Positions 1 to 64,000 of a stretch of 64,000 bases of DNA are shown here, piece after piece. Position 1 is the first letter of the stretch, and every line of letters starts with the position of its first letter. Where the stretch lies: the IMG/VR virus record IMGVR_UViG_2681813233_000007, one strand, 5' to 3'. The notes under the pieces are model-generated. The model searched no databases. It saw only the letters and a list, made by a program, of their open reading frames with translations, and was not told the DNA's origin. The translations under genes were made by a program, and so were the position numbers. Source of the DNA: a virus (taxonomy: Duplodnaviria > Heunggongvirae > Uroviricota > Caudoviricetes).

Positions 1-3
1 GAG

Positions 4-29
4 TTCTCTTAAACCAAGGTTTAGGATTG
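4..29. other. cix/gix-family crossover site (TTCTCTTAAACC-AA-GGTTTAGGATTG) overlapping the invertase 3-prime end
   Basis: Dyad AAACC-nn-GGTTT with TTC...GAA-like flanks, as in Gin/Cin/Hin crossover sites; sits at the stop of the invertase gene. Confidence 0.5.
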
Positions 30-581
30 AAATGATGACGCCGGAAACTTCTTATAAAGCGTGGAAACAGCCACATCATAGATGATTGCAACCTGCTTAC
101 GGGGGATGCCCTTCTCGAGCAATCGCCGCATTTGCTGCCATGTTTCTTCTTGGTATTTAGGCCGACGCCCACCTATACGACCTTCTGCGCGAGCTGCATC
201 AAGTCCAGCGCGTGTACGTTCAACGATAAGCTCACGTTCCATTTCTGCCAGCGCCCCCATTACGTGAAAGAAAAAGCGCCCCATTGGTGTACTGGTGTCG
301 ATGGAGTCAGTGAGACTCCGGAAGTTAATGCCTCTGTCACGCAGCTCTTCCACCAGCACAACTAAGTGACGCATGCTGCGCCCAAGACGATCTAACTTCC
401 ATACGACTAGGGTGTCACCTCTGGAAAGCATACGGAGAACCTTTTTTAACCCTGGGCGTTCAGCCTTTTTGCCGCTCGCCTTATCCTCAAAAATTAGCTC
501 ACATCCTGCGCTTTCAAGGGCGTTTCGTTGTAAAGCGGTGTTTTGGTCATTAGTTGATACGCGAATGTATCCAATAAGCAT
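21..581 (-). CDS. cin: Serine recombinase, DNA invertase (Cin/Gin/Pin family)
   Basis: 186 aa; N-terminal MLIGYIRVSTNDQ with catalytic Ser, C-terminal HTH, C-terminus ...YKKFPASSFQS typical of Cin-type invertases. Confidence 0.9.
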   Translation of the reverse strand: MLIGYIRVSTNDQNTALQRNALESAGCELIFEDKASGKKAERPGLKKVLRMLSRGDTLVVWKLDRLGRSMRHLVVLVEELRDRGINFRSLTDSIDTSTPMGRFFFHVMGALAEMERELIVERTRAGLDAARAEGRIGGRRPKYQEETWQQMRRLLEKGIPRKQVAIIYDVAVSTLYKKFPASSFQS

Positions 582-686
582 ATGTCCCCCCTTGTATGTT
601 AAGGGGGGAGATTTTAGAAGATGTCCTGTAAGGAAATAACAAACTGACTAAGTTAGTGGCGCATTAGATGTTATTTCTGGAGGGGT

Positions 687-1013
687 ATGTTTGCAGATTA
701 TGAAAATCTGGCTGTAGTAGTCATAACATCCCTACTAAGTGGAACCGGCGTATTCCTTCTCGGAGTTAGAGACGGGCGCATTTCTGCGTCCCTGCTCAAT
801 CTTGCGAGTGAATTGTTTACTGCGGTAACAGCCGGGCTTGCGGGGTATGGGGTGGCGGTTAGCCAAGAATGGCCTGAAGGTATCATTTTCTGCGTTGTTC
901 TGATTGCCAGTAACAACGGTAGTGAAATTTTACAGGGCTTGAAGTCCAGAGCTAGTAACGTCTTGAATCTCTTAAGCGTAATAGCGAATGGGGGAAAAGG
1001 TGGAGAGAAATAA
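687..1013 (+). CDS. Small membrane protein, holin-like (LydA-like by size and position)
   Basis: 108 aa with hydrophobic helices; first gene of a rightward operon; assignment by context only. Confidence 0.35.
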   Translation: MFADYENLAVVVITSLLSGTGVFLLGVRDGRISASLLNLASELFTAVTAGLAGYGVAVSQEWPEGIIFCVVLIASNNGSEILQGLKSRASNVLNLLSVIANGGKGGEK

Positions 1014-1459
1014 TGGGTAACTTTGGAAATTATTTCATTTTTATCATGGCATTTGTTGCCATCATTGACCGTTTCATTTTTCGTCGCAAGAGTGTTGAGA
1101 TTTTGAGTATTGGTGACGCTGTAGTGAAAGAATCCGCTATAGCATTTCCTGTTTCGCTACGTGTTAAGCGAAGCTGGGTCAGCAATGCTCAAATCGAATA
1201 TTGGTTGCAAGACCTGAAAAATCCATCTGTGGTTATTTCAGGGAAAACGCGACCAGTTGACGCCTCAAAACGCGGTGAGAGAGAAGAGTATTTGCTCATC
1301 GATACGAAATATCTTGAGCCAACGAAGTGGGATCTGAAAGTCACATTGACTAACGGTAACTGCCGACTGAATCCGCTTTATCGCATTTTCCCTATCAATG
1401 ACTGCATAGAGCGCCAGTTTACGATCGAAAAGCGTGAAGGAGACTGGGATGTCAAATAA
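1013..1459 (+). CDS. Hypothetical protein with N-terminal TM segment (LydB-like position)
   Basis: 148 aa; start overlaps the stop of the upstream ORF. Confidence 0.3.
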   Translation: MGNFGNYFIFIMAFVAIIDRFIFRRKSVEILSIGDAVVKESAIAFPVSLRVKRSWVSNAQIEYWLQDLKNPSVVISGKTRPVDASKRGEREEYLLIDTKYLEPTKWDLKVTLTNGNCRLNPLYRIFPINDCIERQFTIEKREGDWDVK

Positions 1460-2069
1460 GAATAATTATGTTCTTCTTAATTATGCTGAATTAAACGAAA
1501 AGGGGCTGGCAAAACTCGTCAAAGAAATCAGCAAAGGTGGTTACAAGATAGCGAGGGTGATCCCTGCAAGTAATGGCAGGAAGAAAGATGGGATCATGAC
1601 GCGCACGTTTACCCTTATTGGTATTGATGAACAGACAATGGAAGTTCAGGTTAACGATACCGGCGATATATCTGGGATCAAACTGAATGGTAAAACAGTA
1701 CCGTTCAAGCCAGTAAAAACAATGTCGGCTTTGGGGCAATCTCTTGCGGCTTTATTTAATCGCGGAGCAACTTCTTTCCAGAAGTCATTAGCTCGAAAAC
1801 TTGCTCGTGCAGCAAAAAATATTGATGACGGAAATAAGAAGCGGCAGGGAGTTAAATCTAACGCTCAGAAATTAGCTGAAGCGAAAGAATCACGTGATGC
1901 ACTCCGTGAAGATATCGCTAATGCTAACGACAAACTGTCTAAACTCCAGAGCAAGTCAGACAAAGTAATGCAAGATACGGGTAACGTTAAAGCTGCCTTG
2001 TCTCAGGAAGTAGCTAAGACACGTGCTCTTAAAGAAGAAATCGCGCGTCTGGAGGATGAGCATGATTAA
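1449..2069 (+). CDS. Hypothetical coiled-coil protein, likely head-associated
   Basis: AAGGAG RBS before ATG at 1449; Lys/Ala-rich coiled-coil C-terminus; sits just upstream of the DarA-like gene. Confidence 0.4.
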   Translation: MSNKNNYVLLNYAELNEKGLAKLVKEISKGGYKIARVIPASNGRKKDGIMTRTFTLIGIDEQTMEVQVNDTGDISGIKLNGKTVPFKPVKTMSALGQSLAALFNRGATSFQKSLARKLARAAKNIDDGNKKRQGVKSNAQKLAEAKESRDALREDIANANDKLSKLQSKSDKVMQDTGNVKAALSQEVAKTRALKEEIARLEDEHD

Positions 2070-4017
2070 CAATCCTTTACGAATTAATATTCAGTCTACT
2101 TTTGCTGATACGATCCCCGGCTATATGCCAAGTCGCTGGTCTTCAGAAGAATTAAGCGAAGATGACCTGATTTTTGAGGCGGCGACCTTAGAAGATATTG
2201 AGCTTGCCTATATGGGCAATGAAATTCTGGTTGTGTCTGACGAAGCTATGTTTGAGTCCATAACTACAACCAGAATTCGGTTAGCTCAAACAATGCGAGC
2301 TTTCGTCCGTGCGCTGAATCGTGGCCTGAATGGTACGAATATTATGGCAGGGACTGATGAAGCTGGGACCGATGAAAATGGACGTAATTGTATTGGTGGT
2401 GCGATTATCGGTCGTGTACGTCGGGTAGCTAATATCCCTGTTTTGACCGCGCAGATACCGCTTACTGACGGGCAGAGTACAAGCATAATTTTCCACTCTC
2501 CAACAGCTGACGGGGCAAAAATAAAGAGTAACGACGAGCTTGTTGCATTTCAGTTTTTACTTAATAAGCGTAACGTAACTCACGTTGTCGCCCCGATTGG
2601 TGGGAGAGATGTTTCTTTAAGCCAGGTATGCCAGGCGCTATCTAATTTGATTGAGCGTAACAGCGAAAAATTTAAGAAAGCAAAAGAGCGCCAGGACAAA
2701 ATGAAGGCAGATATTGAGAGTTATCTCAATGAAGCAGATAAACTGGCAGAAGAACGGTCAATAATGATTGATCAGGTGGACGTTGCGCAACGTGGGCTGA
2801 CTGAAAAGCGTGCTGCTCTTACGGAGATGCAAAAAAAACTTGATGCCCAGAAAGCTATCAATGAGGAATTACAAGCAAAACGCGATAAATTGTTGTCTGC
2901 TAAAGGTGAAAAAACGAAAGAACGAGCGTTTAGTGACCAGCTGCGACATGTAAAACATAATCTTGCCATTGACGGAAAAACAGTGCTTGATAATGGCGCT
3001 GAAGTTAATTATGTCACGTCCGGCAGTGACAATTTCGTTACGATAGTAGCACCTGAAGGTAAATTCAGTATTGATGCCAGTGCTGTCAAAGGAGGCAGTT
3101 TGGCAGATGCTGCAACCAAATTACTTAAAGCCTACCGAGAGCATAACGCAGATAAATATAAAGTTGATGTGTTACCAGGCCAGTTGGAAGACTCCGAACC
3201 ACCACAGACAGACCCCGAAACGAACCCAGTATTACAACCAGAGAGCCAAGATGTAGGTGAATACCACTATGCACTTCAATCTCGCCCGGCTGGTGTTGGT
3301 GCTGTTCCGGATGGAAATAAAGCCGTGCTTGATCGTCCTGACCAGGCTGATCAGTATTACGAATATGCTCGTCACGGTATCATTACGTATGACCGTAAAC
3401 TGACAGATGAAGAAGTCAGCCAGTACGAGTTGCTTTATCTTCCTGATGAAGATGAGCTGAAAGATTTTGCAGGCCAATTGGTTGCGTCCAGCATGTCGAA
3501 ACATATTGATGGCTATGTGGACCTGTTTGGCAGTGACCTGAAAACATTCAAGGCGCAAGTGAAAATTCTTTTCCGCAAAGCGTTTCCAAACGTGGCGTAT
3601 CCACTTAGTGATGGGGAGAACCTTTTCATTATGGACGTGTATAACGCCCTTCAAAATCATTCAAGCGAAGTAAAAACAGAGCATGTGGTTGAGCCAGAAT
3701 CACAACCACAACCACAACCACAACCACAACCACAACCACAACCAGCACCAGAACAGGAGTCGGAGCCAGAAGAAGCGGGTGAATCAGCAAGTGAAGCTGA
3801 TCAGGAAGCAGATAAAGCGCTGGAGTACCTGAAATCCGTGCCGGAGCAGTTTACATCCCGCGATCTGACGGTCATCAGTGCTGAACTTGATCATGTGCAG
3901 GAAGCAGCAAACGCTCTAATCAGTGCAGGTCGATACGACGAGAACGAAGCCACTGTGGGTGCAGCAGTTGACTACCTGATCAATATTCTGGCTGAAATTC
4001 AGCAGGGAGGTGTTTAA
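2059..4017 (+). CDS. Large head-associated protein with (PQ)n linker, DarA-like by size and context
   Basis: ~650 aa ORF with GGAGGA RBS; size and position match the P1 darA operon; no catalytic motif recognised. Confidence 0.45.
   Translation, partial: SMINNPLRINIQSTFADTIPGYMPSRWSSEELSEDDLIFEAATLEDIELAYMGNEILVVSDEAMFESITTTRIRLAQTMRAFVRALNRGLNGTNIMAGTDEAGTDENGRNCIGGAIIGRVRRVANIPVLTAQIPLTDGQSTSIIFHSPTADGAKIKSNDELVAFQFLLNKRNVTHVVAPIGGRDVSLSQVCQALSNLIERNSEKFKKAKERQDKMKADIESYLNEADKLAEERSIMIDQVDVAQRGLTEKRAALTEMQKKLDAQKAINEELQAKRDKLLSAKGEKTKERAFSDQLRHVKHNLAIDGKTVLDNGAEVNYVTSGSDNFVTIVAPEGKFSIDASAVKGGSLADAATKLLKAYREHNADKYKVDVLPGQLEDSEPPQTDPETNPVLQPESQDVGEYHYALQSRPAGVGAVPDGNKAVLDRPDQADQYYEYARHGIITYDRKLTDEEVSQYELLYLPDEDELKDFAGQLVASSMSKHIDGYVDLFGSDLKTFKAQVKILFRKAFPNVAYPLSDGENLFIMDVYNALQNHSSEVKTEHVVEPESQPQPQPQPQPQPQPAPEQESEPEEAGESASEADQEADKALEYLKSVPEQFTSRDLTVISAELDHVQEAANALISAGRYDENEATVGAAVDYLINILAEIQQGGV
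3701..3742 (+). repeat. (CACAAC)x7 hexanucleotide tandem repeat encoding a PQPQ linker
   Basis: Seven perfect CACAAC units inside the DarA-like ORF. Confidence 0.9.
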
Positions 4018-4385
4018 TGACCATCTCTGTTTTAGACCGCCTGAAATTAGGTAAAGAGCTATCAGATCTAATGCAGGCGCAGAAAACTGCGCCAGTATTG
4101 CAACGCGTCACCATTGGTAAGCAGATTGTTGATGTGATGCTGAAATTGGGCCTGGGGACTGCCGCGCAACCGGCAGCGGAACCGCAACAACAGGCTGATC
4201 CTGTTGTAGATGAAGTCCCTAAGATAGTGACTGACTTCCTGGGCGGTGTGTTCACAAAGTCCACACAAATGGAATTTATTGATGCGCTGCGTGGGATCTC
4301 AAACTATGTTGGCGAGTTCCTTACGTTGGAGCAGGCTAAAGAGCAGACCATAAGCTGGGTGAAAGCTAACGGTTATGCCGGGTAA
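4017..4385 (+). CDS. Hypothetical protein (DdrA-like position)
   Basis: 122 aa; ATG overlaps the upstream stop. Confidence 0.4.
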   Translation: MTISVLDRLKLGKELSDLMQAQKTAPVLQRVTIGKQIVDVMLKLGLGTAAQPAAEPQQQADPVVDEVPKIVTDFLGGVFTKSTQMEFIDALRGISNYVGEFLTLEQAKEQTISWVKANGYAG

Positions 4386-4467
4386 TCAAAAGGGGCTGAA
4401 ATGCCCCTTTCACTTATCTGTTCTCACATAAATCACACACTTTTTACACTCACAGCTTTCTCTATAG

Positions 4468-5865
4468 TTGGAGTGTATTTTGAACAAATCAGTTACTTCT
4501 GCGCTTTCCGAGGCCGCAGATATTAACAGCGTCATTGCTCTGGTTTCTTCATTAGAGAGGAAAGAAACACGCCTGGGGCGAAGTAGCTACGTAGTCACCA
4601 GCAAAGGTGCAGAGGTAAAGACGGCTTTTAAGGTCGTTGATGCCAGCAGTCTGATCATTTCGAACAACCTTGACGGTACGATTAACCCGGCCTTCCCGGA
4701 AGAACTCCAACCACGAGATCGTACCCGGCTATCCAGCAAACTCCAGGTTAACCGTATTGCCTCCAATTTACGCCCGGCACAATTAACGGATTCCGGTATG
4801 AGCAGCCACGGAGCGCCTATAGTTGGTCCGGACAACGTTGTTGAATCCGGCAACGGAAGGAGTATGGGTATCTGGCGTGCCTATGAGCAAGGACAGGCGG
4901 ATGAGTATCGCCAGTACCTGATCGACCATGCGAAAGAGTTTGGTCTGAATCCTGACGAAATTTCGCAAATGTCTATGCCCGTACTGGTGCGAGAAAGACT
5001 CACAGATGTAGACCGCGCTCAATTTGCCCGCGATTCAAACATTAGCGATCTGCAAGAGATGGCAGCAAGTGAAAAAGCGTATGCGGATGCGCAATTTCTC
5101 ACTGAGAGCGTCATGGCGCTATTTAATCCTTCAGATGATGGAAATCTGCTGGCGCGGTCCAATGATGCGTTTATTCGTGCGTTTTTGCGCGAAATTGGCG
5201 ATACAGCGACGGCAGGCTTGCTTACTGCCGATGGGCGTCCCACGAAACAGCTTATCGATCGCATCCAGAATGCAATTTTTGCCAAAGCGTACAAGGATGA
5301 AAGGCTTGTTCGGCTGGTGTCGGAAGAGCCAGATCCGGAAATGCGTAATATCCTGACCGCATTAAATACGGCAGCCAGCGATTTTGCGCAAATGCAGTCG
5401 CTGTCTGGCGACGCTCACCATGACGCAGTAACAGGCTTAGTGGACGGTATAGAGCAGGTTAATGGCCTGGATACACAGGCGATAGCAGCACTCCAGGAAG
5501 CAATTAATCTTGTACGTGAAGCCAAAGACAACGGTCAGGCCGTTGAAGAAGTGATCGCCCAAAGGGGGTTATTCGGCGACAGTACACCGGAAGCTGAGGC
5601 ATTGGCGCTATTCATCGTAGCAAATAATCGCAGTGCGAAGCGTATGGGGGCAGCATTCAAAAAAATGGCGCAAAAAATCAACGACGAGCTGACTCATAAA
5701 CAACAGGCATTGGGCGATATGTTCGGCGGTGGCGATGTTGATCTGCGTCGTATTTTGTCTGCTGTATCTGATGAAATTGAGGGTGAATTTGGCGAAGGGA
5801 AAGGTCTGAACTTTGCTATGTTTGAAAATTCTACGGATCTAAATAATTGCCGTACGGAAAACTAA
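4468..5865 (+). CDS. Hypothetical protein, probably virion/antirestriction-associated
   Basis: 465 aa ORF; track start is TTG, true start uncertain (possible TTG at 4480 after GGAG). Confidence 0.4.
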   Translation: MECILNKSVTSALSEAADINSVIALVSSLERKETRLGRSSYVVTSKGAEVKTAFKVVDASSLIISNNLDGTINPAFPEELQPRDRTRLSSKLQVNRIASNLRPAQLTDSGMSSHGAPIVGPDNVVESGNGRSMGIWRAYEQGQADEYRQYLIDHAKEFGLNPDEISQMSMPVLVRERLTDVDRAQFARDSNISDLQEMAASEKAYADAQFLTESVMALFNPSDDGNLLARSNDAFIRAFLREIGDTATAGLLTADGRPTKQLIDRIQNAIFAKAYKDERLVRLVSEEPDPEMRNILTALNTAASDFAQMQSLSGDAHHDAVTGLVDGIEQVNGLDTQAIAALQEAINLVREAKDNGQAVEEVIAQRGLFGDSTPEAEALALFIVANNRSAKRMGAAFKKMAQKINDELTHKQQALGDMFGGGDVDLRRILSAVSDEIEGEFGEGKGLNFAMFENSTDLNNCRTEN

Positions 5866-5929
5866 ACCAACCGCTGAAATCACATACTGATTATGCTGCC
5901 GCAAAACTGGAAACGATTTGCGGTGATTC

Positions 5930-7612
5930 ATGGCAACGAAAGACAAAAACAAAGGCTTTCTGTCAGCATTGAAGAAAGCCTTCAACGGTGGTGATGTTAC
6001 GCCCGCCGATCCGGTCGTTTTTACGAGCGGACATAGTGTCGTTGCTCGTTCCGGCCTGTCTGCTTTACGTCCAGGCATCCTGGGGAGCAATAGCGATGGC
6101 ATGACGAGTGAGGCAGATTCAATTTCTTTATCCGCTGAACTGCCCGGCGAGCGCCTGCAAAAGTACAACATCCTGGAAACGATGGCTAAAAGCCCGACTA
6201 TCTCGACGGCTTTAAACATTCACATTGCACATGCGCTTGCGCCTTCAAAAAAAACCGGACAGGCATTCATCCTTTCGCCAAAGGATGGTTCCGATGCCGA
6301 GGCAGTAAGTAGATGTGAAGAGTTAACCGCTGATTTGGGGGCGATGATTAATGACGGACTTCCTTCATGGGCCATGATCATGGCGATCTTTGGGGTGTCT
6401 TATGTCCGACCTTATGCTGAACAGGGCAGGGGGATAACAGGCATTGAGTCCAGTTATTACACTCTGCCACATTTCGTCCAGGAATTTTATCGCGGTAGCC
6501 AGCTGGTTGGATTCAGTGGTGATTACATCCTGGATACGCATAGTTTGCGCAGAGTAATAACCGAACCGTGGAATCTGGTTTCCATGAAAAATCCCTATTG
6601 GACGCCACAGCATAAAGTTATTCCGGTTAGCTACGGCACAAAAGGGTACTCACTGTTAAGTGAGCAGGCTGATAAGCCGTTAATGGAGACGCAGAATTAC
6701 GGAACTTCATTCCTGGAATACAGCTATGAACCTTACCTTAATTTATGTGCTTCGCTCGCCGCGCTGAAATCAACGCGAAATAATGCAGCCAAAATTGACC
6801 GCCTGATTGCTCTTACGACGAACACACTGGACCCGGTTAATGCGGCGAACTATACGCGTGGCGTCAGCCAGGCATTGAAGCGTCATAGTGACCTGGTGGC
6901 GCAAAGGTCGATTAATGCCAACGCTATTCCGACTGTGCTTAACCATCTGATACCTGTTATGGGAGACGGGAAGAACGGCATCACCATTGATACGCAATCC
7001 ATACCCGCAGATATCAGTGGTATCGAAGACGTTATGTTTCACCTCCGGCAGCTTGCTGCAAGCCTCGGCATTGACGCAACAATGCTTGGCTGGGCTGATC
7101 AGATGAGCGGAGGGCTTGGAGAAGGCGGCTGGCAGCAAACTGCTATCCAGGCTGCATTGCGTGCGAACTGGATCAGACAGGCCGCCCAGCGAACTATTTA
7201 TCGGCTTCTGGACATTCACCTCGCTTATAAATACGGCAAGGTTTACACCGAAACAAACCGCCCTTATGACGTGCAATTCAACTCAATGAACACTGCTATC
7301 CAGGAAGAGGAAAACCGGGAACTGGATGCACGCGCCAACTTTGTTGCTGTCATCTCCCAAATTATGGACCAGATCCAGAACAACCCGAAACTGGCTGGTA
7401 GTGACGCGTTTATGCGTTATCTGTTCACTGAGCAGTTGCACATCGACGATGACACTCTCAACACCATGATCAAAGAGTTTAAGGCGAATGAATCAGAGCA
7501 AAACAACGAGCATGGTATGTACGAATCCGCGCCGTTGTCGTCCGGTGACGATCCGGAAAACTGGACGCCAGAACAGTTAATAAACTTTGCAAAATTTGTG
7601 ATGAGCAATTAA
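5930..7612 (+). CDS. Putative portal protein (Prt-like)
   Basis: 560 aa, portal-sized, immediately followed by a protease-sized ORF; assignment by size and synteny. Confidence 0.4.
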   Translation: MATKDKNKGFLSALKKAFNGGDVTPADPVVFTSGHSVVARSGLSALRPGILGSNSDGMTSEADSISLSAELPGERLQKYNILETMAKSPTISTALNIHIAHALAPSKKTGQAFILSPKDGSDAEAVSRCEELTADLGAMINDGLPSWAMIMAIFGVSYVRPYAEQGRGITGIESSYYTLPHFVQEFYRGSQLVGFSGDYILDTHSLRRVITEPWNLVSMKNPYWTPQHKVIPVSYGTKGYSLLSEQADKPLMETQNYGTSFLEYSYEPYLNLCASLAALKSTRNNAAKIDRLIALTTNTLDPVNAANYTRGVSQALKRHSDLVAQRSINANAIPTVLNHLIPVMGDGKNGITIDTQSIPADISGIEDVMFHLRQLAASLGIDATMLGWADQMSGGLGEGGWQQTAIQAALRANWIRQAAQRTIYRLLDIHLAYKYGKVYTETNRPYDVQFNSMNTAIQEEENRELDARANFVAVISQIMDQIQNNPKLAGSDAFMRYLFTEQLHIDDDTLNTMIKEFKANESEQNNEHGMYESAPLSSGDDPENWTPEQLINFAKFVMSN

Positions 7613-7625
7613 CCGGAGGGAAATA

Positions 7626-8624
7626 ATGCAATCACTGAATACTGTTACGGATCGCTTCTCCCTGGTAGAGAAAATCCGCAAACACACACCGCAGAACAAC
7701 CGAAATTATGTCATTCAGTCGGTACGAGACACATTCAACTCGCCAGAAACAAAAGAGCGTATCGCGCTGGGTGAGATGTATGGTTATTACGGTCATGGTC
7801 GCCGGGCGATGCACTATAACAAAACGAAAAGCCTGAACTTGCCGGAAGTCTCTGTTGTGATGGTAGATGGGAAGCCTGTTGTATTGGAGAACGTGCCGTC
7901 AAACAGGACTATCGACATTTCGATTGACGACAACGGCATTGTTACGCATACGCAGGAAATACTGGATACAGACACCGGGCGTATTGTTCAGGGCATGATT
8001 AATTCTGGTGCTGGTGGTTGGTCGTGGGCTACATCTGGTCCAGATTCATCGGTATCCCTGGTAAAGTCTTTCCACGGCTTTGATTACGTAACTGTGCCTA
8101 ACTATATCAGCCTCGACAAGAAAAGCCTGATGCTTGAATCAGCAGAAGAGCGCGATGCGGCTATTCATGCAGCACTTATCGAACAAGGTTTTACCGATAA
8201 CGCTGCTACGGATCTGGTTCACCACTTTTCAGCAATGAAAAATCAGCAAGCCATGCTCGAATCTGCACATCGTGAAGCCCTGGAATCAGAATTGATGCTC
8301 CTTGAAGTGGAAAACATACAGCTTCGAGATAAGCTGCGCGCTCAAACAGCGATGATGGAAAGCCAGGGGGAAAATGCAAAGCAATGCCGCCGGATTTTGC
8401 GTGACGCTATCCAGGAAATGCCTGTTTTTATCAGCGCAGAACAGCGCCGGGCGCTCTGCCGTATGCAGTCTGAAGATGATGCCCGCATAGTGGCTGCGAT
8501 GCTTGAATCTCTTGGGGCAAATGCTACTTATGGCTTACCGGTATCAGGCAAGAAAGAACCAGAGTTATCACCGAAGGAGAACAAAAACACCACCCCGTTA
8601 CTCTTCGTTTCTAGAAGGGGGTAA
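7626..8624 (+). CDS. Putative prohead protease/scaffold (Pro-like)
   Basis: 332 aa directly after the portal-like ORF; coiled-coil C-terminal half. Confidence 0.35.
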   Translation: MQSLNTVTDRFSLVEKIRKHTPQNNRNYVIQSVRDTFNSPETKERIALGEMYGYYGHGRRAMHYNKTKSLNLPEVSVVMVDGKPVVLENVPSNRTIDISIDDNGIVTHTQEILDTDTGRIVQGMINSGAGGWSWATSGPDSSVSLVKSFHGFDYVTVPNYISLDKKSLMLESAEERDAAIHAALIEQGFTDNAATDLVHHFSAMKNQQAMLESAHREALESELMLLEVENIQLRDKLRAQTAMMESQGENAKQCRRILRDAIQEMPVFISAEQRRALCRMQSEDDARIVAAMLESLGANATYGLPVSGKKEPELSPKENKNTTPLLFVSRRG

Positions 8625-8634
8625 TCGCCTTGTT

Positions 8635-8652
8635 AAGTTAAATTTCTAACAT
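8635..8652 (-). promoter_or_regulatory. Operator-like motif ATGTTAGAAATTTAACTT
   Basis: Member of the dispersed TGTTAGAAA motif family; upstream of the 8825 ORF. Confidence 0.45.
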
Positions 8653-8737
8653 AGTGTATTTATATACACTGTTGATCCTGGTGGATGGGATCGAGTAGGA
8701 TCGCGGTCACTGCTCCGGTAGCGACTGCCAAAAAAGC

Positions 8738-8764
8738 AAAAGCCGCTGAGAAGCGGCTTTTTGG
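8738..8764 (+). terminator. Rho-independent terminator
   Basis: GC hairpin AGCCGC-tgagaa-GCGGCT followed by a T-run after the 7626-8624 ORF. Confidence 0.6.
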
Positions 8765-8824
8765 GTGTATAAATCCACTGCCATAGATTTATACGGTAGA
8801 TAGATTTTTTCACGGAACTATCTG

Positions 8825-9787
8825 GTGAGTATTTTAAATTCAGTTTCAGTAACTTTCAACACTTCTGAGTATAAAAACAACACTGAATACCACAAAAAAA
8901 TCAAAGGTCATCAGTTGAGTTTTTTTGCTCGTCATAGCGGTCTTCTTTCCCCTTCACATAGCGCCATTATTGCCGAGTTCGCCAACCTGGCAGGGTCTAC
9001 CGATGAATACATGATCCGTCGCTCATATGCTGATATGTCCGAGATTACAGGACGCAGCATTTCTACTGTGCGCCGGGCATTTGCTGAAGCGACGAAGTGC
9101 GGAATGCTTGTTAAGCAACATCAGGTAGCGAATAACAATGCCCAGGTGTGTAACGTATATCGGTTTACGACACAATTTCTCCACTTCATTCATGTAGCAA
9201 TGGAGATAGGGGGTAAGCAGGGCATCAAATTTGCCAACGCCACAAAGCTGGTTAAGCAATTGATTTCAAAGGTACGTTATTTTTTTGAAACTGGGACCCC
9301 CCTGTTCAAATTGAACAAGTCCCCCCATGTTCAATTTGAACAGCCAATAGAAAATAAGAGTCACTCTATAGCCAAAAGAAGAGAAAGATCATGCGCGGTT
9401 CAGCCAAAGGCTTCACCAGCAGATAGTTCTCAAGCGGATAATGGGGGACTGGATAAAAAAACAGTAATCAGGGAAGAACATACCAACCACTGCCTGGCGG
9501 CGGCAAAAGCGAGAGCTGCAAAGCGTCGTTCAGACGAGGGGCACGCAAAACGGCAGGCTCTGTATCGTACCGCTGAAAAGCTGGCAAAAAAATTTGCATG
9601 GATACGTAGTGCCGCTACCGCAGTGAATAAGCCTAAACAATCCAGTGCCCTGGATTTCTCAATGGATTATTCTGGCTCCCAGGGGTGTGCAACCATTGGT
9701 GAAGCCTTTGACCTGATGAAACAGCGTGGCTATCTGTCTGAATTTGACCGTGAGGATTGGTCAATCCCTGCGGGATTTAGGGGATGA
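8825..9787 (+). CDS. HTH DNA-binding protein, possible KilA/RepL-region homolog (lytic replicon candidate)
   Basis: 320 aa; HTH-like segment MSEITGRSISTVRRAFAEA; internal inverted palindrome pair at 9304-9343; GTG start uncertain. Confidence 0.35.
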   Translation: MSILNSVSVTFNTSEYKNNTEYHKKIKGHQLSFFARHSGLLSPSHSAIIAEFANLAGSTDEYMIRRSYADMSEITGRSISTVRRAFAEATKCGMLVKQHQVANNNAQVCNVYRFTTQFLHFIHVAMEIGGKQGIKFANATKLVKQLISKVRYFFETGTPLFKLNKSPHVQFEQPIENKSHSIAKRRERSCAVQPKASPADSSQADNGGLDKKTVIREEHTNHCLAAAKARAAKRRSDEGHAKRQALYRTAEKLAKKFAWIRSAATAVNKPKQSSALDFSMDYSGSQGCATIGEAFDLMKQRGYLSEFDREDWSIPAGFRG

Positions 9788-9840
9788 CCTGTGTGTCTAC
9801 AAAACATCCCAATGATCGGAAAATGCTCGCTCGATAATTT

Positions 9841-9858
9841 GTGTTAGAAAATTAATTT
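9841..9858 (+). promoter_or_regulatory. Operator-like motif GTGTTAGAAAATTAATTT with inverted partial partner at 9861-9873
   Basis: Motif family member upstream of the first icd-ant module. Confidence 0.5.
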
Positions 9859-10200
9859 GCTGTTTCTAAATCGGAATGTATGATCTGCATCATCGTCTGA
9901 AGTCATCCATTGCTGAAATTTTTAGTTGATCTTCCATGTTTTCAGGCTTATATTCATGCCGTCGTAGCAAATTCTGCGACCGGGTTTGACAGCCTGAATA
10001 CTTACGCGGACAACCGCACATTTCCGATATTGCGGTATTTTTGTGTCCGTAAAACCACGTTACGCCCGAATTATGGTGGGGCGTGATGGGGAGGCTTCGG
10101 CCTGCTGGTTTCGTAAGTGCCAGTCTGTCAACCCTGTCACGTCCTGCCACCTGTTTGACAGCGGGTCGCAGGTTGTTTATCAACTTACGAGGCCGTAACT

Positions 10201-10425
10201 ATGGTTAATGCCAATCCTTGCTCACGTCCAGAATTCATCTGGCGTTTCCACTCCCTGCAAAAACACTGCGATCACTTCGCAATTGCCGCAACCGAAAAAG
10301 AAGCCCGTTCTCTGATCCCTGATCAGTATGGTGTTCTTACTGGTCGTTTCTCTACTTCCCCACAACCAAACACTAATCCCTGGTATCGCAATATTACCAA
10401 TCCCGGAATTGCGGAGGCACACTGA
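10201..10425 (+). CDS. Icd-like small protein (copy 1)
   Basis: 74 aa, motif EFIWRF(H/Y)S.QKH shared with the paralog at 49445; directly upstream of the Ant-like gene as in P1 immI. Confidence 0.5.
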   Translation: MVNANPCSRPEFIWRFHSLQKHCDHFAIAATEKEARSLIPDQYGVLTGRFSTSPQPNTNPWYRNITNPGIAEAH

Positions 10426-11132
10426 TGGAAATCTGCATTCTTGAAAAGCCATCAATGACCAGCATTGAGATCGCGGAGCTGGTGGGAAGTCGCCCGGATA
10501 ACGTTAAACGCACTATTGAACGCTTGAGTAAATCAGGTGTTATTCCACTTCCTCCAATGGAGGTTTCCGAAAATATCAATAACTTAGGATTTAAAGTTAA
10601 AAATTCACACTACGTCTTCGAAGGCGAGCAAGGCAAGCGTGACAGTATCATTGTCGTTGCGCAGCTTTCTCCCGAATTCACCGCCCGGCTGGTGGACCGC
10701 TGGCGCGAACTGGAAGAACAAGTACGCCAGCCGTTGACCGAAATAGAGATGATCGCCGCAATGGCTGCAAATGCAGTTCAGCAGCAAAAGCGGCTTCATG
10801 TTGTTGAGTCAAAGGTTAGCCAGGTGGTAGAAACCGTCGAGCAAATCAAGAAGGGCAACATGCCGGAAGGCTACATTGGCTACCGCCAGCTGGCGGCGAA
10901 ATGTGGCCTGACTGAAGCCAAATGCCGAAACCTGGTCAACGCTTACCGGATTCCCACCGATACACATGAGTTTTTAACTCCAGAGGGGGTATTGTCGCGT
11001 CGTTCCATCGTGGCCTTATCTCCCTTCATGAATGCTTTTAACCGGATGATGTCGGAGGCTGAACACCGAGGAAAACGCTGGTATCACCCCAAAATGGGGC
11101 AATTCCAGGTGATCGGTTGGGGAGGTGAGTGA
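10425..11132 (+). CDS. Antirepressor-like protein (Ant/KilA-type), copy 1
   Basis: 235 aa; N-terminal MTSIEIAELVG..DNVKRTIE shared with the 313-aa paralog at 49660. Confidence 0.55.
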   Translation: MEICILEKPSMTSIEIAELVGSRPDNVKRTIERLSKSGVIPLPPMEVSENINNLGFKVKNSHYVFEGEQGKRDSIIVVAQLSPEFTARLVDRWRELEEQVRQPLTEIEMIAAMAANAVQQQKRLHVVESKVSQVVETVEQIKKGNMPEGYIGYRQLAAKCGLTEAKCRNLVNAYRIPTDTHEFLTPEGVLSRRSIVALSPFMNAFNRMMSEAEHRGKRWYHPKMGQFQVIGWGGE

Positions 11133-11329
11133 TGGACATCATGCAGGCGGTAAAAAAAATCAGGGAAGGACATGCTGAAGTGTGCCGCCGTAAAGCATGG
11201 AGTGTTGGTGTATGGGCCTGGCCTGATAATTACTCTACTACCGGATGGTTTTGTATTAATGGACTCCAGATCCGGGAAGTTGATTTATCGACGGCTGATA
11301 TAGTCGGTAATGATTGGATCGTGACTTGA
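11129..11329 (+). CDS. Small hypothetical protein
   Basis: 66 aa ORF overlapping the ant stop; weak. Confidence 0.25.
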   Translation: MMDIMQAVKKIREGHAEVCRRKAWSVGVWAWPDNYSTTGWFCINGLQIREVDLSTADIVGNDWIVT

Positions 11330-11337
11330 AGCGTGAT

Positions 11338-11362
11338 GCCCCGGCCTGGCCGGGGCTTTTTT
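11338..11362. terminator. Bidirectional terminator hairpin GCCCCGGCC-TGG-CCGGGGC plus T-run
   Basis: Perfect 9/7-bp GC stem with TTTTTT; nearly the same hairpin recurs after the second ant copy. Confidence 0.6.
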
Positions 11363-11847
11363 CATGCCTCATTAGTTGAGGTTGCTGCGTCTCCGACTGG
11401 TAACAGAGCGGTATTGCGTGGTTCGCCAGCAGGCCAGCGATAGCCAGACACTCTTGATGTTGGGAATGCGCGAATATTAACCGCATCCCCCTGGTTCCCA
11501 CCCAGGACAAGCAGATCGCCATTGGCGCGGCGTCCGACAACGAAGCCTACGTGCCCACCGCCTACGCGGGTAAATACAACGATACATCCGTATGCCGGTG
11601 TATCTAATTTCTCGCCCCAATCCAGATAGGATTTTGCCGACTCAAATCTTGTTGAGCGGATGCCTACACGTTCCAGCATTGCACCGACAAATGCTGCGCA
11701 CCACGGCGTTTCATCGTCTTTAATTCCGCCGCGCTTGATGTCGCGCCAGAACTGAACGATTTCAGGGTTGTGTTTAGCGCCTTTTATTTCAGTCAGGCCA
11801 ATGTGCTTACGGGCTTCAATTAGCCAGCGAGGTTCAATGTTTGCCAT
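11362..11847 (-). CDS. Cell-wall peptidase-like protein (NlpC/P60- or CHAP-like Cys/His hydrolase)
   Basis: 161 aa; conserved Cys (TPWCAAFV) and His (GGHVGFVVG) in the typical spacing. Confidence 0.5.
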   Translation of the reverse strand: MANIEPRWLIEARKHIGLTEIKGAKHNPEIVQFWRDIKRGGIKDDETPWCAAFVGAMLERVGIRSTRFESAKSYLDWGEKLDTPAYGCIVVFTRVGGGHVGFVVGRRANGDLLVLGGNQGDAVNIRAFPTSRVSGYRWPAGEPRNTALLPVGDAATSTNEA

Positions 11848-11996
11848 ATTTTTCTCCCGGTCATGGGTTAATAAGTAGGCAAACTATGGGGAGTATGTGA
11901 TTTTGACGGTAGTATCGTCCCCTGAAAATAACATTCTCCATACCCTCTCAACCGTACCGCATAGCGGAATTTTTACGGTTTAGAGGGGGAAATCCT

Positions 11997-14900
11997 TTGG
12001 ACAAACTACTTTATTCAATCAGTGAAGCCTCCAGCTTAGGCGAACTGATTGAAATTGTTAGTCGGTTGCATAAATTACGTGCTGTTGCGACCTTTGGCGT
12101 CAGGAAAGCCGATGGCGTCAGTATTCAGAAAACACGTCGTGCAGCAAACAATGCCGCAGTAAATCTTCTTAATTCCCTTCCGCCCGGCTTCGATGGGGCG
12201 AAATTAACTGACGAACAACGTCAGATTCTTGCCGGGTATACCGGTGAAGGCGGCCTGACAGATGGTGAGGGCAGCCAATACGAATACTACACGCCACAGT
12301 TTATGGCTGAAGGTATATGGGATCTGTTTGCTGACTACGGTATTGATGGCGGGCACGTACTGGAACCATCAGCGGGCACAGGTATTTTCCAGGAGACAAA
12401 ACGGCAGGGCATGATAATGACCAGCGCCGAACTGTCTCCGATTTCTGGTCGAATAAACCAGCTTTTGCACCCGGAAGACGATGTGAATATCGGGGCGTTT
12501 GAGGCGCTGGCGGCGAAAGATGCAATGTATGACCACGCTGTTGGTAACGTACCGTTTGGTGAAGGGCGTTCCGGCGTCGCCGGTCTTGATCCGGCATATG
12601 CAAACGAGAAGAACGTTGGCAATTACTTTGTGCTGCGCACGATCGACAAGGTTAAGCCTGGTGGGCTTATCGTATTGGTGGTGCCGAATGGCATGACTGA
12701 TGGTACGAAATACAAAAAATTGCGCGATAAAGTCAGCCGTAAAGCGGAATTTTTGGGCGCGCATCGTATGCCTTCCGGTACGTTCAGTGAATCAGGTACA
12801 GATACCGTGGTGGACGTATGGGTATTGCGTAAACACCCGGAAGCCTTCCTGGAGATGATCCCCGATACGGATGATTCGACGCTCAAATCGGCAAACGTCC
12901 TTTGGGATACCTTCCTCAAAGGAAAATGGTTTACAACCGAAGGGAAGCGATTTGTTTACGGCGACATGGAACGTACCAGCTTCCGCAATACCCTGGTGGT
13001 GAAAAAAGACGGTCGTGTATCCAATGAGTCGATGAAAACCGCGCTATCTCGTCGCTTTGATAGTCGCATCAATTGGGATTTGCTCGGCGTAACTACTCAG
13101 GCATGGCAGGGCGCGAAAGTGGGCGATAAACGCCTTGTAGGCGGTATCTGGCATGAGTTTGATGGTCTGAAATGGGTTAAGGACACGACAACCAAATCCT
13201 CCGCGCTTGATGTAAGTCGATATGGTGTTTCGACGTTTGGCGATCTGCAGATCGCGTTCCAGTCAACAAACGGGATTCTGGCTTTGTCATGGGACCAGAT
13301 ATCGGCGATCGCGTCCGACTATCCATCGGTTGTCAGTGATGAAGTGGCAGCAATGATTCGCTTTGCTGGCAAGCAGCGAGAAAAAGACAGGGAGCGCGTT
13401 ATGCGCGGTGCACTGATAGGTCAGTTGATCAACAAGGCACTTGATTTGCGTAACCTGGGGGTGAACGTTGATGACAAACTGGCAGATGCATCCCGCCTGG
13501 CGGCAGCAGAAGTTGCGAAGTATGGACCACCGCACGCGATTAAGCTGAATGGGCTTGCTGAAGCTGGCGCTAAAAACTGGATGACGTTCACTGGCAATGT
13601 GAAACAGGATGGTTCCACTTCTGACCTTCTGGCAGGGCGACTTGATGTAACGGATGGTGCTGCCGGTATTGACTTTACGCGTCCTGAACAAGTGATAGCA
13701 CATCTTTTTAGTGATGTAGCCCTTAATCCTATAACGCTGGGCGACTTTCGTGAGGCGTTTGCTGGTGAACTGCCAGAGGACGACGACGCGGCCCTTGAAT
13801 ACCTGGCGAAATTTGATGATATCGCTATTGATGGGTATGGCTGTCTGCTGCCGATGGACCGCGCCACCAGCGGCGATGTTGCAACCAAAACAGCACTGCT
13901 GGTGGGTTGGCGTGATGCGTCAACAGGTGAGCAGAAAGCGAACTTTGAGCGTCAGTTGGCGAAAATCGAAGAGAAACGCATTTTCACGCCACTAAATAAA
14001 GTCACCGTTAATCTGAACGCCCGCTGGCTGGATCGCCGCTTGATAAAAGAGTTCCTGGCAGAGCAGGGCTATGACGAGTTTAAGTACACTGAACCTGATC
14101 TGAAGGTCGTCGATGGCATTCTGGTATCTCCGGACGATTACGAAGGTAAGGACGGGGTATTTACCGGCTATCAGCTACGAACCGTAAACGGCAAAAACGG
14201 GAATGAGTTCAAGAAGGCCAACAATAAAGACGGCTTCCTGAACCAGTTAGAAAACTACCTGAACGGTGTTAAACCGCGTGGGCAGAACGCTAACGAGTAC
14301 CTGGATAAAATTGCTCAACTGGAAGTTAGCTTTAACGACTGGTTACGCACTCACCCGCAGGCTGATCAGATAGCCCGCGAGTATAACGACGCATTCAATG
14401 GTTTCATTCCGTTCACGCATTCTGACGCACCGCTTGGCCTGGAAGGGATTAGTGGAAAGCGCATTCCTCTGACTTATCAGAATGAAGAAGTTCGGCGCTT
14501 GTCAGAAGATGGGCGCGGCATCATGGGATTTGGTACCGGGCTGGGTAAAACCACGACCGCGCTTGCGCTTGAGGCGTATAACTTCGAAACAGGTCGCACT
14601 AAACGCACGTGTATTGTTGTTCCGAAGGCGGTTTATCAGAACTGGTATCACGAGGCACAGAGTTTCTACAGTGCTGATGCCTTCGCCAATATGATGTTTA
14701 TCGGTTTGGATGAAGTTCGTGATGACAGCGGAAATATTCTGACCGCGCCGGTGCTTGATGAAAATGGCGAACCACGCCTCGACAGTAACGGGCAGCCTCT
14801 TACCAGAAATGTTGTGAAAGAGTCCGCCAGCGCCGTTATCGTTCAGCGCATGAACATGATCCCGTCGTCAAATTGGCGAACGGTCATCATGACAAAAGAA

Positions 14901-17900
14901 CAATTCGCGTCTATCCCGCTACGAGAAAAAACCATCGAGGAGAACTCACAGCAAGCTGTCTTTAATGCTGTGGAAATGGGGCGTCTTGACCTGGCGTCTG
15001 GCAAACACCGTGATGCACAGAAGAAGAACAAGATTAAGGATCAGGCCGCGAATACCGGTACAACGAAGAAGCAGAATATCCCGTACTTTGAGGATATGAA
15101 CTTCGATAGCGTGATTGCCGACGAGGGGCATAACTACCGCAACTCCTTTAATGCCGGGCGTGAAGCGGGACAACTGGCATATTTGCCTAACCCGGCAGTA
15201 TCCAAGATGGCCCGCGACATGGCTGTAAAAGCTGCGTACATGATGAAACGCAACAACGGACGTGGTGTAGTCATGCTGACGGCAACTCCGCTGGTGAACA
15301 GTCCGATTGATGCCTTCAACATGCTGTCTACTGTCATTCCGCAGGAAGAGTGGATGCGCATGGGCATCATTACGCCTGATGATTTCGTTCGTGTGTTTGG
15401 CAAAACAGCCACAGTTCAGGTCCAGAAAATTTCCGGGGAAGTGGAAGAGAAGCAGGGGCTGGTGGGCTTCCAGAACCTTGACGGCCTGCGTGGTATTTTC
15501 CATCGTTGGACCACTCTGAAGACTGCTGCAGATGTCGGAGCGACGGTTAAAATTCCCGACATCATTGAGAACACCTTGCAGATCCCGATGACAGGGGAGC
15601 AGGAGACTGCTTATGAAGAGCTTCGTAAGCGTGCTCAGGAGTTAAGTCGCAATGATGAGCTGACAGTCGATGAAAACGGGCATATCACTAACGACAAACC
15701 AGATGATTTCATCTTCTCCATCATCCGTGACATGGACAAGGTTGCTATAGACCCGGATCTGTATGCCAGTGCGATTACATTCCAGTTCCCCGTTGAGCTT
15801 GCAGACCAGGTAAAAGCTATTGCTGATGCCTTGCCAAAAGTAGCTGGCGGTAAAGTGGCAGATGATGTTGATGAGGCCGAGGAAGACGGCGCTGGCGGGC
15901 TGGTCAGTACGCGTACCAGCAAGGTAGTGAAGACCGCTTTTAGTGAACATCCGACGCATGTTGAAATACGTGCCAGCATTGAACTGGAAGCTGAAATACT
16001 GAAGGCCATTGCGGCTGCCGGTATTGATATGCAGCAGGTATCGCACCCCATCCCGCCGAAGTATGCCGCGCTGATCGAAAATCTTCGTGAAGGTCTGAAG
16101 AACGGTAAGCAGATCGTCTTTATTGATGAAAAAGCCCAGCACCAGAAGCTGCGCCGTATTATCGCCAGTGCACTGCAAATGCCGGAGCAGGAGATTGGCA
16201 TTATCAATGCGACGACAGTTAGCCAGGCTGGCGGCATCAAGCTGAAGAAGGTGAATAAGCCGACCGAACCTACTCCAAACAAAAACGGTGAATACAAAGA
16301 AGGGGCATGGGAAACCTACTACAGCAAACTTGCACAATATGAGGATTATCTCTCAGCTAAAAATGATGCTGGCCTTGAGGGCATGGAAGGTATTGCCGCC
16401 GACTATAACGAAGGTCGCACGCGCATCATAATCTGTAACAAGAAGGCTGAAGTAGGTATTAACCTGCACATCGGGACAACCGATATCCATCACCTGACAC
16501 TACCCTGGACACCAGCCAGTATCGACCAACGAAATGGGCGCGGTGCGCGCGTAGGTTCACCGCAAGAAAAGGTCAATGTTCACTACTATTGTGGCAAAGG
16601 CACATTCGATGACTTCCGTCTGGATACGCTGAAACGTAAGAAAGACTGGATCAAGATGGTGATGACATCCGACATGTCAGAGATCGCCAATGGTGATGCG
16701 GATGATGCTGATGAACGCGCCATTATGCTGGCGGCAAACCCGGAAGAACGCCGCGCAATCATGGCTCGCCAGGCGCAAGTGCGTGAAGAACGTCTGAAAC
16801 TGAAAGCACAGCGCGAGGCCAACAATGCTCTCGATATCTACCTGAAAGCGGCAAACGCCGCCGGAAAAGATATCGGCATGATGGAGACAGAACTGAAAAG
16901 CGCGATGGAACAGATAGAGTATTACCAGCGCAATCTTGACGACCTGATAAAAGCGGGTACGAACAGGAATGGGCAAAAATACGCGCTTGAGCAGTTGAGT
17001 AGCTACAGAAAACGTGCGCGGGTGCTGCGGTTTGCGATCACCAGGGCAAAAGACGCGGATACCATAATGAAACGCTCTCGTGGTGATGTGGAGCGCGCTA
17101 TTAAGTCTGGTGTGCTGGATATCAGTATCGATGTTATTCAGAACCCACAGGAATATATGCGCACTGACAAGAATATCCTGTTGCATAAAGGTAGTTATTA
17201 CCGTGCAGTCATTGATGATCGCGAAACAACAGCGATTGTCCGGGTGGAAAAAATTGACGGTGAAAAAGCACAATACATCTGTCGTATCGCCTGGCTGGAT
17301 AGAGCAAGTCGTTACGCTCGATCACCGGGGTCAATCGTTACATTGCCGTTTGACTCTGTGATTGAAGCGGTAACTTTTGAAGAGGGGGTTGCTGAATCGC
17401 GCGCAACGGCTGCGCGTGGTGTTCAGTGCCACCAGCTATCAACAATACTTACTCGCGATCAGTTCTATGATGCTATTCGCAATGGGGTAATGAATGTTAT
17501 TGCTGGTAAACCTGGTAATGCATGGGGCGGTGGATCAGCTATTAAATACTGGGCATATCGCACAGAAGATGGTCAGATCGCGCTGTCATCGGCCTATGAT
17601 GGCGTGATAGGCCAAAAAATCGGGCGAGCATCGGATATAGCACCTGAACGATGGATATATCCTGATGGCAACGACGAGGCGCTGAAGCGTGAAGTGGCAA
17701 AAATACAAGCCAGTGATAACCCGCTGAATATCGTGGACGGAGAGGGATTCCTCCAGGCATTGTATGGGTATGATTACATCCAGGGAATGCAGGCATGGGG
17801 CGCACAGGCAACGATGGATGATGTTGCCAAGGAGTTCGAAAACTGGATGGCTGGGCGTGGTCTGTCAGGTCGTTCGCTTAATAAAGTCACTTCTGAAGAT

Positions 17901-18833
17901 ATTCTTAGCTTGTTCCGTAAACCGTCCGGAGAAGGTCTGGAATCATTCTGGAGGACCGTGCTGGCATACCGTTTATTCCAGGGCAGGATGAAAGCCTTTA
18001 GCAATATCGATGATATTGAACGGATGTTTAATCAGGTCAAGATCGCGAAAATTAAGGCGAAGATCGAAAAAACACGTTCTGCGCTGGTGGCCTGGCGCGA
18101 TGCATTGTTTGAGCAATATAAATCACTCAGTGATGCAGATGGATGGGCGGCGCTGGAACAGTTGACGAATAATGGGGTAGATGGGGCGAAACTCGCCATT
18201 GTCCAGGCTGATAACCCCCTGGAATCACCGGCAGCACAGTGGATTAAGGTGGGGGCTGTCATCAATGCATTTGATGAAAAACACATTAGTAAGGACGATT
18301 TTGCTGATGCTGTTTCTGTTAATCGCCTGGTAGAAATGGCTACCCGCCGCGCCCGTGAGTTGAAAGATGGCGACTATGTGAATGAGTTGCCGGATACGCT
18401 CAAATCGGCAACGTGGCAGGACTATGTATCGCTGAAAAACGGCGGGGCCACTGAATCAGAGATCGCGGAAAGGCTTGAGCAGGCTGAAAGCAAAAGAGAA
18501 GAGCAGGCGGCAGTGGCTGAAGCCAGAGCTGATGAAGCGGCAAATGATGACTATATCATTGTGGTTAATGATAAGCCTATTCGCGCTAAGGCGCGTGTTC
18601 GCGGGCGCTGGTGGAGCGTCAGCGAGGACGTTGGCGCGGTTTATCTCATTGCCGACCAACCAGGTTCCTCGACAATACGGAACGCCAAAGACGCGATTAA
18701 GAAGATTGGCGGGCGTTTCTGGAATTTTGAAGTGAATCCGGTCGCGGATGTGGACTTTGACCGTCCGGCGTGGATGGTATCTACGCGTTACTCGGTAGAT
18801 GAACTGCGTAAAATAATCGCCGATGCGGCTTAA
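11997..18833 (+). CDS. darB: DarB-like giant antirestriction protein: N6-adenine methyltransferase fused to SF2 helicase
   Basis: 2278 aa; SAM motif VLEPSAGTGIF, NVPFG (NPPF-like), helicase Walker A GFGTGLGKTT and DEGH box; size matches P1 DarB. Confidence 0.85.
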   Translation: MDKLLYSISEASSLGELIEIVSRLHKLRAVATFGVRKADGVSIQKTRRAANNAAVNLLNSLPPGFDGAKLTDEQRQILAGYTGEGGLTDGEGSQYEYYTPQFMAEGIWDLFADYGIDGGHVLEPSAGTGIFQETKRQGMIMTSAELSPISGRINQLLHPEDDVNIGAFEALAAKDAMYDHAVGNVPFGEGRSGVAGLDPAYANEKNVGNYFVLRTIDKVKPGGLIVLVVPNGMTDGTKYKKLRDKVSRKAEFLGAHRMPSGTFSESGTDTVVDVWVLRKHPEAFLEMIPDTDDSTLKSANVLWDTFLKGKWFTTEGKRFVYGDMERTSFRNTLVVKKDGRVSNESMKTALSRRFDSRINWDLLGVTTQAWQGAKVGDKRLVGGIWHEFDGLKWVKDTTTKSSALDVSRYGVSTFGDLQIAFQSTNGILALSWDQISAIASDYPSVVSDEVAAMIRFAGKQREKDRERVMRGALIGQLINKALDLRNLGVNVDDKLADASRLAAAEVAKYGPPHAIKLNGLAEAGAKNWMTFTGNVKQDGSTSDLLAGRLDVTDGAAGIDFTRPEQVIAHLFSDVALNPITLGDFREAFAGELPEDDDAALEYLAKFDDIAIDGYGCLLPMDRATSGDVATKTALLVGWRDASTGEQKANFERQLAKIEEKRIFTPLNKVTVNLNARWLDRRLIKEFLAEQGYDEFKYTEPDLKVVDGILVSPDDYEGKDGVFTGYQLRTVNGKNGNEFKKANNKDGFLNQLENYLNGVKPRGQNANEYLDKIAQLEVSFNDWLRTHPQADQIAREYNDAFNGFIPFTHSDAPLGLEGISGKRIPLTYQNEEVRRLSEDGRGIMGFGTGLGKTTTALALEAYNFETGRTKRTCIVVPKAVYQNWYHEAQSFYSADAFANMMFIGLDEVRDDSGNILTAPVLDENGEPRLDSNGQPLTRNVVKESASAVIVQRMNMIPSSNWRTVIMTKEQFASIPLREKTIEENSQQAVFNAVEMGRLDLASGKHRDAQKKNKIKDQAANTGTTKKQNIPYFEDMNFDSVIADEGHNYRNSFNAGREAGQLAYLPNPAVSKMARDMAVKAAYMMKRNNGRGVVMLTATPLVNSPIDAFNMLSTVIPQEEWMRMGIITPDDFVRVFGKTATVQVQKISGEVEEKQGLVGFQNLDGLRGIFHRWTTLKTAADVGATVKIPDIIENTLQIPMTGEQETAYEELRKRAQELSRNDELTVDENGHITNDKPDDFIFSIIRDMDKVAIDPDLYASAITFQFPVELADQVKAIADALPKVAGGKVADDVDEAEEDGAGGLVSTRTSKVVKTAFSEHPTHVEIRASIELEAEILKAIAAAGIDMQQVSHPIPPKYAALIENLREGLKNGKQIVFIDEKAQHQKLRRIIASALQMPEQEIGIINATTVSQAGGIKLKKVNKPTEPTPNKNGEYKEGAWETYYSKLAQYEDYLSAKNDAGLEGMEGIAADYNEGRTRIIICNKKAEVGINLHIGTTDIHHLTLPWTPASIDQRNGRGARVGSPQEKVNVHYYCGKGTFDDFRLDTLKRKKDWIKMVMTSDMSEIANGDADDADERAIMLAANPEERRAIMARQAQVREERLKLKAQREANNALDIYLKAANAAGKDIGMMETELKSAMEQIEYYQRNLDDLIKAGTNRNGQKYALEQLSSYRKRARVLRFAITRAKDADTIMKRSRGDVERAIKSGVLDISIDVIQNPQEYMRTDKNILLHKGSYYRAVIDDRETTAIVRVEKIDGEKAQYICRIAWLDRASRYARSPGSIVTLPFDSVIEAVTFEEGVAESRATAARGVQCHQLSTILTRDQFYDAIRNGVMNVIAGKPGNAWGGGSAIKYWAYRTEDGQIALSSAYDGVIGQKIGRASDIAPERWIYPDGNDEALKREVAKIQASDNPLNIVDGEGFLQALYGYDYIQGMQAWGAQATMDDVAKEFENWMAGRGLSGRSLNKVTSEDILSLFRKPSGEGLESFWRTVLAYRLFQGRMKAFSNIDDIERMFNQVKIAKIKAKIEKTRSALVAWRDALFEQYKSLSDADGWAALEQLTNNGVDGAKLAIVQADNPLESPAAQWIKVGAVINAFDEKHISKDDFADAVSVNRLVEMATRRARELKDGDYVNELPDTLKSATWQDYVSLKNGGATESEIAERLEQAESKREEQAAVAEARADEAANDDYIIVVNDKPIRAKARVRGRWWSVSEDVGAVYLIADQPGSSTIRNAKDAIKKIGGRFWNFEVNPVADVDFDRPAWMVSTRYSVDELRKIIADAA

Positions 18834-18869
18834 CAGATAAGGAGCGGCCCCAACCGGGGCCGAATTTGA

Positions 18870-19304
18870 ATGACGACACTAATTGACACTGTAAAACCGA
18901 CGGAATCCTACCTTGAGGACATTTTGCCGCAGGCGCTCAATGGCAGGAGTGAAGAGGCGTTTCTGGATGCATATCTGAATGGCATGGTGGAAAGGCTGAA
19001 ACGAGATCCACAGCTTTATCACCTTTATGGGCCGTGGTGGCCTGCGCTTAAAACGTTATTGCTGGAGCGCGGCGACATATCATTTGGACAAGTTGTAGAT
19101 AGTGATGTGGCAGAGATCTACAAAATGAGTCGCCCGGCGCTTACGGTTTTGGCTGGGCATCTGTATTCGAGCGATCGCCTGGAAAATGACGCGGTATACA
19201 ATCCTGTTCATGCTCTGGAAGTCGCACCTTATGCCGATGATACAGAGCCATACGTGTACACAAGTTACGACGAGTCTATAGAGAAATATCGAATCATGGG
19301 GTAG
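18870..19304 (+). CDS. Hypothetical protein
   Basis: 144 aa ORF 36 bp after darB. Confidence 0.4.
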   Translation: MTTLIDTVKPTESYLEDILPQALNGRSEEAFLDAYLNGMVERLKRDPQLYHLYGPWWPALKTLLLERGDISFGQVVDSDVAEIYKMSRPALTVLAGHLYSSDRLENDAVYNPVHALEVAPYADDTEPYVYTSYDESIEKYRIMG

Positions 19305-19306
19305 CC

Positions 19307-19567
19307 ATGCGAAAGAATCGTAGGTTTACGGTCGAAGACCTAAAGGAATATTCCATATCGAAGGGGTATGTCCTTGAGTTCCACCGATACAAGAAGGTTT
19401 TTACGCTGCGAAAAGCAGAAAACCCCGCGAACTGGAGCTGGGTATACTTTCCTCACACCGATGATAAGTTGGTAGAACTTGTTGATGATTTAACCTATGA
19501 AGGTTGGTTGATCGCAATCGACAAGACAATCAAAGAATTATCCGAACAGGATAAAATAACCCTTTAA
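19307..19567 (+). CDS. Hypothetical protein
   Basis: 86 aa ORF, ATG 3 bp after the upstream stop. Confidence 0.4.
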   Translation: MRKNRRFTVEDLKEYSISKGYVLEFHRYKKVFTLRKAENPANWSWVYFPHTDDKLVELVDDLTYEGWLIAIDKTIKELSEQDKITL

Positions 19568-19703
19568 AAATAACAGGTTGGGTAAATGCCATGCGATTTA
19601 CCCTCCTTGTTGATTAAGGTCACTCTTTACTCTAAAAGCAAATCCGACCTGTTGCATATAGACCATCCTTGAGTAGTATCTCTCTTGTTTTATAAATCTA
19701 ACG

Positions 19704-20198
19704 TTGTTGTTATTATTTCGCATATTTACTATCAATAGGTGTGTTAGAAAAATAGCGCGAAAGAGAAGGCGTCGCAGTGAATATTCTGAAACATCCCCAC
19801 ATGCCGCAGCTCTTAGAGAACTGGAGAAAAACCCAGATCTAATCAAAAGGAACCATGAGCATTACGAGCAGGTTCGCGTCCTGGACTGGTTGTATCGCAA
19901 TATGCGTTATGTGTATGAGCATACTCACGCCACTCCAAACGGTGGCCTGCGAGGCATAAGGACGGCAATAAAAATGGTGGCAGAGGGCCAAAAGAAGGGA
20001 TATCCCGATCTTTCTATAGACCTTGCTTGTGGGGGATACCACGGAATGCGCATTGAGATGAAACATGGGAGAAATCGCCTGACTCCCGAACAACTCGTCT
20101 GGATGACCCGCCTCACTGAAGCCGGTTACTACTGCTTTGAGGCGCGCAGTGCCGCTGAAGCCATAAAAGCTATCACGGAGTATGTTTGTCTTGATTAA
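19704..20198 (+). CDS. VRR-NUC-like (PD-(D/E)xK) nuclease domain protein
   Basis: C-terminal GYPDLSI...GGYHGMRIEMK resembles the VRR-NUC signature; track start is TTG, start uncertain. Confidence 0.45.
   Translation: MLLLFRIFTINRCVRKIARKRRRRSEYSETSPHAAALRELEKNPDLIKRNHEHYEQVRVLDWLYRNMRYVYEHTHATPNGGLRGIRTAIKMVAEGQKKGYPDLSIDLACGGYHGMRIEMKHGRNRLTPEQLVWMTRLTEAGYYCFEARSAAEAIKAITEYVCLD
19741..19758 (+). promoter_or_regulatory. Operator-like motif GTGTTAGAAAAATAGCGC
   Basis: Motif family member; lies inside the track ORF 19704, so the true start of that gene is probably downstream. Confidence 0.4.
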
Positions 20199-20212
20199 AC
20201 GGAGAAATCGTT

Positions 20213-20413
20213 TTGCGTTTACTTAACGTGGCAGAACTTATCCCTGCAGGAACTAATGCTATCGCTCGTCGTCGCTCATGGCAGCAGGCTCTATGTATTG
20301 AGATCTCGAAACGTATCAATGGAAGTTTTGAAGCTCGCAATATTGTTACTGGCGATAAGGTTCACATAACCCCGGAAAGTGCAAGCGCTGATGATTGGGA
20401 GTTTGTGCATTGA
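20213..20413 (+). CDS. Small hypothetical protein
   Basis: 66 aa ORF in operon context. Confidence 0.3.
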   Translation: MRLLNVAELIPAGTNAIARRRSWQQALCIEISKRINGSFEARNIVTGDKVHITPESASADDWEFVH

Positions 20414-20709
20414 GCAAAAAATATCATGTGAGTCTGGCGTTCGCTGACGATGCGGGGAGGACGCGGAGTATCACGTTGAGCACGCCGGTTAAGGCTGTGA
20501 CAGCGCCGTTAATCCGTGAAGCTCTCAGAGAGCTGGAATTGGGGGAAAACTCGGCACTGTTGTCGGTTAGTTGGTTAGGGAAAATGTCAGAGAAACAATA
20601 CGTGGATGGAGTTACCCCAATAACAGTAATGAGGCTACTTTCATTGCTGCAATGGGCCATCGTACCTGTATTTATCGCGTATCTTATTTATCAGGCTGCA
20701 ACACAGTAA
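20395..20709 (+). CDS. Hypothetical protein with C-terminal TM helix
   Basis: 104 aa; hydrophobic C-terminus; followed by a terminator. Confidence 0.3.
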   Translation: MGVCALSKKYHVSLAFADDAGRTRSITLSTPVKAVTAPLIREALRELELGENSALLSVSWLGKMSEKQYVDGVTPITVMRLLSLLQWAIVPVFIAYLIYQAATQ

Positions 20710-20715
20710 TTGCAT

Positions 20716-20745
20716 AAAAACCCGCCAATTAGCGGGTTTTTTGTT
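20716..20745 (+). terminator. Rho-independent terminator
   Basis: CCCGC-caatta-GCGGG hairpin followed by TTTTTT. Confidence 0.7.
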
Positions 20746-20783
20746 TATTGCATCTTCCGATACCGTCATCAAACTAATAAAAT

Positions 20784-20801
20784 ATGTTAGAAAACTAATT
20801 T
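20784..20801 (+). promoter_or_regulatory. Operator-like motif ATGTTAGAAAACTAATTT
   Basis: Identical 18-mer recurs inverted at 48627-48644; immediately upstream of the 20808 gene. Confidence 0.55.
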
Positions 20802-20807
20802 AACAAA

Positions 20808-22031
20808 GTGACGGGAACAGCAATGAGTCAACACACTGATACTTCTAATCTGGAAATTATCTCGACAGCAATTGAAACGCTGCGCACACAAATCGCTCTT
20901 ATACAGAAACGGAATCCGGGTGATGACCTGTCAAAGCGACTGCACGAGAGTGTCATTGCCACTACAGATAACCTGGTGGCGGAAATCAACAAGCTGCTTG
21001 ATGATGGGGCAGTTGATTACAATAAGCTGGTGGATCAGTTTGAGGAATACCAACAAGCCGTTAATGATGGCTTGATCCGTTTTTCACAAGTCACAGGCGT
21101 ATCAGCGACAGTTGAAAGCCTAGGTGATGCAGTTAATCAATTTGCCGCGAATATGCGTAATGAGATCGGCAATCTGGAAGCGCGTCTTGAACAGGCAAAT
21201 ACACTGCGTAAATCTGCCGAAGCCGATTTGAACCGTTACAAAAAAGACTATCCGCCAAGCCTGACAAAGCGGCTGGATGTTGCGGAGAAGGATAACCGCA
21301 CGCTGAAAAGAGAGCGCAGGGAACTAAAAGAGCGTTTAACCAAGCTCAATCAGCAATGCATTGATTATCAAGGCGAAGGCGTCACACTGCGTAAAAAGTT
21401 GGCTACAGCGCAGAGCATTATCGAAACATTAAAGCGAGAGTGCTCACAGCTTGGTCACGATCTGAACCGTGCTTGTGGCATGGGACAAAGACCAGAGACA
21501 TTTCCACTCATGTATGATGGAAGGGATGCCATTGCCTACATCCATGAGTATCCGCACGGCCTGGTTGCGGAAACAGGGCAGCGTGGCGAAGCACTGTTGA
21601 CGGCTAATTACCATCAACAAATCAGAACCAATCGCCTGTTAACGATGGATGTGATCCCATCGGTATGGGGAACGCCGCTTTACTATCGCCTGCCGGGCTT
21701 CGAAAAGGACTGGAATACCGACATAGACGAATGTCTCGCAGATAAAATTATGGCGTACCTGGAGACGGATTTTCCGCGCTTATATCGCCGGATTATGGAC
21801 TCTAAGGATGCGCCAATCGATGAATTAAAAATGCGTCCGGAGACGCTGGAGGCAATCAAGCAGACGGAGTTTGATACTGTATTCAGTGTGGCCTGCATTC
21901 CAAGCTGTTTCCATGAAAGCATCCCGTTCATGCAAGGAGATCGTCGTCAGGAAATCATTGACGCTTGCCGGGTATGGGCGAACGAATGGGATAAGAAGAA
22001 TGGGGGTGTAGAAGATCTTTATGGGAAATAA
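20808..22031 (+). CDS. Hypothetical protein, N-terminal coiled coil
   Basis: 407 aa ORF downstream of an operator-like motif; no recognised domain. Confidence 0.45.
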   Translation: MTGTAMSQHTDTSNLEIISTAIETLRTQIALIQKRNPGDDLSKRLHESVIATTDNLVAEINKLLDDGAVDYNKLVDQFEEYQQAVNDGLIRFSQVTGVSATVESLGDAVNQFAANMRNEIGNLEARLEQANTLRKSAEADLNRYKKDYPPSLTKRLDVAEKDNRTLKRERRELKERLTKLNQQCIDYQGEGVTLRKKLATAQSIIETLKRECSQLGHDLNRACGMGQRPETFPLMYDGRDAIAYIHEYPHGLVAETGQRGEALLTANYHQQIRTNRLLTMDVIPSVWGTPLYYRLPGFEKDWNTDIDECLADKIMAYLETDFPRLYRRIMDSKDAPIDELKMRPETLEAIKQTEFDTVFSVACIPSCFHESIPFMQGDRRQEIIDACRVWANEWDKKNGGVEDLYGK

Positions 22032-22032
22032 T

Positions 22033-22050
22033 GTGTTAGAAATCTAAAAT
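22033..22050 (+). promoter_or_regulatory. Operator-like motif GTGTTAGAAATCTAAAAT
   Basis: Motif family member at the start of the non-coding/tRNA region. Confidence 0.45.
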
Positions 22051-22188
22051 CACAATTCGAATGTATTGATTGTGGAGATAACTTAACATAGAATTTTCCT
22101 TGCTGGTGGGCAGTACCCACGTTTCGCTTGCTGGGCTTGATAGTCACTTATTGGTTATTGTTTGCCCACCAGCATTTAACAAATTAAA

Positions 22189-22206
22189 GTGTTAGAAAAG
22201 TATGGT
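22189..22206 (+). promoter_or_regulatory. Operator-like motif GTGTTAGAAAAGTATGGT
   Basis: Motif family member 155 bp after the previous one. Confidence 0.4.
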
Positions 22207-22685
22207 AATGCAAGAGCACGCTTTGGCACCGTGCAGGCCAAAGTTCAGCAGGTTTAGTGCGGAAAGTGGTTTCAGAGAGAGCACTTTGCGGAGTAAACGA
22301 CAATACATGTTGAGCCACGGAAGGTCTTTTTAAGGTGTTCATTGATGATGGTCCGGCAGAGAGTAACGGTACATGCTGCATCTAATCATCAATGCACATC
22401 TTCAACATTAAGGAGGCATAGGGATTTTTGTGGCGGTTACCTTTTGCCCTGAGTCTCCTTAATGTTGCGGTAATGCACCTATGCGGATGTGGCCTTGCAT
22501 TGTGTCTTGAAAGAATGGGGTAAGGCCGGGGATATCCCCAGGGGGAGGCACCCCCGCTGCAACGAACAGCCACAGACGGCAGTCGAGTGATGGAAACGTG
22601 TAAAGACTTTAAACCTCGTTACGGCTGGCGTGGCAAACGCGACAACCGAGACAGAGCGGTGACGGGCGGAGAGAGTGCCGCATCA

Positions 22686-22805
22686 AGAAAGAAGCCGACT
22701 TGTGATCCCTTTCTGCGGGCATTTGAAAGTGAATCCAGCTCAGGCAGTCGGCTTCTTTCTTGTGTGAGATGTAGCGTATTTGCCCATCTTCGGGTGGGCT
22801 TTTTT
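22686..22805 (+). ncRNA. Candidate structured RNA 3-prime end: 15-bp perfect inverted repeat hairpin plus rho-independent terminator
   Basis: AGAAAGAAGCCGACT (22686-22700) pairs with 22746-22760; then GCCCATC-TTCG-GGTGGGC and T-run at 22782-22805. Confidence 0.4.
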
Positions 22806-23265
22806 AGGGTTTTCGTCATGGTTAGCGACTTTGCGGCGGTTTAGAAACCGACCATTAAAGTAAATGCAAACGATGATCTGATGATGGTAGCGGCCTAAGA
22901 AGCCAGACGCCACGGGGTATGAGTCGTCCCCCGTCAAAAAATCGACCGCAGAGTGTCCCCGTCTGTGTATTAGGGAACGGGGAGGCATAACAGGCAAGGG
23001 CGCTGGTGTGATTAACCAGATGAATGAGAAGGGTCAGGTCTTTCTGGTCAGCGCCCTTACCTGTTACGTCCCTCCCGCGTAACAGCCATTGGTTAATGGC
23101 TTTCTGGGATAATGTCTTGTAACGGGTATATCCCGTCATGCTGAAGGCGCTAATCACGCTGGAAGCCAGGGTTATGCATCCCCTGTTACCGAATTGCAGC
23201 CAGGGCGCGGTGCGCCGAAAAGCATACGGAGGTGGAAGCCCTCGCCGGAGACGTACCCGGCAAGT

Positions 23266-23342
23266 GATGGTGTAGCTCAGTAGGATAGAGCAGCAGCCTT
23301 CTAAGCTGTCGGTCGGTGGTTCGAATCCATCCACCATCGCCA
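23266..23342 (+). tRNA. tRNA-Arg (anticodon UCU)
   Basis: Cloverleaf by hand: acceptor GATGGTG/CACCATC, D-arm GCTC/GAGC, anticodon loop CTTCTAA, T-loop TTCGAAT, encoded CCA. Confidence 0.75.
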
Positions 23343-23344
23343 AT

Positions 23345-23417
23345 GCCGGTTTAGCTCAGTTGGTAGAGCGCCTGCCTTGTAAGCAGGATGTCAGCGGTTC
23401 GAGTCCGTTAACCGGCA
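23345..23417 (+). tRNA. tRNA-Thr (anticodon UGU)
   Basis: Acceptor GCCGGTT/AACCGGC, D-loop AGTTGGTA, anticodon loop CTTGTAA, T-loop TTCGAGT. Confidence 0.8.
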
Positions 23418-23428
23418 CCGACACAACA

Positions 23429-23502
23429 GGTAAGGGTATTTTGCGACGTCGGAGATCGCCGTGCTTGGCAGAGGGTTCGAATCCCTACGAAGTACCCTTA
23501 CC
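23429..23502 (+). ncRNA. Atypical tRNA-like element (possible degenerate tRNA)
   Basis: Has GGTTCGAATCC T-loop and paired termini GGTAAGGG/CCCTTACC, but D and anticodon arms do not fold canonically by hand. Confidence 0.3.
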
Positions 23503-23649
23503 GTTGTGATGAAGTGCAGCTCTTTGAAGCAACCAGAAGATAAGCATCTGGCTTCACAACATAAACCGCATGAACGACCAATAAACGGTAGTCCGTATGG
23601 AGAACACCCCGTTGAGGAAGAGGCCTGGCCGGAACCGTAACCGGCACTA

Positions 23650-23739
23650 CAACGTTGAGAACACTGGCGTAACGGGGTCATATCCCAATCTATGAATAAA
23701 TGTTGCGTTGCAGCGTGACAACCAGTGTTCTCAACATTG
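23650..23739. repeat. 18-bp inverted repeat (one mismatch) with 54-nt loop
   Basis: CAACGTTGAGAACACTGG at 23650-23667 pairs with CCAGTGTTCTCAACATTG at 23722-23739. Confidence 0.7.
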
Positions 23740-23874
23740 TGGTGAATGCGCAGGCTGATGCGCGAAAGACATTGCAGCTATTGCGGAAAAGAGCTGTTCG
23801 GCGGGGCAATTAAACGCCCGTGAGAGTCTGAAATAACCGCAAGCCGGAGATCAGCACCGGTCGCCACAATCAGC

Positions 23875-23961
23875 GGAGAGTAGGGGGCATGGTGCTCAAG
23901 CGGTCTTGAAAACCGTCCCATTGCGCAAGCGATGATGGTTCGATTCCATTACTCTCCGCCA
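23875..23961 (+). tRNA. Long-variable-arm tRNA-like gene, Ser-like (anticodon UGA), atypical D-arm
   Basis: Acceptor GGAGAGT/ACTCTCC, anticodon arm GCGGT-CTTGAAA-ACCGT, T-arm GATGG-TTCGATT-CCATT, encoded CCA; D-stem weak. Confidence 0.45.
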
Positions 23962-24211
23962 TCGCAACGTTAAGAGTATTTGGCTAATTAAGCGAATGCC
24001 GGAAGCAGAACCGGATCATCAAATGCGTACAGGCGTCATCGCCGCCCAGCCAGCCAAGTGCTCTTACCATTGCGGTGAATGCGGCTAAGCGCACGCGGAA
24101 CAGTTAAAACAATCCTCCTTAGTGGTTAAGTCAAACATCCCGGCGTTAATTGTTAACTGGTTAACGTCACCTGGAGGCACCAGGCACCGCAATCTAATAA
24201 AGTTTCAAGCA

Positions 24212-24445
24212 ATGGGGTTTTTGTTGTCAGACTTCAGATATAGATGGTTGTGGAAGGAGAGCCTGTACATAGTGCAGTTATTTCTTCCGCTATTTGTCTG
24301 CTTTGTCATGCTTCCTGAGCTGAAATACGCAATTTCAGACACTTTAAGCACTATCGTTACTTTTGTGTTTTATCTTTACTTTGATTACTTATTGAGCACT
24401 AAAATCAATGAATTATCCGCGGAAATGCAAGGTGGCTGTAAGTGA
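24212..24445 (+). CDS. Small hydrophobic membrane protein (hypothetical)
   Basis: 78 aa from ATG at 24212, in an AT-rich patch; highly hydrophobic. Confidence 0.3.
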   Translation: MGFLLSDFRYRWLWKESLYIVQLFLPLFVCFVMLPELKYAISDTLSTIVTFVFYLYFDYLLSTKINELSAEMQGGCK

Positions 24446-24573
24446 TGGATTTTTGGGCGTTTGCCGATAAGAACCCTGGTTGGACATTTTTATTTTTGCT
24501 GGTGGTTGCATATGGGGTAGAGCAAGCGGCTAAAGCCTTACGCGGTTCTGGCAAAAAGCGTAAGCGGAATTAA
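24445..24573 (+). CDS. 42-aa peptide with a TM segment and basic C-terminus (hypothetical)
   Basis: ATG overlaps the upstream stop (ATGA); MDFWAF...GWTFLFLLVVAYGV...KKRKRN; below the ORF-track size cutoff. Confidence 0.3.
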   Translation: MDFWAFADKNPGWTFLFLLVVAYGVEQAAKALRGSGKKRKRN

Positions 24574-24582
24574 CAGTAATCT

Positions 24583-24658
24583 GGCCCTTTAGCTCAGTGG
24601 TTAGAGCAGGCGACTCATAATCGCACGGTCACCGGTTCAAATCCGGTAGGGGCCACCA
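24583..24658 (+). tRNA. tRNA-Ile2 type (anticodon CAU, lysidine-type AUA reader) or tRNA-Met
   Basis: Near-identical to the E. coli ileX-type sequence as I recall it; anticodon loop CTCATAA, encoded CCA. Confidence 0.8.
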
Positions 24659-25112
24659 TATTTGGTTGTAACACGGCGTATGGCACATGCGTCGTTAGCG
24701 GTCTGGTGTAGCTGTTAGGTACCTTACTAACACTGCATGGGCACATCAGGTAGCCGGAATGTGCAAGTCACCGCTGGAGGGATAGCGGACTCAGGGACTC
24801 ACCATCCTGGCGATTCGGTGTGACAGCCGGAATAGCACGGCGCACAACAGGAAAAGGCGTTTAATTAACGCGAGCGCCGTTTCCGTTGTGGTAATTGCGG
24901 CTATGCGCTCGTGACGAAGCCATTTTCATTCACTACGTTCTGATAAGTGACGTCGCCGGGAGTGGCTAACCTGGCAGGTGGAGGCACCACCGCCACAACT
25001 CCTCTCAATTCATCATATAGCCGCTCAGGCTGTACCTCTTAATTAATACGAAGTTACGACATCACTACCGGTACTTCCGGGGGATAGTCGCGCGTGTAAA
25101 AAAGGAGACGTT

Positions 25113-25688
25113 ATGTTAATGGCGAACGATAACGCATATGCAGAAGAAGATCTCATTTTGAGTGACTTCATAGGGAAGCGGGAACGCTGGACCCAAAAGC
25201 GAGAGGAACTTTACGCCTCATTAGTTCGCAAAGGCGTCAATATCGAAACCGCACAGAGCGGCGATATGACAGTGGTAAGCGTTGGATTGCACGGTGTAAG
25301 CGTGTCAGCAATCAATCATGAGCCATACGTTGCGTTATCCGAGTCAATGGTAAGGTTAGTTAAGTTCCTGAAGTACACAGAAGCGAATAATGTAATCATT
25401 GGCAAAAAGAATATCCCTTTTTCCTCGGCTTTTTACTGGATGATGAAAGGGCTTGATGCCCGGCGGACATCATGGCCTAAAGGGAGCTATATATCGATGT
25501 TCCGTGGCAGCATTGGCAGCAAAGAAAAGCTCTTCGAATTCTTGCCGGAAGAGGCATTCGATATTGTGGAAGGGTGCGATGTGATGGTGATGCCTCGCCT
25601 GGTAATGATGAATGGGGATTTACAGGCGCAGACAGACTGGTTTGCAACTGGTGTGGATATTATCGCGACTGACTGGGAGGCTTTCTGA
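25113..25688 (+). CDS. Hypothetical protein with C-terminal DUF2829-like segment
   Basis: 191 aa; C-terminus ...FYWMMKGLDARRTSWPKG...DWFATGVDIIATDWEAF resembles the DUF2829 pattern seen in the 33335 ORF. Confidence 0.4.
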   Translation: MLMANDNAYAEEDLILSDFIGKRERWTQKREELYASLVRKGVNIETAQSGDMTVVSVGLHGVSVSAINHEPYVALSESMVRLVKFLKYTEANNVIIGKKNIPFSSAFYWMMKGLDARRTSWPKGSYISMFRGSIGSKEKLFEFLPEEAFDIVEGCDVMVMPRLVMMNGDLQAQTDWFATGVDIIATDWEAF

Positions 25689-26080
25689 TGTACGGGACTA
25701 CCAAATTAAGCACTCAACAGGCCACCAATATGGAGTGGTCTATCGCTAACTGTAAGATCGTGTCATGCAATGCCACGCGTACTGATGTGGGCCATAAAAG
25801 CACTATAACAGGCTATCTAGTAATGACCACCAGGGGGATGAGGGTTAGATTTCGCTGGAAAGCAGAGCAAGTAACGCCATTCAGAGAGCCATCAATGCCG
25901 CTGCAGGTTGAGCAGGATTATCTATGTTTACCAGAAATAGATGGAGGAATGCTGGTGGAGTCTGATGGTAGTAAGGCTGATTTTGAAGCCAATTTGAAGC
26001 TGGCACAGGCCGTAATCAATAGTTATCGCGGAAAGTGGATCGCAAAAGTGAAACATGTTGTTCGTTTGTCTCGCTGGTAG
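25688..26080 (+). CDS. Hypothetical protein
   Basis: 130 aa; ATG overlaps the upstream stop. Confidence 0.4.
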   Translation: MYGTTKLSTQQATNMEWSIANCKIVSCNATRTDVGHKSTITGYLVMTTRGMRVRFRWKAEQVTPFREPSMPLQVEQDYLCLPEIDGGMLVESDGSKADFEANLKLAQAVINSYRGKWIAKVKHVVRLSRW

Positions 26081-26094
26081 CGTTAGATATTTAA

Positions 26095-26111
26095 TATTAA
26101 TTTTCTAATAT
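26095..26111 (-). promoter_or_regulatory. Variant operator-like motif ATATTAGAAAATTAATA
   Basis: T instead of G at position 3 of the core; upstream of the Lpa-like gene. Confidence 0.3.
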
Positions 26112-26188
26112 AATCATCTTTTTACCAGTCTATACAGTTTTAACATTCTCATTATCATCCCCTCGGTCATTTCCTGCCCGGGGGATTA

Positions 26189-26581
26189 ATGGAACAAATC
26201 AGCAGCGCAGAAATTGCGGATATCATGATCAGGGCTGACTGCTATCTGACAGTCACTGAAATTACCACTCTCGCCAAAGAAAAATACCCTCATCTCCATG
26301 TTTCACGAGTAAGTGTAACTAACATCATTCGTCATTTTGTTCGTTCAAGCAGGGCAATCTGTGAGCTGGATGATCGTGTGTATCCACGAAAATACTGGCT
26401 ACATGGTCTGAACGGATATCAGTTCAAGGTGCGCGGGCGCACGCCTGAATACGGTAGCTTACTGGTTAAAAACTGTAGCAGGAAATCAGTCGAACAGGCG
26501 CGAAAAGAGCAACGAGAGCTGGTGGACATGGCGAATAAGCTGTGGAATGCCGCCGTTAAAAAGCGTGGTGTTGCTTTATGA
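26189..26581 (+). CDS. Putative late-gene activator (Lpa-like by position)
   Basis: 130 aa, immediately upstream of pacA-like as lpa is in P1; stop overlaps the pacA start. Confidence 0.35.
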   Translation: MEQISSAEIADIMIRADCYLTVTEITTLAKEKYPHLHVSRVSVTNIIRHFVRSSRAICELDDRVYPRKYWLHGLNGYQFKVRGRTPEYGSLLVKNCSRKSVEQARKEQRELVDMANKLWNAAVKKRGVAL

Positions 26582-27942
26582 GTCTGGTTAATTGGGAGGA
26601 GCACCGCGCCCGCTTTATAGCGTTGCGTGAAGAAAAAGGGATCACTGTAAAGGAATACTGTGAGGAGCATGGCCTTAGCTTCAATACAGCCAGAAAGCAT
26701 CTCAATATGAAAAAAAATGAGGTGCGGTCGCAGGTAAAGACAACAAAAAAAAGCACCAAATCACCTGAAAAAAAACGGGCGGGAAGAGCAACAAAAAAGC
26801 TGGAAGAGGGCGCAGAAAAAACAAAATTTACAGAAATTGACAATTCGCAGGGTGCAGGTTCTTTCCGAAGTATGCCAAGAAAGAAAACTCCGGATCATGA
26901 AAGTAATACCAATAATAACAATGAGATAAAAGAATCTGTCAGGAGATCATTGCGCGAAAAAATGGCGAAAATGATCCCCGAAGAAGATAAAAGCGCCCCA
27001 AAAATTGAGGGATCTTCAGCAATGATCCCTGGCGGTGCTGTGCAACGTGCCACATTGCCCACTACGAATGTGGCTCGCGACATGATGAAGAACGGCGCAG
27101 AAGAACACCTGCGGTTAGCAATTCAAATGGCGCAAGAGCGCGCACTTCAGTATCAAAGCATTGTTGATCAGGAGGCCGAACGTCTACAGGCGGAAATAGA
27201 CGCCTTGGGCGATAAAGAGCCAGAAGGAATGCACCCTGGGCAGCGCCTTCTCGGTCTAATCAGTGACGCGGCCTACTACATGAATGATTTTATCAGTAGG
27301 TTGGCAGCTATATATCAGTCCGAACAAAAGCTGCGACAGGGGGATGAAAAGCTTCGTCAGAGCGCTCGCCAGCAAGCATTCAAAGAGGCTGAGGCCAGAG
27401 AAAAACTCGAATTAGCACGCCTACAGGCCGAACAGCGTGGCAAAGAGATTGAATATCGCATTGGCGCTGACGCACGCGCAGCCAGAGTTATCGCCGCCGC
27501 TATACGTATGCGTGAGCGCGAGGAACTGGATGATATCGGTGTTGCTGAATACATCGAGCGCCAGGGGGTCAGCGTCCCGGCTATCCTCGCGGCGCGCGCG
27601 GCGAAAGCTATCACTCTTCTCGAACCACCTGTTTCTGACGTCAATGATGTTGATGATGAACAGCTGGACAAAGAGGCAAGGGAGTTTGCGACGCTTCAGG
27701 CTAACCATCCGCAATGGCTGGCAGAGCGCCGGGCGGATGTGGCAACCATTGTTGAAGAATTGGGGTGCGGAGATTACGACCGCAATGGCGAGCGTAAAGC
27801 TGGAGAATTCGAGGCCAACGACGAAGAGCTGGATATTGACCCTTCGGCAACGGCTGAAATTTACGGTGATTATGATGCATCTGATGCAGGGTATGACGCC
27901 GGAGATGATGATATCGCGATAGAACCGCCGGAGGATGATTAA
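26578..27942 (+). CDS. Terminase small/recognition subunit (PacA-like)
   Basis: 454 aa, translationally coupled to the large subunit; contains a GATC cluster; Lys/Glu-rich. Confidence 0.55.
   Translation: MSLVNWEEHRARFIALREEKGITVKEYCEEHGLSFNTARKHLNMKKNEVRSQVKTTKKSTKSPEKKRAGRATKKLEEGAEKTKFTEIDNSQGAGSFRSMPRKKTPDHESNTNNNNEIKESVRRSLREKMAKMIPEEDKSAPKIEGSSAMIPGGAVQRATLPTTNVARDMMKNGAEEHLRLAIQMAQERALQYQSIVDQEAERLQAEIDALGDKEPEGMHPGQRLLGLISDAAYYMNDFISRLAAIYQSEQKLRQGDEKLRQSARQQAFKEAEAREKLELARLQAEQRGKEIEYRIGADARAARVIAAAIRMREREELDDIGVAEYIERQGVSVPAILAARAAKAITLLEPPVSDVNDVDDEQLDKEAREFATLQANHPQWLAERRADVATIVEELGCGDYDRNGERKAGEFEANDEELDIDPSATAEIYGDYDASDAGYDAGDDDIAIEPPEDD
26893..27027. other. Candidate pac site: cluster of five GATC within 135 bp inside the pacA-like gene
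   Basis: GATC at 26893, 26945, 26973, 27011, 27024; P1 pac is a Dam-regulated cluster of TGATCA/G elements inside pacA. Confidence 0.4.
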
Positions 27943-29450
27943 TGGCTGGAGGGCGCAAGATTAAATGCGTCACCAGCGATCCACGCTGGCGCGATATGGT
28001 AATCAAATACCGCTACAACTTTACCCAGGCTGTTGTCGATATTTTTGGGATGTTCCCCTCCCACCAGCAGCAGCAGATCATTCAGTCCGTGCAGGAAACG
28101 GGGAGTAGGACGACCGTCACGTCCGGACACGGAACGGGGAAGTCGTCCCTTACCGCGATGTTGCTGTTGATTTTCATGATCCTGTTCCCCGATGCCCGTG
28201 TCATCATTGTTGCTAACAAGATAGGCCAGGTAAAAACAGGCGTATTCAAATACGTTAAACAGTATTGGGCGAATGCAGTTAAGCGTCATGGGTGGTTGCA
28301 GACCTATTTTGTCCTCTCTGACACCATGTTTTATGAGCGCTCCCGTAAGGGGATTTGGGAAGTTCTCTGCAAAGGTTATCGACTCGGCAACGAAGAAGCG
28401 CTGGCGGGGGAACACGCGGCACATTTGCTTCTAATTCTGGATGAAGCATCTGGTATATCTGATAAGGCGATCGGCGTAATGACCGGTGCTCTTACTGAAG
28501 AAGATAACCGGATGTTGATGCTATCCCAGCCAACAAGGCCAAGTGGTTATTTTTACGATTCGCACCATTCTCAAGCAAAAACCCCAGACAACCCGAAAGG
28601 GATCTGGACAGCAATTGTTCTTAACTCGGAAGAATCACCGTTCGTCACACCACAATTCATCAAGCAGAAGCTTCTGGAATATGGGGGGCGCGATTCTATT
28701 GAGTACATGGTCAAGGTGCTTGGTCAGTTCCCACGAGAAATTAACGGCTATTTGCTTGGTCGTGATGAATGCGATCGCGCTGCTCGCCGCAAGGTGCTGT
28801 TGGAGAAAAACTGGGGATGGGTGGCAACGGCTGACGTTGGTAATGGGCGAGATAAGTCGGTCCTCAACATCTGCAAGGTATCTGGTCACAGGGATAAGCG
28901 GCGCGTTGTTAACTTTAAGGTAATGGAGATGCCTGGCACTATGGACCCATTGGCCTTTGCTGACTTCATATATAACGAATGTACGCCGGAAAAATACCCG
29001 AATATAACAATCGCGGTTGATGCTGATGGTTTTGGTTCTGATACGTGTGCGCAGTTGGTGCGTCGTGGTGCGAACCCGGTACGTATTCGGTGGGGAAAAC
29101 CCATGTTTGCGAACAAAGACAGGGAGCGATTTGTTAATCAGCGTGCCTACGCAAATATTATGGCGCGAGATGCCATAAAGTCAGGGCGTATGCGGATAGA
29201 CAGTGACCCTAAAACGGCAGAGCAAGCGTCAAAAATCCCCTTTTTACTGAATGAAGAAGGGAAAATGGCGATGATGCGCAAAGAGCACATGCGGCAAAAG
29301 CTAAACATCAAATCGCCTGACCGATGGGATACCTACTGCTTCACTATGCTGGTGGACTATGTGCCTGCTAATGAAGATATTGGTGCCGAAATGGCAACTT
29401 TCCGAGATCAGGTTCTGGCGGATATCGAAATGCCGGATCTGGATATATAA
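27942..29450 (+). CDS. pacB: Terminase large subunit (PacB-like)
   Basis: 502 aa; Walker A SGHGTGKSS, Walker B LLLILDEAS. Confidence 0.8.
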   Translation: MAGGRKIKCVTSDPRWRDMVIKYRYNFTQAVVDIFGMFPSHQQQQIIQSVQETGSRTTVTSGHGTGKSSLTAMLLLIFMILFPDARVIIVANKIGQVKTGVFKYVKQYWANAVKRHGWLQTYFVLSDTMFYERSRKGIWEVLCKGYRLGNEEALAGEHAAHLLLILDEASGISDKAIGVMTGALTEEDNRMLMLSQPTRPSGYFYDSHHSQAKTPDNPKGIWTAIVLNSEESPFVTPQFIKQKLLEYGGRDSIEYMVKVLGQFPREINGYLLGRDECDRAARRKVLLEKNWGWVATADVGNGRDKSVLNICKVSGHRDKRRVVNFKVMEMPGTMDPLAFADFIYNECTPEKYPNITIAVDADGFGSDTCAQLVRRGANPVRIRWGKPMFANKDRERFVNQRAYANIMARDAIKSGRMRIDSDPKTAEQASKIPFLLNEEGKMAMMRKEHMRQKLNIKSPDRWDTYCFTMLVDYVPANEDIGAEMATFRDQVLADIEMPDLDI

Positions 29451-29451
29451 A

Positions 29452-29468
29452 GCCCCGCGATGCGGGGC
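29452..29468. terminator. Bidirectional terminator-like hairpin GCCCCGC-GAT-GCGGGGC
   Basis: Perfect GC stem between convergent pacB and the c1-like gene; weak T-run. Confidence 0.45.
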
Positions 29469-29477
29469 CGGTTGTGA

Positions 29478-30515
29478 TTACCAGAGCTTCGCGGCGTACT
29501 GCGTTTGGGGGAATGTGTATCCGTAACGTTCTTCGATTGCTTTGCCGTATTTTTTACGAGCTTCATTCAGTTTAATGCCGGTCAGGTCGTCTCCAGAGGC
29601 CATCATTACGTCTAACAATTCCAGATCCATTTTATCCAGCCTTGCCATTGCTTCACGTGATGTACGTATCTTACGTTCAATGATATGGCGAATAGCCGGA
29701 TCGGCATCCTCCAGCATCTTAGCGGATTTCTGCTTAAGGCTTTCATTGCGAATATCGATGTTCCTTAAGATGTACGACTTCGCAACGTAGCTTGGCTGGT
29801 GTTTTTCCAGGTCACGAACACGATATAAGTTAAAATCGCCGAGAAGGCTGCAAGGTACCGATTCGACGCCAGAATAAATTGTAATGCTCCGGCGTTCACC
29901 AACATTATTGACAACGGGGATCGTTGTCTTCGGTAGTCTTGCGAAAACCAATGCGCCATGTGCGCCAACTCTAAAGCGAGAAAGGGCATTGCTGCCTTCG
30001 ATGTTTGTTGTCAGCACAACATCTGTATATGCCTCTTTACGCGCCCGGTAGATCTCGCCTTCAGGCTCAGCTTCAAAGAAGCGCTGTTCTTCTTCAAGAG
30101 CACCTACGATTTGAGAAAAAACCCTATTTTTCAGGCTTTTCTTTATGATTTTGTCGTATTTTTTTAGCAATTGTTCACGTGTAAATGTACGTGTTGTTGT
30201 AGCGCTTTGCACAACGACATGCGTGCTTTGATTGGTGTCCTCAATGATGAATGGGATCGGAGAATATACAGACTCAACAATGTTCGACGCTTTGCCGTCG
30301 GCATCGCGGCACATGTCAACGAAGGCTTTCCATTCAGCAAGACATTTTTCAGCTTCTTCTAATATGTTTTGGTCATGCGTTAATGCAACATGGCGGAATT
30401 CCTCGCCAGCATAACTGGTATCATGGAAAACAGAGTTTGCGACCACCAGCTCTTTCCACCGTTCAGCGGTTTGCAGGAACCGTTTGTACTCTTTCTCGAT
30501 CGACTTCTTACTCAT
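29478..30515 (-). CDS. Putative primary repressor (C1-like, by position)
   Basis: 345 aa, convergent with pacB and next to the lox-type site as c1 is in P1; operator-like motif 12 bp upstream of its start. Confidence 0.4.
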   Translation of the reverse strand: MSKKSIEKEYKRFLQTAERWKELVVANSVFHDTSYAGEEFRHVALTHDQNILEEAEKCLAEWKAFVDMCRDADGKASNIVESVYSPIPFIIEDTNQSTHVVVQSATTTRTFTREQLLKKYDKIIKKSLKNRVFSQIVGALEEEQRFFEAEPEGEIYRARKEAYTDVVLTTNIEGSNALSRFRVGAHGALVFARLPKTTIPVVNNVGERRSITIYSGVESVPCSLLGDFNLYRVRDLEKHQPSYVAKSYILRNIDIRNESLKQKSAKMLEDADPAIRHIIERKIRTSREAMARLDKMDLELLDVMMASGDDLTGIKLNEARKKYGKAIEERYGYTFPQTQYAAKLW

Positions 30516-30526
30516 TATTCCTACTC

Positions 30527-30544
30527 GATTTAGTTTTCTAACAT
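30527..30544 (-). promoter_or_regulatory. Operator-like motif ATGTTAGAAAACTAAATC at the c1-like start
   Basis: Motif family member overlapping the presumed promoter/RBS of the c1-like gene, suggesting autoregulation. Confidence 0.5.
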
Positions 30545-30725
30545 AAAATTACTATGACAAATTTATGTCGAATAACAGAGTGAGTAAAGGATCGAACTGT
30601 GATTTTTTGTCATCAATTTTAGAAAACCAACCGTAGAAACCACACTTCGCAAATTAAAGACCATGAAGGCAACGTGTTACTGGTCATCATCAATCTATGA
30701 TGGATTTAAAAAAATCGGCATTTTA

Positions 30726-30757
30726 TAACTTTAAATAATTGGCATTATTTAAAGTTA
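30726..30757. other. rox recombination site (14-bp inverted repeats, 4-bp spacer)
   Basis: TAACTTTAAATAAT-TGGC-ATTATTTAAAGTTA; reverse complement of the rox sequence as I recall it; 150 bp upstream of the Cre-like gene. Confidence 0.85.
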
Positions 30758-30909
30758 GGCTATAATCATGTGTAGATGAACAGTGTTGACATCACTGAAA
30801 ATACGTGCCTCGAATCAAAGGCTTGTATTTTGAAAATTAACTTATAGCTACCCTGTCATTTTTATATTTTTCGCGTAGCGTCATCTGTATATAGAGGTGT
30901 AATAGTTTC

Positions 30910-31938
30910 ATGAGTGAATTAATTATCTCTGGCAGTTCCGGTGGTTTTCTGCGCAACATTGGCAAAGAGTACCAGGAAGCCGCAGAAAACTTTATGCGGT
31001 TCATGAATGACCAGGGGGCTTATGCGCCGAATACTCTGCGCGACCTCCGGTTGGTGTTTCATTCCTGGGCGCGCTGGTGTCACGCTCGCCAGCTTGCCTG
31101 GTTTCCGATCTCACCAGAAATGGCCCGCGAGTATTTTCTTCAGCTGCATGATGCCGATCTGGCTTCGACCACCATTGATAAGCACTACGCCATGCTGAAC
31201 ATGCTGCTTTCGCATTGTGGCCTTCCGCCACTTTCGGATGATAAAAGTGTTTCTCTGGCTATGCGGCGCATCCGGCGCGAAGCGGCAACTGAAAAAGGCG
31301 AACGAACAGGCCAGGCTATACCGCTTCGGTGGGACGATCTGAAACTGCTCGACGTCCTGTTGTCCAGGTCAGAACGGCTGGTGGACCTGCGCAACCTGGC
31401 TTTTCTCTTTGTTGCATACAATACGCTGATGCGTATGTCGGAAATATCGCGTATTCGTGTAGGTGATCTGGACCAAACAGGTGACACTGTCACGCTACAT
31501 ATTTCACACACGAAGACAATAACGACCGCCGCCGGGCTTGATAAGGTGCTTTCCCGTCGCACTACCGCTGTGCTGAATGACTGGCTGGATGTTTCCGGGC
31601 TTCGCGAGCATCCTGACGCTGTGCTGTTCCCGCCGATACACCGTAGCAATAAGGCCAGGATCACGATAACGCCCCTTACTGCACCTGCAATGGAGAAAAT
31701 ATTCAGCGACGCCTGGGTGTTGCTGAATAAAAGAGATGCTACGCCAAACAAAGGAAGATACCGGACGTGGACCGGGCATAGTGCACGCGTCGGGGCCGCT
31801 ATTGATATGGCTGAAAAGCAGGTGTCTATGGTGGAGATCATGCAGGAAGGAACCTGGAAGAAACCGGAAACACTTATGCGGTATCTTCGCCGTGGCGGCG
31901 TGTCTGTGGGGGCTAATAGCCGCCTGATGGATTTGTAA
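30910..31938 (+). CDS. dre: Tyrosine site-specific recombinase Dre (Cre family)
   Basis: 342 aa; collinear with Cre (WFP..PE, SVSLAMRRIRRE, IRNLAFL..YNTL.R..EI.RIRV.D, W.GHSARVGAA.DMA). Confidence 0.9.
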   Translation: MSELIISGSSGGFLRNIGKEYQEAAENFMRFMNDQGAYAPNTLRDLRLVFHSWARWCHARQLAWFPISPEMAREYFLQLHDADLASTTIDKHYAMLNMLLSHCGLPPLSDDKSVSLAMRRIRREAATEKGERTGQAIPLRWDDLKLLDVLLSRSERLVDLRNLAFLFVAYNTLMRMSEISRIRVGDLDQTGDTVTLHISHTKTITTAAGLDKVLSRRTTAVLNDWLDVSGLREHPDAVLFPPIHRSNKARITITPLTAPAMEKIFSDAWVLLNKRDATPNKGRYRTWTGHSARVGAAIDMAEKQVSMVEIMQEGTWKKPETLMRYLRRGGVSVGANSRLMDL

Positions 31939-31955
31939 ATTAAATTTCTAACACA
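31938..31955 (-). promoter_or_regulatory. Operator-like motif GTGTTAGAAATTTAATTT
   Basis: Motif family member immediately after the dre stop, upstream of the 32012 operon. Confidence 0.5.
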
Positions 31956-32011
31956 TCTTTTTAGATTAACATCTTTGCTGTAAAGTACCCTCGCCTATTT
32001 AGGAGGGTGCT

Positions 32012-32356
32012 TTGCAGAGTCAAATCACGGAATCAAGACGCTTCAAGGTGGATGGTTACACCGTAACCTTCGCCGCTGGTGTTAAGAACAGTCATGCTGT
32101 CGTTGTGTTCGGCATCATGACCGGGCTTGAGGCCGTCCCTGTGTTTACCCTCGAAAAAAACTGGCGAAATCTGGAGGAAGCAGAAAGCTACGTCCGGAAA
32201 GTAACCATCATTGCCGCCGAAAAACTCCTGGCCCACTATCAGGAAAATTATCGCACTATGGTCGAGAAGATTAATCTCGCTTTCACTCGCCCCACTACCG
32301 GCTTTATTGCACCGGATACTAATGCAGGTCGATATCCTGCAAGGGGGCGTCGGTGA
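32012..32356 (+). CDS. Hypothetical protein
   Basis: 114 aa, first gene of a tightly coupled 6-gene operon. Confidence 0.4.
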   Translation: MQSQITESRRFKVDGYTVTFAAGVKNSHAVVVFGIMTGLEAVPVFTLEKNWRNLEEAESYVRKVTIIAAEKLLAHYQENYRTMVEKINLAFTRPTTGFIAPDTNAGRYPARGRR

Positions 32357-32829
32357 AAACTTATTACCCATCTCTGAATTGTTACCCGTCTTCCTATCCA
32401 GAATTATCCGGGAAGCTGTTAGCTCTATTAGCTAAAGCACCTACGGAATGGTTTAAGCCAGTCGTTATCAATCCACACTTCCTGGATTACGGAACTGTTC
32501 GCACTCGTAACGAACTCAAAAACCTACTGGCGCATGGATTCATTCGACACCGTGCCGGGAAAGGCTATCAGTTAGCGATTGCGCCAGAAGAGGCCGTGCG
32601 GCTATTCGCATATCGTGACAGCCAGACAAAAGCTCGGGTAATAGCTCAAATACTTCATAACGGCAGCACCTATGCCCGCCAGTTTGGCGGCGACACGTCG
32701 CAGTTCTTGCGGGCGGTGCGATCGCTGGAGGAGCAAGGAGTTATTGAAAGTTCCTGTCTTCCTGTTCCTACCGTTCCACATATCAAACGTCGGGTTTACA
32801 CCTTCACGCAGAGAGCTAAAAAACAATGA
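32353..32829 (+). CDS. Hypothetical protein, possible winged-helix
   Basis: 158 aa; 4-bp overlap with the upstream ORF. Confidence 0.4.
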   Translation: MKTYYPSLNCYPSSYPELSGKLLALLAKAPTEWFKPVVINPHFLDYGTVRTRNELKNLLAHGFIRHRAGKGYQLAIAPEEAVRLFAYRDSQTKARVIAQILHNGSTYARQFGGDTSQFLRAVRSLEEQGVIESSCLPVPTVPHIKRRVYTFTQRAKKQ

Positions 32830-33320
32830 TTTACGTAAAAGTGAAACGCCTACATCCGGCAGCAAAACTTCCAGCTTATGCCACCTCCGGATCGGCGGCG
32901 ATGGATTTTGAGGCTGTTGAAATAAAACCATGCGTCGATAGCAATGGTGCAATTTCCTCAAGCTGGTGGGTGTACACCGGACTGGCTATGGAGATCCCGC
33001 CCGGCTGGTGTCTGAAACTCTATCCGCGCTCCGGATTGGGCTGCAAAAAACATACTCGCCTGGCTAACTGCGTAGGAATTATCGACTCCGATTATCGCGG
33101 TGAAATCATGGCAAAACTGATTACTGATCCCGGCGGGGAAGGCGTTTGTCTCAAGCCTGGAATGGCTGTCATGCAAGGCATTTTTGAGCGTGTTGAACAA
33201 GTCTCACTAGTCGAGGTTGAGGAACTCAACGAAACGGAACGTGGTGCTGGTGGCTTTGGTAGCACATCGGAAGACCACTTTGAAATCAAGCGCACACCGC
33301 TTCAGTACGCAAAGTTTTAA
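32826..33320 (+). CDS. dut: dUTPase (trimeric dUTP diphosphatase family)
   Basis: Motifs PRSGLG, GIIDSDYRGE and C-terminal RGAGGFGSTS. Confidence 0.75.
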   Translation: MIYVKVKRLHPAAKLPAYATSGSAAMDFEAVEIKPCVDSNGAISSSWWVYTGLAMEIPPGWCLKLYPRSGLGCKKHTRLANCVGIIDSDYRGEIMAKLITDPGGEGVCLKPGMAVMQGIFERVEQVSLVEVEELNETERGAGGFGSTSEDHFEIKRTPLQYAKF

Positions 33321-33334
33321 GCAGAGGAAAGGCT

Positions 33335-34036
33335 ATGAATTACATGACAACGAAAGAGCTTTTTAAGTTCCTTCCCAAATACAAAGCTCACAAAAACGTT
33401 AGTGCATCGAAAATCAAAAATGTTGTTATTTTCGGAGTAACTGCTTCCCCACTTTGGGGCTGCATCGAACTCGTTGAACCAAAAGGGGCAACAGTTTGTG
33501 TTGACGCAATTTTTTTACAAAAACACCGACCAAAAACTGGCGGGTATCTGATCGTTTATGAAAACGGTTATCTGTTCTATGCCCCGGAGAAACCATTTGA
33601 GCAATGCTATGGCCTGGTTAACGACGCCTCCGAAAATGGGGTATCGCTCAGCATTGAAGGTCACAATGGGGTGACATTCATTACAGCCAGGGACGTAACT
33701 ATTTCTGCTGGCGGTATCGCTACTCTACAAGAAGAAATCGACCTTGAAGCAGCCGACTTTTCTGACGCGCTGATGTGGCTGAAGGATGGCAAGAAAGTTG
33801 CTCGACGCGGGTGGAACGGCGAAAACCAATTCTGCTGGCTGGTTCCTGACAAACAGGGTGCTTCAAGACTAACCCCTATAAAACATGCCGCAAACGGAGA
33901 GCTTGAAATCAATTTCGACTCTCCTCTTGCTCCTTATGGTGCGCATTTCGTTTTGAAAAATGCACAAGGTGTAGTTGTTCCATGGATGCCTTCTGTAGGT
34001 GACCTGCTGGCATGTGACTGGTTTGTAGTGGAGTGA
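33335..34036 (+). CDS. Two-domain protein with C-terminal DUF2829 (Tad2-like) domain
   Basis: C-terminal ~90 aa ALMWLKDGKKVARRGWNG...VPWMPSVGDLLACDWFVVE fits the DUF2829 pattern as I recall it; N-terminal ~140 aa unknown. Confidence 0.5.
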   Translation: MNYMTTKELFKFLPKYKAHKNVSASKIKNVVIFGVTASPLWGCIELVEPKGATVCVDAIFLQKHRPKTGGYLIVYENGYLFYAPEKPFEQCYGLVNDASENGVSLSIEGHNGVTFITARDVTISAGGIATLQEEIDLEAADFSDALMWLKDGKKVARRGWNGENQFCWLVPDKQGASRLTPIKHAANGELEINFDSPLAPYGAHFVLKNAQGVVVPWMPSVGDLLACDWFVVE

Positions 34037-34042
34037 TTTAAC

Positions 34043-34849
34043 GTGGAAAATACTAAAGCAATTCAATACCGCTTGCGTAATGGCCTGCTGGTGGCTGTTA
34101 ACGCCGACATGTCACTGCCGTTTGACACGATTGAACGCACCATAATGACGTATCTCGGCTTTAATGAAGAACTGAATGAAGAGCATGGCGTAGCTATATG
34201 GAGTGATGCAGACAGCGGCGTTCGTCGTTACATCACCGCCAGGGGCAAAGACTACTCTCTGGAAGAACTGTTTGCCCTTGCGCAGTCTTTCGAATGTGTA
34301 GCATTAGACCTGTTTAATGATCCTGCTATAGCGCAACGACTTATACGCGAGCTTGGGCTATCCGTTACACCAATTATCTTTAAAAATGGCAGCCTGACTG
34401 GCACATGGCGCGTAGAACGCATATCAAACTACCTTCCATATAACCGACAGTTAAATGGAGTAATCTCCGGCGTTAATCAGCCCGTAGCATGTGAAAATGT
34501 AAACCTGGTTGTCGCTGTTTTGGCAACCGCATGTCGTGTTATCGGTTTGGCTAAACAGGCATTTATTCATTTCCCAAATGGTGCAGAAGGTAGCGCAGAG
34601 ATTATCGCGTGTGATTTCGAATTTACCTGGATGCTACGCGAATATCTGGACCAAACAGTATTCCGTGCCGAAGAACTGGATATGTATATCACGTCAACGA
34701 TTCCAGACGATGTGCGAGCTGAAGCAATCGCTACAGCCAGGGCGAAATGCCGTGCGGCGATTGCAGAACAGGCCAAAGAAGAACAGTCCGATGAAGTCGC
34801 GGCAGATGTGGAGGCAGAGGTAGCGGAGGATGCTGATGCTGACGCCTAA
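34043..34849 (+). CDS. Hypothetical protein with acidic C-terminal tail
   Basis: 268 aa; C-terminus EEQSDEVAADVEAEVAEDADADA. Confidence 0.4.
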   Translation: MENTKAIQYRLRNGLLVAVNADMSLPFDTIERTIMTYLGFNEELNEEHGVAIWSDADSGVRRYITARGKDYSLEELFALAQSFECVALDLFNDPAIAQRLIRELGLSVTPIIFKNGSLTGTWRVERISNYLPYNRQLNGVISGVNQPVACENVNLVVAVLATACRVIGLAKQAFIHFPNGAEGSAEIIACDFEFTWMLREYLDQTVFRAEELDMYITSTIPDDVRAEAIATARAKCRAAIAEQAKEEQSDEVAADVEAEVAEDADADA

Positions 34850-35936
34850 AAACATCACCGAATTACCAGAGTGGAGAGAGCTGGTAAGCAAATATAGCCA
34901 TGACTGGGCATTAGCAGCAGAAGAGTTGATGGGTGTTAAGTTAACCCACCAGCAAAAGCTAATTGTTGAGGCGATTCAACAAAAAGGTTCAGCAGTCAGC
35001 GTCACCACTCCTGAAGGGATAGGCCAAAAGACGGTTATCGCTATAATTAGTATTCTTTATACAATCCTGATGCCTGAGTCTAAAACGGTTATTGTTTCCC
35101 CAAAGTTCTATAATTGTCGCAGGCAAGTTATCCAATACATAAGTACGTATTGGGATAGAGTCAGTAACAGAATCCCATTGCTGGGAGAATATTTTAAAGT
35201 CGATGGAAACGGCATCAATCATCGTTACCGGGAATATTGGGGCTGCGAAATTAAGCCATATCACCGAAATTATGAGGAAGGTTTCGGTGGATATTATGCT
35301 GAACATCTTTTAATCATTGTTACGGAGGCGGCTCTTGCTGGCGATCGGCTATTCAGCATGTTAAGAGCATCGTTAGTAAGTGACGATTCACGTATACTTT
35401 TAATGTCCGCTCCTTCAGAGGAGGAGCATGGACACTTTTACGATTCCCATCATGGTCGTGCTAAATCAGAAGAAAATCCATGTGGTATTTATACAGCCAT
35501 CAAGCTGAACGCAGAAGATACCCCCATTATTTCTCAAGGTTATCTTGATAACATTGCAGAAATATATGGTGGTAAAAACAGCGATTACTACCGTCGTATG
35601 ATTCTTGGTGAGTTTCCTGGTATTAGGGAGGCTGTTCTTGAATCAGATATGCCGAAGACAATGCGCTTTTCGATGCCTGATGGTAGTGAATGGATAATGC
35701 CATTACGAGTGATAGCCCGGCATCATGCACAGCACCACGCCAAAAAACATGGCGTTACAACATTGGAGTGGTTGAAATCGCACACCATTCCACTCTTCAC
35801 TGCAGATCACAATGCTATCGTTGAGTGGGCAAAAACAATTCCGTGGGAGAATGTTGCTGAATACGCCCACATGCTAAAACCGCCGAAAGACAGGCAAGAA
35901 ATTAGCTGGCTGACAGCAGAAAAAATCATTGAGTGA
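34830..35936 (+). CDS. Terminase large-subunit ATPase-domain paralog, truncated, degenerate Walker motifs
   Basis: Collinear with the PacB-like N-terminal ~360 aa (GHFYDSHHGRAK vs GYFYDSHHSQAK) but Walker A is GIGQKT and Walker B is LLIIVTEAA; no C-terminal nuclease domain. Confidence 0.6.
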   Translation: MLMLTPKNITELPEWRELVSKYSHDWALAAEELMGVKLTHQQKLIVEAIQQKGSAVSVTTPEGIGQKTVIAIISILYTILMPESKTVIVSPKFYNCRRQVIQYISTYWDRVSNRIPLLGEYFKVDGNGINHRYREYWGCEIKPYHRNYEEGFGGYYAEHLLIIVTEAALAGDRLFSMLRASLVSDDSRILLMSAPSEEEHGHFYDSHHGRAKSEENPCGIYTAIKLNAEDTPIISQGYLDNIAEIYGGKNSDYYRRMILGEFPGIREAVLESDMPKTMRFSMPDGSEWIMPLRVIARHHAQHHAKKHGVTTLEWLKSHTIPLFTADHNAIVEWAKTIPWENVAEYAHMLKPPKDRQEISWLTAEKIIE

Positions 35937-35943
35937 TAGTAGG

Positions 35944-35974
35944 AAGCCCGCCTGGTTGAGCGGGCTTCTTTTCA
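35944..35974. terminator. Bidirectional rho-independent terminator
   Basis: GAAGCCCGC-ctggttga-GCGGGCTTC followed by TTTT, between the terminase paralog and convergent doc. Confidence 0.65.
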
Positions 35975-36352
35975 AATATTGGAACCATATAGTTCACGTA
36001 GTTTTTCCGCTACTGAAGATACGGGGATTTCACCAGTTGCAGCCCCCACCGCAAGTTCCACCAGCACGGGAGAATCATATACCTGTATACCGTTACGGCG
36101 TAGAAATAGCAGCGCACTGTTTAGCGCGGTACGCTTATTGGCATCATTGAATATATGCCCTCTCGCAGTAGCCACCAGGTAGGTTGCGGAGACTTCGAAA
36201 AGGTCGGTGATCTCTTCGTAGGCAACTCTGGCCTGAACTCTCCCGATAATGGCCTCTGCCCTACCCGGATCTGACATTCCCGGCAGGCCGCCGTAGCGGC
36301 TTATATTCGCATCATGAAGCGCAATAAGTTCTTCCGGTGATATATGCCTCAT
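35972..36352 (-). CDS. doc: Doc toxin (Fic-family kinase)
   Basis: 126 aa, near-identical to P1 Doc as I recall it ([22 protein letters not shown]...). Confidence 0.95.
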
Positions 36353-36573
36353 TATCGGTTAACCAGTTCCTTGTTGGTGGAGTCCAGGGTGTCAAACAGG
36401 GATGCAAATTCAGCATCCAGCGCCGCCTTTTTGTAGGCTTCGAAAGTAGCCTTGCTGACAATTACTGCTGGTTCACGGCCTCTGCGGGTGATTTCAACCT
36501 CTTCCCCGGCTTCAACATTGTTGAGCAATTCAGAAAGGTTGCCGCGCGCGGTACGGAAGTTAATGGACTGCAT
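36352..36573 (-). CDS. phd: Phd antitoxin
   Basis: [15 protein letters not shown]... matches P1 Phd as I recall it; overlaps the doc start. Confidence 0.9.
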
Positions 36574-36645
36574 AAACACCTCGTGTACTCGTTATGTGTA
36601 CACAATCATAAACTTCACAGGCATAAAGCACCAGCACTTTGCAGC

Positions 36646-37035
36646 TTAAATGACCGGACAATCATCAAACTCCCCACTTCGGGCATCATTGATGACATGA
36701 GTGATCACACCAAAAACAGCATTACTACCCGTGTAACCATCGTCATCTACTGGTAACGCCTCTTTCTTCCCGGTGCTTAAATCCTCCAGGTGCTGGCGCG
36801 GATACTTTCGGTATCTCTTTATGCGATATTCACCCTCCATAGCGCACACAAGCAGCGAACCATCAACTGGAGTAAGCGAAGAATCAACCACCAGCAAAGC
36901 ACCCTGCAATATTCCCTCACGGTGATGGCTGTCTGCCGCCCGCATGAAGTATGTCGCTGATGGATGCCTGATTAGTTGCTGATCAAGAGAAATTCTGCTT
37001 TCAACATAGTCCGCCGCAGGAGAAGGGAAGCCCAT
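36646..37035 (-). CDS. humD: HumD (UmuD-prime homolog, S24 peptidase fold)
   Basis: 129 aa; gene order humD-phd-doc as in P1. Confidence 0.8.
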   Translation of the reverse strand: MGFPSPAADYVESRISLDQQLIRHPSATYFMRAADSHHREGILQGALLVVDSSLTPVDGSLLVCAMEGEYRIKRYRKYPRQHLEDLSTGKKEALPVDDDGYTGSNAVFGVITHVINDARSGEFDDCPVI

Positions 37036-37122
37036 AGCGTTTTCACCTCAATAATACTGTTCATTTATACAGTATACATTAAAGAGACACCTTTGGTGCA
37101 AACGCGTTATCGCCGGTCATCA

Positions 37123-37407
37123 TTAACTCCTACATTCAGGGCAAGAGTTCCCTTCCGCAAAATAGGGGAAACTGCTATCAAGCTCATCACACCATCTGCG
37201 ATGGTCGTAGCACCAAAACGCCTCCCACGGTGCACGGAAATACTTCATCCACCAGGACACTCGATCAGGTATATCTGCTGGTGGCAGCTCTTCTGGCAAT
37301 AATTTGCCTGATAATTCCCTTTCCGCCCGCGCCAGCATTCCTTTTAGACTCGCATTCTCTTTTTCAAGAATCTCTATGCGCGCCTGTAACTCAGCTTTCG
37401 TTGGCAT
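37123..37407 (-). CDS. Hypothetical protein with coiled coil and Cys-rich C-terminus
   Basis: ORF-track 37123..37479 trimmed to the internal Met (MPTKAELQ...) to limit overlap with the upstream gene. Confidence 0.3.
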   Translation of the reverse strand: MPTKAELQARIEILEKENASLKGMLARAERELSGKLLPEELPPADIPDRVSWWMKYFRAPWEAFWCYDHRRWCDELDSSFPYFAEGNSCPECRS

Positions 37408-38158
37408 GGTCCGCCTCATGTTTATCAGCCACCAGCGGCAATAAAGCCTTCGCCATTTCATGAACCAACATGGCATCAATGACGCCTAGCGTATGGCCCG
37501 GCTTAATCTTTAATGCGGCCTCAAGATAGCCTCTTTCCAGAGTGGTTTTTACGCTTTTCCTGGGCGCTTGTTGGGAACTATCCGGAAAATCCGGATGGTT
37601 CCCAGCCTCATAAGCTACCCGCAACCAGTGCATGAATGTTTCCGCAGACACACAACCGCAGTCCACATCGATTTTCCCGCGTTGCTGTTCCAGCCATTGC
37701 TCAAAATCTAACTTGTAAGCCTTACTTTCAGACTTAACTTTCTGAGACGCTATGCGAGCTGCTTCATACTGTTCACGAGTGACAACCGATGTAAACGCAC
37801 TGCGATCAAGGTCACTGATATCGCAAATAATGCCATCAATGGAATAATTCTTTGATGATTGGTAATTTTTATGGCGCGTACCAAAAAGAACCGTAGCGCG
37901 ACTACTACCTGGCATCGTAATGGATAGATGGCAAAAATCTTTTCCATCAGGCCATCCACGCCCCTTAGATAATTCCTTCACTAACAAGTCAATCAGTGTC
38001 ATAGCTTTACCATCCTTGCAAGGCGCTAAAGCTATTTTGGCAAGCTCCAATACTTCATCTGCTGTGTATCCAGCACCGTGACCATACATTTCGATACGGG
38101 AAATAATATCTGAAATACGCTCTTTAGTGATTCTTGTCATAGTTTTATTTCCTTGCAT
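37391..38158 (-). CDS. Hypothetical protein
   Basis: 255 aa ORF in the leftward operon. Confidence 0.45.
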   Translation of the reverse strand: MQGNKTMTRITKERISDIISRIEMYGHGAGYTADEVLELAKIALAPCKDGKAMTLIDLLVKELSKGRGWPDGKDFCHLSITMPGSSRATVLFGTRHKNYQSSKNYSIDGIICDISDLDRSAFTSVVTREQYEAARIASQKVKSESKAYKLDFEQWLEQQRGKIDVDCGCVSAETFMHWLRVAYEAGNHPDFPDSSQQAPRKSVKTTLERGYLEAALKIKPGHTLGVIDAMLVHEMAKALLPLVADKHEADHANES

Positions 38159-38346
38159 GGTTCGCCTTTACGGCAAACAGCTACACGGTCATTTCTTACA
38201 TTAACCACAGTCACCGTTCCGTCATCGCATTGAATAACGATGAAAGGGTGTTCATTCTCTTTTGTGCAATGTTGCTGTTCCCCTGCTGTAACAGTGAGGG
38301 GAATTAATAAAATAATAATTACTGCGAATTTACTAAATGTTGCCAT
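38137..38346 (-). CDS. Small secreted protein (signal peptide)
   Basis: 69 aa; N-terminal hydrophobic signal-like segment, 4 Cys in the mature part. Confidence 0.4.
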   Translation of the reverse strand: MATFSKFAVIIILLIPLTVTAGEQQHCTKENEHPFIVIQCDDGTVTVVNVRNDRVAVCRKGEPCKEIKL

Positions 38347-38370
38347 AGCAATCTTTCTTTCTGTTTTTCA

Positions 38371-38664
38371 TTATGGTTGAATCCAGTTATCTTCAATAGC
38401 AATGCTCAATCTTTGTAACCATTCTGCTAATTTCAGCATTGCTTCTCTTTCGCTTAAACCACGAGGAAAATCATCAAGCGATATTGTTGGCTTGAAGTTT
38501 CCCAAATTATCCATTTCAACGGTCAGATTTTGCTCCAGCACGGTATTCCTTACGCGGCTATTGTGCCGAAGCAAATATACTGAACGTGATTTATTGGTTT
38601 TGTGGTCGAACGTATATTCGGTAAGTATCATCTGGCTTCCGCCATGATTATTACCGCGCCACAT
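38371..38664 (-). CDS. Hypothetical protein
   Basis: 97 aa ORF. Confidence 0.35.
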   Translation of the reverse strand: MWRGNNHGGSQMILTEYTFDHKTNKSRSVYLLRHNSRVRNTVLEQNLTVEMDNLGNFKPTISLDDFPRGLSEREAMLKLAEWLQRLSIAIEDNWIQP

Positions 38665-38971
38665 AATTACTCCGTGTTAATTTTACCTTTATCGCGAACA
38701 CCTTTACCGGTTTATCGCCGAAGTGCGGGTGTGTGATTATCTTGATTTCATAGCCGTCATACGGAACATCAATTCTGCGGCTGGAATCGTCGCGCTTCGG
38801 ATATCCCTTTGTGATAATCAGGCGGTCATACTTACGGTTAACGAGGCGCTTATTCCAGTAGTCATTACACAGGCGATACTCTTCCGTTTTCTCCCCGCGA
38901 ATCATGGCATCGAAGTATTCACCTTTAACGGCAAGTTGCAGGTTAGCCATTACCTCACCTCCAGTCTCCAT
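38651..38971 (-). CDS. ASCH/PUA-like small protein (hypothetical)
   Basis: 106 aa; GEYFDAMIRGEKTEEYR resembles an ASCH-type N-terminus. Confidence 0.35.
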   Translation of the reverse strand: METGGEVMANLQLAVKGEYFDAMIRGEKTEEYRLCNDYWNKRLVNRKYDRLIITKGYPKRDDSSRRIDVPYDGYEIKIITHPHFGDKPVKVFAIKVKLTRSNYVAR

Positions 38972-39210
38972 ACCGCCTGACCAATCCGGCTGGCATGGGT
39001 ATCTTTGGATACTGTTCCGTCTTTAGCCAGCTCCATAAGAATTTTGCGCAAATCTGCCGAACGCCATTCTTCATCAGGAAATTCCTTCTCCATTGCCAAC
39101 CGCAGATTCCAGGTTGCCATCCTGAATGGATATTCCCCGCCGAGAGCTTTATCTTGCAGGGCAGCCCGGGAACGCATCACCTGCAAAACCTTCTCTTTTA
39201 CATCCATCAT
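38950..39210 (-). CDS. Hypothetical protein
   Basis: 86 aa ORF. Confidence 0.35.
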   Translation of the reverse strand: MMDVKEKVLQVMRSRAALQDKALGGEYPFRMATWNLRLAMEKEFPDEEWRSADLRKILMELAKDGTVSKDTHASRIGQAVWRLEVR

Positions 39211-39836
39211 TCCGCCTCCTGCGGCGGTTCTGGTAGCGGCATCCAGTGAGTTACTTTCGATGCCGGTTCTTCCCCATCGTCAGTAACTGCCCACCATTTG
39301 TTTCTCGACCAATCGTAATACCCTTCGAAGGTATTGCACTCAGTCCAGCCGTAAGACTTACCCCAACACCAAACATACTGTTTATCGTTCGGCATTCGCT
39401 CACTACAGCTTATCCAACTATCCGGAATTACCGGAGAGTTGCCATTTACATCGAAGTTTGGTTCTGCGTCCTGAACTAGGAGGATGTAACCATTCTTGGC
39501 TGTATCAAGTTCTAACGCCTCGGTTACGGTACCGAAATAGCGATTACCTAAATCCGCATCACAAGTGCTTACATCAATGGAAACCTCCATGCCTTCGATT
39601 AATTCTGGCAAGTTGTAAGTTTGGCTTACAGGCTCTGCTTCCAGTGATGCCAGTGCAATTCGTGCCAGCTCACGCACAACTTCAGGGGGCGCGTAACGGT
39701 CATTCAGGTCATCCCACAGGCGTAGCATGTTATCGCTACCAGGGTGAACATCCTCGTTAGTTCCGGCAAGCGCACTAATAACCTCATCGGCTGCTTCAAT
39801 AATTTTCTGTGCCTGTTCTCTGGTAATAGTGGTCAT
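39207..39836 (-). CDS. Hypothetical protein with C-terminal DUF551-like Trp-rich segment
   Basis: 209 aa; C-terminus ...WCWGKSYGW...KVTHWMPLPEPP. Confidence 0.4.
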   Translation of the reverse strand: MTTITREQAQKIIEAADEVISALAGTNEDVHPGSDNMLRLWDDLNDRYAPPEVVRELARIALASLEAEPVSQTYNLPELIEGMEVSIDVSTCDADLGNRYFGTVTEALELDTAKNGYILLVQDAEPNFDVNGNSPVIPDSWISCSERMPNDKQYVWCWGKSYGWTECNTFEGYYDWSRNKWWAVTDDGEEPASKVTHWMPLPEPPQEAE

Positions 39837-40042
39837 TTGTTAATCCTTAAAACTTTATGCCCTGGCGCAAAAGCACGTGTTTTGTCTTTGCTTATTCGCC
39901 AGCCATCCTTACGTGCCTCTTTTGCACAGCCAGCCCATGACGTACCGATATATTCACCGAAGTCTGGTACTGGATATACACCTTCCGTACACTGGCGGCA
40001 GTCACAATAGAGATGCATGGTGTAACTTGCGGCAATAGCCAT
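39833..40042 (-). CDS. Small Cys-rich protein (hypothetical)
   Basis: ORF-track 39833..40114 trimmed to the internal Met (MAIAASY...); CxC...C.C pattern. Confidence 0.3.
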   Translation of the reverse strand: MAIAASYTMHLYCDCRQCTEGVYPVPDFGEYIGTSWAGCAKEARKDGWRISKDKTRAFAPGHKVLRINK

Positions 40043-40404
40043 ATCACTCTCCTTTAGTACGCAAGTGGTTTTTCCAGCGGTTTTGCGCCGCGCTGGGCTT
40101 TTTGCAAAAACCACAATCCATCATCCCGTAATGTTTCATTAACCCCATCCGTCGGTTGCTGAGTCTCACCCACTGCCAGACGCCAGGACCGTTTCTGCGA
40201 ACTAATAGGATTTTTGCTTTACGGTTTTTCATCGCTTTGCTCTCCTGCGTTTCTTTGCTGCTCGTCGTGCCGCCGCAATACCTGTATGGCGGCGCTTTGG
40301 TGCCGGGATGATGTTGTCAGCCATCAGGACATGCGGCTTTGTAATTAGCGCAGAAGCCCAAAAACGAGTCGGATACGGTAACAAGCCGATACATGCCACA
40401 CGCA

Positions 40405-40884
40405 TTACTCACCTTCTTTGATGCGAATGCCTGCGGCGCGTGGCACATTAACTTCCACGATGCGCACTGTTGGTTTGTACATCTCAATCGCTGTCAGCCA
40501 GTCAGCGCCGGTCATACGCTTTTCTGCATCGCCATTAGTCCACTTAACCGGTACACCAATAGCCTTCATCGCAATTTCTATTTCCCCGGCAATGGCGCTT
40601 TTCCCGCAACCAGTAAAACCAGATACAACGACAAGAACTTCGCCTTTTGCTGGTTTTATTTCCCGCGCCTCCACCTCTGCAATTCGGCACATAGCATCGA
40701 TATTTGTGTCTTCCTGGCGTTTAACTTCATCCAATAATGCCAACGCGATATCTGGCGAAAAGTGCTTCATAAAATCGTTAAGCGCATTAATTCGCTGATC
40801 GAAAGGCATTACAGGCGCTTCACCAGCAATTTTTGTTTTTTCAGCAATTTCACGAAGCTTTTGATAGTCAATTTTGTTTGTCAT
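40405..40884 (-). CDS. Small P-loop NTPase (hypothetical)
   Basis: 159 aa; Walker A-like VVVSGFTGCGKSA. Confidence 0.45.
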   Translation of the reverse strand: MTNKIDYQKLREIAEKTKIAGEAPVMPFDQRINALNDFMKHFSPDIALALLDEVKRQEDTNIDAMCRIAEVEAREIKPAKGEVLVVVSGFTGCGKSAIAGEIEIAMKAIGVPVKWTNGDAEKRMTGADWLTAIEMYKPTVRIVEVNVPRAAGIRIKEGE

Positions 40885-41759
40885 GCCACTACCTCTTCGA
40901 ATTTCAACTCCAATTGGTCACCCCAGATTTCACATGATTCGGAACACGAACCAGTATCAAACCGCTTGGCCTGCACCATCGCCTGATACAAATTTCTGTA
41001 GTCGCTGTCGGCATACATTCTGGCAATCCCGTCAAGCGTCAGGTGACCACGGTACATAACGTCTTTACCTGTTCTGCGATGACCATCCCTGACGTGTTTG
41101 CCTGTAACCAGTTCATTAAAAACCCGCATCAGACCTGGTTCGTCTTTACATGCAAGCCCCAGCTTTTGCGTTGACTTTTTGATGCAAAAAACACAGTTCC
41201 CGAGGTGCTCCGGGATTTGCAAATCAAAAGGTTGTTTTCGCCACCACCGGATAACATCCGACTTATCAAAATCTGACAGCTCGGCAAGATACCGGACGCC
41301 CGGTTTCGGTTTCAGCCTACGGGGTTCGTCCGCACGAATACCCAGCCATGTGATGTAATTCCCTCGCCCAAAATGGTCATCGCAATATTTCGTGAAAGGG
41401 GTGAGTTTTAGCCTGTCAGTACAGAACGCGCCGCCGATGTATGGCGTACCGTACTTTTTAACCATGTCCATAAACGGTTTAAGCACCGGCATTCGCGTCT
41501 GAATATCCTTTGGTTCCCATTCCGTATAACCATTTGGCTGCCCAAGTTCTGGATTTATATCGACCTGCAACACCGTTAGCGGTACATTCCAGAACTTCAC
41601 AACCTCACGAATAAAGCGATACGTCAGAGGATGTTCACAGCCGGTATCCATAAAAATGAAATGGACGCTAGCGCCAGCTTTTCGCTGTGCTTCCATCAGA
41701 TGAACGAGATAAGCCGATGTTCGTCCACCTGAAAAGCTGACGACTTGATGCATACTCAC
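40881..41759 (-). CDS. PAPS-reductase-like PP-loop ATPase family protein
   Basis: 292 aa; N-terminal PP-loop SFSGGRTS; stop/start coupled with neighbours. Confidence 0.6.
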   Translation of the reverse strand: MSMHQVVSFSGGRTSAYLVHLMEAQRKAGASVHFIFMDTGCEHPLTYRFIREVVKFWNVPLTVLQVDINPELGQPNGYTEWEPKDIQTRMPVLKPFMDMVKKYGTPYIGGAFCTDRLKLTPFTKYCDDHFGRGNYITWLGIRADEPRRLKPKPGVRYLAELSDFDKSDVIRWWRKQPFDLQIPEHLGNCVFCIKKSTQKLGLACKDEPGLMRVFNELVTGKHVRDGHRRTGKDVMYRGHLTLDGIARMYADSDYRNLYQAMVQAKRFDTGSCSESCEIWGDQLELKFEEVVA

Positions 41760-41762
41760 GGT

Positions 41763-42455
41763 TTATTCCTGAACGCGCTTAAACTCGATTACCCATACCC
41801 ACGGGTTAGATAGCCAGTTATCCTGCCCGTAAATACTGCGCCAGATATCACCAAAACCAACGCGATAAACAGCTTCCGGCGGCGTAATTTTGTACATCGC
41901 CGGAGATGCGCCTTCTGCTTTAGCATCTGCCTCGCTCATATCACGCAGCCGTTCCACACGCACGTCGGTAATTTCCAGCAAAATGCGCGATGCCCAGCGC
42001 GGCATGTGAATTGATGGACGCCACCCGCCATCAAATTTTTCATTCACAGTGTGAGGTTTCCAGTCGGCATCATCGGGTATCGACCACAAGCCGTAATCAC
42101 CCGGCTTTTGCTCACAACTGGCCCGATAAATCCTTGCTGCGTTCTTCTCATCGCCACGACAAAGGTTGTCGTTCCAGTCCACACTGCAACCATCCTCATT
42201 GCCTAATATCGCCCACGCCTCACGGACCCATATGCGATCACCAACGTTACCGAACGGGCATAAACCATGTTCAGGTGCATCCATAACGTGGGTATAGACA
42301 CCATTGCGTTTCTTGGTCGGTTTACGGATAACCAGGCAGTTATCGGCCCTGACATTTTTTACAGGTCGGCGAGTCTGCGTCTTCCTTCCTTCGAGGATGG
42401 CCCTGACCATCTCATCGTTAAAAATCATCCCGCGTTCTTTCATTTTTTGATCCAC
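41763..42455 (-). CDS. Hypothetical protein with ASCH-like N-terminus
   Basis: 230 aa; MIFNDEMVRAILEGRKTQTRRP. Confidence 0.35.
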   Translation of the reverse strand: MDQKMKERGMIFNDEMVRAILEGRKTQTRRPVKNVRADNCLVIRKPTKKRNGVYTHVMDAPEHGLCPFGNVGDRIWVREAWAILGNEDGCSVDWNDNLCRGDEKNAARIYRASCEQKPGDYGLWSIPDDADWKPHTVNEKFDGGWRPSIHMPRWASRILLEITDVRVERLRDMSEADAKAEGASPAMYKITPPEAVYRVGFGDIWRSIYGQDNWLSNPWVWVIEFKRVQE

Positions 42456-42459
42456 CTCA

Positions 42460-43455
42460 TCAGTTATTGAACGTGATCACTCCGCGCTCGATGGCGAAGT
42501 CGAAAAGCTGGTTAGCTGCTACGTAAAGGCGTATGCCATGTGCTTTTTCCCATGCCCGGACATCGTTTTCTGCGCTTCTGGCGCAGTCATCGCAAAGAGG
42601 AACAGCCCAGCGGTCGTGTTCGTTTAACGAGCGGGCGCGGTACATGAATGGGTGATTAACCTTGCCGCCGCAGCCTACACACGGGCGAGACACCACAAAC
42701 CGGAGATAAGCCGGGCTTTTTCCGAGTAAGGTTTTTGGACGGCGCATATATAGGAGGCCAGAATCTTCATCGACGGACAGATTGACGATCTGCTCTGCGG
42801 AAATATCCACCAGCTCGCGGGTACTATGCTCCCAGGTAATATCCGACTCTTTCAGAGTGCCGGTAGGGATTTCAGTTTTTGGCTGACAAAATGCAATGCG
42901 ACCAGCTTCATCAGGCAGTTCGTCTTTAAGATTCCGGCGAATGGCCCAAAAGGTGAGTTCAACCATGCTCAGATCGCGATCTGGCGGAAGTTTTAACTCG
43001 CTGGCAGCCCAGTTCATAATCCAGTTGGCGCGATTCAGTGACAGTTGGTCTTCCAGCTTGCCGTATCCCTTCATCATGTATTCCGCATCATGCTTCCAGC
43101 ACAGGCGAACGGCAGAACCGTTATAGAAATGGGTGGTTAACTGGTGGCTGCAATCGCGCTTATCATGCGCCTGGCAATCGTGAATGTTGGTGCTAACCCA
43201 GTGAACGAGAGAATCCTCACCACCTAACGCGTTAAATACGCGCTCACTTTGAAAAAAGGGTGCCAGTGACTGGTTGGTAACCAGTGAATAATTCAGGTCA
43301 ACGACACCATCAGGGGTGTTTTCAGCCTGTTCACGCGGCAATGGGGATATAAGAAAACGACGTCCTGCGCCGATGTAATTGCTGGTGGGCTTATCTACAG
43401 GAAAGACAGCCACACCAGTTTCATTTACGACATATGGGGTGATTATTGCACTCAT
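42460..43455 (-). CDS. Hypothetical protein with C-terminal Cys-cluster (DUF968-like)
   Basis: 331 aa; CVGCGGK...CDDC near the C-terminus. Confidence 0.4.
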   Translation of the reverse strand: MSAIITPYVVNETGVAVFPVDKPTSNYIGAGRRFLISPLPREQAENTPDGVVDLNYSLVTNQSLAPFFQSERVFNALGGEDSLVHWVSTNIHDCQAHDKRDCSHQLTTHFYNGSAVRLCWKHDAEYMMKGYGKLEDQLSLNRANWIMNWAASELKLPPDRDLSMVELTFWAIRRNLKDELPDEAGRIAFCQPKTEIPTGTLKESDITWEHSTRELVDISAEQIVNLSVDEDSGLLYMRRPKTLLGKSPAYLRFVVSRPCVGCGGKVNHPFMYRARSLNEHDRWAVPLCDDCARSAENDVRAWEKAHGIRLYVAANQLFDFAIERGVITFNN

Positions 43456-43496
43456 AATGCATACCGACTCTGTTTTGTTCCGAGCGGTAAAATAAT

Positions 43497-43514
43497 ATGT
43501 TAGAAAACTAAAAT
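43497..43514 (+). promoter_or_regulatory. Operator-like motif ATGTTAGAAAACTAAAAT with inverted partial partner at 43520-43532
   Basis: Motif family member in the intergenic region upstream of the leftward 43455 operon. Confidence 0.5.
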
Positions 43515-43553
43515 CAATGTTCTAACGCATTTTTGAGTGCGTAAGTGATTTGA

Positions 43554-44246
43554 TCAGACTTTAAGCTGCCCTCCCTTCACCTGCATTAGCGTCAGATTTC
43601 CGCAAAAAACCGCGCCCGTGTCTATGTAGTGCTGATTCCAGTATGCTTTTGGTCTTCGTACCGGTGTGTGCCCAAAGATAAAGCGATCTGCGCCTGTAAT
43701 TTCTCCACCAATGCCATCTATCGAATCACCGACGCGACTGCGCGACCAGACAACATCAAAAAGCGACACATCCTTACCGAACTGGTACTCTCCACCTGGA
43801 TAGTCGGCATGGGCTATAACGATAGTTTCATGCCCGGTGTTCAACTCAATGATATATGGCAGACGCTTTACCAGCTCCACCAGCGCCCTGGCTAATATTT
43901 CCTGATCAGCGTCCAGCATGAAGAACCATTGTCCGCCATTCATTAGCCAGTTATTCACGTTGCCATCAGGACTTAACGCATCGATCATTAATCGCTCGTG
44001 GTTTCCCATAACCGACCGAAACCAGGGCATCTGCAATAGCTCCAGGCATTCAACATTTTCGGTGCCGCGATCGATAAGGTCGCCAACCGATATCAGTAAA
44101 TCCTGCGCCGGGTCAAAATCCACACGATGGAGTTCGGACATCAGTCTGGTGTAGCAACCATGCAGATCACCAACAACCCATATGTTTCTGTAGCCAGAAC
44201 CATCAATACGGCTATATAAATTCACTTCATGCATAGCCTGTGTCAT
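43554..44246 (-). CDS. ppp: Ser/Thr protein phosphatase (lambda PPase-like metallophosphatase)
   Basis: Motifs GDLHGC, GDLIDRG, GNHE. Confidence 0.8.
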
Positions 44247-44554
44247 GCGGCAACCTTCTCACGCAGCCAGATACAAACCGGACCATCTTCAGTGTCATGA
44301 ATAGAGCCAACAAACCAGCCTTCACCCTCTGGTCGCTCAGGTTCCCAGGCGGCAATATCGGGACCAGCTGCGTCCAGATCAAAATCATCTTCATCCATAC
44401 TGCGAATAGTCCACTGAAGATTATTTCCCTTCATCCAGGCGTCAAATTCCTCAGTGGAAATATATTCACGGCCTGCGCAAAACTTTTCATACTCCGGATG
44501 TGTCCAGCAGCCATATTCATCACGTTCTACCGGCATTTCTTTAATTGTGCTCAC
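44243..44554 (-). CDS. Hypothetical protein
   Basis: 103 aa ORF, coupled. Confidence 0.35.
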
Positions 44555-44775
44555 TCTTCATCCTCCAAATCGGCAACGGCCTCCATCACATCAGAACCGC
44601 GAATAAACTCAAAAGCACGGCAAGCCATTTCAAACACCTGTTGTTCTTGCGGATGCGGTGACTCCCAATACTTAAAACCAGGTCGATGCTCGTAACCCAT
44701 CATGGAATAAAAATCGCCAGCAAGTTCAATCGCGGCATCAACAAGTTCGCGATTTGTCATCGTCTGTTCTGTCAT
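44551..44775 (-). CDS. Hypothetical protein
   Basis: 74 aa ORF, coupled. Confidence 0.3.
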   Translation of the reverse strand: MTEQTMTNRELVDAAIELAGDFYSMMGYEHRPGFKYWESPHPQEQQVFEMACRAFEFIRGSDVMEAVADLEDEE

Positions 44776-45047
44776 TTTGTTTTCTCCTGTCTGAACATCA
44801 CTATCATCAGGTCGCCTTTTGTCGCTATCCTGGCTGTTGTGCCTGGTTCTATGCGGCTAAGTTCAAATGCGTCATAGAACGCTTCTAATGCCTTCTGGCG
44901 TAGTTCCTGTTTGCGCCGTTTTTTCCACTGTTTTAGGAAAATGGAACCCAGCCATCGCCATGTACTGGACATGATGTAAAGCCAACCGAGAAGTGCCAGT
45001 CCGGTATTTAGGGCCGTATCGATCGTTATCGTGGTGTCGATATTCAC
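44772..45047 (-). CDS. Small membrane protein (hypothetical)
   Basis: 91 aa with a hydrophobic helix. Confidence 0.3.
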   Translation of the reverse strand: MNIDTTITIDTALNTGLALLGWLYIMSSTWRWLGSIFLKQWKKRRKQELRQKALEAFYDAFELSRIEPGTTARIATKGDLMIVMFRQEKTK

Positions 45048-45292
45048 TGTGGAGGCTCCTGCTTTTCTGCCTTCAATACCATGCGAGAACCATCATCCAG
45101 CTCCCAATTAATTTCACCGCCTTCAGCCATGACTAGATGCCAAACGAGTTGTGCGGCCTCGTTGGTTACATCGCGACCGCGATCATTGCCGACACGACGT
45201 TTTGTTCCATCCCCTAAGTCACGCATTTTTGCCAACACGATTGTTTTTGATAGCGGTGAAAAACCAAGCTGTAGTCGTGCTGAATTGCTCAC
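45044..45292 (-). CDS. Hypothetical protein
   Basis: 82 aa ORF, coupled. Confidence 0.3.
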   Translation of the reverse strand: MSNSARLQLGFSPLSKTIVLAKMRDLGDGTKRRVGNDRGRDVTNEAAQLVWHLVMAEGGEINWELDDGSRMVLKAEKQEPPQ

Positions 45293-45960
45293 TGTTTGCC
45301 TCCTTTGCGAATCCGGGCGGCTAACTCGTCACATATGTGCGTCAAAGAGAAAAGTTTGATTGATGGGTGTTCGCGCATCATCTCCAATCCCTGCGCCCGG
45401 ACTTCAGCTAGGAAAGCATCAGTGGTTGGCGTTTCAGGTATCTGTCTCCTCATCCGTTCTACTGCATGATTGAACCCGAAGTCTTCCGCGAGAGATACGT
45501 CATCCATATTGTCATTGTCATCCTCAATATCCAGTGGTTCTGGAATTGCAGACTTTATTCCCGCATTCTCCGCCGCCAGCGCCGCGCGATTACCCTCCAG
45601 CTCTGCAATGCGCTGTTTTGCGGTATCAAGTTCAATCGATAATTTTTCCAACTGCTCTTTATGCTTCTTGTATTCCTGATATGCGTGCCAGGACTGACCT
45701 TTGCGCACACTATCAGTAATATCAGTAATCTGTTCTGGTGTTAGCGTAGTCAGTGGCTGTGCTGGGAAAATCAGCACTTTCCCGGAATCCCAATCAAAAC
45801 CAGCGTGAATTGACTGAACCTCAATTGAAGGTGTTGAACCAACGCTGCCAGGCGAATGAACAACGATCGTTACATCCATATCGCGACGATGGCTGTGGTT
45901 ATTGGACAAAATACGATTCACCAACTCAGAAAATTTGGAGAATTTCATGCGGAGCCTCAA
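45289..45960 (-). CDS. Coiled-coil protein, paralog of the 46364 ORF (Ead/Ea22-like)
   Basis: Shares AAENA and TDAFLAE(V/I)RA segments with 46364..46867. Confidence 0.4.
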   Translation of the reverse strand: MRLRMKFSKFSELVNRILSNNHSHRRDMDVTIVVHSPGSVGSTPSIEVQSIHAGFDWDSGKVLIFPAQPLTTLTPEQITDITDSVRKGQSWHAYQEYKKHKEQLEKLSIELDTAKQRIAELEGNRAALAAENAGIKSAIPEPLDIEDDNDNMDDVSLAEDFGFNHAVERMRRQIPETPTTDAFLAEVRAQGLEMMREHPSIKLFSLTHICDELAARIRKGGKQ

Positions 45961-46367
45961 TATGCAAAATAGACAGTTGCCACACCGTTATAGTGATCAA
46001 ACGATACGGCGTTTACTTCATAGCTGGCAGGAAGCTTCGAGCCGAGAACGTATCCGGGCCACGTTTTCCATGGAATTTCTCTACTCTCACTATCCCCATA
46101 TACCGTACATCCAAGCGAACCTACAGCCTCGTCAGAACGTTTGCCGCATGTTATGAAACCTATATTTTTCTTGCTGGCCTTAATGGCGATTGGGTGAACA
46201 CTGGCTGATGCATTGGCAGCACGCTGTGACTGTTGGTTTGCGATATTCGCAGAGTTCGCAGCAGCTACAGCAGCCGTGGTCGCGGCGGTAGATGCCACAA
46301 TAACTGCTGAAGCCTGCGCCTGTTGGGTAATGGTCAGCAATGCCGCCACAAAAATCATCTTCTTCAC
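45957..46367 (-). CDS. Secreted periplasmic protein with Ala/Thr-rich linker
   Basis: Signal peptide MKKMIFVAALLTITQQAQA then low-complexity linker and a globular domain with 2 Cys. Confidence 0.45.
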   Translation of the reverse strand: MKKMIFVAALLTITQQAQASAVIVASTAATTAAVAAANSANIANQQSQRAANASASVHPIAIKASKKNIGFITCGKRSDEAVGSLGCTVYGDSESREIPWKTWPGYVLGSKLPASYEVNAVSFDHYNGVATVYFAY

Positions 46368-46867
46368 TTGTCAGCTCCTTTGCGAATCTGTTCCGCCCAT
46401 TCTTCAAGGGATTTCTCCGCATATTCACCGGACAGGCCATCAATCGGGTGCGATTCATTAGCCAACTCTTCTTTCGCTGACAGAATCATGCGCGTAACGT
46501 CGAAAACTTCACGTAAAGACTTATTGATAAATCCGTGGTTGAAAGCAGCAGCAAGACGGCTTGCGGTATAGTTAATCCCCTCGTTGCGAGCCTCCGCACG
46601 AATTTCAGCCAGGAAAGCATCGGTGACTGGCATATTTCCTGTTGCCTTCATGGCCTCCAAAATAACCAGAACGCCATCTCTCCCTACCTCCTCGCAGATA
46701 ACCTCGGTGTTGTCGCCAACAACATCGCAGAATGCCTGAACTGCTTTACGAGCAAGTGCATTCTCCGCCGCCAGCGCAGCACACGCTTTCTCAAGTCGGG
46801 AAATTTCCGTTACATACTCAGCGTTACGCTCTGCCAGTTGTGCGGGCGTTAAACCTTCAGACTTCAT
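46364..46867 (-). CDS. Coiled-coil protein, paralog of the 45289 ORF
   Basis: 167 aa; shared motifs with 45289..45960. Confidence 0.4.
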   Translation of the reverse strand: MKSEGLTPAQLAERNAEYVTEISRLEKACAALAAENALARKAVQAFCDVVGDNTEVICEEVGRDGVLVILEAMKATGNMPVTDAFLAEIRAEARNEGINYTASRLAAAFNHGFINKSLREVFDVTRMILSAKEELANESHPIDGLSGEYAEKSLEEWAEQIRKGADK

Positions 46868-47174
46868 ACACTCTCCTTTCGAAATAAACGTACTGATTAA
46901 TCATGCCCAGGGGCATTTCGAGTTTTTCCGCGATCTCACGGCGGGGAACGCCACACTGATGAAGCTGCCGCGCCAGCTCTATATCGCTCTGCCGGTATTT
47001 GGCTGACTGGTGAAAGTCACCTTTCAGAATCATGCTGATCCCAAGCTCTCGCGCTTTAGTCCTGACGGCATCACCGGTACGACCGATCAGCTTCCCAATA
47101 CTCTCGACCGTCATAGTTCCGGCGCACTGGCGGAGTATCATGATTTCTGCCCTTCCCCATCCCCGCCAGCTCAC
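46857..47174 (-). CDS. Putative HTH DNA-binding protein
   Basis: 105 aa with two HTH-like segments; start uncertain. Confidence 0.3.
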   Translation of the reverse strand: MSWRGWGRAEIMILRQCAGTMTVESIGKLIGRTGDAVRTKARELGISMILKGDFHQSAKYRQSDIELARQLHQCGVPRREIAEKLEMPLGMINQYVYFERRVYEV

Positions 47175-47809
47175 GCAGAACTCCTTCTAACCAAAAGAAC
47201 GCCATCTTCAGAAACAACGTTGCAGGACTTCAGGTAATTCATTGCCTCTTTCGGTAATGGATTCTTTGGATCGGCGTTTGCCAGGGATTTCGATAACCTC
47301 ATGATAAATTTGATCATTACCTTCTGGCGGAGCTTGTGCTCATGAGATAAAGAAAGGTAATAGGAAATGGTATGGGCTAAACGCTCACGAAGCTGTTCTG
47401 TGCCGTGATATACAGCAGCGATATCACGCAGTGCATTGACCAGTTCCCGGTAAATATGCGGAGCAACCTGGCATTCAATGTTGGTTGGTGACTCATAAAT
47501 TACAGTCAGCCCCAGCTTTTCAGCCAGCGCGTGCTCTGCACGAGCACCAACCGATTCTTCCCATCGATTGAGCAAATAAATCGCATCAGCAGAACGCACC
47601 ATTGCCAGGCAAATATCCATGTATTCACTCTGGCAAAGGCCACCAGGTAACACCGCTGGATTCAGAACGATATGCCCTTCAGCCATCAGCTCGCTCGCTT
47701 TCGCATTAAACGCCGCACGGTTGTAATCTGGATAACCAGTCATCGGCCCCGCGATGTAAATTTTCAAAATACGTTTCACCATCAAAATTTCCCCAAAATC
47801 GTGACGCAA
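47171..47809 (-). CDS. DUF4406-like (nucleoside 2-deoxyribosyltransferase-like fold) protein with C-terminal extension
   Basis: IYIAGPMTGYPDYNRAAF...HIVLNP resembles DUF4406 proteins. Confidence 0.45.
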   Translation of the reverse strand: MRHDFGEILMVKRILKIYIAGPMTGYPDYNRAAFNAKASELMAEGHIVLNPAVLPGGLCQSEYMDICLAMVRSADAIYLLNRWEESVGARAEHALAEKLGLTVIYESPTNIECQVAPHIYRELVNALRDIAAVYHGTEQLRERLAHTISYYLSLSHEHKLRQKVMIKFIMRLSKSLANADPKNPLPKEAMNYLKSCNVVSEDGVLLVRRSSA

Positions 47810-47975
47810 AACATAAGCACTGCGAAAAGCTCAATACCAAGCTCAAGTAGCGCCAACGCCCCGAAAAACAACACATAGAACAGGCCAATCTCATTCACAG
47901 ATGGCTGGTGGATCGCACTTAAAGCTATAAGCATCATGTCCTCCAAACAGTTATCAGGAATGATATTAATGTTTT

Positions 47976-47993
47976 GTGTTAGAAAATCAATTT
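47976..47993 (+). promoter_or_regulatory. Operator-like motif GTGTTAGAAAATCAATTT with inverted partner at about 47995-48010
   Basis: Divergent promoter region between the leftward 47809 operon and ref. Confidence 0.55.
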
Positions 47994-48054
47994 TGAATAT
48001 CTAACCATTTTGATCAATCATAGAAAAATCGCTGAAAAGTAAGAGGCAGCCATC

Positions 48055-48633
48055 ATGCAGAAACAGAGCTACTGGGAGAAACAGAGACAAAAAGCCATGC
48101 AAAGATTGGCTGACCCGGCCTGGCGAGAGGAACAAAGGGCAAAGCGCCTTCAACAAGCTCAACGCCAGCAGCAGCGAGCGAGAGAAAAAGCCGCATCGCC
48201 TGAATATCGGCAAAAGAGAATTGAAAAAGCAAAGCAATATGACCAGCGGAGAAAAGAGAAAGCTGTATCCGCTCCGTCCAAAAAAACACGCACGTCACGC
48301 GGCCTGAAGGGCAGATCACTCACAGCCGATGAACGCCGGATACAGACCGCTATCGGTACTCTCCCCTGCATTGCCTGCCATATTCACGGGCAACATAGCC
48401 CAGTGGTATCCCTGCACCATATCTTCGGGAGAACGGCAGAGAACGCGCATAAATATGTCCTCCCTTTGTGTAAATGGCACCACCAGTACGCAGCGCCAGC
48501 CGAGGTCCGAGAACAATATCCCTGGCTGGTCCCTGTTCATGCTGATGGAAAAATAGGCGGAAAAGCAGATTTCATACGGCACAATGCCGATGAAATGGCG
48601 TTGTATCAGATGGCAATTGAATTGATAAATTAG
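48055..48633 (+). CDS. ref: Ref recombination enhancement function (HNH endonuclease)
   Basis: 192 aa; C-terminal half near-identical to P1 Ref as I recall it (LPCIAC..H...VSLHHI.GRTA...PLC.WHHQ.AAPAEVRE.YPWLVPVHADG). Confidence 0.85.
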   Translation: MQKQSYWEKQRQKAMQRLADPAWREEQRAKRLQQAQRQQQRAREKAASPEYRQKRIEKAKQYDQRRKEKAVSAPSKKTRTSRGLKGRSLTADERRIQTAIGTLPCIACHIHGQHSPVVSLHHIFGRTAENAHKYVLPLCKWHHQYAAPAEVREQYPWLVPVHADGKIGGKADFIRHNADEMALYQMAIELIN

Positions 48634-48644
48634 TTTTCTAACAT
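48627..48644 (-). promoter_or_regulatory. Operator-like motif ATGTTAGAAAACTAATTT
   Basis: Identical 18-mer to 20784-20801; downstream of ref, upstream of the second icd-ant leader. Confidence 0.5.
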
Positions 48645-48965
48645 TTTAAGTTGAATTGGAAATTTCTCCGATGTACATTCACTACCGATTGGCACACCGG
48701 TCAACTTTTTGAGACAAACTGTTTAGTTTTTCGTATTATTGCCGCCGCCATACCTATGGCGGTGCAATATAGGTGGCTGAAAAGCCCCCGTTGACTCACG
48801 GTGTTCCAGCCTTTATTGCGCCGCCACCAGACCGTGGAACAGTCGATGGCGGCTCCGAAAGCAAGGAGTCACTACACTATGAACAACTACAGTCTTTTCC
48901 CATCACTCGTCGTCCACCACTCACGCGATAATCTGCATTCTTTACTCGCGCTGGGGGTGTCAAAA

Positions 48966-49133
48966 TGACTGTTCGCTACCTCAACTTTCAAATCAAGAAC
49001 ATTACTGGCGGTTGCTATGACTGGTTTGTCACTCTCGGAAAAGAAGTGATCACCGGGAAGCTGGATGAAGTGAAAGCTAAAGCAATGGCCTACGCCTGCA
49101 AGCAAGCCCGGAAAAAATCCGCCAAAGCATAAA
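48966..49133 (+). CDS. Small basic protein (55 aa, hypothetical)
   Basis: ATG with upstream GGGGGTG; below the ORF-track cutoff; 100 bp upstream of a terminator. Confidence 0.3.
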
Positions 49134-49237
49134 ATACTGACTGTTGCGCCCTGGCATTATCGTGGGGTATATTTCTACGGCACCTTAGAAAAACGGGTGC
49201 CGGGATTGGAACCCCGGATAATGTCAAAGGCGACACA

Positions 49238-49259
49238 GACGCCGAAAGCGTCTTTTTTT
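49238..49259 (+). terminator. Rho-independent terminator
   Basis: GACGC-cgaaa-GCGTC followed by TTTTTTT. Confidence 0.7.
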
Positions 49260-49444
49260 GTGTCATGCCATCGCACAGCCATACGTAGCGTTTAGCTCAG
49301 AGATCAATGGTAGTGCTGGCTGGGCTGCCGAAAGGCAGGCCGGTTCCCTTTGACGCCGGTAGTTCCAACCCAGTCAGTGCTACCGCCATTGAGATTGGAA
49401 CCTCACGCGGTAGCTCCTTAACTTAGTCAAAGGAGGCTGCCAAT

Positions 49445-49660
49445 ATGGCTACTATCCCCACCCCAACTCATTCTGAATTTATCTGGCGTTTCTATTCCTG
49501 CCAAAAACACCTCTATATCTGCGTCATGGCTGCTACCGAAGCAGAAGCGCGCTCATGCATTCCCGAAGAACCCTGCATTTTTGCTGCTCGCTTCACTCTT
49601 GATGCGATGGAGATCCTCAATTACTGGAATCTGCCGATGAACTGCGTGGAGGTGCACTGA
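49445..49660 (+). CDS. Icd-like small protein (copy 2)
   Basis: 71 aa; EFIWRFYSCQKH motif; paralog of 10201..10425. Confidence 0.5.
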   Translation: MATIPTPTHSEFIWRFYSCQKHLYICVMAATEAEARSCIPEEPCIFAARFTLDAMEILNYWNLPMNCVEVH

Positions 49661-50601
49661 TGAATCTGTCCATCTCTCAAAAAGCGACAATGACCAGTAT
49701 TGAGATCGCGGAACTGGTAGGTAAGCGTCATGATAATGTGAAGCGTACCATTGAAGTATTAACTAAAGGTGGTGTCATTCAATTTCCTCAAATTGAGGAA
49801 ATTGAAAATAAACAATCAGTTGGCCCTCGTCGATTTTCCAAGGCTTACATCTTTGAAGGCGAACAAGGCAAGCGTGACAGTATCATTGTCGTCGCACAGC
49901 TTTCTCCCGAATTTACCGCCCGGCTGGTGGACCGCTGGCGCGAACTGGAGAATGCCCGGGTACAGTTAAAATCAAAAGCCGAAATCCTAGCTGAAATGGC
50001 GCAAATGCATCTTGAGCATGAACGCCGGATCAACGCCGTTAATGCCCAGGTAGCCGAAGTATCGGCACAAGTGTCCAAAGTCGCTGAAACCGTCGAGCAA
50101 ATCAAGAAAGGCAATATGCCGGAAGGCTACATTGGCTACCGCCAGCTGGCGGCGAAATGCGGCCTGACTGAAGCCAAATGTCGCAACCTTGTCAACGCTT
50201 ACCGGATTCCCACCGATACACATGAGTTTTTGACCCCCGATGGCTTGCTTGCGCGACGCTCCATTGTGGCCCTGGCCCCCTTCCGGAAAGCCTTTAAGCA
50301 GGTGATGTCGGAGGCAGAACCACGCAATAAACGCTGGTATCATCCAAAGATGGGGATGTTTCAGGCAATCCACCATCCTGTGCCTGAAAGTCCAAAGGCA
50401 AACCTGTCGTTGCATACCGCCAGAGAGAGGATTAAAACAGGGTATGCAATCGTATGCCGTCGAGCATCTTGGCCTGAAGGTGTATGGGTATGGCCCGAAG
50501 GTGGATCACGAAAGCACTGGCGCACTATCCGGGATGGGAAAATCCATGCGATTGATTTAGCTCCAGAGGATGTTGTTGCTACGGACTGGATTGTTAGTTA
50601 A
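49660..50601 (+). CDS. Antirepressor-like protein (Ant/KilA-type), copy 2
   Basis: 313 aa; N-terminal and central blocks shared with copy 1, including near-identical nucleotide stretches. Confidence 0.55.
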   Translation: MNLSISQKATMTSIEIAELVGKRHDNVKRTIEVLTKGGVIQFPQIEEIENKQSVGPRRFSKAYIFEGEQGKRDSIIVVAQLSPEFTARLVDRWRELENARVQLKSKAEILAEMAQMHLEHERRINAVNAQVAEVSAQVSKVAETVEQIKKGNMPEGYIGYRQLAAKCGLTEAKCRNLVNAYRIPTDTHEFLTPDGLLARRSIVALAPFRKAFKQVMSEAEPRNKRWYHPKMGMFQAIHHPVPESPKANLSLHTARERIKTGYAIVCRRASWPEGVWVWPEGGSRKHWRTIRDGKIHAIDLAPEDVVATDWIVS

Positions 50602-50609
50602 TTACTGTT

Positions 50610-50628
50610 GCCCCGGCCTGTCCGGGGC
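50610..50628 (+). terminator. Hairpin GCCCCGGCC-TGT-CCGGGGC (terminator-like)
   Basis: Same stem as the hairpin after ant copy 1; weaker T-run. Confidence 0.45.
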
Positions 50629-51081
50629 TTTAACTACTAAATAACCGGATTCTCCGCACGATGAAGAAAATAGATTTCACTTACTCTGCTGCCACAATCC
50701 AGCGACGTTTCAGTCTCATAAGGGAAGTGGAACTATCAAAAAACTGGTATCAAATTCTACTGGATGAAGAGTTTTCACTGATGGTTATAGCATAAAAATT
50801 GGCTATGCCGAATGACCGGCACAAGGTCATAGCCAGCCTGGATCTGGTGACAAACAGATACTGGGAATCCGAGGAACTACTTGAAGTTGGCTTGATACGC
50901 GAGATGATAGAACAGGCTGTTCCCCTCCACTTACAGCAACCATAATTGAAAGGTCTTAACGATAGTCTGCCACGAATAGTTACTTTCACTGCCTAAAGTT
51001 ATTTAATTGCATTACAAAGTGTAAATTAGTAACATTAGAATCTCACACAGCACTATAACTATATGTTTTTTATGTAAAAGG

Positions 51082-51441
51082 ATGATAATCGTGGCTACTA
51101 AAATTAAACTTGAAAACCCTCAAACTGGCGAATCAATCACCGGTTTTTATGGTTTTTCCTGGACTACATTCTTGTTTGGTGCTTTTCCAGCTTTGTTCAG
51201 GAAAGACTTTATAACTTTTATTGGGGTATTCGTAGTGATGCTGATACTGGCATTCCTCACAGCCGGAATTGGCCCGTGGATTGCCTCATTTATCTGGGCG
51301 TTCATGTATAATAAATATTTCACCGTAAATAAGATAAAACAAGGCTTCATTTTTGCTGGTTCTCACACAGAAAATGAGTTGGCTGCTAGCAAGCTAGGAT
51401 TGTCATTAAATCAAAACAACTGCAAAACTATTACCGAGTAA
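51082..51441 (+). CDS. Small integral membrane protein (DUF2628-like)
   Basis: NPQTGE...GFSWTTFLFGAF...LFRK pattern with two TM helices; start may be the GTG near 51091. Confidence 0.4.
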   Translation: MIIVATKIKLENPQTGESITGFYGFSWTTFLFGAFPALFRKDFITFIGVFVVMLILAFLTAGIGPWIASFIWAFMYNKYFTVNKIKQGFIFAGSHTENELAASKLGLSLNQNNCKTITE

Positions 51442-51481
51442 TAGCCAAAAAGCAGGCTTAATAGTAAGCCTGCTATGTCAA

Positions 51482-52366
51482 TCACGAATCTCTCTGACAA
51501 TTCAGAAACATAAACGCCCGCTTGTCTGTTAAATCCGTAACATAATACTCTCTCATGCCTGTAGGTTTTATTCTACGAGCATATACAAACTTATGAACTG
51601 GTTGTTTTTCCCCATAACTTACATCAGTCCTAAATTCATCAACCACGCTACCATCTTTTTCGACTTCCTTCCTCACCAGCTTATTTTCTAATGCTGGCTT
51701 TAATTCGTCCATGCCACTAAAAGCATCCTGGCCTGTACTATTGCCTCGATTTCCGCGCGGCAAATCCCAGGAGAAATAAGTGCCATAGTCAGTAATCACA
51801 CGATCCCAGACTCCGGTATCCCCCATATAGTTAGAGCGCTTTCCATTGTAGGTTACAGCCACTTTACAGGAGTACGTTTCTTCATTCCCTCCAGCCTTAG
51901 TCGCTGTGGTTGCAGGGATATTTTGGATAGATGCGCTTACGTCATCTTGCGTTAATTCCTCAACTGGAGCAAATTCATATATGGGTGTGCCGAGGCTATT
52001 TAAATATAACTTATATCTAACCCTAAGCGCACTTCCATCTGAGAATTCATACGTTCCCAGGCATTGGAGCTTATTTTTTTCTCTTATCTCATTGATCTGA
52101 TTATAAGCATCAATTACAGAGATTGCTTCCTGATCGTCCTTCAGCAGTTCATTATAATCATCAATTAACATCTGTCTGGTTTTAGGGGCATTGCAGTCAA
52201 TTTTGCTAAAATCATAAGCAAAGGCAAATGTGGGAACAGAGAGAGCAACAACAGTAGCAAGTATTGTTGAGGAACATCTTTTTCCATTTTTTATAAAAAA
52301 CATTTCATTAACTCCATACTTTACCATCTTAGCCGCGAGCGCGGTCCCTAAAACCATTAACTTCAC
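51482..52366 (-). CDS. Secreted/periplasmic protein (hypothetical), low-GC
   Basis: Signal-peptide-like N-terminus; AT-rich coding sequence; start uncertain. Confidence 0.45.
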   Translation of the reverse strand: MKLMVLGTALAAKMVKYGVNEMFFIKNGKRCSSTILATVVALSVPTFAFAYDFSKIDCNAPKTRQMLIDDYNELLKDDQEAISVIDAYNQINEIREKNKLQCLGTYEFSDGSALRVRYKLYLNSLGTPIYEFAPVEELTQDDVSASIQNIPATTATKAGGNEETYSCKVAVTYNGKRSNYMGDTGVWDRVITDYGTYFSWDLPRGNRGNSTGQDAFSGMDELKPALENKLVRKEVEKDGSVVDEFRTDVSYGEKQPVHKFVYARRIKPTGMREYYVTDLTDKRAFMFLNCQRDS

Positions 52367-52649
52367 TGCACCGTTCCTTCATGCAATCAAAATGACTTTT
52401 ATGTTATAAAAATAATCAGCCAAATCAACATGATTTAGGCCAAATTTCTGTCAAAAAATAAAATCCACAAAAAGTGGTTGACACTATTTTGGAAATCACA
52501 AACTGCACATAATCCATCGCGCTAACGGCTCCCGTTGAAGGTTCTTTTGACGATTAACTTTCAGCCGAAGCGCGGTAGGGAGTCATAACGCCAAAGCAGG
52601 CCGCCATGTGCGGCCTTTTTTTGTATCCGTCATCCGTGGAGGAAGGACA

Positions 52650-53303
52650 ATGGAAAAGATCGCAATATTCAGCCTGACCACCAGCAAGCCTCAAATGCTC
52701 ACTGCAATACTGAAAGACGGTGCTCTCATTATTAACGAAGTAAAACCCCTTCCCGCGTCAGCATTGGAGCAAAAGCAAAAAATTCCTCCAGCTATAGCAG
52801 CCCTGCGGAAAAGCAAATTTAAGGTACTGGTAGACGAAATTACGCCAACGATCTCCGCTGGCACCGGAGCAAGCCAGGTGACTCTCAAGACCCGTCATGC
52901 CGATGGCAGAGCAGCAATCATCGTCGGGATGGAGAGATACAGAGAGTTAAAACTCCAGAAGCTATTATCCCTGCCGCAAAATAACAAAGGTGCTTTCGAA
53001 ATCCCCGACTCCATCGTTGACACCGAATACAACGGTAACGGAGAAGAAGTCTACCGGGTGAACTGGCAGGATATCAGGCCGGAACATATTCTGATGATCC
53101 TGTGTTGCTACGCGACCGTATACCACAACGTTGCCAGTGCAGATTACGTAGAGCAGATGACCGGTACAGTCGAGAAAGAGCAAAAAACAGGCATACTCGC
53201 TTCGTTCCTTTCCATTATTGGGCATGAAAAAGTTAAAGCAGGCACCTCCCAGCCAAAGTCACTGGCCGGGAAAGAAGTTGATGAAGATACCGTGATACTT
53301 TGA
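52650..53303 (+). CDS. Hypothetical protein
   Basis: ORF-track 52608..53303 trimmed to MEKIAIF; no recognised domain. Confidence 0.4.
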   Translation: MEKIAIFSLTTSKPQMLTAILKDGALIINEVKPLPASALEQKQKIPPAIAALRKSKFKVLVDEITPTISAGTGASQVTLKTRHADGRAAIIVGMERYRELKLQKLLSLPQNNKGAFEIPDSIVDTEYNGNGEEVYRVNWQDIRPEHILMILCCYATVYHNVASADYVEQMTGTVEKEQKTGILASFLSIIGHEKVKAGTSQPKSLAGKEVDEDTVIL

Positions 53304-53631
53304 TCACATTAGTAGCTTTGTTAACTCCCTCAATACCAGGTAGAAGAGTAACAAAAATATTGACGCAAGTATTTGCGTGGTCAATGAGGCGTTCATAAAC
53401 AGATCAATAAGCTTTAACAATTCTAGAATAACATCCATGTCATTCACTCCGTTTAATTTTTAATCTAATGCCAGCAAATGAAGCTGGCCCCCGCATAAAG
53501 ATTAATGAAAGTCACTTGTCACCAGTGAGGGGATTTATGAACCACATCCCCCTGAACTGGTGGCCTGTCTGTTTCTCGCATTTCACACCCTGCATACAGT
53601 TTCCCCCAGGTTATGACTGAGAGGCTTTGTT

Positions 53632-53961
53632 ATGGGCTATAGCAGACTCGACGATAGGTACATTGAAGACGATATTTTTCGTGCGCTGTTTCACCAGGAA
53701 ATGATTAAGCGGGTATCGGAGTATCACTCTGATAATTTCCAGTACACGATAAAGATTGATGAAGTATATCGTTCAGACCTTGCAGCCTACAGGGCGTATG
53801 GCAATGCAGATTTGCGCTGGGTATTCCGGGTGCTGGTGGGCCATGAGTCAGAAATGGAAGAAATGCCCGCAGGGACCACGTTAACTCTTCCTGATGTGGC
53901 ATGGCTGAGGAACAAGATCCGTGATTACGCAAGCGCGAAACCGGAGATAGAAAATGCCTGA
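53632..53961 (+). CDS. Hypothetical protein
   Basis: 109 aa; stop overlaps the start of the next ORF. Confidence 0.4.
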   Translation: MGYSRLDDRYIEDDIFRALFHQEMIKRVSEYHSDNFQYTIKIDEVYRSDLAAYRAYGNADLRWVFRVLVGHESEMEEMPAGTTLTLPDVAWLRNKIRDYASAKPEIENA

Positions 53962-55147
53962 TTTCCTGAAAAACCAGGACGGGCGCTATATCACTGACGG
54001 CCTGTCCTCTAAGGACTTCACGCGTTTATTCGACCTTATCAGGAAAGAACAAACCCGTAAGCGCCGACAAGCTCACCGGACGCTGACGCCAGGTAGACTG
54101 AGGAACAAATCCGCCGAAGATATTCTCAAGTTAGGGAAGAAAAAAGGCGGCACGTTCTTCACGCGAGACGACCTGAAAGGTTTCGAAAAGCTACGGAGTA
54201 AAACGCGCGAAAAATATGACAGCAAGACGGCTGGCATCACATACGCCCAGCTGGTGGCATCCAGCCAGGCAATCGATATTAAGCGTGCAAATAACGCCGT
54301 GGATGACGGATCTGGTATCAAAAGAGCTACACCCGTATCTCTTCGCCACAATGTGATTAATATCCGCGTAGAAGCATCGGATATATCCGTCCACCAGCAC
54401 CATATCGTCCGGATACGCTTTGAAGAATGGGATCAGATGGTTGATGACATCGCAGAAGACGATAAATCAGCTCTCAAAATCACTAAATCACTGTGCGCCG
54501 GGCGAGTGTCTTTCGATTGTGACTGTGGTCGTCATCAATACTGGTATCGTTACATCGCCACTGCGGGTAACTTTGCCCTGGCACCGCCAAAAGAATACGC
54601 CTATCCAAAAGTTCGCAACCCGAAGCTGCAAGGCGTCGCCTGTAAACACGTGATCCACTCAATGACGCGGTTACAGTCCGCCAGTTGGCAAATGAGTATT
54701 GCTCGTGCGCTACAAAAGGCTGCAACGCAAATTGCATTTGGTGACGATCGCCGCCGTACAACTAAACACTTCTCAAAAGAAGACGAGAAGGAGTTTAATC
54801 GCAATCGTAGCAGTAAAACGAACGTTGAAGCCGCCAAACGCGAATGGAGGCTCTATCAGAAGCGCCAGGCAGCTTTAAGTACAAAACTGGCAAAGGACAA
54901 CGGCAAGATCGACAAACTACGTGACCAATTGACCAAGGCCAGAAAGTTGTCAGATGCACAGAAAAAACGGGCGGCAGCAAAAGAAGCGGCCTTGCAACGT
55001 GAGAAACAGAAAAACAAGGAGCTTCAGCAACGCCTTGCCGATCAGTTCGCACTGAAGAAGCAGGCGTTCATTGATGCGCTTGTCATGGCTGGAACACCAC
55101 CAGCACAAGCTGAAAAAATGTTCATGGAGTATGTAAAAAAAGCATAA
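53954..55147 (+). CDS. Hypothetical protein with SWIM-like zinc-finger pattern and basic coiled-coil C-terminus
   Basis: 397 aa; FDCDCGRH...VACKH (CxC...CxH); Lys/Ala/Gln-rich C-terminal 100 aa. Confidence 0.45.
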   Translation: MPDFLKNQDGRYITDGLSSKDFTRLFDLIRKEQTRKRRQAHRTLTPGRLRNKSAEDILKLGKKKGGTFFTRDDLKGFEKLRSKTREKYDSKTAGITYAQLVASSQAIDIKRANNAVDDGSGIKRATPVSLRHNVINIRVEASDISVHQHHIVRIRFEEWDQMVDDIAEDDKSALKITKSLCAGRVSFDCDCGRHQYWYRYIATAGNFALAPPKEYAYPKVRNPKLQGVACKHVIHSMTRLQSASWQMSIARALQKAATQIAFGDDRRRTTKHFSKEDEKEFNRNRSSKTNVEAAKREWRLYQKRQAALSTKLAKDNGKIDKLRDQLTKARKLSDAQKKRAAAKEAALQREKQKNKELQQRLADQFALKKQAFIDALVMAGTPPAQAEKMFMEYVKKA

Positions 55148-55180
55148 ACCACACATAGCCTAGTAGTTTATGCTGGGCTT

Positions 55181-55909
55181 TCATTTTTTTGAAAGATCAA
55201 CTCCAGTATTATCAAACAAACTGGAAATATCAGACACCAATTTATTAAAATGCTTGTCATCATTATAGAATGATGTGCTTTTTATAGCGACTATAAAATC
55301 ACATAAATCTTGCGGAGATTCAATGCTAACCCCCTTATTTTTATATAGTTCAATAATACTGCCAACATCAGTATGCAATAGTTTTATCGCGCCACAAATT
55401 TCTCGCTGTTTCGTAACCAAGTCATTAAGTTTATTTTCATTTTCATCTAAGATTTGTTTTGAATATTTAGCGTCATTGGTTGCTTGATTTAACTTTGTTT
55501 TCTTTCTTTGCAATTCTATTCTTTTATCATAATCAGCAACTTCATCTAAATATCTTATTTCAGTGTATAATTTACTTGTTAGCTTAGATATCGTCAGTGT
55601 GAGAATAGGAGCTAATACAGATGCAAATACTCCATAAATAAATGGGATTACAACGTGACAAACCCACGGGGGTACAATCCAATTATCAAAGAACGGTACA
55701 TTACCACCAACAAAAACAATAGATAATGTATATAGGATGTCGTCCTTTGACTTTAATATAATTAAAATATCCTTCCAGTTAAGGATTAGAAAAGAAATGA
55801 CAACATATGCAAAAACCTTGTTAAATATTTTATCTTTTATTATTTCAGAAAATGATTTTAGTTCTGTTTCATTTATAGACGAATTATCTTTAACTTTTTC
55901 TGACATCAT
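55181..55909 (-). CDS. Membrane protein with cytoplasmic coiled coil; candidate exclusion/abortive-infection effector
   Basis: 242 aa; 2-3 N-terminal TM helices then coiled coil; very AT-rich gene; last gene of the higB-higA-orf66 leftward string. Confidence 0.5.
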   Translation of the reverse strand: MMSEKVKDNSSINETELKSFSEIIKDKIFNKVFAYVVISFLILNWKDILIILKSKDDILYTLSIVFVGGNVPFFDNWIVPPWVCHVVIPFIYGVFASVLAPILTLTISKLTSKLYTEIRYLDEVADYDKRIELQRKKTKLNQATNDAKYSKQILDENENKLNDLVTKQREICGAIKLLHTDVGSIIELYKNKGVSIESPQDLCDFIVAIKSTSFYNDDKHFNKLVSDISSLFDNTGVDLSKK

Positions 55910-55930
55910 AGCTTATCCTGATTACTTTTA

Positions 55931-56131
55931 TTATGGATAGTTAAAAGATTCAACAGGTGATGGTGGCTGAATTGGGTAATGTTTCTTCTCGTACTCCTCA
56001 ATGAGAAGACTCATAACCTCAAAGAAATCACCTTCCGGAGTATTCATTTCCGGTTCGTTATCGAACATCGGTTCGACCGCACGCAGTGCGGCCTCATAAT
56101 CTTGTTCTGTACGGATAGGTTTAATGTTCAT
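55931..56131 (-). CDS. Orphan antitoxin-like small acidic protein
   Basis: 66 aa; MNIKPIRTEQDYEAALRAVEPMFD resembles the N-terminal segment of HTH-XRE antitoxins but has no HTH. Confidence 0.4.
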   Translation of the reverse strand: MNIKPIRTEQDYEAALRAVEPMFDNEPEMNTPEGDFFEVMSLLIEEYEKKHYPIQPPSPVESFNYP

Positions 56132-56187
56132 TAATTACAAAGGAAAGCCCACTTGCTAAGTGGGCTTTTTGTATGTGTTTTACTATA

Positions 56188-56526
56188 TCAGGCTGCTTTT
56201 TTATTCAGGTTCCGCTGAGAAATAAATTTTTCAGCAGTATTGATACGACTTAACTCTTCCTGAACGCGCATATCATTTTCGACTTCCCACAGATCTACTG
56301 CGGTCTGAAGATTAATCCAAAAATCTACAGAAGTATCGAATGCTTTTGCCAGGCGATATGCCATATCCATCGTTAGCTTACGATTATTATTAACAAGAGC
56401 ACTTACGGTGTTACGATGAACATGAAGTATTTCTGCTAACTCGTTGATCTTCAGCTCTAACGGCTCCAGGTATTCGTACAGCAGGATATCACCTACGGTC
56501 GTCGGTTTTCTGGTTGCCTGTTTCAT
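56188..56526 (-). CDS. higA: HigA antitoxin (HTH-XRE)
   Basis: VGDILLYEYLEPLELKINELAEILHVHRNTVSALVNN HTH motif; downstream of higB. Confidence 0.85.
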   Translation of the reverse strand: MKQATRKPTTVGDILLYEYLEPLELKINELAEILHVHRNTVSALVNNNRKLTMDMAYRLAKAFDTSVDFWINLQTAVDLWEVENDMRVQEELSRINTAEKFISQRNLNKKAA

Positions 56527-56596
56527 TTTTTGCCCTTACTAGCGTGCGTATTAAGTGGACTCTGGTCAGAACCCGGTCCGTAACCGGGTATCTGTT

Positions 56597-56899
56597 TTAG
56601 TATTTGTGAGGGTCGAGATACAAGTCCTCGGCCTTTCCGTTAACCCACTTAAAAATTAACCTATATTGCTTATTCACCCTTACTGATGAATAGCCATTTA
56701 GCTTCCCTGACAGTTCCTCATACCGATTACCTGGTGGTGATCTTAAATCCTTACAGGTAGTTGCGGCATTGATAATGTCCAACTTCCGTGACAATGTCAT
56801 ATGAATATCAGGAGGTATCTTTCTATGTGGTGTTGAAAATTCAAAAAAATCATCAAGCCACGCATCCCTGAAATCCTTTATGTTAATTTTTTTGGTCAT
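56597..56899 (-). CDS. higB: HigB toxin (RelE/ParE-fold killer protein)
   Basis: 100 aa; ...PPGNRYEELSGKLNGYSSVRVNKQYRLIFKW... typical of the HigB family; toxin-first order. Confidence 0.85.
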   Translation of the reverse strand: MTKKINIKDFRDAWLDDFFEFSTPHRKIPPDIHMTLSRKLDIINAATTCKDLRSPPGNRYEELSGKLNGYSSVRVNKQYRLIFKWVNGKAEDLYLDPHKY

Positions 56900-57049
56900 T
56901 AGTCATTTGATCCTCCGTGATGATTACCGAATGCCATAACTATAGCGCACCGTTGCACTGTGCGCAAGTGCATTTTATGAATTCCCCCTCCTTCATCCAA
57001 AATCACAATCTCCCGAAAATCTTCCTTTCGATACCTGACAGATCGACCT

Positions 57050-57853
57050 TTGAGGATGCTTATGGGCCGTTTTGACGAATGGTTTGCTGACGATGCAAAC
57101 CTGGCAAGTAAGGAGTCAGAACATGACAGCACGCAGAGAGAAACGCCAGCGCCGATTGAAGCGAATGCAGGAGGCGCGCCGGAACATGGCAATACCGGTT
57201 CGGATTCATTCAGCATTCTGGAAGAGCAACCCGCCGCCAAAGCTGATAGCCATGATAATTTTGCTGATAGCAACGGTGGCCTTACTCCGGATGCTGGCGA
57301 ATCAGATATAGCCATACTTCCATCTTCCCTGGCTGGCAGAGAACCGACTCCACAGTTAAAAGCACGCTATAACGGGCATAAAGCCTTTAACGACCAAATC
57401 CGCGCAGACTGGATGCTGATTATTGAATCCAGCCCAGACGCGTTTCAGGCTCTCTTATATCGACCAGATGTTGGCACATATGGGGTAGTCAGCGACGAAA
57501 CAGGAGAAGAGTCATTCACTGAACTGGATAACAACCAACGCGAACTGACTTACCAGGAACCTGAAATCGTTTATGTGCTGGATAACCCTGACGGGCGTGA
57601 CTCTTTCCATGCGATTGACGCAGACGGTGAGCAGGATGGCTTAACCGATGATGTTCTGATTCTGCGTATTGCAGCAAATAACGTCCCCGTCGGCTCAATT
57701 CTTGAATGGAATGAAGAGATGGTAAACGGCGTAGCGCGCCGCTGGTGGTACGTGCACCGTATTTTTAGCTACGGCACACAGCATGTTGGTTCGCTTTACT
57801 ACTGCATACCTGCCAGGAATTTTGATACGACTCAAAACGGAGTGATCGAATGA
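57050..57853 (+). CDS. Hypothetical virion-morphogenesis protein
   Basis: 267 aa; first of four translationally coupled ORFs ending in a spike-like protein. Confidence 0.4.
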   Translation: MRMLMGRFDEWFADDANLASKESEHDSTQRETPAPIEANAGGAPEHGNTGSDSFSILEEQPAAKADSHDNFADSNGGLTPDAGESDIAILPSSLAGREPTPQLKARYNGHKAFNDQIRADWMLIIESSPDAFQALLYRPDVGTYGVVSDETGEESFTELDNNQRELTYQEPEIVYVLDNPDGRDSFHAIDADGEQDGLTDDVLILRIAANNVPVGSILEWNEEMVNGVARRWWYVHRIFSYGTQHVGSLYYCIPARNFDTTQNGVIE

Positions 57854-58617
57854 CTTCAAATAAAACCCTCCTGGCGCGAACAGGTGAATGGCAAACCTCA
57901 CGCACAGGAAAATTCCAGACCACGGGCTTTGAAAACGTGGATAACGCGTTTGCGACGCTAATCAGCAACATTTTTTCTGATATCTTACTGGTGGCCCCCG
58001 CGCCGGAAGAAAAACGCTTTGCGTCATTCCTGAATCGTCCACCAGCAGAGCGTGTCTATGTGGCCCGTTTCGACAATGCGATCGAGTTTCTTAAAGCAGT
58101 TCGTCGCGCAAATGCCGGGCAAGGGAGAAAACCTGAAAACCAGAACATTAACCGGGATGCTCTCCCCCTGGTCAATATCTCACGCACTATGGATATCAAT
58201 TATATCAACGATGATCAGCAGATTGACCGCAAAAAAGTAGCCAGTTTTTGCGAACCGGATACCGGAATGCCTTTAGCAGAACTGGAATACACCCAGGCCA
58301 TTCTGACGTATGACGTTACGTTAATGGCAACTGATAAAGCGACCATGAGTCTGATGTGTAATTCGCTGGGCGCACGGCTTCGCCTGATGACAGGTACACA
58401 ATTTGAAGCAACCACTCACCTTGTTCGTGTCCCGGTCCCGCTGATTTGCTCGATACAGGATGCCAAAGAAGTCGGCTTTACGGATGTTTCAGCACCAATT
58501 GGAGAAGAGCGTATTTATGCCACACAAGCGCCGATAAGTGTGATTGCAGACGTGATCACAACATGGGAGTTGGACGCAAAACGTATTATTACCGAAACCT
58601 CGATATCTATGGGGTGA
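57850..58617 (+). CDS. Hypothetical baseplate/tail-assembly protein
   Basis: 255 aa, coupled. Confidence 0.4.
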   Translation: MTSNKTLLARTGEWQTSRTGKFQTTGFENVDNAFATLISNIFSDILLVAPAPEEKRFASFLNRPPAERVYVARFDNAIEFLKAVRRANAGQGRKPENQNINRDALPLVNISRTMDINYINDDQQIDRKKVASFCEPDTGMPLAELEYTQAILTYDVTLMATDKATMSLMCNSLGARLRLMTGTQFEATTHLVRVPVPLICSIQDAKEVGFTDVSAPIGEERIYATQAPISVIADVITTWELDAKRIITETSISMG

Positions 58618-58620
58618 TAA

Positions 58621-59601
58621 GTGGCCCAGGAGTTACAACAATATTTTCTACAGTCAGTGCTCATTAACGATAACAAAGTGCCACGAGACTGGATTTTTAC
58701 CGCAGTATATGTAGAAAAAACCAGCCTCAAAGCCCCTTTGCTAAAACTGGAAATTCATGACGCTACCGGCACCGTAATTGATGACTGGAAAGCCAAATAC
58801 GGTGCATCGCTGGTGGCTGAAATGGGCGATCCAAACGGTAATGCAGGCACTTTTAAAACAGATTTCTTTGTTACGTCTGCAATGCTGGCTGGTGATGTTG
58901 TTACCGTTATTGCTGTCAGTGAAGACGTGCGCAGGTTTAAGATCCCCTCCCCGCGCACAAATTTACATACCAACAAAACACCAGACGCTATATTCAAGGC
59001 ATATTCCGGCAAACTTAAAATTACCAGCAGCGTGCTAAAACGCGCAGTTACATATCATCTGAATGCCGGTGACAAACCGTCAAAAATGCTTTCTGAGATA
59101 GCGCGAGACAAAGGTGCATTGTGTTGGGTATGTCGGGGGGAATTTAACTTTTACACCCTGGCTGATCTGATGAAGCAAACGCCATCATTTACCTACGAGG
59201 GGAATAACCCTAAAGCAGAATACACTTTGTCAAAAATGCGCCTACTCCAACAGGAACATGCGACAACAGCAAAGAATCAATATCGTTTTGTTGGGTATTC
59301 CATGACCGATGGCTACGTCGAATATGGCGATAGCTCACTCCCAGTGCGTTATATATCCGACTCTGATATGGAAACTCTTCGCAATATGCAGCTGTCTCTC
59401 GTCCCCAAAATGGATATAGAAGTCGCAGGCAATCCTGATATAAAACCGGGGATGGTGATAGAGATTATCGTATACCGCTATGACCAGGAAAACCGCATTG
59501 ATGAATCAATGCCCCGTAAGCTGATAGTAAAAAATGTTGCGCACTTTGAAGACCGCGTAGGCTACACAACACGAATGATATTGGGAGTGCCGAACAAATG
59601 A
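58621..59601 (+). CDS. Hypothetical baseplate/tail-assembly protein
   Basis: 326 aa, coupled. Confidence 0.4.
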   Translation: MAQELQQYFLQSVLINDNKVPRDWIFTAVYVEKTSLKAPLLKLEIHDATGTVIDDWKAKYGASLVAEMGDPNGNAGTFKTDFFVTSAMLAGDVVTVIAVSEDVRRFKIPSPRTNLHTNKTPDAIFKAYSGKLKITSSVLKRAVTYHLNAGDKPSKMLSEIARDKGALCWVCRGEFNFYTLADLMKQTPSFTYEGNNPKAEYTLSKMRLLQQEHATTAKNQYRFVGYSMTDGYVEYGDSSLPVRYISDSDMETLRNMQLSLVPKMDIEVAGNPDIKPGMVIEIIVYRYDQENRIDESMPRKLIVKNVAHFEDRVGYTTRMILGVPNK

Positions 59602-60251
59602 AGCGTAGAGCGCAAATTGTTGGAACTGTGCACCCGGCAGGGCTTATGCGTGCTCAAGTCCGTGTTTTACCTGACTGGAATGGCGTTCCTGATGACGATC
59701 TACCCTGGGCGGAATACCTGTTACCCATCGGAAACGCTTTTGTACCCACAGTCAAAGGTGACCTGGTTTGGGTAGAGTTTCCTTATTTAGATGTTAACGG
59801 TCGAATAGACACCAGACGCCCAATGATAGTTGGTGCCGCTCAGGATGCACCGGGAGGAATTCCAAACGTTGCACCAGAAGCATCTGGCAAAGGCAACGGC
59901 TGGACGCCGCCGGAAGTAGATGGAGCACCTCCCCGCCCCCAAATCTCAGCAACGAAAGACTTCGTTATTCACCGCAACAATATTCTTGAAGTACGAACTG
60001 CTGGTGGCGGCTATGAAATTGCCAATACGGCAGCAGGCTCAAGGATTGGCATGAATGAGTCCGGGCAGATATATATCATTGGTCCGGCTGATGTAATCGT
60101 GAATGCAGGAGGGAGTGTTAACGTCAAATCAGCCAACAACATCAATGTTAAAGGGGAAAATATTGCTGTCACCGCTAACGGAGACATAGCTTTCAAGGCA
60201 GGAGGAACCTTTCAGGCCACTGCTAGCAACTTCGATTTCAAGAAAGGATAG
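59598..60251 (+). CDS. Baseplate central spike (gpV/gp45-like)
   Basis: N-terminal OB-fold-like segment (VGTV...VRV...W..P.VGD.VWV) and C-terminal beta-helical repeats (GGSVNVKSANNINVKGENIAVTANG). Confidence 0.55.
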   Translation: MKRRAQIVGTVHPAGLMRAQVRVLPDWNGVPDDDLPWAEYLLPIGNAFVPTVKGDLVWVEFPYLDVNGRIDTRRPMIVGAAQDAPGGIPNVAPEASGKGNGWTPPEVDGAPPRPQISATKDFVIHRNNILEVRTAGGGYEIANTAAGSRIGMNESGQIYIIGPADVIVNAGGSVNVKSANNINVKGENIAVTANGDIAFKAGGTFQATASNFDFKKG

Positions 60252-60266
60252 AAAATGCACCAGTTT

Positions 60267-60298
60267 GTGTTAGATAATTAATATGTATTTTCTAACAC
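60267..60298. promoter_or_regulatory. Overlapping inverted pair of operator-like motifs
   Basis: GTGTTAGATAATTAATAT on plus and GTGTTAGAAAATACATAT on minus, just upstream of rdgC-dmt. Confidence 0.55.
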
Positions 60299-60310
60299 AA
60301 ATGGTGAGAC

Positions 60311-61216
60311 ATGAGATCAGTCGCTTTCAAAAATATCTTCATCTATCGTCTTTCACGCGAAGTTAGCTGGGATACTGCAGAAGTAAATGCAGCCCTTAGC
60401 AAGTTTGTGTTTACCCCATGCGGTTCTCAGGATATGGCTAAAGCTGGTTGGACCCCCGTTCTTGGCGACAACCTCACCCATGAATACCAGGGTTTTCTTC
60501 TGATACAGCATAAACGAGAGGAAAAAATCCTACCCTCTCAAGTGCTCAAAGAAGAGTTACAGAAAAAAATCCTGACACTTGAAGAAGAGCAAGACAGAAA
60601 GCTGAAGAAGACTGAAAAAGATTCGCTGAAGGATGAAGTGCTTCACTCTCTTCTTCCTCGTGCTTTCACGAGAAAATCAGTCGCTAAAATCCTGATAGAC
60701 CGAAGCAATCATCTGGTTTTTGTCGAGGCCAGCAGTGCTAAAAAAGCAGAGGATCAGCTGGCTTTGTTACGGAAATCGCTTGGCAGCTTGCCCGTTGTCC
60801 CCTTCTCTCCGAAAGACCCATTAGAACTGACCATCACTGGCTGGATTAAAAATGGCTTCCCGAACGGTTTCCGTGCCGGTGAGGAAGCGACCTTAAAAGC
60901 ATTGCTTGATGATGGCGGCGCGGTCCGCTGCAAAAAAGTGGACCTGCTATCCGACGAGATCATGAGTCATATAGAAGCTGGTAAGGTTGCAACCACAGTT
61001 GCGGTTAACTGGCAAGACCGTGCATTTTTCAGACTGAATGACGATATGAGTATCAAGGCTTTGTCGTTCAGCGACGAATTGTACGACCAGAACGACGATA
61101 TTGATCGAGAGGATGTTGCGCAACGATTTGACGCTGACTTTATCCTATTTACTGCTGAATTATCAGCGATGTTCACCTCGCTAGTGGAGGCCGTTGGTGG
61201 TGAAGCAGAACGTTAA
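60311..61216 (+). CDS. rdgC: RdgC-like recombination-associated protein
   Basis: 301 aa, collinear with E. coli RdgC as I recall it (FKN...[59 protein letters not shown]). Confidence 0.8.
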
Positions 61217-63488
61217 CCTTCGATATGGTTCAGTTTGCAGTGGAATTGAAGCCGCGAGCATTGCCTGGGAACCGTTGGGTATGCGTCCGGCGTGGTTTGC
61301 TGAAATTGAGCCTTTTCCATCTGCCGTTCTTGCGCACCGCTGGCCTCATGTCGCCAACCTTGGCGATATGACAAAACTTGCCAAAAAAGTCCTGGCTGGG
61401 GAAATCGAATCCCCTGATGTGCTCGTCGGGGGAACACCTTGTCAGGCATTCAGTATCGCGGGATTACGTGGTGGGCTTGATGATGAGCGTGGCGCGCTAA
61501 CTTTAAAGTATGTGGAGCTTGCAAATGCAATTGACGACAAACGGGCTGAGTCATTTCTCAAACCAGCCGTTATCGTCTGGGAAAATGTCCCAGGAGTCTT
61601 GTCATCGGCAGATAACGCCTTCGGATGTTTCCTTGCCGGATTGGCTGGAGAAGATGCGCCATTTGAACCAGGTGATCGACCTGAATCAGGAAAAAGTAAC
61701 ACGTTCTGGCGGTGGGATGGCAAAACCGGTTGCCATGCTCCAAAGTGGCCGCAGTGTGGTTGTATTTATGGACCGCAGCGAAAAGTGGCCTGGAGAATCC
61801 TTGATGCCCAATACTTCGGAGTGGCACAACGACGCCGACGCGTGTTTGTTGTCGCAAGTGCTCGAACAGACCTCGATCCCGCAACGGTACTTTTTGAGTT
61901 CGAAGGCGTGCGCCGGAATATTGCGCCGAGCCGAAAAAAGAAGGAAATCGCTTCCGCCATTATTGCAAATGGCGCTGCAATCAGTGGCGAAAGCCTAAAT
62001 CCATGCCTACACGCTGACATGCCACCCGGTATGAAATCGACGAAAGCCGTAAACGCTTTCAGGATGGCAGCATTTGGGGAATATATTGACGATGAAACCG
62101 CATCGACAGTAAAGGCAAGAGATTTTAAAGATGCCACTGACCTTGCCGTTTTTAGCAGCACAGGAGCAGGTTTTTGGTCAGAAGGGCATGGTACATTGCG
62201 GGCACGTGAGCAAGAAAGCCATGAGCATCTTGTTACATTGGCTTTTCCTGAGCGTATGAGCGGTACACAACATGCTGCAACTAAGAATACTTCACCATCT
62301 CTAATGGCTAAAAATCCAACAGCTGTTTGCTATGAAGTAAGAAACGCAGAAGTAGCTGTCCGCCGTCTTACCCCTGTCGAATGTGAAAGGCTGCAAGGTT
62401 TTCCTGAGGGGCATACGTTGATCCCGACGGAAAAGCGTAAAAAAGTTTCTTCAGATGAACTGGCATACCTTCGCAATCACTATCCAGATTTAAGCGAAGA
62501 AGAGGCCGCGATGCTTGCAGCTGACGGACCGCGTTACAAAGCGATCGGCAACAGCATGGCAGTTCCTGTTATGCAATGGATAGGGTGTCGCATTCTTGCG
62601 ACCGTAGCGGATAAACAGCAAAAAACAATAAATACCATTACCTACACAAGAAAACTCCGGACTCCGGATGAATATGAACGCCCAATATTCAAATGGGTAG
62701 GCGGTAAATTCTCAGAGTTGCCTACAGTGCTTGAGCATCTACCACACGGCAAGCGGTTAATAGAACCATTCGTTGGTGGCGGTTCCGTATTTACGAATGC
62801 AGGATTTCGCCACAACCTGCTTAATGATATTAACGGTGACCTGATTAACTTCTATCAGACATTGCAGCGAGAGGGACATTCGCTCGTCACGCTGGCATAT
62901 AGTTTTTTCAAAAATTACAACAACGCTGACGCTTACCTCGAAGTGCGTGAGGCATTTAACAGAGGAAAGTATGACCAACTACATCATGCTGCTGCCTTTT
63001 TGTACCTTAATCGGCACTGTTTTAATGGCGTAACGCGGTACAACCAAAATGGCGAGTTCAACGTAGGGTATGGCAAATACAAAGCGCCCTACTTCCCACA
63101 TGCAGAGATGGAGGCATTTTTGGCTGATGACGTACTCAAAAACACTTCCTTTGTATCAGGTGACTTTGCTAGCGTCATTGAGGCGGCTGGTGAAGACGAT
63201 GTGATTTTTTGTGATCCGCCGTATGAACCGCTTCCGGATACAGAGGGATTTACCAGCTATTCAGGAAATAGCTTCCGTTTCGACGAACAGAAACGGCTTG
63301 TATCACTGTTGGTGGATGCCCACCAGCGCGGCGCTAAGGTAGTGATAACAAATAGTGGTGCTCCAAACATCCGTGAACTATATGAAGGAAACGGGTTTAA
63401 AGTACATCATATGGCAGCCAGACGGTCGGTTTCCTGCAAGGCGTCAACACGTGTAGTTGCTAACGATATAATTGCAATAATGAAGTAA
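61194..63488 (+). CDS. dmt: Bifunctional DNA methyltransferase: N-terminal C5-cytosine MTase fused to C-terminal Dam-like N6-adenine MTase
   Basis: [12 protein letters not shown] (PCQ) and ENVPG in the N-half; KWVGGK and DPPY in the C-half; start overlaps the rdgC stop. Confidence 0.85.
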
Positions 63489-63512
63489 AAAACGCCGCAG
63501 TAGCGGCGTTTA
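63489..63512. terminator. Bidirectional rho-independent terminator
   Basis: AAAA-CGCCGC-agta-GCGGCG-TTT between dmt and the convergent glnS-like gene. Confidence 0.7.
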
Positions 63513-63536
63513 CTTTTTCATGTGGCGAAATACCTA

Positions 63537-64000
63537 TTAACCTAACTTCGCCCAGGTATCACGCAGCCCAACGGTGCGGTTAAATACCGGTTTTTCCGCC
63601 GTAGAATGGCGGCTGTCGAGGCAGAAATAACCTTCACGCTCAAACTGGAATGCTTTACCCGCTACCGCTTCTTTCAGCGACGGTTCAGCAAAGCCCTGTT
63701 TGATCACCAGCGATTCCGGGTTAATCACCGACAGGAAATCATCCGCAGCACCTGGGTTCGGCACGTTGAACAGACGATCGTACAGGCGGATTTCAACCGG
63801 CAGCGCATGTGCCGCGCTCACCCAGTGAATAACGCCTTTCACTTTACGACCATCTGCCGGATCTTTGCTTAAGGTGTCGGCGTCATAAGTACAGAAGATG
63901 GTGGTGATATTGCCTTCGGCATCTTTCTCCACGCGTTCAGCCTTAATGACGTAAGCATTACGCAGACGCACTTCTTTACCCAGCACCAGACGTTTGTACT
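63537..64000 (-). CDS. glnS: Glutaminyl-tRNA synthetase C-terminal (anticodon-binding) region, truncated by the window edge
   Basis: 149 aa called plus open frame to the window end; matches the E. coli GlnRS C-terminus as I recall it (...[13 protein letters not shown]..). Confidence 0.6.

Follow-up and report, generated by a model that had tools for sequence, protein, structure and literature searches.

The interval at 50700–55147 of the window (the whole stretch of 64,000 nt analysed here, a D6-like phage-plasmid of the P1 family) raises the question of whether its genes belong together. The initial annotation described it as one low-GC block of unknown genes, five open reading frames (ORFs) with no recognizable phage structural or replication motifs. 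All five ORFs are present as described (Table 1), and for three of them homologs of P1 Mat, Gp26 and gp25 were found across 52650–55147, so neither the single block nor the lack of recognizable structural genes stands. The interval is 97.5% identical at the nucleotide level to phage D6 over 100% of its length, and 99.9% identical to the Escherichia coli plasmid pE2863-2. Its gene content and order are those of pE2863-2 (NZ_AP018804.1) and of orf81–orf74 of Escherichia phage D6 (NC_050154.1 / MF356679.1), whose GenBank record already labels homologs of pmgF, simB, mat, 26 and 25 at the corresponding positions. The window differs from D6 in its simB-like allele, which is 92% identical at the protein level, and in the downstream orf73 allele, with 56% amino acid identity. 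Very probably the flagged interval joins DNA of two different kinds, an accessory slot and a set of virion-assembly genes, rather than forming a functional unit.

Table 1 Features of the flagged interval and its downstream edge
Feature	Position	Strand	Basis
pmgF homolog (D6 orf81), predicted nonsense-inactivated	50661–50945	+	phrog_7349 matches
Small membrane protein (D6 orf80), DUF2628-like, accessory cargo	51082–51441	+	Hydrophobic core, phrog_4915
Hairpin flanked by T runs, in the gap separating the convergent genes orf80 and simB-like	51451–51474		Consensus scan only
Predicted periplasmic two-domain protein (D6 orf79)	51482–52303	-	Signal peptide, SimB-like N-domain, linker, conserved C-domain
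GC-rich hairpin followed by T7, just 5' of mat, terminator-like	52598–52625	+	Consensus scan only
mat (maturation control), core P1-family morphogenesis gene	52650–53303	+	P1 Mat homology, phrog_1837
Gene 26, baseplate 'plug' (T4 gp53-like), ties wedges to hub	53632–53961	+	PDB and PHROG homology
Gene 25, 'tail stability' protein	53954–55147	+	P1 gp25 homology, phrog_1722, AF2 model
gp25 conserved core domain, aa 88–262, with putative zinc ligands	54215–54739	+	Residue invariance, profile, fold matches
Terminator-like hairpin directly 3' of gene 25, edge of orf73/HigBA island	55157–55179	+	Consensus scan only

A variable accessory slot upstream of mat

The two parts differ in base composition. 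GC content is 38.2% at 50946–52500 and 38% across 50661–52366, against 47.6% in the window as a whole; at 52650–55147 it is likewise 47.6%, equal to the backbone. The low-GC description thus holds for about 50750–52500 and fails for the remainder.

The same division was seen among relatives in a survey of 80 IMG/VR loci, comprising 30 D6-like loci and, among the others, 25 from intermediate lineages. Genes for gp26, gp25 and gp7 each occur in all 80 loci, and mat in all 55 of the D6-like and intermediate ones, whereas orf80 occurs in 15 of the 30 D6-like loci and in none of the other 50. The N-terminal domain of the sim-like gene was found in 14 D6-like loci and 2 of the others, and its C-terminal domain in 17 and none, respectively. 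The segment 50661–52366 is variable cargo, present in about half of the D6-like relatives and largely missing from other P1-like lineages. The comparison with D6 and other P1-like genomes that the initial annotation had proposed for its block therefore bears out variable accessory status for the membrane and secreted ORFs of the first half, and finds mat, 26 and 25 conserved. Many D6-like plasmid records align with the window only from ~52324–52478, with other genes filling the slot, and the vicinity of simB has been described as the divergent region in D6-like Salmonella plasmids (PMC6799933). The segment would be the far end of an accessory slot that is prone to recombination, bounded by ref (plus the immI-like icd/ant genes) on one side and by mat on the other.

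The slot includes a sixth gene that the initial annotation overlooked, the pmgF homolog, which carries an in-frame GAA to TAA change at 50793–50795. The resulting fragments of 44 and 48 residues both match phrog_7349, at positions 1–44 and 48–93. D6, pSL26_91 and pE2863-2 have GAA at the same codon, and TAA is private to the window; judged from these reading frames, the gene is dead through a private nonsense mutation. In P1, pmgF is non-essential (PMC10695390).

The orf80 product, correctly recognized earlier as a small membrane protein, has 119 residues with a hydrophobic core of ~50 residues (aa 24–76). It matches phrog_4915; jumbo phages of the 121Q/PBECO4 type encode proteins with 54–57% identity to it, and it shows no similarity to P1 proteins. 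Its homologs form 183 clusters, many of them bacterial-chromosomal, some named 'DUF2628 domain-containing' in UniRef. The hairpin separating orf80 from the convergent simB-like gene has a 10-bp stem with 5 GC pairs and is likely to be a bidirectional terminator.

The simB-like ORF is open up to GTG 52366, the start given earlier for a secreted protein. ATG 52303 is the likely start, because it is preceded, 8 nt upstream, by a GGAG ribosome-binding site. Secretion is also predicted here, from a Sec-type signal peptide (MFFIKNGKRCSSTILATVVALSVPTFAFA, followed by YD). The N-domain is 46% identical to P1 SimB (E 2e-27), with a homologous signal peptide and conserved cysteine pattern, and it is fused to a conserved C-domain of ~130 residues that P1 lacks. 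No similarity was found between the D6 orf79-type protein and P1 SimC, and the window, unlike the simA-simB-simC locus of P1, has no SimA or SimC homolog (see also PMC6799933). In a set of 5.8 billion proteins, just 11 clusters belong to the family; in 3 of these clusters an unrelated sequence replaces the N-domain, with retention of the C-domain and its 2 conserved cysteines. The AF2 model gives the N-domain a pLDDT of ~80, a disordered linker and a low-confidence C-domain.

Reading orf80 and the simB-like gene as exclusion cargo is reasonable, because the secreted protein has a domain homologous to SimB of the P1 superimmunity locus. The two products would be envelope proteins expressed in the lysogen, the first a DUF2628-like inner-membrane protein and the second a Sec-exported fusion, and they would most plausibly act at the envelope against superinfecting phage, like the P1 sim locus. 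That they are instead unrelated 'moron' genes with roles in host physiology (envelope stress, colonization) is somewhat improbable. The frequency of orf80 homologs on bacterial chromosomes would fit such roles, as would the loose association of the two genes (loci L009 and L022 have a sim-like gene without orf80) and the fact that a search with PADLOC defence models found nothing; in P1, superimmunity is attributed to SimC, absent here, and SimB is only a 'putative accessory'. The position of the slot argues for exclusion, since it adjoins the icd/ant immunity-type region as P1 sim does, although on the opposite side of icd/ant, and so does the exchange of N-domains among alleles around a retained C-domain, a pattern typical of proteins whose targets vary.

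Mat and the baseplate plug

The window Mat protein is 33% identical to P1 Mat over 95% coverage (E 2e-31) and also matches phrog_1837. Its dN/dS relative to D6, 0.02, indicates that the gene is under strong purifying selection. An ATG start at 52650, preceded by GGAGGA and also used in the D6 annotation, is favoured, because the alternative GTG at 52608 is overlapped by the hairpin upstream of mat. In P1, mat adjoins ref, far from gene 26, whereas in the window and most non-P1 lineages it lies directly upstream of 26: the intermediate lineages have a compact ref-mat-26-25-7 order, and in 24 of 25 of them mat abuts gene 26 (0–6 nt).

The gene 26 product matches 'Gp26' of the P1 structures (PDB 9ay5_S/9vzk) with an E value of 1e-16 over 96 residues; among PHROGs it matches the baseplate wedge subunit family phrog_1269 (2.9e-36). 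Weak Pfam similarities to Phage_gp53 and Phage_tail_X are consistent with the published view of P1 gp26 as a plug that holds the wedges to the hub, a contact lost on contraction (PMC12810830; bioRxiv 10.1101/2025.07.21.665459). With 109 residues the window protein is shorter than P1 Gp26 (PDB 9ay5, 9vzk; 125 residues), having a shorter N-terminus. Genes 26 and 25 had been reported as an overlapping pair; the overlap is 8 nt, through which gp25 may be translationally coupled to gp26.

Gene 25 and its place in the tail

Window gp25 is 57% identical to P1 gp25 over 334 residues (aa 1–334; E 3e-113) and matches phrog_1722 (4e-197). Both proteins (PHROG 1722) are encoded after gene 26, and they have in common the invariant Cys/His set and a C-terminal coiled coil, for which the P1 annotation notes myosin similarity; the final ~60 residues of the window protein are diverged. 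In the AF2 model (pLDDT 84, pTM 0.73), a central Cys2-Cys-His domain of SWIM type is flanked by basic segments, a helical region on the N-terminal side and one long helix on the C-terminal side. The highly basic coiled coil of the initial annotation is recovered here as a C-terminus (aa 286–397) of pI 10.2, with 28 K+R against 13 D+E, and a single long helix predicted at aa 291–378 (54824–55087). The protein may bind nucleic acid.

Conserved linkage places gene 25 with baseplate and neck genes, and in remote relatives (~25% identity) a gp26 homolog lies immediately 5' of the gp25 homolog. P1 gp25 gave a weak mass-spectrometric signal in virions, with no role assigned (PMC9024508), and both P1 cryo-EM studies are without a gp25 model (PMC12810830; bioRxiv 10.1101/2025.07.21.665459). 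We infer that gp25 may be a zinc-stabilized assembly factor, or a low-copy flexible component, acting with gp26 at the baseplate. A place at the head end of the tail, alongside the stopper gp7 and the terminator gp24, is about as plausible, because these neck proteins have the same 'tail stability' phenotype; in itself we consider it rather unlikely. Here gp25 would serve tail completion or head–tail joining, or would use its basic SWIM and helical regions to grip the end of the DNA. The common annotation of P1 genes 7, 24 and 25, the assignment of gp7 and gp24 to the neck in the P1 cryo-EM literature, the position of gene 7 directly after gene 25 in P1 and in remote relatives, and the basic character of gp25 throughout (pI 10) all suit this location. 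SWIM domains, moreover, are reportedly DNA- or protein-binding. The tightest conserved linkage of gene 25, however, is its overlap with gene 26, retained in remote relatives, and P1 cryo-EM has not reported gp25 density at the neck. CRISPRi knockdown of genes 25 and 26 in P1 gave near-identical efficiencies of plating (0.11 and 0.12), compared with <8e-6 for gene 7, a gap that polarity may partly explain (PMC10695390).

A putative SWIM-type zinc site in gp25

The CxC...CxH pattern that had been called SWIM-like consists in gp25 of CDC at aa 189–191 (54518–54526) and CKH at aa 230–232 (54641–54649), with C189, C191, C230 and H232 as putative zinc ligands. A profile search with the core retrieved 692 cluster representatives. 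None of these four residues varies across 64 close homologs or across 66 distant ones (20–44% identity); in the distant set, the only other invariant columns are P218, N222, G227, K231 and G94.

SWIM was the sole recurrent Pfam match, found in 17 of the 66 family members and mapping onto the Cys/His region, always below threshold (best score 14.9 bits, cut-off 19.6 bits); any other family was matched by at most 3 members. Foldseek searches of BFVD gave matches with E values of 4e-6 to 2e-3 and probability 1.00, including two phage proteins labelled 'SWIM-type' by UniProt. The gp25 signature shares with the SWIM zinc finger (PF04434; ZSWIM8, MuDR, bacterial SNF2-associated) the CxC...CxH motif and its strand-to-helix and helix-start positions. 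It differs in scoring below the Pfam threshold and in its spacer, which at 38 residues contains an extra helix; that of classical SWIM domains is shorter. The contexts differ as well: SWIM zinc fingers occur in helicases, transposases and ubiquitin ligases, and gp25 is a tail-morphogenesis protein.

The invariant motif is most likely a SWIM-type zinc site, around which the central domain would be built, with basic helical regions on either side. It is unlikely that these are structural residues of an unrelated fold, forming disulfides or another metal site, given the restriction of invariance to this small set of positions at such low identity, the excess of SWIM over every other Pfam family and the labelled fold matches; reliance on disulfides would also be improbable in a cytoplasmic phage protein.

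A junction of cargo and core genes

The initial annotation had named clear homology to conserved virion or replication proteins of P1-like phages as evidence against its reading; such homology exists for three of the five ORFs, since Mat, gp26 and gp25 have clear counterparts among the P1 morphogenesis proteins. The other two ORFs, for the membrane and the secreted protein, are variable cargo. That the whole of 50.7–55.1 kb is one low-GC variable-cargo block, an exclusion or surface-modification pair beside a nucleic-acid-binding SWIM protein with no virion or replication link, is highly improbable: the low GC at 50750–52500, the variability of orf80 and the simB-like gene, the genuine SWIM-like motif and the result that Pfam and NCBIfam searches gave no matches for any ORF of the interval would be compatible with it, but the backbone GC of 52650–55147, the clear P1 homology of Mat, gp26 and gp25, their universality in relatives and the essentiality of mat, 26 and 25 in P1 by amber mutants (literature cited in PMC10695390) contradict it.

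A second low-GC island (55148–56950, 36% GC), missed earlier, lies directly 3' of gene 25. In P1, gene 7 begins 3 nt after gene 25, whereas in the window ~1.9 kb of opposite-strand DNA of 36% GC lies between them. This second cargo island of D6-like elements, orf73 plus HigBA, appears to be an insertion that separates gene 25 from gene 7, and would split an operon that is contiguous in P1 (26-25-7-24-6-5).

The segment 52650–55147 comprises three core late morphogenesis genes, in which gp26 is the plug fastening six wedges to the central hub. In the preferred baseplate reading, gp25 would act with gp26 as the baseplate periphery locks onto the hub. Without gp25, tails would form yet contract or disintegrate, giving the 'tail stability' phenotype.

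Composition and identity of the interval

Over its whole length, 50600–55200 is 97.5% identical to Escherichia phage D6 (NC_050154.1 / MF356679.1). The longer segment 50600–57100 is 99.9% identical to the E. coli plasmid pE2863-2 and matches approximately 100 further D6-like plasmids of around 90 kb from E. coli, Salmonella and Shigella. Because of these sequence identities, we assign the element to the P1 group of phage-plasmids as a D6-like member. The GenBank/RefSeq annotation of D6 lists orf81 (pmgF-like), orf80 (hypothetical), orf79 (simB-like), orf78 (mat-like), two tiny ORFs, orf75 (P1 gene 26-like baseplate protein) and orf74 (P1 gene 25-like tail protein), and the interval is unremarkable, its annotation being in essence available there already. 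Pfam and NCBIfam scans of all its ORFs returned no match above threshold.

The initial annotation had described 50700–55147 as one low-GC block of five unknown genes without phage structural motifs. All five ORFs were found where it had placed them, and the low GC content held for 50946–52500 (38.2%, against a window mean of 47.6%) but not for 52650–55147 (47.6%, equal to the backbone). A sixth gene, a pmgF homologue, had been overlooked, and a second low-GC island lies past the right boundary, at 55148–56950 (36.1% GC; orf73 alone, 29.2%). The supposed block of unknown cargo is a real variable slot of approximately 1.7 kb together with three core virion-assembly genes, mat, 26 and 25.

Features of the interval and its right flank (window coordinates)
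Feature	Position	Strand	Remark
pmgF homologue	50661–50945		phrog_7349; D6 note
In-frame TAA in pmgF	50793–50795		GAA in D6, pSL26_91 and pE2863-2
orf80	51082–51441		119-aa product
Hairpin	51451–51474		between convergent orf80 and simB-like genes
simB-like gene (orf79)	51482–52303	−	probable ATG at 52303; initially called as 51482–52366
GC hairpin followed by T7	52598–52625	+	immediately upstream of mat
mat	52650–53303		
mat–gene 26 spacer	53304–53631		332 bp
Hydrophobic ORF	53304–53447	−	47 aa; phrog_38362
Gene 26	53632–53961		8-nt overlap with gene 25
Gene 25	53954–55147		
Cys/His core of gp25	54491–54694		~200 bp
Opposite-strand island	55148–57049		~1.9 kb, 36% GC; orf73, short HTH ORF, higA, higB
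Terminator-like hairpin	55157–55179		3′ of gene 25
orf73	55181–55909	−	242 aa, 29% GC
Short HTH ORF	55931–56131	−	66 aa

Core virion genes and sites of insertion

The homologies of mat, 26 and 25 were tested directly, independently of the D6 annotation notes. The gene 25 product is 57% identical to P1 gp25 over residues 1–334 (tblastn, E 3e-113) and matches PHROG 1722, ‘tail protein’ (phrog_1722; 4e-197, residues 2–396), and that of gene 26 matches PDB 9ay5 chain S (also 9vzk), named Gp26 (phmmer, E 1e-16), and phrog_1269 (2.9e-36). Mat is 33% identical to P1 Mat at 95% coverage (E 2e-31), with a dN/dS of 0.02 relative to D6 mat; by sequence search it has no relatives in the PDB. The initial annotation had held that clear homology to conserved virion proteins would refute its reading; such homology to P1 morphogenesis proteins was found for these three of the five ORFs. 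In P1 the three genes are known to be essential from amber mutants, according to a CRISPRi survey in which knockdown gave EOPs of 0.28 (mat), 0.11 (25) and 0.12 (26), and in which simA, simB, simC and pmgF were non-essential (PMC10695390).

Conservation was scored by tblastn of the window proteins against 80 IMG/VR loci encoding gp25 relatives, taken with 6-kb flanks. All 80 encode gp26, gp25 and gp7, and mat is present in each of the 55 D6-like and intermediate-lineage loci. By contrast, orf80 occurs in half of the D6-like loci (15/30) and in none of the other 50, the SimB-like N-domain in 14/30 and 2/50 (there at another position), and the C-domain of the simB-like protein in 17/30 and 0/50; orf73, the HTH gene and HigBA are restricted to D6-like loci. 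The idea of variable cargo accordingly stands for orf80 and the simB-like gene and fails for mat, 26 and 25. As a correction of the annotation, three ‘unknown’ ORFs become core P1-family virion genes, and true cargo is confined to approximately 1.7 kb.

In 24 of the 25 intermediate lineages the mat stop codon adjoins the gene 26 start (0–6 nt), within a compact ref-mat-26-25-7 order. Read from these sequence comparisons, the cargo sites of D6-like elements lie between ref/immI and mat, between mat and 26, and between 25 and 7. Many D6-like entries of the plasmid collection match only from window position ~52324–52478 onwards. The slot holds two unrelated minus-strand genes in p1_035148 and five genes, dcd among them, in pSL26_91; in NJWF01000014 a sim-like allele directly adjoins ant, and pmgF and orf80 are missing. 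The spacer between mat and gene 26, which contains the short hydrophobic ORF, is absent from intermediate lineages. In certain D6-like loci it is enlarged to 1.0–1.7 kb, and we count it as a third, small site of insertion. No mention of this insertion-site map, which is modestly new, was found in the searchable literature, and it should be useful for tracking accessory and resistance genes on D6-like phage-plasmids.

Accessory genes of the variable slot

The pmgF homologue is not an intact ORF, being split by the in-frame stop codon. This nonsense mutation (G-to-T) is private to the window element, because D6, pSL26_91 and the 99.9%-identical pE2863-2 keep the GAA codon. Either a non-essential gene was recently inactivated here, or the base was misread during sequencing.

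The product of orf80 has a hydrophobic core of approximately 50 residues, which agrees with its initial description as a small membrane protein. It has no P1 homologue; proteins of jumbo phages of the 121Q/PBECO4 type share 54–57% identity with it, and Lactobacillus phages encode distant relatives. Many of its 183 homologue clusters are on bacterial chromosomes. Several homologues at 47–69% identity carry the UniRef label ‘DUF2628 domain-containing protein’, and Pfam gave no match to orf80 itself at E ≤ 10. The homologues in phage 121Q are named ‘HrgC’, and a literature search under this name yielded only unrelated papers.

The convergent gene was likewise correctly recognized as encoding a secreted protein, with a predicted Sec-type signal peptide (MFFIKNGKRCSSTILATVVALSVPTFAFA/YD); its probable start codon is preceded by GGAG 8 nt upstream. 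Residues ~30–115 are 46% identical to P1 SimB over the full SimB length (BLASTP, E 2e-27). Reading the 273-aa protein as a SimB–SimC fusion was ruled out by its lack of similarity to SimC, the best BLASTP E value against P1 SimC being 1.8 and tblastn matching the SimB part only; D6-like plasmids are without simA or simC (PMC6799933). The C-domain of approximately 130 residues is strongly conserved (YFSWDLPRGNRGNSTGQD...VYARRIKPxGxREYYVTD, with two conserved Cys) and rare, with just 11 clusters in a search of 5.8 billion proteins; in 3 of these, unrelated sequence replaces the SimB-like N-domain while the C-domain is retained. AlphaFold2 (pLDDT 57 overall) predicts, with moderate confidence, an N-domain of helix and sheet, followed by a disordered linker and, with low confidence, a β-rich C-domain; PDB sequence searches found no relatives. 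Relative to D6, this gene is the most divergent in the interval (92% amino acid identity, dN/dS 0.23).

PADLOC defence models matched none of orf80, the simB-like gene, mat, 26 and 25. An obligate two-gene module of orf80 and the simB-like gene was ruled out, as the sim-like gene occurs without orf80. From their location, export signals, the relationship to SimB and the pattern of allele swapping, we infer that the two are accessory proteins of the cell envelope, with a plausible part in superinfection exclusion.

Regulatory signals and the downstream island

Queried with ATTGCTCTAATAAATTT, which we take to be the P1 C1 operator consensus, the window contained no P1-type C1 operator at up to three mismatches, and no LP26-like late promoter at the same tolerance; this is consistent with a different immunity specificity and divergent late promoters in D6-like elements. 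A k-mer search for common upstream motifs gave nothing convincing. The strong hairpin upstream of mat, with the nearest preceding plus-strand gene approximately 1.1 kb away, may shield mat from transcripts initiated further upstream, or may have a regulatory function.

The P1 operon runs 26-25-7-24-6-5; a late promoter and C1 operator lie 5′ of gene 26, and gene 7 starts 3 nt past gene 25 (P1 annotation), whereas here the opposite-strand island separates the two genes. Given the terminator-like hairpin past gene 25, a separate promoter is presumably required for genes 7-24-6-5. Within the island, orf73 encodes a protein with 2–3 predicted transmembrane segments and a C-terminal coiled coil that is only 56% identical to its D6 counterpart, between flanks at 97–100%; among D6-like loci its alleles fall into classes at ~35–57% or 95–100% identity. 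Such a pattern suggests that a predicted membrane protein adjoining HigBA, possibly a defence or exclusion factor, has undergone allelic replacement. Of the 402-position PADLOC model PD-Lambda-2_B, the neighbouring 66-aa ORF covers positions 1–65 only (E 2.5e-16). D6 has a 119-aa HTH protein (orf72) at this place; the window copy may be a shortened form of it or another allele.

A putative SWIM-type zinc site in gp25

The CxC...CxH pattern that the initial annotation had likened to a SWIM zinc finger is present in gp25 as CDC (residues 189–191) and CKH (residues 230–232), with a 38-residue spacer, and of all the points of that annotation it stands up best. The C-terminus of gp25 is basic (pI 10.2) and is predicted as a single long helix (residues 291–378), in agreement with the proposed coiled coil. 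C189, C191, C230 and H232 are invariant in 64 homologues at 44–88% identity and in 66 distant ones at 20–44%. In the distant set, where mean column identity is 19%, the sole invariant columns are G94, C189, C191, P218, N222, G227, C230, K231 and H232. Among 1.84 billion cluster representatives, a profile of the core (residues 88–262, alignment A4) retrieved 692 proteins at E ≤ 1e-3 (327 at E ≤ 1e-10), most of them 320–450 residues long with the core at the same position.

Pfam SWIM (PF04434) gave no match in the window protein and 20 close homologues, even at E ≤ 10. It was the only recurrent family among the 66 distant relatives, matching 17 at E ≤ 1 (any other family, at most 3), and overlay the Cys/His region in the matches listed with coordinates. 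In the best-scoring relative, P0209, residues 168–220 align with SWIM profile positions 11–36 of 38 at 14.9 bits, below the gathering threshold of 19.6 bits. In the AlphaFold2 model of gp25 (pLDDT 84.4, pTM 0.73), CxC lies where a strand runs into a helix, and CxH opens a second helix. Searching predicted viral structures with Foldseek returned six small phage proteins at E ≤ 1e-3, one of which, from Achromobacter phage Motura (E 3.2e-4, TMt 0.63), is named ‘SWIM-type domain-containing’ in UniProt; a second so-named match, from Burkholderia phage BcepSauron (E 1.7e-3), falls just beyond the cut. Foldseek against the PDB gave no match to gp25, and PDB searches with the single sequence and the core profile found no relatives. 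On these profile and model comparisons, the site is probably a SWIM-type zinc site, although scores remain below those for formal Pfam membership.

At the DNA level the ~200-bp segment encoding the Cys/His core is 83–84% conserved, and it is the sole megablast match to approximately 180 large plasmids of Klebsiella, Raoultella and Serratia that otherwise look unrelated; these presumably harbour further phage-plasmid modules of the P1-like or SSU5-like kind.

Coupling to the baseplate plug and possible role of gp25

Gene 25 lies directly downstream of gene 26 in all 80 IMG/VR loci and in three remote ones (L007, L093 and L094). A gp26 homologue is encoded immediately upstream of the gp25 homologue in Acinetobacter phage vB_AbaM_ABMM1 (phmmer, 1.4e-5) and in metagenomic loci L094 (1.8e-16) and L093 (profile, 2.8e-12), the gp25 relatives of the latter two being only approximately 25% identical to the window protein; in a further remote locus, L095, gp7 and gp6 homologues follow that of gp25. 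The well-supported SWIM-type signature and the conserved 26–25 coupling are modestly new: neither was found mentioned in the searchable literature, and a search for SWIM and phage tails returned nothing relevant.

In two cryo-EM studies of P1, six copies of gp26, a ‘plug’ resembling T4 gp53, join the wedge proteins to the central hub, a contact lost as the periphery separates upon contraction; gp25 is absent from the proteins modelled in either study (PMC12810830; bioRxiv 10.1101/2025.07.21.665459). Virion mass spectrometry detected only two gp25 peptides, and HHpred gave no role (PMC9024508). The ‘tail stability’ phenotype is given for P1 amber mutants only, in an annotation note and in Walker & Walker 1983 as relayed by PMC10695390.

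From the start/stop overlap of genes 26 and 25, their near-identical knockdown EOPs and the place of gp26 as a clamp between periphery and hub, we tentatively suggest that gp25 acts at the baseplate. It would be a zinc-stabilized assembly factor, or a flexible low-copy component, for installing or locking the gp26 clamp, and its loss would leave tails contracting prematurely. In the main rival reading gp25 works at the neck alongside gp7 and gp24, both of which also bear the ‘tail stability’ label; we consider this somewhat less likely than the baseplate role. Nucleic-acid binding, as the initial annotation suggested, would be compatible with either location. Extended to the whole P1 gp25 family (~690 clusters at 50% identity), the baseplate proposal describes a hitherto unrecognized zinc-dependent SWIM-type tail-morphogenesis factor, non-structural or sub-stoichiometric, that installs or locks the gp26 plug, a generalization that we regard as rather doubtful.

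The Cys2-Cys-His site and the coupling to the plug gene make the P1 gene 25 question, standing since 1983, experimentally tractable. If the family proposal is true, it would explain why gp25 is essential yet missing from both P1 reconstructions, it would provide the first SWIM domain with an assigned role in virion assembly, and the gp25 family would set the stability of the extended, pre-contraction state in a large group of contractile tails.

What the first reader, a model, noticed from the sequence alone, without database searches (positions are those of the whole stretch)
55181..56899. Low-GC cargo string: higB-higA followed by an orphan antitoxin-like ORF and a membrane/coiled-coil protein
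Four leftward genes in a row. higBA is a canonical type II toxin-antitoxin pair. Immediately downstream is a 66-aa acidic protein resembling the neutralising N-terminus of HTH antitoxins but without an HTH, then after a 21-bp gap a 242-aa protein with N-terminal TM helices and a long coiled coil. The last gene is markedly more AT-rich than the surrounding phage genes, which points to recent acquisition. The arrangement suggests a membrane-acting abortive-infection or exclusion effector, possibly with its own small regulator.
Basis: partly seen in the sequence, partly recalled or inferred. Interest (0 to 1): 0.62.

Follow-up and report, generated by a model that had tools for sequence, protein, structure and literature searches.

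The report
Hypervariable phage-plasmid membrane gene beside higBA
A D6-like phage-plasmid carries, inside its tail-gene cluster, an ordinary HigB/HigA toxin-antitoxin pair, the broken-off front half of a second HigA antitoxin, and an undescribed AT-rich membrane/coiled-coil gene that differs greatly between otherwise near-identical phages, which makes it a good but untested candidate for phage exclusion or defence.

Summary
The window is a D6-like (P1-family) E. coli phage-plasmid. The cassette sits reverse-oriented between tail genes 25 and 7, which are adjacent in P1.

higB/higA are canonical (PF05015, TIGR02607). The 66-aa acidic ORF is not a dedicated regulator. It is the N-terminal ~61 residues of a K-12-type HigA antitoxin (D6 orf72, 119 aa) that lost its HTH through a ~200-bp deletion. 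Its cognate PF09907 HigB, promoter/operator and ribosome-binding site are also gone. In relatives the same gene is independently frameshifted or split by IS3, while the downstream gene stays intact.

The 242-aa gene (X) belongs to a small undescribed Enterobacterales family (43 cluster representatives among 1.84 billion) with no Pfam, NCBIfam or PADLOC match and no informative fold match. It has the lowest GC in the window (29%). It is present in most D6-like plasmids but only 36–58% identical between elements whose flanks are 95–100% identical. The membrane region is conserved; the coiled coil and C-terminal domain vary. Distant homologs are solitary reverse-oriented genes in P2-like and lambdoid prophages and in defence-type islands.

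Best reading: an autonomous prophage conflict protein (exclusion or abortive infection). That function is inferred, not shown.

The parts
56597..56899 (-). higB, a RelE-fold toxin of the Rts1/PF05015 type (100 aa)
   Evidence: PF05015 at 4.4e-35, matching profile positions 1-91 of 91; phrog_3066 'toxin of TA system' at 3.7e-37. It is 100% identical to D6 orf70.
56188..56526 (-). higA, the cognate HTH antitoxin (112 aa)
   Evidence: TIGR02607 antidote_HigA at 7.9e-30 (score 102.5, cutoff 47.7); PF01381 HTH_3 at 7e-11. It is 100% identical to D6 orf71.
56144..56168 (-). Terminator-like hairpin (11-bp stem, interrupted T-run) between higA and the 66-aa ORF
   Evidence: The hairpin ends 12 nt before the ATG of the 66-aa ORF, and no Shine-Dalgarno sequence follows it.
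55931..56131 (-). Truncated orphan K-12-type higA (66 aa): residues 1-~61 of D6 orf72, followed by a short diverged tail and a stop codon. The HTH is lost.
   Evidence: The DNA is near-identical to D6 orf72 up to codon ~59-61, after which about 200 bp are missing. Full-length orf72 matches PDB 5IFG/5YCL, E. coli and Shigella HigA, at 8e-8. PADLOC PD-Lambda-2_B N-terminus at 2.5e-16; phrog_10398 at 1.6e-42.
55910..55957 (-). Recombination/deletion junction. High identity to D6 ends here, and the HTH half of orf72, the orf72 terminator hairpin and most of the spacer are absent. An AGGA ribosome-binding site precedes X.
   Evidence: Alignments; sequence. The exact junction is present in 70 of the 112 plasmid records that carry orf72-N DNA.
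55181..55909 (-). X: a 242-aa AT-rich membrane/coiled-coil protein from an undescribed hypervariable family (phrog_8191)
   Evidence: phrog_8191 (unknown function) at 1.5e-121. No Pfam, NCBIfam or PADLOC match. It is 36-58% identical between elements whose flanks are 95-100% identical. The exhaustive search found 43 cluster representatives.
55550..55852 (-). X residues 20-120: the conserved membrane region, with hydrophobic segments at 32-52 and 82-108 and near-invariant D26 K27 F29 N30 K31 N44 W45 S54 D57 T61 L62 S63 H85 P89 G93 A96 S97 P101 T104
   Evidence: Hydropathy; alignments. Mean pairwise identity is 65%, against 33% for the coil and 40% for the C-terminal domain.
55184..55549 (-). 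X residues 121-242: the variable coiled coil (121-190) and a small helical C-terminal domain (191-242)
   Evidence: AF2 model helix 81-192, with pLDDT 86-93 for residues 121-170. Mean pairwise identity 33% and 40%. Only generic coiled-coil fold matches.
55157..55179 (+). Terminator-like hairpin ending the rightward gene 25 transcript, abutting the stop codon of X. It marks the left boundary of the variable block.
   Evidence: The hairpin differs from D6's by changes on both arms (not checked pair by pair), and near-identity resumes immediately beyond it.
53954..55147 (+). Left flank: homolog of P1 tail gene 25
   Evidence: phrog_1722 at 4e-197; D6 annotation 'similar to P1 gene 25'. In P1 it is followed 3 bp later by gene 7.
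57050..57853 (+). Right flank: homolog of P1 tail gene 7
   Evidence: phrog_1906 at 1.6e-116; D6 annotation 'similar to P1 gene 7'.

Best explanation
The locus is an accessory-gene island inserted, in reverse orientation, into the tail operon of a D6-like phage-plasmid. It has three layers.

(1) A functional Rts1-type higBA addiction module (shown by homology).

(2) A decaying orphan antitoxin. The ancestral island was PF09907-higB, K-12-type higA (orf72), then X. In the D6 and window lineage the PF09907 toxin, together with its promoter/operator and the ribosome-binding site of orf72, was replaced by the PF05015 higBA plus a terminator. This left orf72 without a partner. In the window's lineage, an allele swap of X combined with a ~200-bp deletion then removed the HTH of orf72, leaving the 66-aa stub. 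The sequence comparisons show this; the order of events is inferred.

(3) X is an autonomous inner-membrane protein, probably expressed from the prophage. Its conserved N-terminal membrane module would anchor it or act on the membrane. Its hypervariable coiled coil and C-terminal domain would set specificity. The most likely role is phage-phage or MGE conflict: superinfection exclusion or abortive infection against incoming phages. This role is inferred from hypervariability, the moron-like position and the genomic neighbourhoods. No activity has been demonstrated.
For: Identity of the element: 100% identical to E. coli ~90-kb plasmids and 91.7% to phage D6. P1 has genes 25 and 7 adjacent.

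higBA.

Orphan antitoxin:
- D6 orf72 is 119 aa with an HTH. The window is identical to it up to codon ~59-61 and then lacks ~200 bp.
- orf72 resembles K-12 HigA, 5IFG, at 8e-8.
- Homologs at 67-85% identity pair with a HigB-family toxin on other plasmids, without X.
- PF09907 HigB-orf72-X occupies the same hotspot in L008, L010, L016 and L021.
- The SD and operators are present only in the PF09907 context, and a terminator lies just upstream of the stub.
- There is an independent frameshift at codon ~52 in the P0012 lineage and an IS3 insertion in NZ_CP134379, both with X intact.
- 70 plasmids carry the truncated junction, always with allele-A X.

X autonomous and conflict-like:
- X shares 36-58% identity while flanks share 95-100%.
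- The same 243-aa X protein occurs behind two different toxin modules.
- The membrane part is conserved and the coil and C-terminal domain are variable.
- X is present in ~102 plasmids against ~115 with D6-type gene 25.
- Distant homologs are solitary and reverse-oriented: in a P2-like tail cluster, in a lambdoid prophage, beside a WYL regulator and GmrSD in an integrase island, and in a methylase/H-NS island.
- Low GC is family-wide.
Against: - No homology or fold link ties X to any known defence, exclusion or toxin family.
- Guilt by association is weak for single genes.
- The structural model is only moderate (pLDDT 68, pTM 0.29), and the topology is unresolved: only 82-108 is an unambiguous TM segment.
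- No promoter for X was identified in the window, so expression in the lysogen is assumed.
- The higB-higA-X block moved as one unit into Klebsiella plasmids and the synteny survives in a divergent P1-like lineage. This leaves room for a functional link between X and the K-12-type HigBA.
- Within allele A, omega is ~0.9 on only 13 substitutions. That is compatible with relaxed constraint as well as with diversifying selection.
- Both independent disruptions of orf72 keep the N-terminal ~52-61 residues, so a residual function of the stub is not excluded.
Confidence: 0.5

Rival explanations
1. Tripartite system. X is the third component of a K-12-type HigB-HigA-X module, analogous in logic to toxin-antitoxin-chaperone systems or to PD-lambda-2. 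X would be a membrane-anchored sensor or modulator that controls HigA stability or HigB release on infection. The window carries a rewired or degenerate version of this module.
For: - PF09907 HigB-orf72-X is the arrangement in several D6-like elements and in a divergent P1-like lineage where all three genes have diverged together.
- Exactly this three-gene block, from ~190 bp upstream of higB to the end of X, is shared at 96% identity between a phage-plasmid and Klebsiella IncFIB plasmids.
- Three-component HigB/HigA-based defence systems are known: PD-lambda-2 (PMC9519451) and HigBAC/TAC (PMC11980606).
Against: - X persists intact after the PF09907 toxin is replaced and after orf72 is truncated, frameshifted or IS-split.
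- orf72 does not co-vary with X within the D6 lineage.
- A terminator hairpin separates higA from X in full-length modules.
- Distant X homologs have no TA neighbours.
- About 1,000 plasmids carry orf72-type HigA, and the three higBA loci inspected on other plasmids lack X.
Confidence: 0.15
2. Toxin plus mini-antitoxin. X is a membrane toxin and the 66-aa acidic peptide (or full-length orf72) is its neutraliser or regulator.
For: - The two genes are adjacent and on the same strand with a 21-bp gap.
- The peptide is acidic and antitoxin-derived.
- Two independent disruptions of orf72 both preserve the N-terminal ~52-61 residues.
Against: - An IS3 element splits the 66-aa ORF while X stays intact.
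- The stub has no SD and a terminator lies 12 nt upstream.
- orf72 is 95-100% conserved across X alleles of 37-58% identity.
- The closest orf72 homologs are antitoxins of HigB, not of X.
- X homologs elsewhere are solitary.
- Any disruption of a gene necessarily leaves an N-terminal fragment, so retention of the N-terminus is not informative.
Confidence: 0.07
3. X has a housekeeping role for the phage-plasmid, such as a lysis accessory, a tail or baseplate assembly factor, or a membrane tether for plasmid replication or partition, rather than a conflict role.
For: - X is embedded in tail or baseplate gene clusters in both the D6-like and the P2-like elements.
- It is nearly universal in D6-like plasmids.
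Against: - X is transcribed against the late operon.
- It is absent from P1, where genes 25 and 7 abut.
- Its divergence is extreme while all structural neighbours are ~99% conserved.
- Homologs occur in non-phage islands and on a chromosome outside any prophage.
- The Klebsiella plasmid copies are frequently IS-truncated.
Confidence: 0.1
4. X is a decaying or functionless selfish passenger, with no current function, carried along in a recombination hotspot.
For: - Omega is ~0.9 within allele A.
- No known domain was found.
- Expression has not been shown.
Against: - The ORF is intact at ~242-245 aa across alleles that are only 36-58% identical.
- A set of near-invariant residues lies in the membrane region, and the family extends to 20-30% identity with the same architecture. 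This requires long-term purifying selection on the fold.
Confidence: 0.08

Closest known systems
Rts1/P. vulgaris-type HigB-HigA (PF05015 + TIGR02607), as annotated in phage D6 (orf70/orf71)
   Same: Domain matches are well above the curated cut-offs. Gene order is toxin-first. Both proteins are 100% identical to the D6 proteins. The literature treats this pair as a post-segregational killing system of D6-like plasmid prophages (PMC6799933).
   Different: Nothing notable. This part is already known.
E. coli K-12 HigA (YgjM; PDB 5IFG, 6IRP) with PF09907 HigB
   Same: Full-length orf72 aligns end to end with K-12 HigA (8e-8). Its 67-85% homologs on other plasmids, and the near-identical orf72 copies in L008/L010/L016, sit directly after a PF09907/HigB-family toxin. 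The window's 66 aa correspond to the N-terminal helices. For EcHigA, α1-α4 mediate dimerisation and α3-α6 contact the toxin (PMC7340258).
   Different: The window copy lacks the C-terminal HTH, the cognate toxin, the operator/promoter and a ribosome-binding site. It is a remnant, not a working antitoxin gene.
PD-lambda-2 (Vassallo et al. 2022): HigB-like A, HigA-like HTH-peptidase B, and P4-antitoxin-like C
   Same: The 66-aa ORF matches the first 65 positions of the PD-Lambda-2_B profile (2.5e-16). Both loci are HigB/HigA-derived multi-gene modules on mobile elements.
   Different: There is no HTH or ImmA/IrrE peptidase after the matched region. No protein in the cassette matches PD-Lambda-2_A or _C. 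X is unrelated to component C.
Toxin-antitoxin-chaperone (HigBAC/CmdTAC) systems
   Same: The ancestral arrangement is HigB, HigA, then a third gene, and TAC systems act in abortive infection.
   Different: The third gene here is a membrane/coiled-coil protein, not a SecB-like chaperone. orf72 shows no obvious C-terminal chaperone-addiction extension. X is separated from higA by a terminator hairpin and survives without the TA pair.
Prophage-encoded membrane exclusion or abortive-infection proteins (for example T4 Imm, P22 SieA/SieB, lambda RexB, P1 Sim region). This comparison rests on my general knowledge of these proteins, not on a test run here.
   Same: X is a small inner-membrane protein encoded by a temperate phage. 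It is moron-like (reverse strand, low GC, own terminator), variable between close relatives, and not needed by the reference phage P1.
   Different: No sequence, profile or fold similarity to any of them was detected. The long coiled coil plus C-terminal helical domain is not a feature of those proteins.

Membership tests
HigB toxin, PF05015 (Rts1 type) | Full-length match to the HigB-like_toxin profile above the gathering score | tested here: met
   120.5 bits against a cutoff of 27, covering profile positions 1-91 of 91.
HigB/HigA type II TA pair | Toxin gene directly upstream of an HTH antitoxin gene on the same strand | tested here: met
   higB 56597-56899 and higA 56188-56526, separated by a 70-bp spacer. 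higA matches TIGR02607 at 102.5 bits against a cutoff of 47.7.
HigB/HigA type II TA pair | Toxicity of HigB neutralised by HigA; ribosome-dependent mRNA cleavage | not testable with these tools
   Requires expression and cleavage assays.
K-12-type HigA antitoxin (YgjM/5IFG family) | N-terminal helical region homologous to the EcHigA dimerisation and toxin-contact helices | tested here: met
   Window residues 1-~61 are 95-97% identical to full-length orf72 proteins. Full-length orf72 aligns to 5IFG residues 24-132.
K-12-type HigA antitoxin (YgjM/5IFG family) | C-terminal Xre/Cro-type HTH DNA-binding domain | tested here: not met
   The ORF stops after 66 aa. The ~200 bp that encode the HTH in D6 are absent, and no HTH Pfam hit was found.
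K-12-type HigA antitoxin (YgjM/5IFG family) | Cognate PF09907 HigB encoded immediately upstream, with an autoregulated promoter | tested here: not met
   In the window the upstream neighbour is the PF05015-pair higA followed by a terminator. PF09907 HigB is present in relatives L008, L010, L016 and L021.
PD-lambda-2 defence system | Component B: N-terminal region + Xre HTH + ImmA/IrrE peptidase (~400 aa) | tested here: not met
   Only profile positions 1-65 of 402 are matched by a 66-aa protein. Domain description from PMC9519451.
PD-lambda-2 defence system | Components A (HigB-like) and C (P4 antitoxin-like) matching the PADLOC models | tested here: not met
   No PADLOC hit for higB or X at E<=0.1.
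Toxin-antitoxin-chaperone (TAC) systems | Third gene encodes a SecB-like chaperone | tested here: not met
   X has no Pfam, NCBIfam or PADLOC match. Its model is all-helical with TM segments.
Any catalogued anti-phage defence protein (PADLOC-DB v2) | Profile match of X or of its distant homolog | tested here: not met
   No family matched X or P0049.
Holin or other lysis membrane protein | Small TM protein in a lysis cassette with endolysin or spanin genes | tested here: not met
   The neighbours are tail genes and TA genes. In the P2-like prophage the holin (PF04550) is a separate gene ~3 kb away. No holin profile hit.
phrog_8191 (unknown function) | Full-length profile match | tested here: met
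   1.5e-121, positions 1-242 of 242. The family carries no functional annotation.

The most novel reading that the evidence does not exclude
X founds a new family of hypervariable inner-membrane proteins that temperate phages (P1/D6-like, P2-like, lambdoid) and defence islands use for allele-specific exclusion or abortive infection. In its ancestral form it works as the membrane-bound third component of a K-12-type HigB-HigA-X module, coupling an event at the membrane (for example incoming phage DNA or proteins) to release of the HigB RNase.
Probability: 0.12. Interest if true: 0.75.

Novelty: new variant of a known kind. Interest (0 to 1): 0.45.

Why it matters
D6-like and P1-like phage-plasmids are common in E. 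coli and Salmonella and spread resistance genes. What controls their competition with other phages and with each other is poorly known.

This locus offers a compact, testable candidate. It is a single 729-bp gene that is present in most D6-like elements, yet it has been swapped between very different alleles while the rest of the genome stays ~99% identical. If it proves to be an exclusion or defence determinant, it would add a new protein family, now annotated only as 'hypothetical', to prophage-encoded immunity. It would also define a defence hotspot inside the P1-family tail operon.

The locus is also a clean natural example of toxin-antitoxin module replacement that leaves an orphan antitoxin to decay. 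That is useful for annotation, because most RefSeq records leave the 66-aa stub unannotated.

Tried and rejected
- **Profile searches of X.** Pfam, NCBIfam, PADLOC and PHROGs gave only phrog_8191 (unknown function) and coiled-coil noise. Scanning 19 family members individually against Pfam at E<=1 gave no family hit by more than one member.
- **Structure prediction.** The first AF2 run, with a 3-sequence alignment, was poor (pLDDT 50). A 20-sequence alignment gave pLDDT 68 and pTM 0.29.
- **Representative genomes.** The broad family alignment was too divergent for the search for related loci. The narrower one found a single locus among the GTDB representatives.
- **Context look-ups.** Several metagenomic contigs were too short to be informative.
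- **Neighbours of solitary X homologs.** They show no recognisable partner family. The two 149-aa convergent neighbours are unrelated to each other.
- **Literature.** The D6 genome paper (PMC5800970) is not held. The phage-plasmid literature searched does not discuss this locus beyond naming higA-higB.
- **'Low GC means recent acquisition'.** Rejected as stated, because low GC is family-wide.
- **'The Klebsiella IncFIB context is an independent second context'.** Rejected. It is a captured copy of the L021-type phage-plasmid block.
- **Promoter scan.** It gave no more hits than shuffled controls, and none in a useful position.
Full report
**1. Observation**

All four leftward ORFs exist exactly as described:
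- higB, 56597-56899, 100 aa
- higA, 56188-56526, 112 aa
- a 66-aa ORF, 55931-56131
- a 242-aa ORF, 55181-55909, which I call X, 21 bp further on

higB matches PF05015 at 4.4e-35. higA matches TIGR02607 at 7.9e-30. The 66-aa product is acidic, with pI 4.26. X has two hydrophobic segments, at residues 32-52 and 82-108, and a predicted uninterrupted helix over residues 81-192. Its GC content is 29.2% against 47.6% for the window. That is about 5 SD below the mean and the lowest value in the 64 kb.

**2. What the element is**

The 2.5-kb region is 100% identical to ~90-kb non-mobilisable E. coli plasmids and 91.7% identical to phage D6. The flanking genes are homologs of P1 tail genes 26/25 on one side and 7/24/6 on the other. 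In P1 itself, genes 25 and 7 are 3 bp apart in one late operon. The cassette is therefore a reverse-oriented accessory island specific to the D6 lineage and some related P1-like lineages.

**3. The 66-aa ORF**

In D6 the corresponding gene, orf72, encodes 119 aa with a C-terminal HTH. The window DNA is near-identical to D6 up to codon ~59-61. A few diverged codons and a stop follow, and ~200 bp are missing: the HTH half, the hairpin after orf72 and most of the spacer.

Full-length orf72 belongs to the E. coli K-12 HigA family (PDB 5IFG/5YCL, 8e-8). For that family, helices α1-α4 mediate dimerisation and α3-α6 contact HigB (PMC7340258). Its match to PD-Lambda-2_B covers only the shared N-terminal region. 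In that system, B is a HigA-like HTH-peptidase fusion partnered with a HigB-like protein (PMC9519451).

On other plasmids, orf72 homologs at 67-85% identity directly follow a HigB-family toxin and have no X. Within D6-like elements the same hotspot also exists as PF09907-HigB, then orf72, then X (L008, L010, L016). In that context orf72 has a GGAG ribosome-binding site inside higB, and palindromic operators lie upstream of higB. In the window and D6 context these are replaced by the PF05015 higBA and a terminator hairpin that ends 12 nt before the ATG, with no Shine-Dalgarno sequence.

orf72 has been inactivated independently twice more, both times with X intact:
- by a +1 frameshift at codon ~52 in the P0012 lineage
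- by an IS3 insertion in NZ_CP134379

The truncated junction occurs in 70 of the 112 plasmids that carry orf72-N DNA. It is linked to allele-A X in every record that has it (70 records with the junction, 71 with allele-A X).

My conclusion is that the 66-aa ORF is a remnant of an orphaned antitoxin, not a purpose-built regulator of X. A residual activity cannot be excluded. One possibility is dimerisation or partial binding of a related HigB from a competing plasmid.

**4. The 242-aa gene X**

X matches only phrog_8191, a family of unknown function. It has no Pfam, NCBIfam or PADLOC match, even when 19 family members are scanned individually. A word-seeded search of 5.8 billion proteins finds only E. 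coli and Salmonella relatives. An exhaustive HMMER search of 1.84 billion cluster representatives finds 43 at E<=0.001, and every member with a named source organism is from Enterobacterales apart from one partial metagenome-bin record labelled Enterococcus faecalis; several are unnamed metagenomic sequences. Only one of 185,579 representative genomes carries a homolog.

The key result is the identity table. Between elements whose genes 26, 25, 7 and 24, higBA and orf72 are 95-100% identical, X is only 37-58% identical. The left boundary of the variable block is the terminator just past the stop codon of X. In the window, the right boundary lies inside orf72. The same 243-aa X protein (P0024) is found behind either toxin module.

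Among the full-length alleles, the membrane region (residues 20-120) averages 65% pairwise identity and has a set of near-invariant residues. The coiled coil averages 33% and the C-terminal domain 40%. X is present in about 102 non-Klebsiella plasmids, against about 115 plasmids with D6-type gene 25. Within allele A, omega is ~0.9, but this rests on only 13 substitutions.

The best structural model is moderate (pLDDT 68, pTM 0.29) and all-helical. Fold searches give only generic coiled-coil hits.

**5. Contexts elsewhere**

- A divergent P1-like element (L021, flanking genes 68-83% identical) has PF09907 HigB, a 139-aa HigA and a 245-aa X in the same hotspot.
- That three-gene block is 96% identical to a segment of Klebsiella IncFIB plasmids, where X is often cut by IS903B.
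- More distant homologs (16-30% identity, same architecture) are solitary. One is reverse-oriented between gpV and gpS in a P2-like Klebsiella prophage.
- One is reverse-oriented in the early region of a lambdoid prophage.
- One is in an integrase-bearing island next to a WYL/WCX regulator, a 1090-aa unknown protein and GmrSD.
- One is in a methylase/DUF4942/H-NS island.
- One is alone on an Enterobacter chromosome.

All of these homologs are 4-22 GC points below their surroundings.

**6. Mechanism**

Shown by the comparisons:
- a working-looking higBA pair
- an orphaned, truncated second antitoxin
- an autonomous, conserved-architecture but hypervariable membrane protein gene that behaves as a swappable cassette

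Inferred: X is expressed from the prophage, inserts in the inner membrane through its conserved N-terminal module, and uses its variable coiled coil and C-terminal domain to recognise a variable target. The likely outcome is exclusion or abortive infection of incoming phages or competing elements. I put this at about 0.5.

The rivals, with their probabilities:
- a tripartite HigB-HigA-X system, 0.15
- X as a toxin with the stub as its antitoxin, 0.07
- a housekeeping, assembly or lysis role, 0.10
- a functionless passenger, 0.08

**7. Comparison with known systems**

The higBA pair is already known and already annotated in D6. The stub fails two defining tests for a K-12-type HigA: it has no HTH and no cognate toxin. 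It also fails the PD-lambda-2 and TAC membership tests. X belongs to no described family. In kind, it most resembles prophage moron membrane proteins used for exclusion or abortive infection, but no homology supports actual membership.

**8. Verdict**

The TA part is ordinary. The stub is an instructive pseudogene. X is a real, uncharacterised, hypervariable phage-plasmid gene and a reasonable candidate for experimental testing. Interest 0.45.

Noticed in passing
window 50900-52500: A second low-GC stretch (0.36-0.39). It holds a 119-aa multi-TM ORF (51082-51441, +) and a 294-aa ORF with a signal-peptide-like N-terminus (51482-52366, -), next to what D6 annotates as a simB-like superimmunity gene. 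It may be another exclusion-type moron region.
   Followed up: no
window 53954-57853: The reverse-oriented cassette splits what in P1 is a single late operon, 26-25-7-24-6 (genes 25 and 7 are 3 bp apart in P1). Gene 7 and the genes downstream of it must therefore have a new promoter, or be read through the antisense cassette, in D6-like phages. The 138-aa ORF at 56899-57315 (-), which overlaps the start of gene 7, looks spurious.
   Followed up: partly
L006 4894-5465; L013 6157-6728; L015 6157-6734: Some D6-like relatives carry another PF05015-type higB plus HTH antitoxin pair at a second site, between gene 26 and mat. The corresponding site in the window (53304-53631) holds only 47-50-aa ORFs.
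   Followed up: no
L013 3823-4311; L014 3832-4311: The P0012 lineage has an extra gene with a YjaZ domain (PF27200) inserted directly downstream of X, so this hotspot accumulates further cargo.
   Followed up: no
L036 (NZ_CP134379) 2754-3982: An IS3-family element is inserted inside the 66-aa ORF while X and higBA remain intact. In Klebsiella IncFIB plasmids the X homolog is frequently truncated by IS903B.
   Followed up: yes
L010 2190-2260: The PF09907-type higB promoter region contains palindromes (TCCCAGCATGGGA and GTCCCATATTGGGAC) typical of HigA operators. They are absent from the window, where the PF05015 higBA has replaced this segment.
   Followed up: partly
window 55931-56131 and RefSeq plasmid records (L033-L035): In the three RefSeq records inspected, PGAP leaves the 66-aa stub unannotated, while some GenBank submitter annotations call it 'hypothetical protein'. 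D6 orf72 is annotated either 'HigA family antitoxin' or 'transcriptional regulator', depending on the record.
   Followed up: yes
window 55590-55785 (X residues 43-106): Eight of the ten amino-acid differences between the window's X and the common 95%-identical allele fall in the otherwise conserved membrane region (L43F, F66S, F74I, P80S, C84Y, I91V, I102V, T106K). This may be a small recombination patch or local adaptive change.
   Followed up: partly

Follow-up and report, generated by a model that had tools for sequence, protein, structure and literature searches.

Introduction

In phage P1 a gene of the RdgC family is followed by a gene for a methylase in which a C5-cytosine and a Dam domain are fused (uhr-hrdC-dmt, AF234172), and the P7 genes upf64.0-hrdC-dam are arranged in the same way. 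The P1 operon is annotated as C1-controlled, with the operator Odmt (formerly Op68) and the sigma-70 promoter Pdmt preceding uhr-hrdC-dmt. Descriptions of P1 Dmt name a GATC methylase on which pac-site methylation and packaging depend, and dmt is required for pac methylation in Dam- hosts (PMC12707154). The P1 record annotates the protein as GATC-specific and its cytosine methylation merely as 'perhaps at C5 cytosine'; no specific cytosine target emerged from a search of the literature. Both hrdC and dmt were non-essential in a CRISPRi screen and are dispensable for plaque formation by P1. The E. coli RdgC protein (PDB 2OWL) binds dsDNA as a ring-shaped dimer and in vitro inhibits functions of RecA, and its biochemistry has been summarised (PMC11077077).

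A related arrangement is present in phage D6 (MF356679), where orf65 (rdgC), orf64 and orf63 (dam) lie between a baseplate gene on the 5' side and glnS on the 3' side. In D6-like elements, which are reported to lack the Lxc co-repressor, glnS is regarded as a cargo gene (PMC6799933). D6-like phage-plasmids are common in E. coli and Salmonella.

Here, positions 60267-63488 of a 64-kb stretch of phage DNA, referred to as the window, are compared with these systems. The region very probably constitutes, on a D6-like plasmid prophage, the rdgC(hrdC)-dmt operon corresponding to P1 uhr-hrdC-dmt, with proposed control by a C1-type repressor. The gene pair, behind a predicted operator, is the D6-type version of the long-known P1 hrdC-dmt operon; the locus is real and essentially ordinary.

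Results and discussion

The operon resides on a D6-like element

The region 60267-63488 is 99.9% identical to E. coli plasmid pE2863-2, with which the whole 64-kb window is collinear, and judged by its sequence the window is a D6-like plasmid prophage. The first-pass annotation of this DNA had missed that P1-type phage-plasmids are known to have this operon as hrdC-dmt, and that it is located on a plasmid prophage and not on an integrated one. Matches to the region are 90-97-kb circular plasmids carrying their own glnS, which rules out both an integrated prophage beside the chromosomal glnS and a Mu-like element. A GlnS-like ORF at 63537-63986 had been the origin of an initial impression of an integrated prophage.

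On the 5' side the operon is preceded by a baseplate operon (57850-60251) on the same strand. Its last stop is at 60251 and rdgC starts at 60311, leaving a gap of 59 nt in which no ORF is found, so that no small uhr-like gene heads the operon. A terminator scan listed nothing between the upstream baseplate gene and rdgC. On the 3' side lies glnS in convergent orientation, and a bidirectional intrinsic terminator (63490-63511; 9-bp stem with 6 GC pairs, T-runs on both strands) is common to glnS and the methylase gene.

An intact rdgC gene overlaps the gene for a fused methylase

The rdgC gene (60311-61216, plus strand) encodes 301 aa and is preceded by a Shine-Dalgarno-like GGTGAG at 60303-60308, as read from the sequence. 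The identification as an rdgC-like gene proposed earlier is borne out by a full-length match to Pfam RdgC (PF04381, E 4.8e-102, 341.7 bits with a cut-off of 25) and by the NCBIfam RdgC equivalog NF001462 (PRK00321), whose cut-off of 330 is passed with 387.1 bits. With profile positions 3-298 of 298 covered and all 301 aa intact, the gene is no frameshifted remnant. The protein is 60% identical to E. coli RdgC over its full length, without truncation. Because of this identity to the crystallised 2OWL protein and the published summary of its properties (PMC11077077), the window RdgC would be expected to dimerise into a ring, to bind duplex DNA without sequence specificity and to inhibit RecA. 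Unlike E. coli RdgC, it is encoded by a plasmid prophage and putatively repressor-controlled.

For the methylase gene (61200-63488, plus strand) three in-frame starts are available, TTG 61194, GTG 61197 and GTG 61200. The last is the RefSeq start of the identical gene in pE2863-2 and is kept in D6-type relatives, as is the ribosome-binding site GGAGG (61186-61190), which is situated inside the 3' end of rdgC, 9 nt before GTG 61200. The rdgC stop codon TAA occupies 61214-61216, and the overlap therefore amounts to 17 nt if GTG 61200 is taken as the start (762 aa) and to 23 nt with TTG 61194 (764 aa). The overlap of about 20 nt and the length of 764 aa given earlier agree with these figures, and the junction is of the type associated with translational coupling.

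The fusion of a C5 with a Dam-like methylase, also proposed before, is evident from Pfam: one polypeptide combines an N-terminal DNA_methylase domain (C5, E 2.2e-36) with a C-terminal MethyltransfD12 domain (Dam class, E 3.9e-56), and Pfam, NCBIfam and PHROG matches agree. The family assignments (RdgC, C5 and Dam) are all above curated cut-offs, and neither methylase domain has lost its catalytic motifs. The C5 domain (61200-62657, plus strand) reaches 126.4 bits with PF00145 (cut-off 22) and 118.2 bits with TIGR00675 (cut-off 100.65). Its motifs I, IV (GTPCQAFS), VI (ENV), VIII (QRRRR), IX and X all align with M.HhaI, motif I reading SGIEA in place of GxGG.

The Dam domain (62658-63488, plus strand) aligns with residues 5-269 of E. 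coli Dam and contains the motifs KW.GGK, FVGGGS and DPPY (FCDPPYEP). Of six positions with roles attributed to them in the structural literature on EcoDam, K9, R124 and Y138 are kept, while L122, P134 and R137 are replaced by V, G and K, respectively. The first-pass annotation had called the protein a broad-specificity methyltransferase. This is not supported; judged by profile and structure matches, the Dam domain is an ordinary member of the Dam family (TIGR00571, 248.4 bits with a cut-off of 114.85; PF02086, 191 bits; E. coli Dam structure 2g1p, E 4e-59); in the E. coli Dam equivalog it scores 238 bits, below the cut-off of 441. By analogy with P1 Dmt, its target is presumably GATC.

A bivalent C1-type operator is predicted upstream of rdgC

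The gap 5' of rdgC contains two overlapping inverted repeats, I1 with 15-nt arms (60264-60278 and 60287-60301, 93% complementary) and I2 with 11-nt arms (60249-60259 and 60284-60294, 91% complementary). The palindrome 60264-60301 consists of two inverted copies of a motif of about 19-22 bp, AATGTGTTAGAAAATTAATTTA. They correspond to the left (TTTGTGTTAGATAATTAATATG, 60264-60285, plus strand) and right half-sites (TTTGTGTTAGAAAATACATATT on the minus strand, 60280-60301) of a predicted bivalent C1-type operator and score 26.2 and 18.5 bits, respectively, with a leave-out matrix built from the other 14 window sites alone, the rdgC half-sites being excluded. In composition-preserving shuffles of the whole 64 kb the mean maximum was 13.2 bits, and 0.02 matches per shuffle reached at least 18 bits. 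The overlapping inverted operator-like motifs reported in the first-pass annotation are thus found again. With raw 9-mers the enrichment was no more than marginal (18 found, 12 expected), and the longer matrix was needed. The palindrome is not an intrinsic terminator, since it lacks a T-run and was not listed by the terminator scan.

Across the window the motif occurs at 16 sites in 12 loci, all of them intergenic even though non-coding DNA makes up 13% of the window. Scores are cleanly separated, the sites having at least 18 bits and the next matches at most 12.3 bits, and three sites were found by the matrix although absent from its seed set. Single sites precede a lytic replication (repL-like) gene (8634-8655, minus strand, score 25.9), the first c4 antisense RNA/icd/ant region (9838-9859, plus strand, 32.3), a gene for a 402-aa hypothetical protein (20781-20802, plus strand, 30.4) and, as a weaker site, a VRR-NUC gene (19738-19759, plus strand, 18.0). 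Two sites are located before the tRNA region (22030-22051 and 22186-22207, plus strand, 27.3 and 19.3). Another site lies between a cre-like gene and the next operon (31936-31957, minus strand, 29.5), and one precedes the second c4/icd-like region (48626-48647, minus strand, 27.1, outside the seed set); the C4 RNA genes themselves are at 10069-10154 and 49303-49390. Bivalent operators are found 5' of an Lpa-like late activator gene (26077-26114, scores 18.5 and 24.0, both outside the seed set; gene 26189-26581, PHROG match E 2.8e-60), 5' of a DUF968 gene in a leftward accessory-gene operon (43494-43531, 27.6 and 22.8) and 5' of ref, where a strong site has a weak inverted partner (47973-48010, 28.8 and 7.9). 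Together with the rdgC palindrome these make four bivalent sites with identical geometry, the core-to-core distance of 34 bp being shared with 26079-26112, 43496-43529 and 47975-48008.

A candidate for the trans-acting factor is encoded at 29478-30515 (minus strand, 345 aa), in the position of P1 c1 between pacB and cre, with an operator site directly 5' that suggests autoregulation (30526-30547, minus strand, 26.8). Its similarity to P1 C1 amounts to 21% identity over 240 aa (pairwise E 2e-8), and the match to NCBIfam phage_rep_C1 (E 8.9e-6, 25 bits) is far below the cut-off of 500. The loci precede counterparts of the P1 C1-controlled genes repL, lpa, c1 and ref and of both c4/icd regions. 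Since a putative, distant C1 homologue is encoded as well, early, repressor-controlled expression appears plausible, and the motif probably marks a 12-locus regulon of the element's own C1-type repressor.

The operator is conserved among relatives. The left half-site core is found in D6, Salmonella and other relatives, and the cores are kept with a variable spacer in relatives whose rdgC is just 71-86% identical. Even contigs whose RdgC is 61% identical have a GTTAGA-type palindrome 5' of rdgC; one relative (L096) has a degenerate left half-site and has lost the left arm. A contig scan with a degenerate palindrome returned just 37 palindromes from unrelated taxa and none in Enterobacterales, presumably chance matches.

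A candidate sigma-70 promoter (60249-60278, plus strand) consists of a poor -35 element, TAGAAA (60249-60254), an 18-nt spacer and the -10 element GATAAT (60273-60278), with 9 of 12 consensus matches in the scan. The candidate -10 lies within the left operator half-site. Every diverged relative retains hexamers of this kind (TAGAAA or TAGCAA with GATAAT, spacer 17-18), which is consistent with the proposed promoter position.

Proposed mechanism and alternative readings

In the lysogenic plasmid state, the C1-type repressor (29478-30515) would sit on the two inverted half-sites, and the occupied operator would cover the -10 and start region of the weak sigma-70 promoter and keep the operon off. 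Loss of the repressor upon induction or infection would then allow transcription together with the C1 regulon (repL, lpa, ref, ant/icd, c1). Ribosomes ending rdgC may re-initiate at GTG 61200 with the aid of the GGAGG inside rdgC, and RdgC and the methylase would therefore be made together. The Dam domain would methylate adenine in GATC, a function required in P1 for pac-site cleavage and packaging, the C5 domain would methylate cytosine and probably shield progeny DNA from restriction, and the RdgC ring would be expected to bind duplex DNA and restrain RecA on replicating phage DNA. The coordinated control of host recombination and SOS put forward in the first-pass annotation goes too far: it relies just on in-vitro properties of E. 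coli RdgC, and hrdC and dmt of P1 proved non-essential upon CRISPRi. As to its proposal of expression early after induction, de-repression can reasonably be assumed from the 12-locus motif and from Odmt/Op68 of P1, but exclusively early expression is not established, given that no terminator follows the baseplate genes. Late read-through could therefore contribute to or even dominate expression.

This bears the possibility that the operon works as a late unit which owes its expression chiefly to transcription running on from the baseplate operon or to an internal late promoter, with the operator playing a minor part, and that its expression is timed to methylate DNA for packaging. The short distance to the baseplate gene on the same strand without a terminator-like site speaks for such an arrangement, as does the late nature of pac cleavage and packaging, the known role of P1 Dam. 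In P7 a late promoter, LPdam2, is predicted inside dam, and its sequence is present at 62443-62461 of the window. However, LPdam2 is only predicted, and neither a start codon nor a ribosome-binding site for a Dam-only product follows it. Moreover, the conservation of a bivalent operator would be pointless if there were no promoter for it to act on, and the P1 operon is under C1 with a sigma-70 promoter. We regard both late transcription and a timing for packaging as possible rather than probable. It is very unlikely that rdgC-dmt, in the manner of glnS, serves lysogenic conversion as a moron that is active in the carrier state to the benefit of the host, for example by altering its methylome or recombination. 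The window RdgC is indeed closer to the chromosomal E. coli protein (60%) than to P1 HrdC (54%) and the operon adjoins glnS, a cargo gene (PMC6799933), but its promoter region is under the same operator motif that marks lytic genes, glnS is convergent and set off by the bidirectional terminator, and the gene pair is conserved in P1-type phages without glnS. The reading that the inverted repeat arose by chance or lacks a function, and that the methylase belongs to a restriction-modification or defence system, is effectively refuted. Short inverted repeats are frequent in AT-rich intergenic DNA, and the 9-mer counts taken alone would fit this; the full 22-nt motif, on the other hand, is far beyond chance, confined to intergenic DNA and conserved across relatives. 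A restriction-modification or defence role is ruled out since no endonuclease gene is nearby, the neighbours being a baseplate gene and glnS.

A further alternative concerns the extended palindrome 60258-60306 (plus strand), a potential RNA hairpin in transcripts entering from upstream. It could act, also or mainly, as RNA, forming a hairpin of about 20 bp in late baseplate read-through transcripts. The predicted fold has -21.3 kcal/mol (z -6.2), and its outer stem CACCA/UGGUG overlaps the rdgC Shine-Dalgarno sequence GGUGAG. The symmetry runs at least 5 nt past the operator core, where the motif holds 0.3-0.4 bits; the flanks of the other window operators are unrelated, and the other bivalent operators are much less perfect palindromes. 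Compensatory changes occur at five stem positions outside the operator core among 16 distinct relatives, and 87% of cells in the outer stem are paired as compared to 37-48% when partners are slid. Base pairs at the outer positions change in concert (CG, AU, UA) across four sequence lineages and none of 500 shuffles reaches the observed covariation score, a control that does not equal a probability, with about four independent lineages and few evolutionary events sampled. The absence of a terminator between the upstream gene and rdgC also fits. On the other hand, the relatives were gathered with a search pattern that itself prescribed the inner 20 positions, and processes at the DNA level can homogenise palindromes without selection on RNA. 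Furthermore, the hairpin lacks a U-tract and matches no Rfam family, its left arm is gone in L096, and in the pEC361_3 lineage the stem leaves the Shine-Dalgarno sequence uncovered. A function as RNA is therefore rather doubtful in our view, and the same applies to the conceivable roles of the hairpin, namely stabilisation of the 3' end of the late message, a processing site (e.g. for RNase III) or masking of the rdgC ribosome-binding site, and to the idea that transcripts begun inside the operator, lacking the left arm, would be translated freely. It appears unlikely that the element has a dual use, serving as a bivalent operator in DNA and, in RNA, as a hairpin by which translation of rdgC-dmt is kept independent of late transcription or which acts as a processing or stabilising site. 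If this were true, the same 44-49 nt would set timing and transcript source for a recombination modulator and a methylase.

Comparison with P1, P7 and D6

The weight of these results for basic biology is small, as the P1 operon type has been described since the 1980s to 2004 and RefSeq already contains annotated sequences identical to the present one; in the D6 and P1/P7 records these genes go under the names hrdC or rdgC and dmt or dam. The D6-type C1 operator consensus and the 12-locus map, in turn, provide a ready early-gene map for D6-like phage-plasmids, while the linkage of rdgC with the methylase and the covarying hairpin offer testable leads on co-expression of a RecA modulator with DNA methylation.

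Control regions of the P1 and the window operon are similar in design and differ in detail. C1 operators of P1 are dispersed, asymmetric, 17-bp, mono- or bivalent elements before early and lytic genes and c1, and the window sites are distributed likewise; the bivalent operators Obanab and Oc1ab of P1 are mirrored by the overlapping inverted pairs. The sequences, however, are related at about 10 of 17 positions only (AATGTGTTAGAAAATTAATTTA in the window, ATTGCTCTAATAAATAT in P1), and the putative repressors differ in length (345 versus 283 aa) in addition to their low identity. The operator of the window operon is bivalent and overlaps the predicted -10/+1 region, that of the P1 operon the -35 region. 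Unlike its P1 counterpart, the window operon lacks uhr, is situated directly 3' of baseplate genes and adjoins glnS. The start of the P1 methylase gene overlaps the end of hrdC by 4 nt (GTGA) compared to 17 nt in the window.

Backbone and neighbours are those of D6, whose upstream operator palindrome has cores identical to those of the window, and nucleotide identity to D6 is 86% for rdgC and 97% for dam. Yet in D6 rdgC is followed by two separate genes. One codes for a protein of 226 aa annotated as 'putative DNA-cytosine methylase', whose sequence shows no relationship to the P1-type C5 domain, and the other for a Dam protein of 301 aa. In the window a P1/P7-type C5 domain, continuous in frame with the D6-type Dam, takes the place of the 226-aa cassette in the middle. 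Over 755 aa the window methylase shares 85% identity with P1 Dmt, with hardly any difference in the C5 part, and positions 61073-61934 share 89% nucleotide identity with P7, whereas the Dam domain is clearly further from that of P1 than the C5 part is. The enzyme is chimeric, its C5 part being of P1 type and its Dam part of D6 type. The fused form is a minority: at least 80% of the query is held by 11 of 5426 complete E. coli genomes, and the fusion is carried by two of 28 IMG/VR relatives. All 28, with RdgC identities of at least 61%, have a Dam-coding region 0.7-2.7 kb downstream, and the synteny rdgC-[variable cassette]-dam is conserved in this phage-plasmid group. The methylase illustrates clearly how P1-like and D6-like phage-plasmids exchange modules at a hot-spot between rdgC and dam, where C5 cassette and target-recognition region vary, consistent with an arms race against restriction systems.

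Gene pair and source element

The operon consists of an rdgC gene (60311-61216, plus strand, 301 aa) and a gene for a fused methylase (61194-63488, plus strand, 764 aa). The RdgC family spans the entire 301-aa protein (Pfam, E 4.8e-102). The rdgC reading frame is intact and not a frameshifted remnant, which the first-pass annotation had named as a refuting outcome; its product matches E. coli RdgC of known crystal structure (2OWL) over the full length (60% identity, E 1.8e-110). The 764-aa protein carries an N-terminal C5-cytosine methylase domain and a C-terminal D12/Dam-class adenine methylase domain (Pfam), and all three families, RdgC, C5 and Dam, exceed curated cut-offs (NCBIfam). Candidate methylase starts lie in frame at TTG 61194, GTG 61197 and GTG 61200, the last of which is situated 9 nt downstream of GGAGG (61186-61190), is kept in D6-type relatives and corresponds to the RefSeq start. 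Since rdgC ends at 61216, the overlap amounts to 17 nt from GTG 61200 or 23 nt from the TTG. The description of a gene pair overlapping by some 20 nt was accurate, and this observation is confirmed.

Over the operon, sequence identity to the 92.9-kb E. coli plasmid pE2863-2 is 99.9%, and the entire window is collinear with it. Among named phages the nearest is D6, a plasmid prophage related to P1, with the same neighbours: upstream, a gene for the baseplate, and downstream, glnS carried on the plasmid. In the window, the glnS region (63537-64000, minus strand) runs past the end; this cargo gene has already been reported as a hallmark of D6-like elements, and glnS-bearing members have been described (PMC6799933). 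Of 5426 complete E. coli genomes, 569 match part of the query, nearly always on plasmids, and only 11 contain at least 80% of it. Collinearity with pE2863-2 further places in the window a gene of the Thoeris anti-defence Tad2 family (~25113-25688, plus strand) and a gene for a 2278-aa SNF2-related protein (11999-18835, plus strand). Phd/Doc and HigBA toxin-antitoxin pairs, a dUTPase, a PAPS-reductase-family gene and a Ref nuclease are additionally encoded.

A chimeric methylase in a variable cassette

In nucleotide comparisons the C5 part is of the P1/P7 type, with 61073-61934 being 89% identical to P7 and the homology starting inside the terminal ~140 nt of rdgC. For the Dam part (62658-63560), the match is to the stand-alone dam of D6, Salmonella and other D6-like plasmids, at 97% identity. 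The fused methylase is a chimera of a P1/P7-type C5 part and a D6-type Dam part. In D6 itself, two separate products are encoded after rdgC, first an unrelated 226-aa 'putative cytosine methylase' and then a free-standing Dam. A Dam-coding region lies 0.7-2.7 kb downstream of rdgC in all 28 IMG/VR contigs with an RdgC identity of at least 61%, and the cassette between the two genes is mostly of the D6_64 type, with several C5 variants and the fused P1-type arrangement in two contigs. The rdgC-dam cassette is a recombination hot-spot, and its variation suggests that cytosine-methylation specificity may have been diversified. In five IMG/VR relatives (L079, L086, L096, L098 and L099) the interval holds either C5-methylase variants of differing lengths (47-82% identity) or an unrelated D6_64-type gene. 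No methylase adjoins the RdgC homologues of 54-59% identity on IMG/VR contigs; many of these homologues may belong to the host and lie at prophage boundaries.

Motifs I, IV (GTPCQAFS), VI (ENV), VIII (QRRRR), IX and X of the C5 domain align with M.HhaI, and motifs KW.GGK, FVGGGS and DPPY of the Dam domain align with E. coli Dam; judged from sequence, both domains look catalytically active. The P7 LPdam2 sequence (AAGTTTCTT ... TGAACT; 62443-62461, plus strand), a predicted late promoter in the P7 GenBank record, is unchanged within the C5 coding region, and no obvious start codon or ribosome-binding site for a Dam-only product is apparent downstream of it.

A probable repressor operator, its regulon and a candidate promoter

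The 59-nt gap upstream of rdgC contains two overlapping inverted repeats, I1 (arms 60264-60278 and 60287-60301) and I2 (arms 60249-60259 and 60284-60294). Both I1 arms are instances of a motif repeated across the window, the putative D6-type repressor operator with the weight-matrix consensus AATGTGTTAGAAAATTAATTTA. The matrix finds 16 sites in the window, three of them absent from its seed set, and these are separated by a clean score gap (at least 18 bits, next at most 12.3). Against a matrix built without them, the two rdgC half-sites score 26.2 and 18.5 bits; shuffled controls for this test yielded 0.02 matches of at least 18 bits per window. All 16 sites (12 loci, 8634-60301) are intergenic in a window that is 87% coding. 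The loci precede a repL-like gene, both C4 antisense-RNA/icd regions, an Lpa-like activator, ref, the tRNA region and the gene at 29478-30515 (minus strand), the product of which is a distant homologue of the P1 immunity repressor C1 in syntenic position. The 12-locus layout is that of the P1 C1 regulon. The four bivalent sites have the same core-to-core span of 34 bp and are like the P1 bivalent operators Obanab and Oc1ab. The P1 operator ATTGCTCTAATAAATAT and the window motif agree at ~10 of 17 positions, which would fit a repressor that is related to C1 yet heteroimmune.

Two separate P1-type immI-like modules (9948-10154 and 49180-49390) are each placed between an operator site on the upstream side and an icd-like gene on the downstream side. 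The first comprises a C4 antisense RNA (Rfam; 10069-10154, plus strand) with an a1/b1 target at 9948-10000, and the second a C4 RNA (Rfam; 49303-49390, plus strand) preceded by an isrK-like RNA at 49180-49258. Three tRNA genes (23266-23339, 23345-23417 and 24583-24655, plus strand) follow the operator sites at 22030 and 22186, an arrangement that parallels the tRNA/ban region of P1, which is under C1 control.

In relatives with 71-86% identical rdgC the 8-nt centre varies freely between two half-site cores that stay the same, and contigs with 61% RdgC identity likewise have a GTTAGA-type palindrome upstream of rdgC; in the L096 lineage the left arm is lost. The sole conserved promoter candidate is TAGAAA-18 nt-GATAAT (60249-60278; 9/12 consensus match), retained in all relatives with a spacing of 17-18 nt. 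Its -10 element falls within the left half-site, and transcription is predicted to start between the cores (~60285); a bound repressor would therefore occlude this promoter. The last codons and the stop of the baseplate gene (GGATAGAAAATGCA, 60249-60259) resemble a third, partial operator half-site; they pair with 60284-60294 as the alternative repeat I2 and also contain the candidate -35 hexamer.

The best-supported mechanism is that a C1-type repressor holds the weak candidate promoter off through the bivalent operator, and that induction would lead to de-repression and coupled translation of RdgC and the methylase. Bound to phage DNA, RdgC would hold RecA in check, and GATC methylation by the Dam domain would serve packaging, as it does in P1. 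The C5 domain would act on cytosine, plausibly as a protection from restriction in view of how variable the cassette is. The earlier interpretation holds in part, for a repressor-controlled, co-translated RdgC and bifunctional methylase; nothing supports the broad specificity ascribed to the methyltransferase, and control of the SOS response was an overreach.

A possible RNA hairpin

The rdgC palindrome is far more perfect than the other bivalent operators of the window, with symmetry reaching at least 5 nt beyond the cores, where the motif holds almost no information. In 16 distinct relatives the outer positions change together and complementarity is kept (CCATTT/AAATGG, CCAATT/AATTGG, GCAAAAC/GTTTTGC, TTCAA/TTGGA). 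Paired cells make up 87% compared with 37-48% for slid partners, and none of 500 shuffles reached the observed covariation score, in a sample that represents about four lineages and has an inner stem fixed by the search pattern. The predicted RNA fold (-21.3 kcal/mol, z -6.2) takes part of the rdgC ribosome-binding site into its outer stem. A terminator scan found none between the baseplate gene and rdgC, so late read-through transcripts would hold the whole hairpin; those initiated within the operator would not. This suggests a second, RNA-level role of the palindrome in insulation, processing or stabilisation, which we regard as a lead and not a result.

Relation to P1 hrdC-dmt

The first-pass annotation did not recognise the operon as hrdC-dmt, already known and here carried by a phage-plasmid of the D6-like group. 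Identity to the P1 counterparts is 85% for the methylase (Dmt) and 54% for RdgC (HrdC). In GenBank, P1 dmt is annotated as a bifunctional methylase for GATC adenine 'and perhaps' C5 cytosine, and the uhr-hrdC-dmt operon with a monovalent C1 operator, Odmt (formerly Op68), and a sigma-70 promoter, Pdmt. P1 dmt is cited as required in Dam- hosts for pac-site methylation and packaging (PMC12707154), hrdC and dmt were non-essential in a CRISPRi screen of P1 (PMC10695390), and a recent P1vir transcriptome scored both as early/replication-module transcripts. On account of this annotation, the homology and the P1 literature, the window operon is a member of an operon type that has already been described.

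When dmt of P1 c1.100 mod749::IS5 (AF234172) is aligned to 61200-63485, it reads VWGTPCQ at the catalytic PCQ, where the window methylase has the canonical VGGTPCQ. Such a Gly-to-Trp exchange, close to the cysteine of the active site, might reduce C5 activity in laboratory P1 Dmt, and could be a reason why cytosine methylation is annotated only as 'perhaps'. Compared with the P1 operon, the chimeric D6/P1 methylase, the bivalent operator and the lack of uhr in the window are minor variations.
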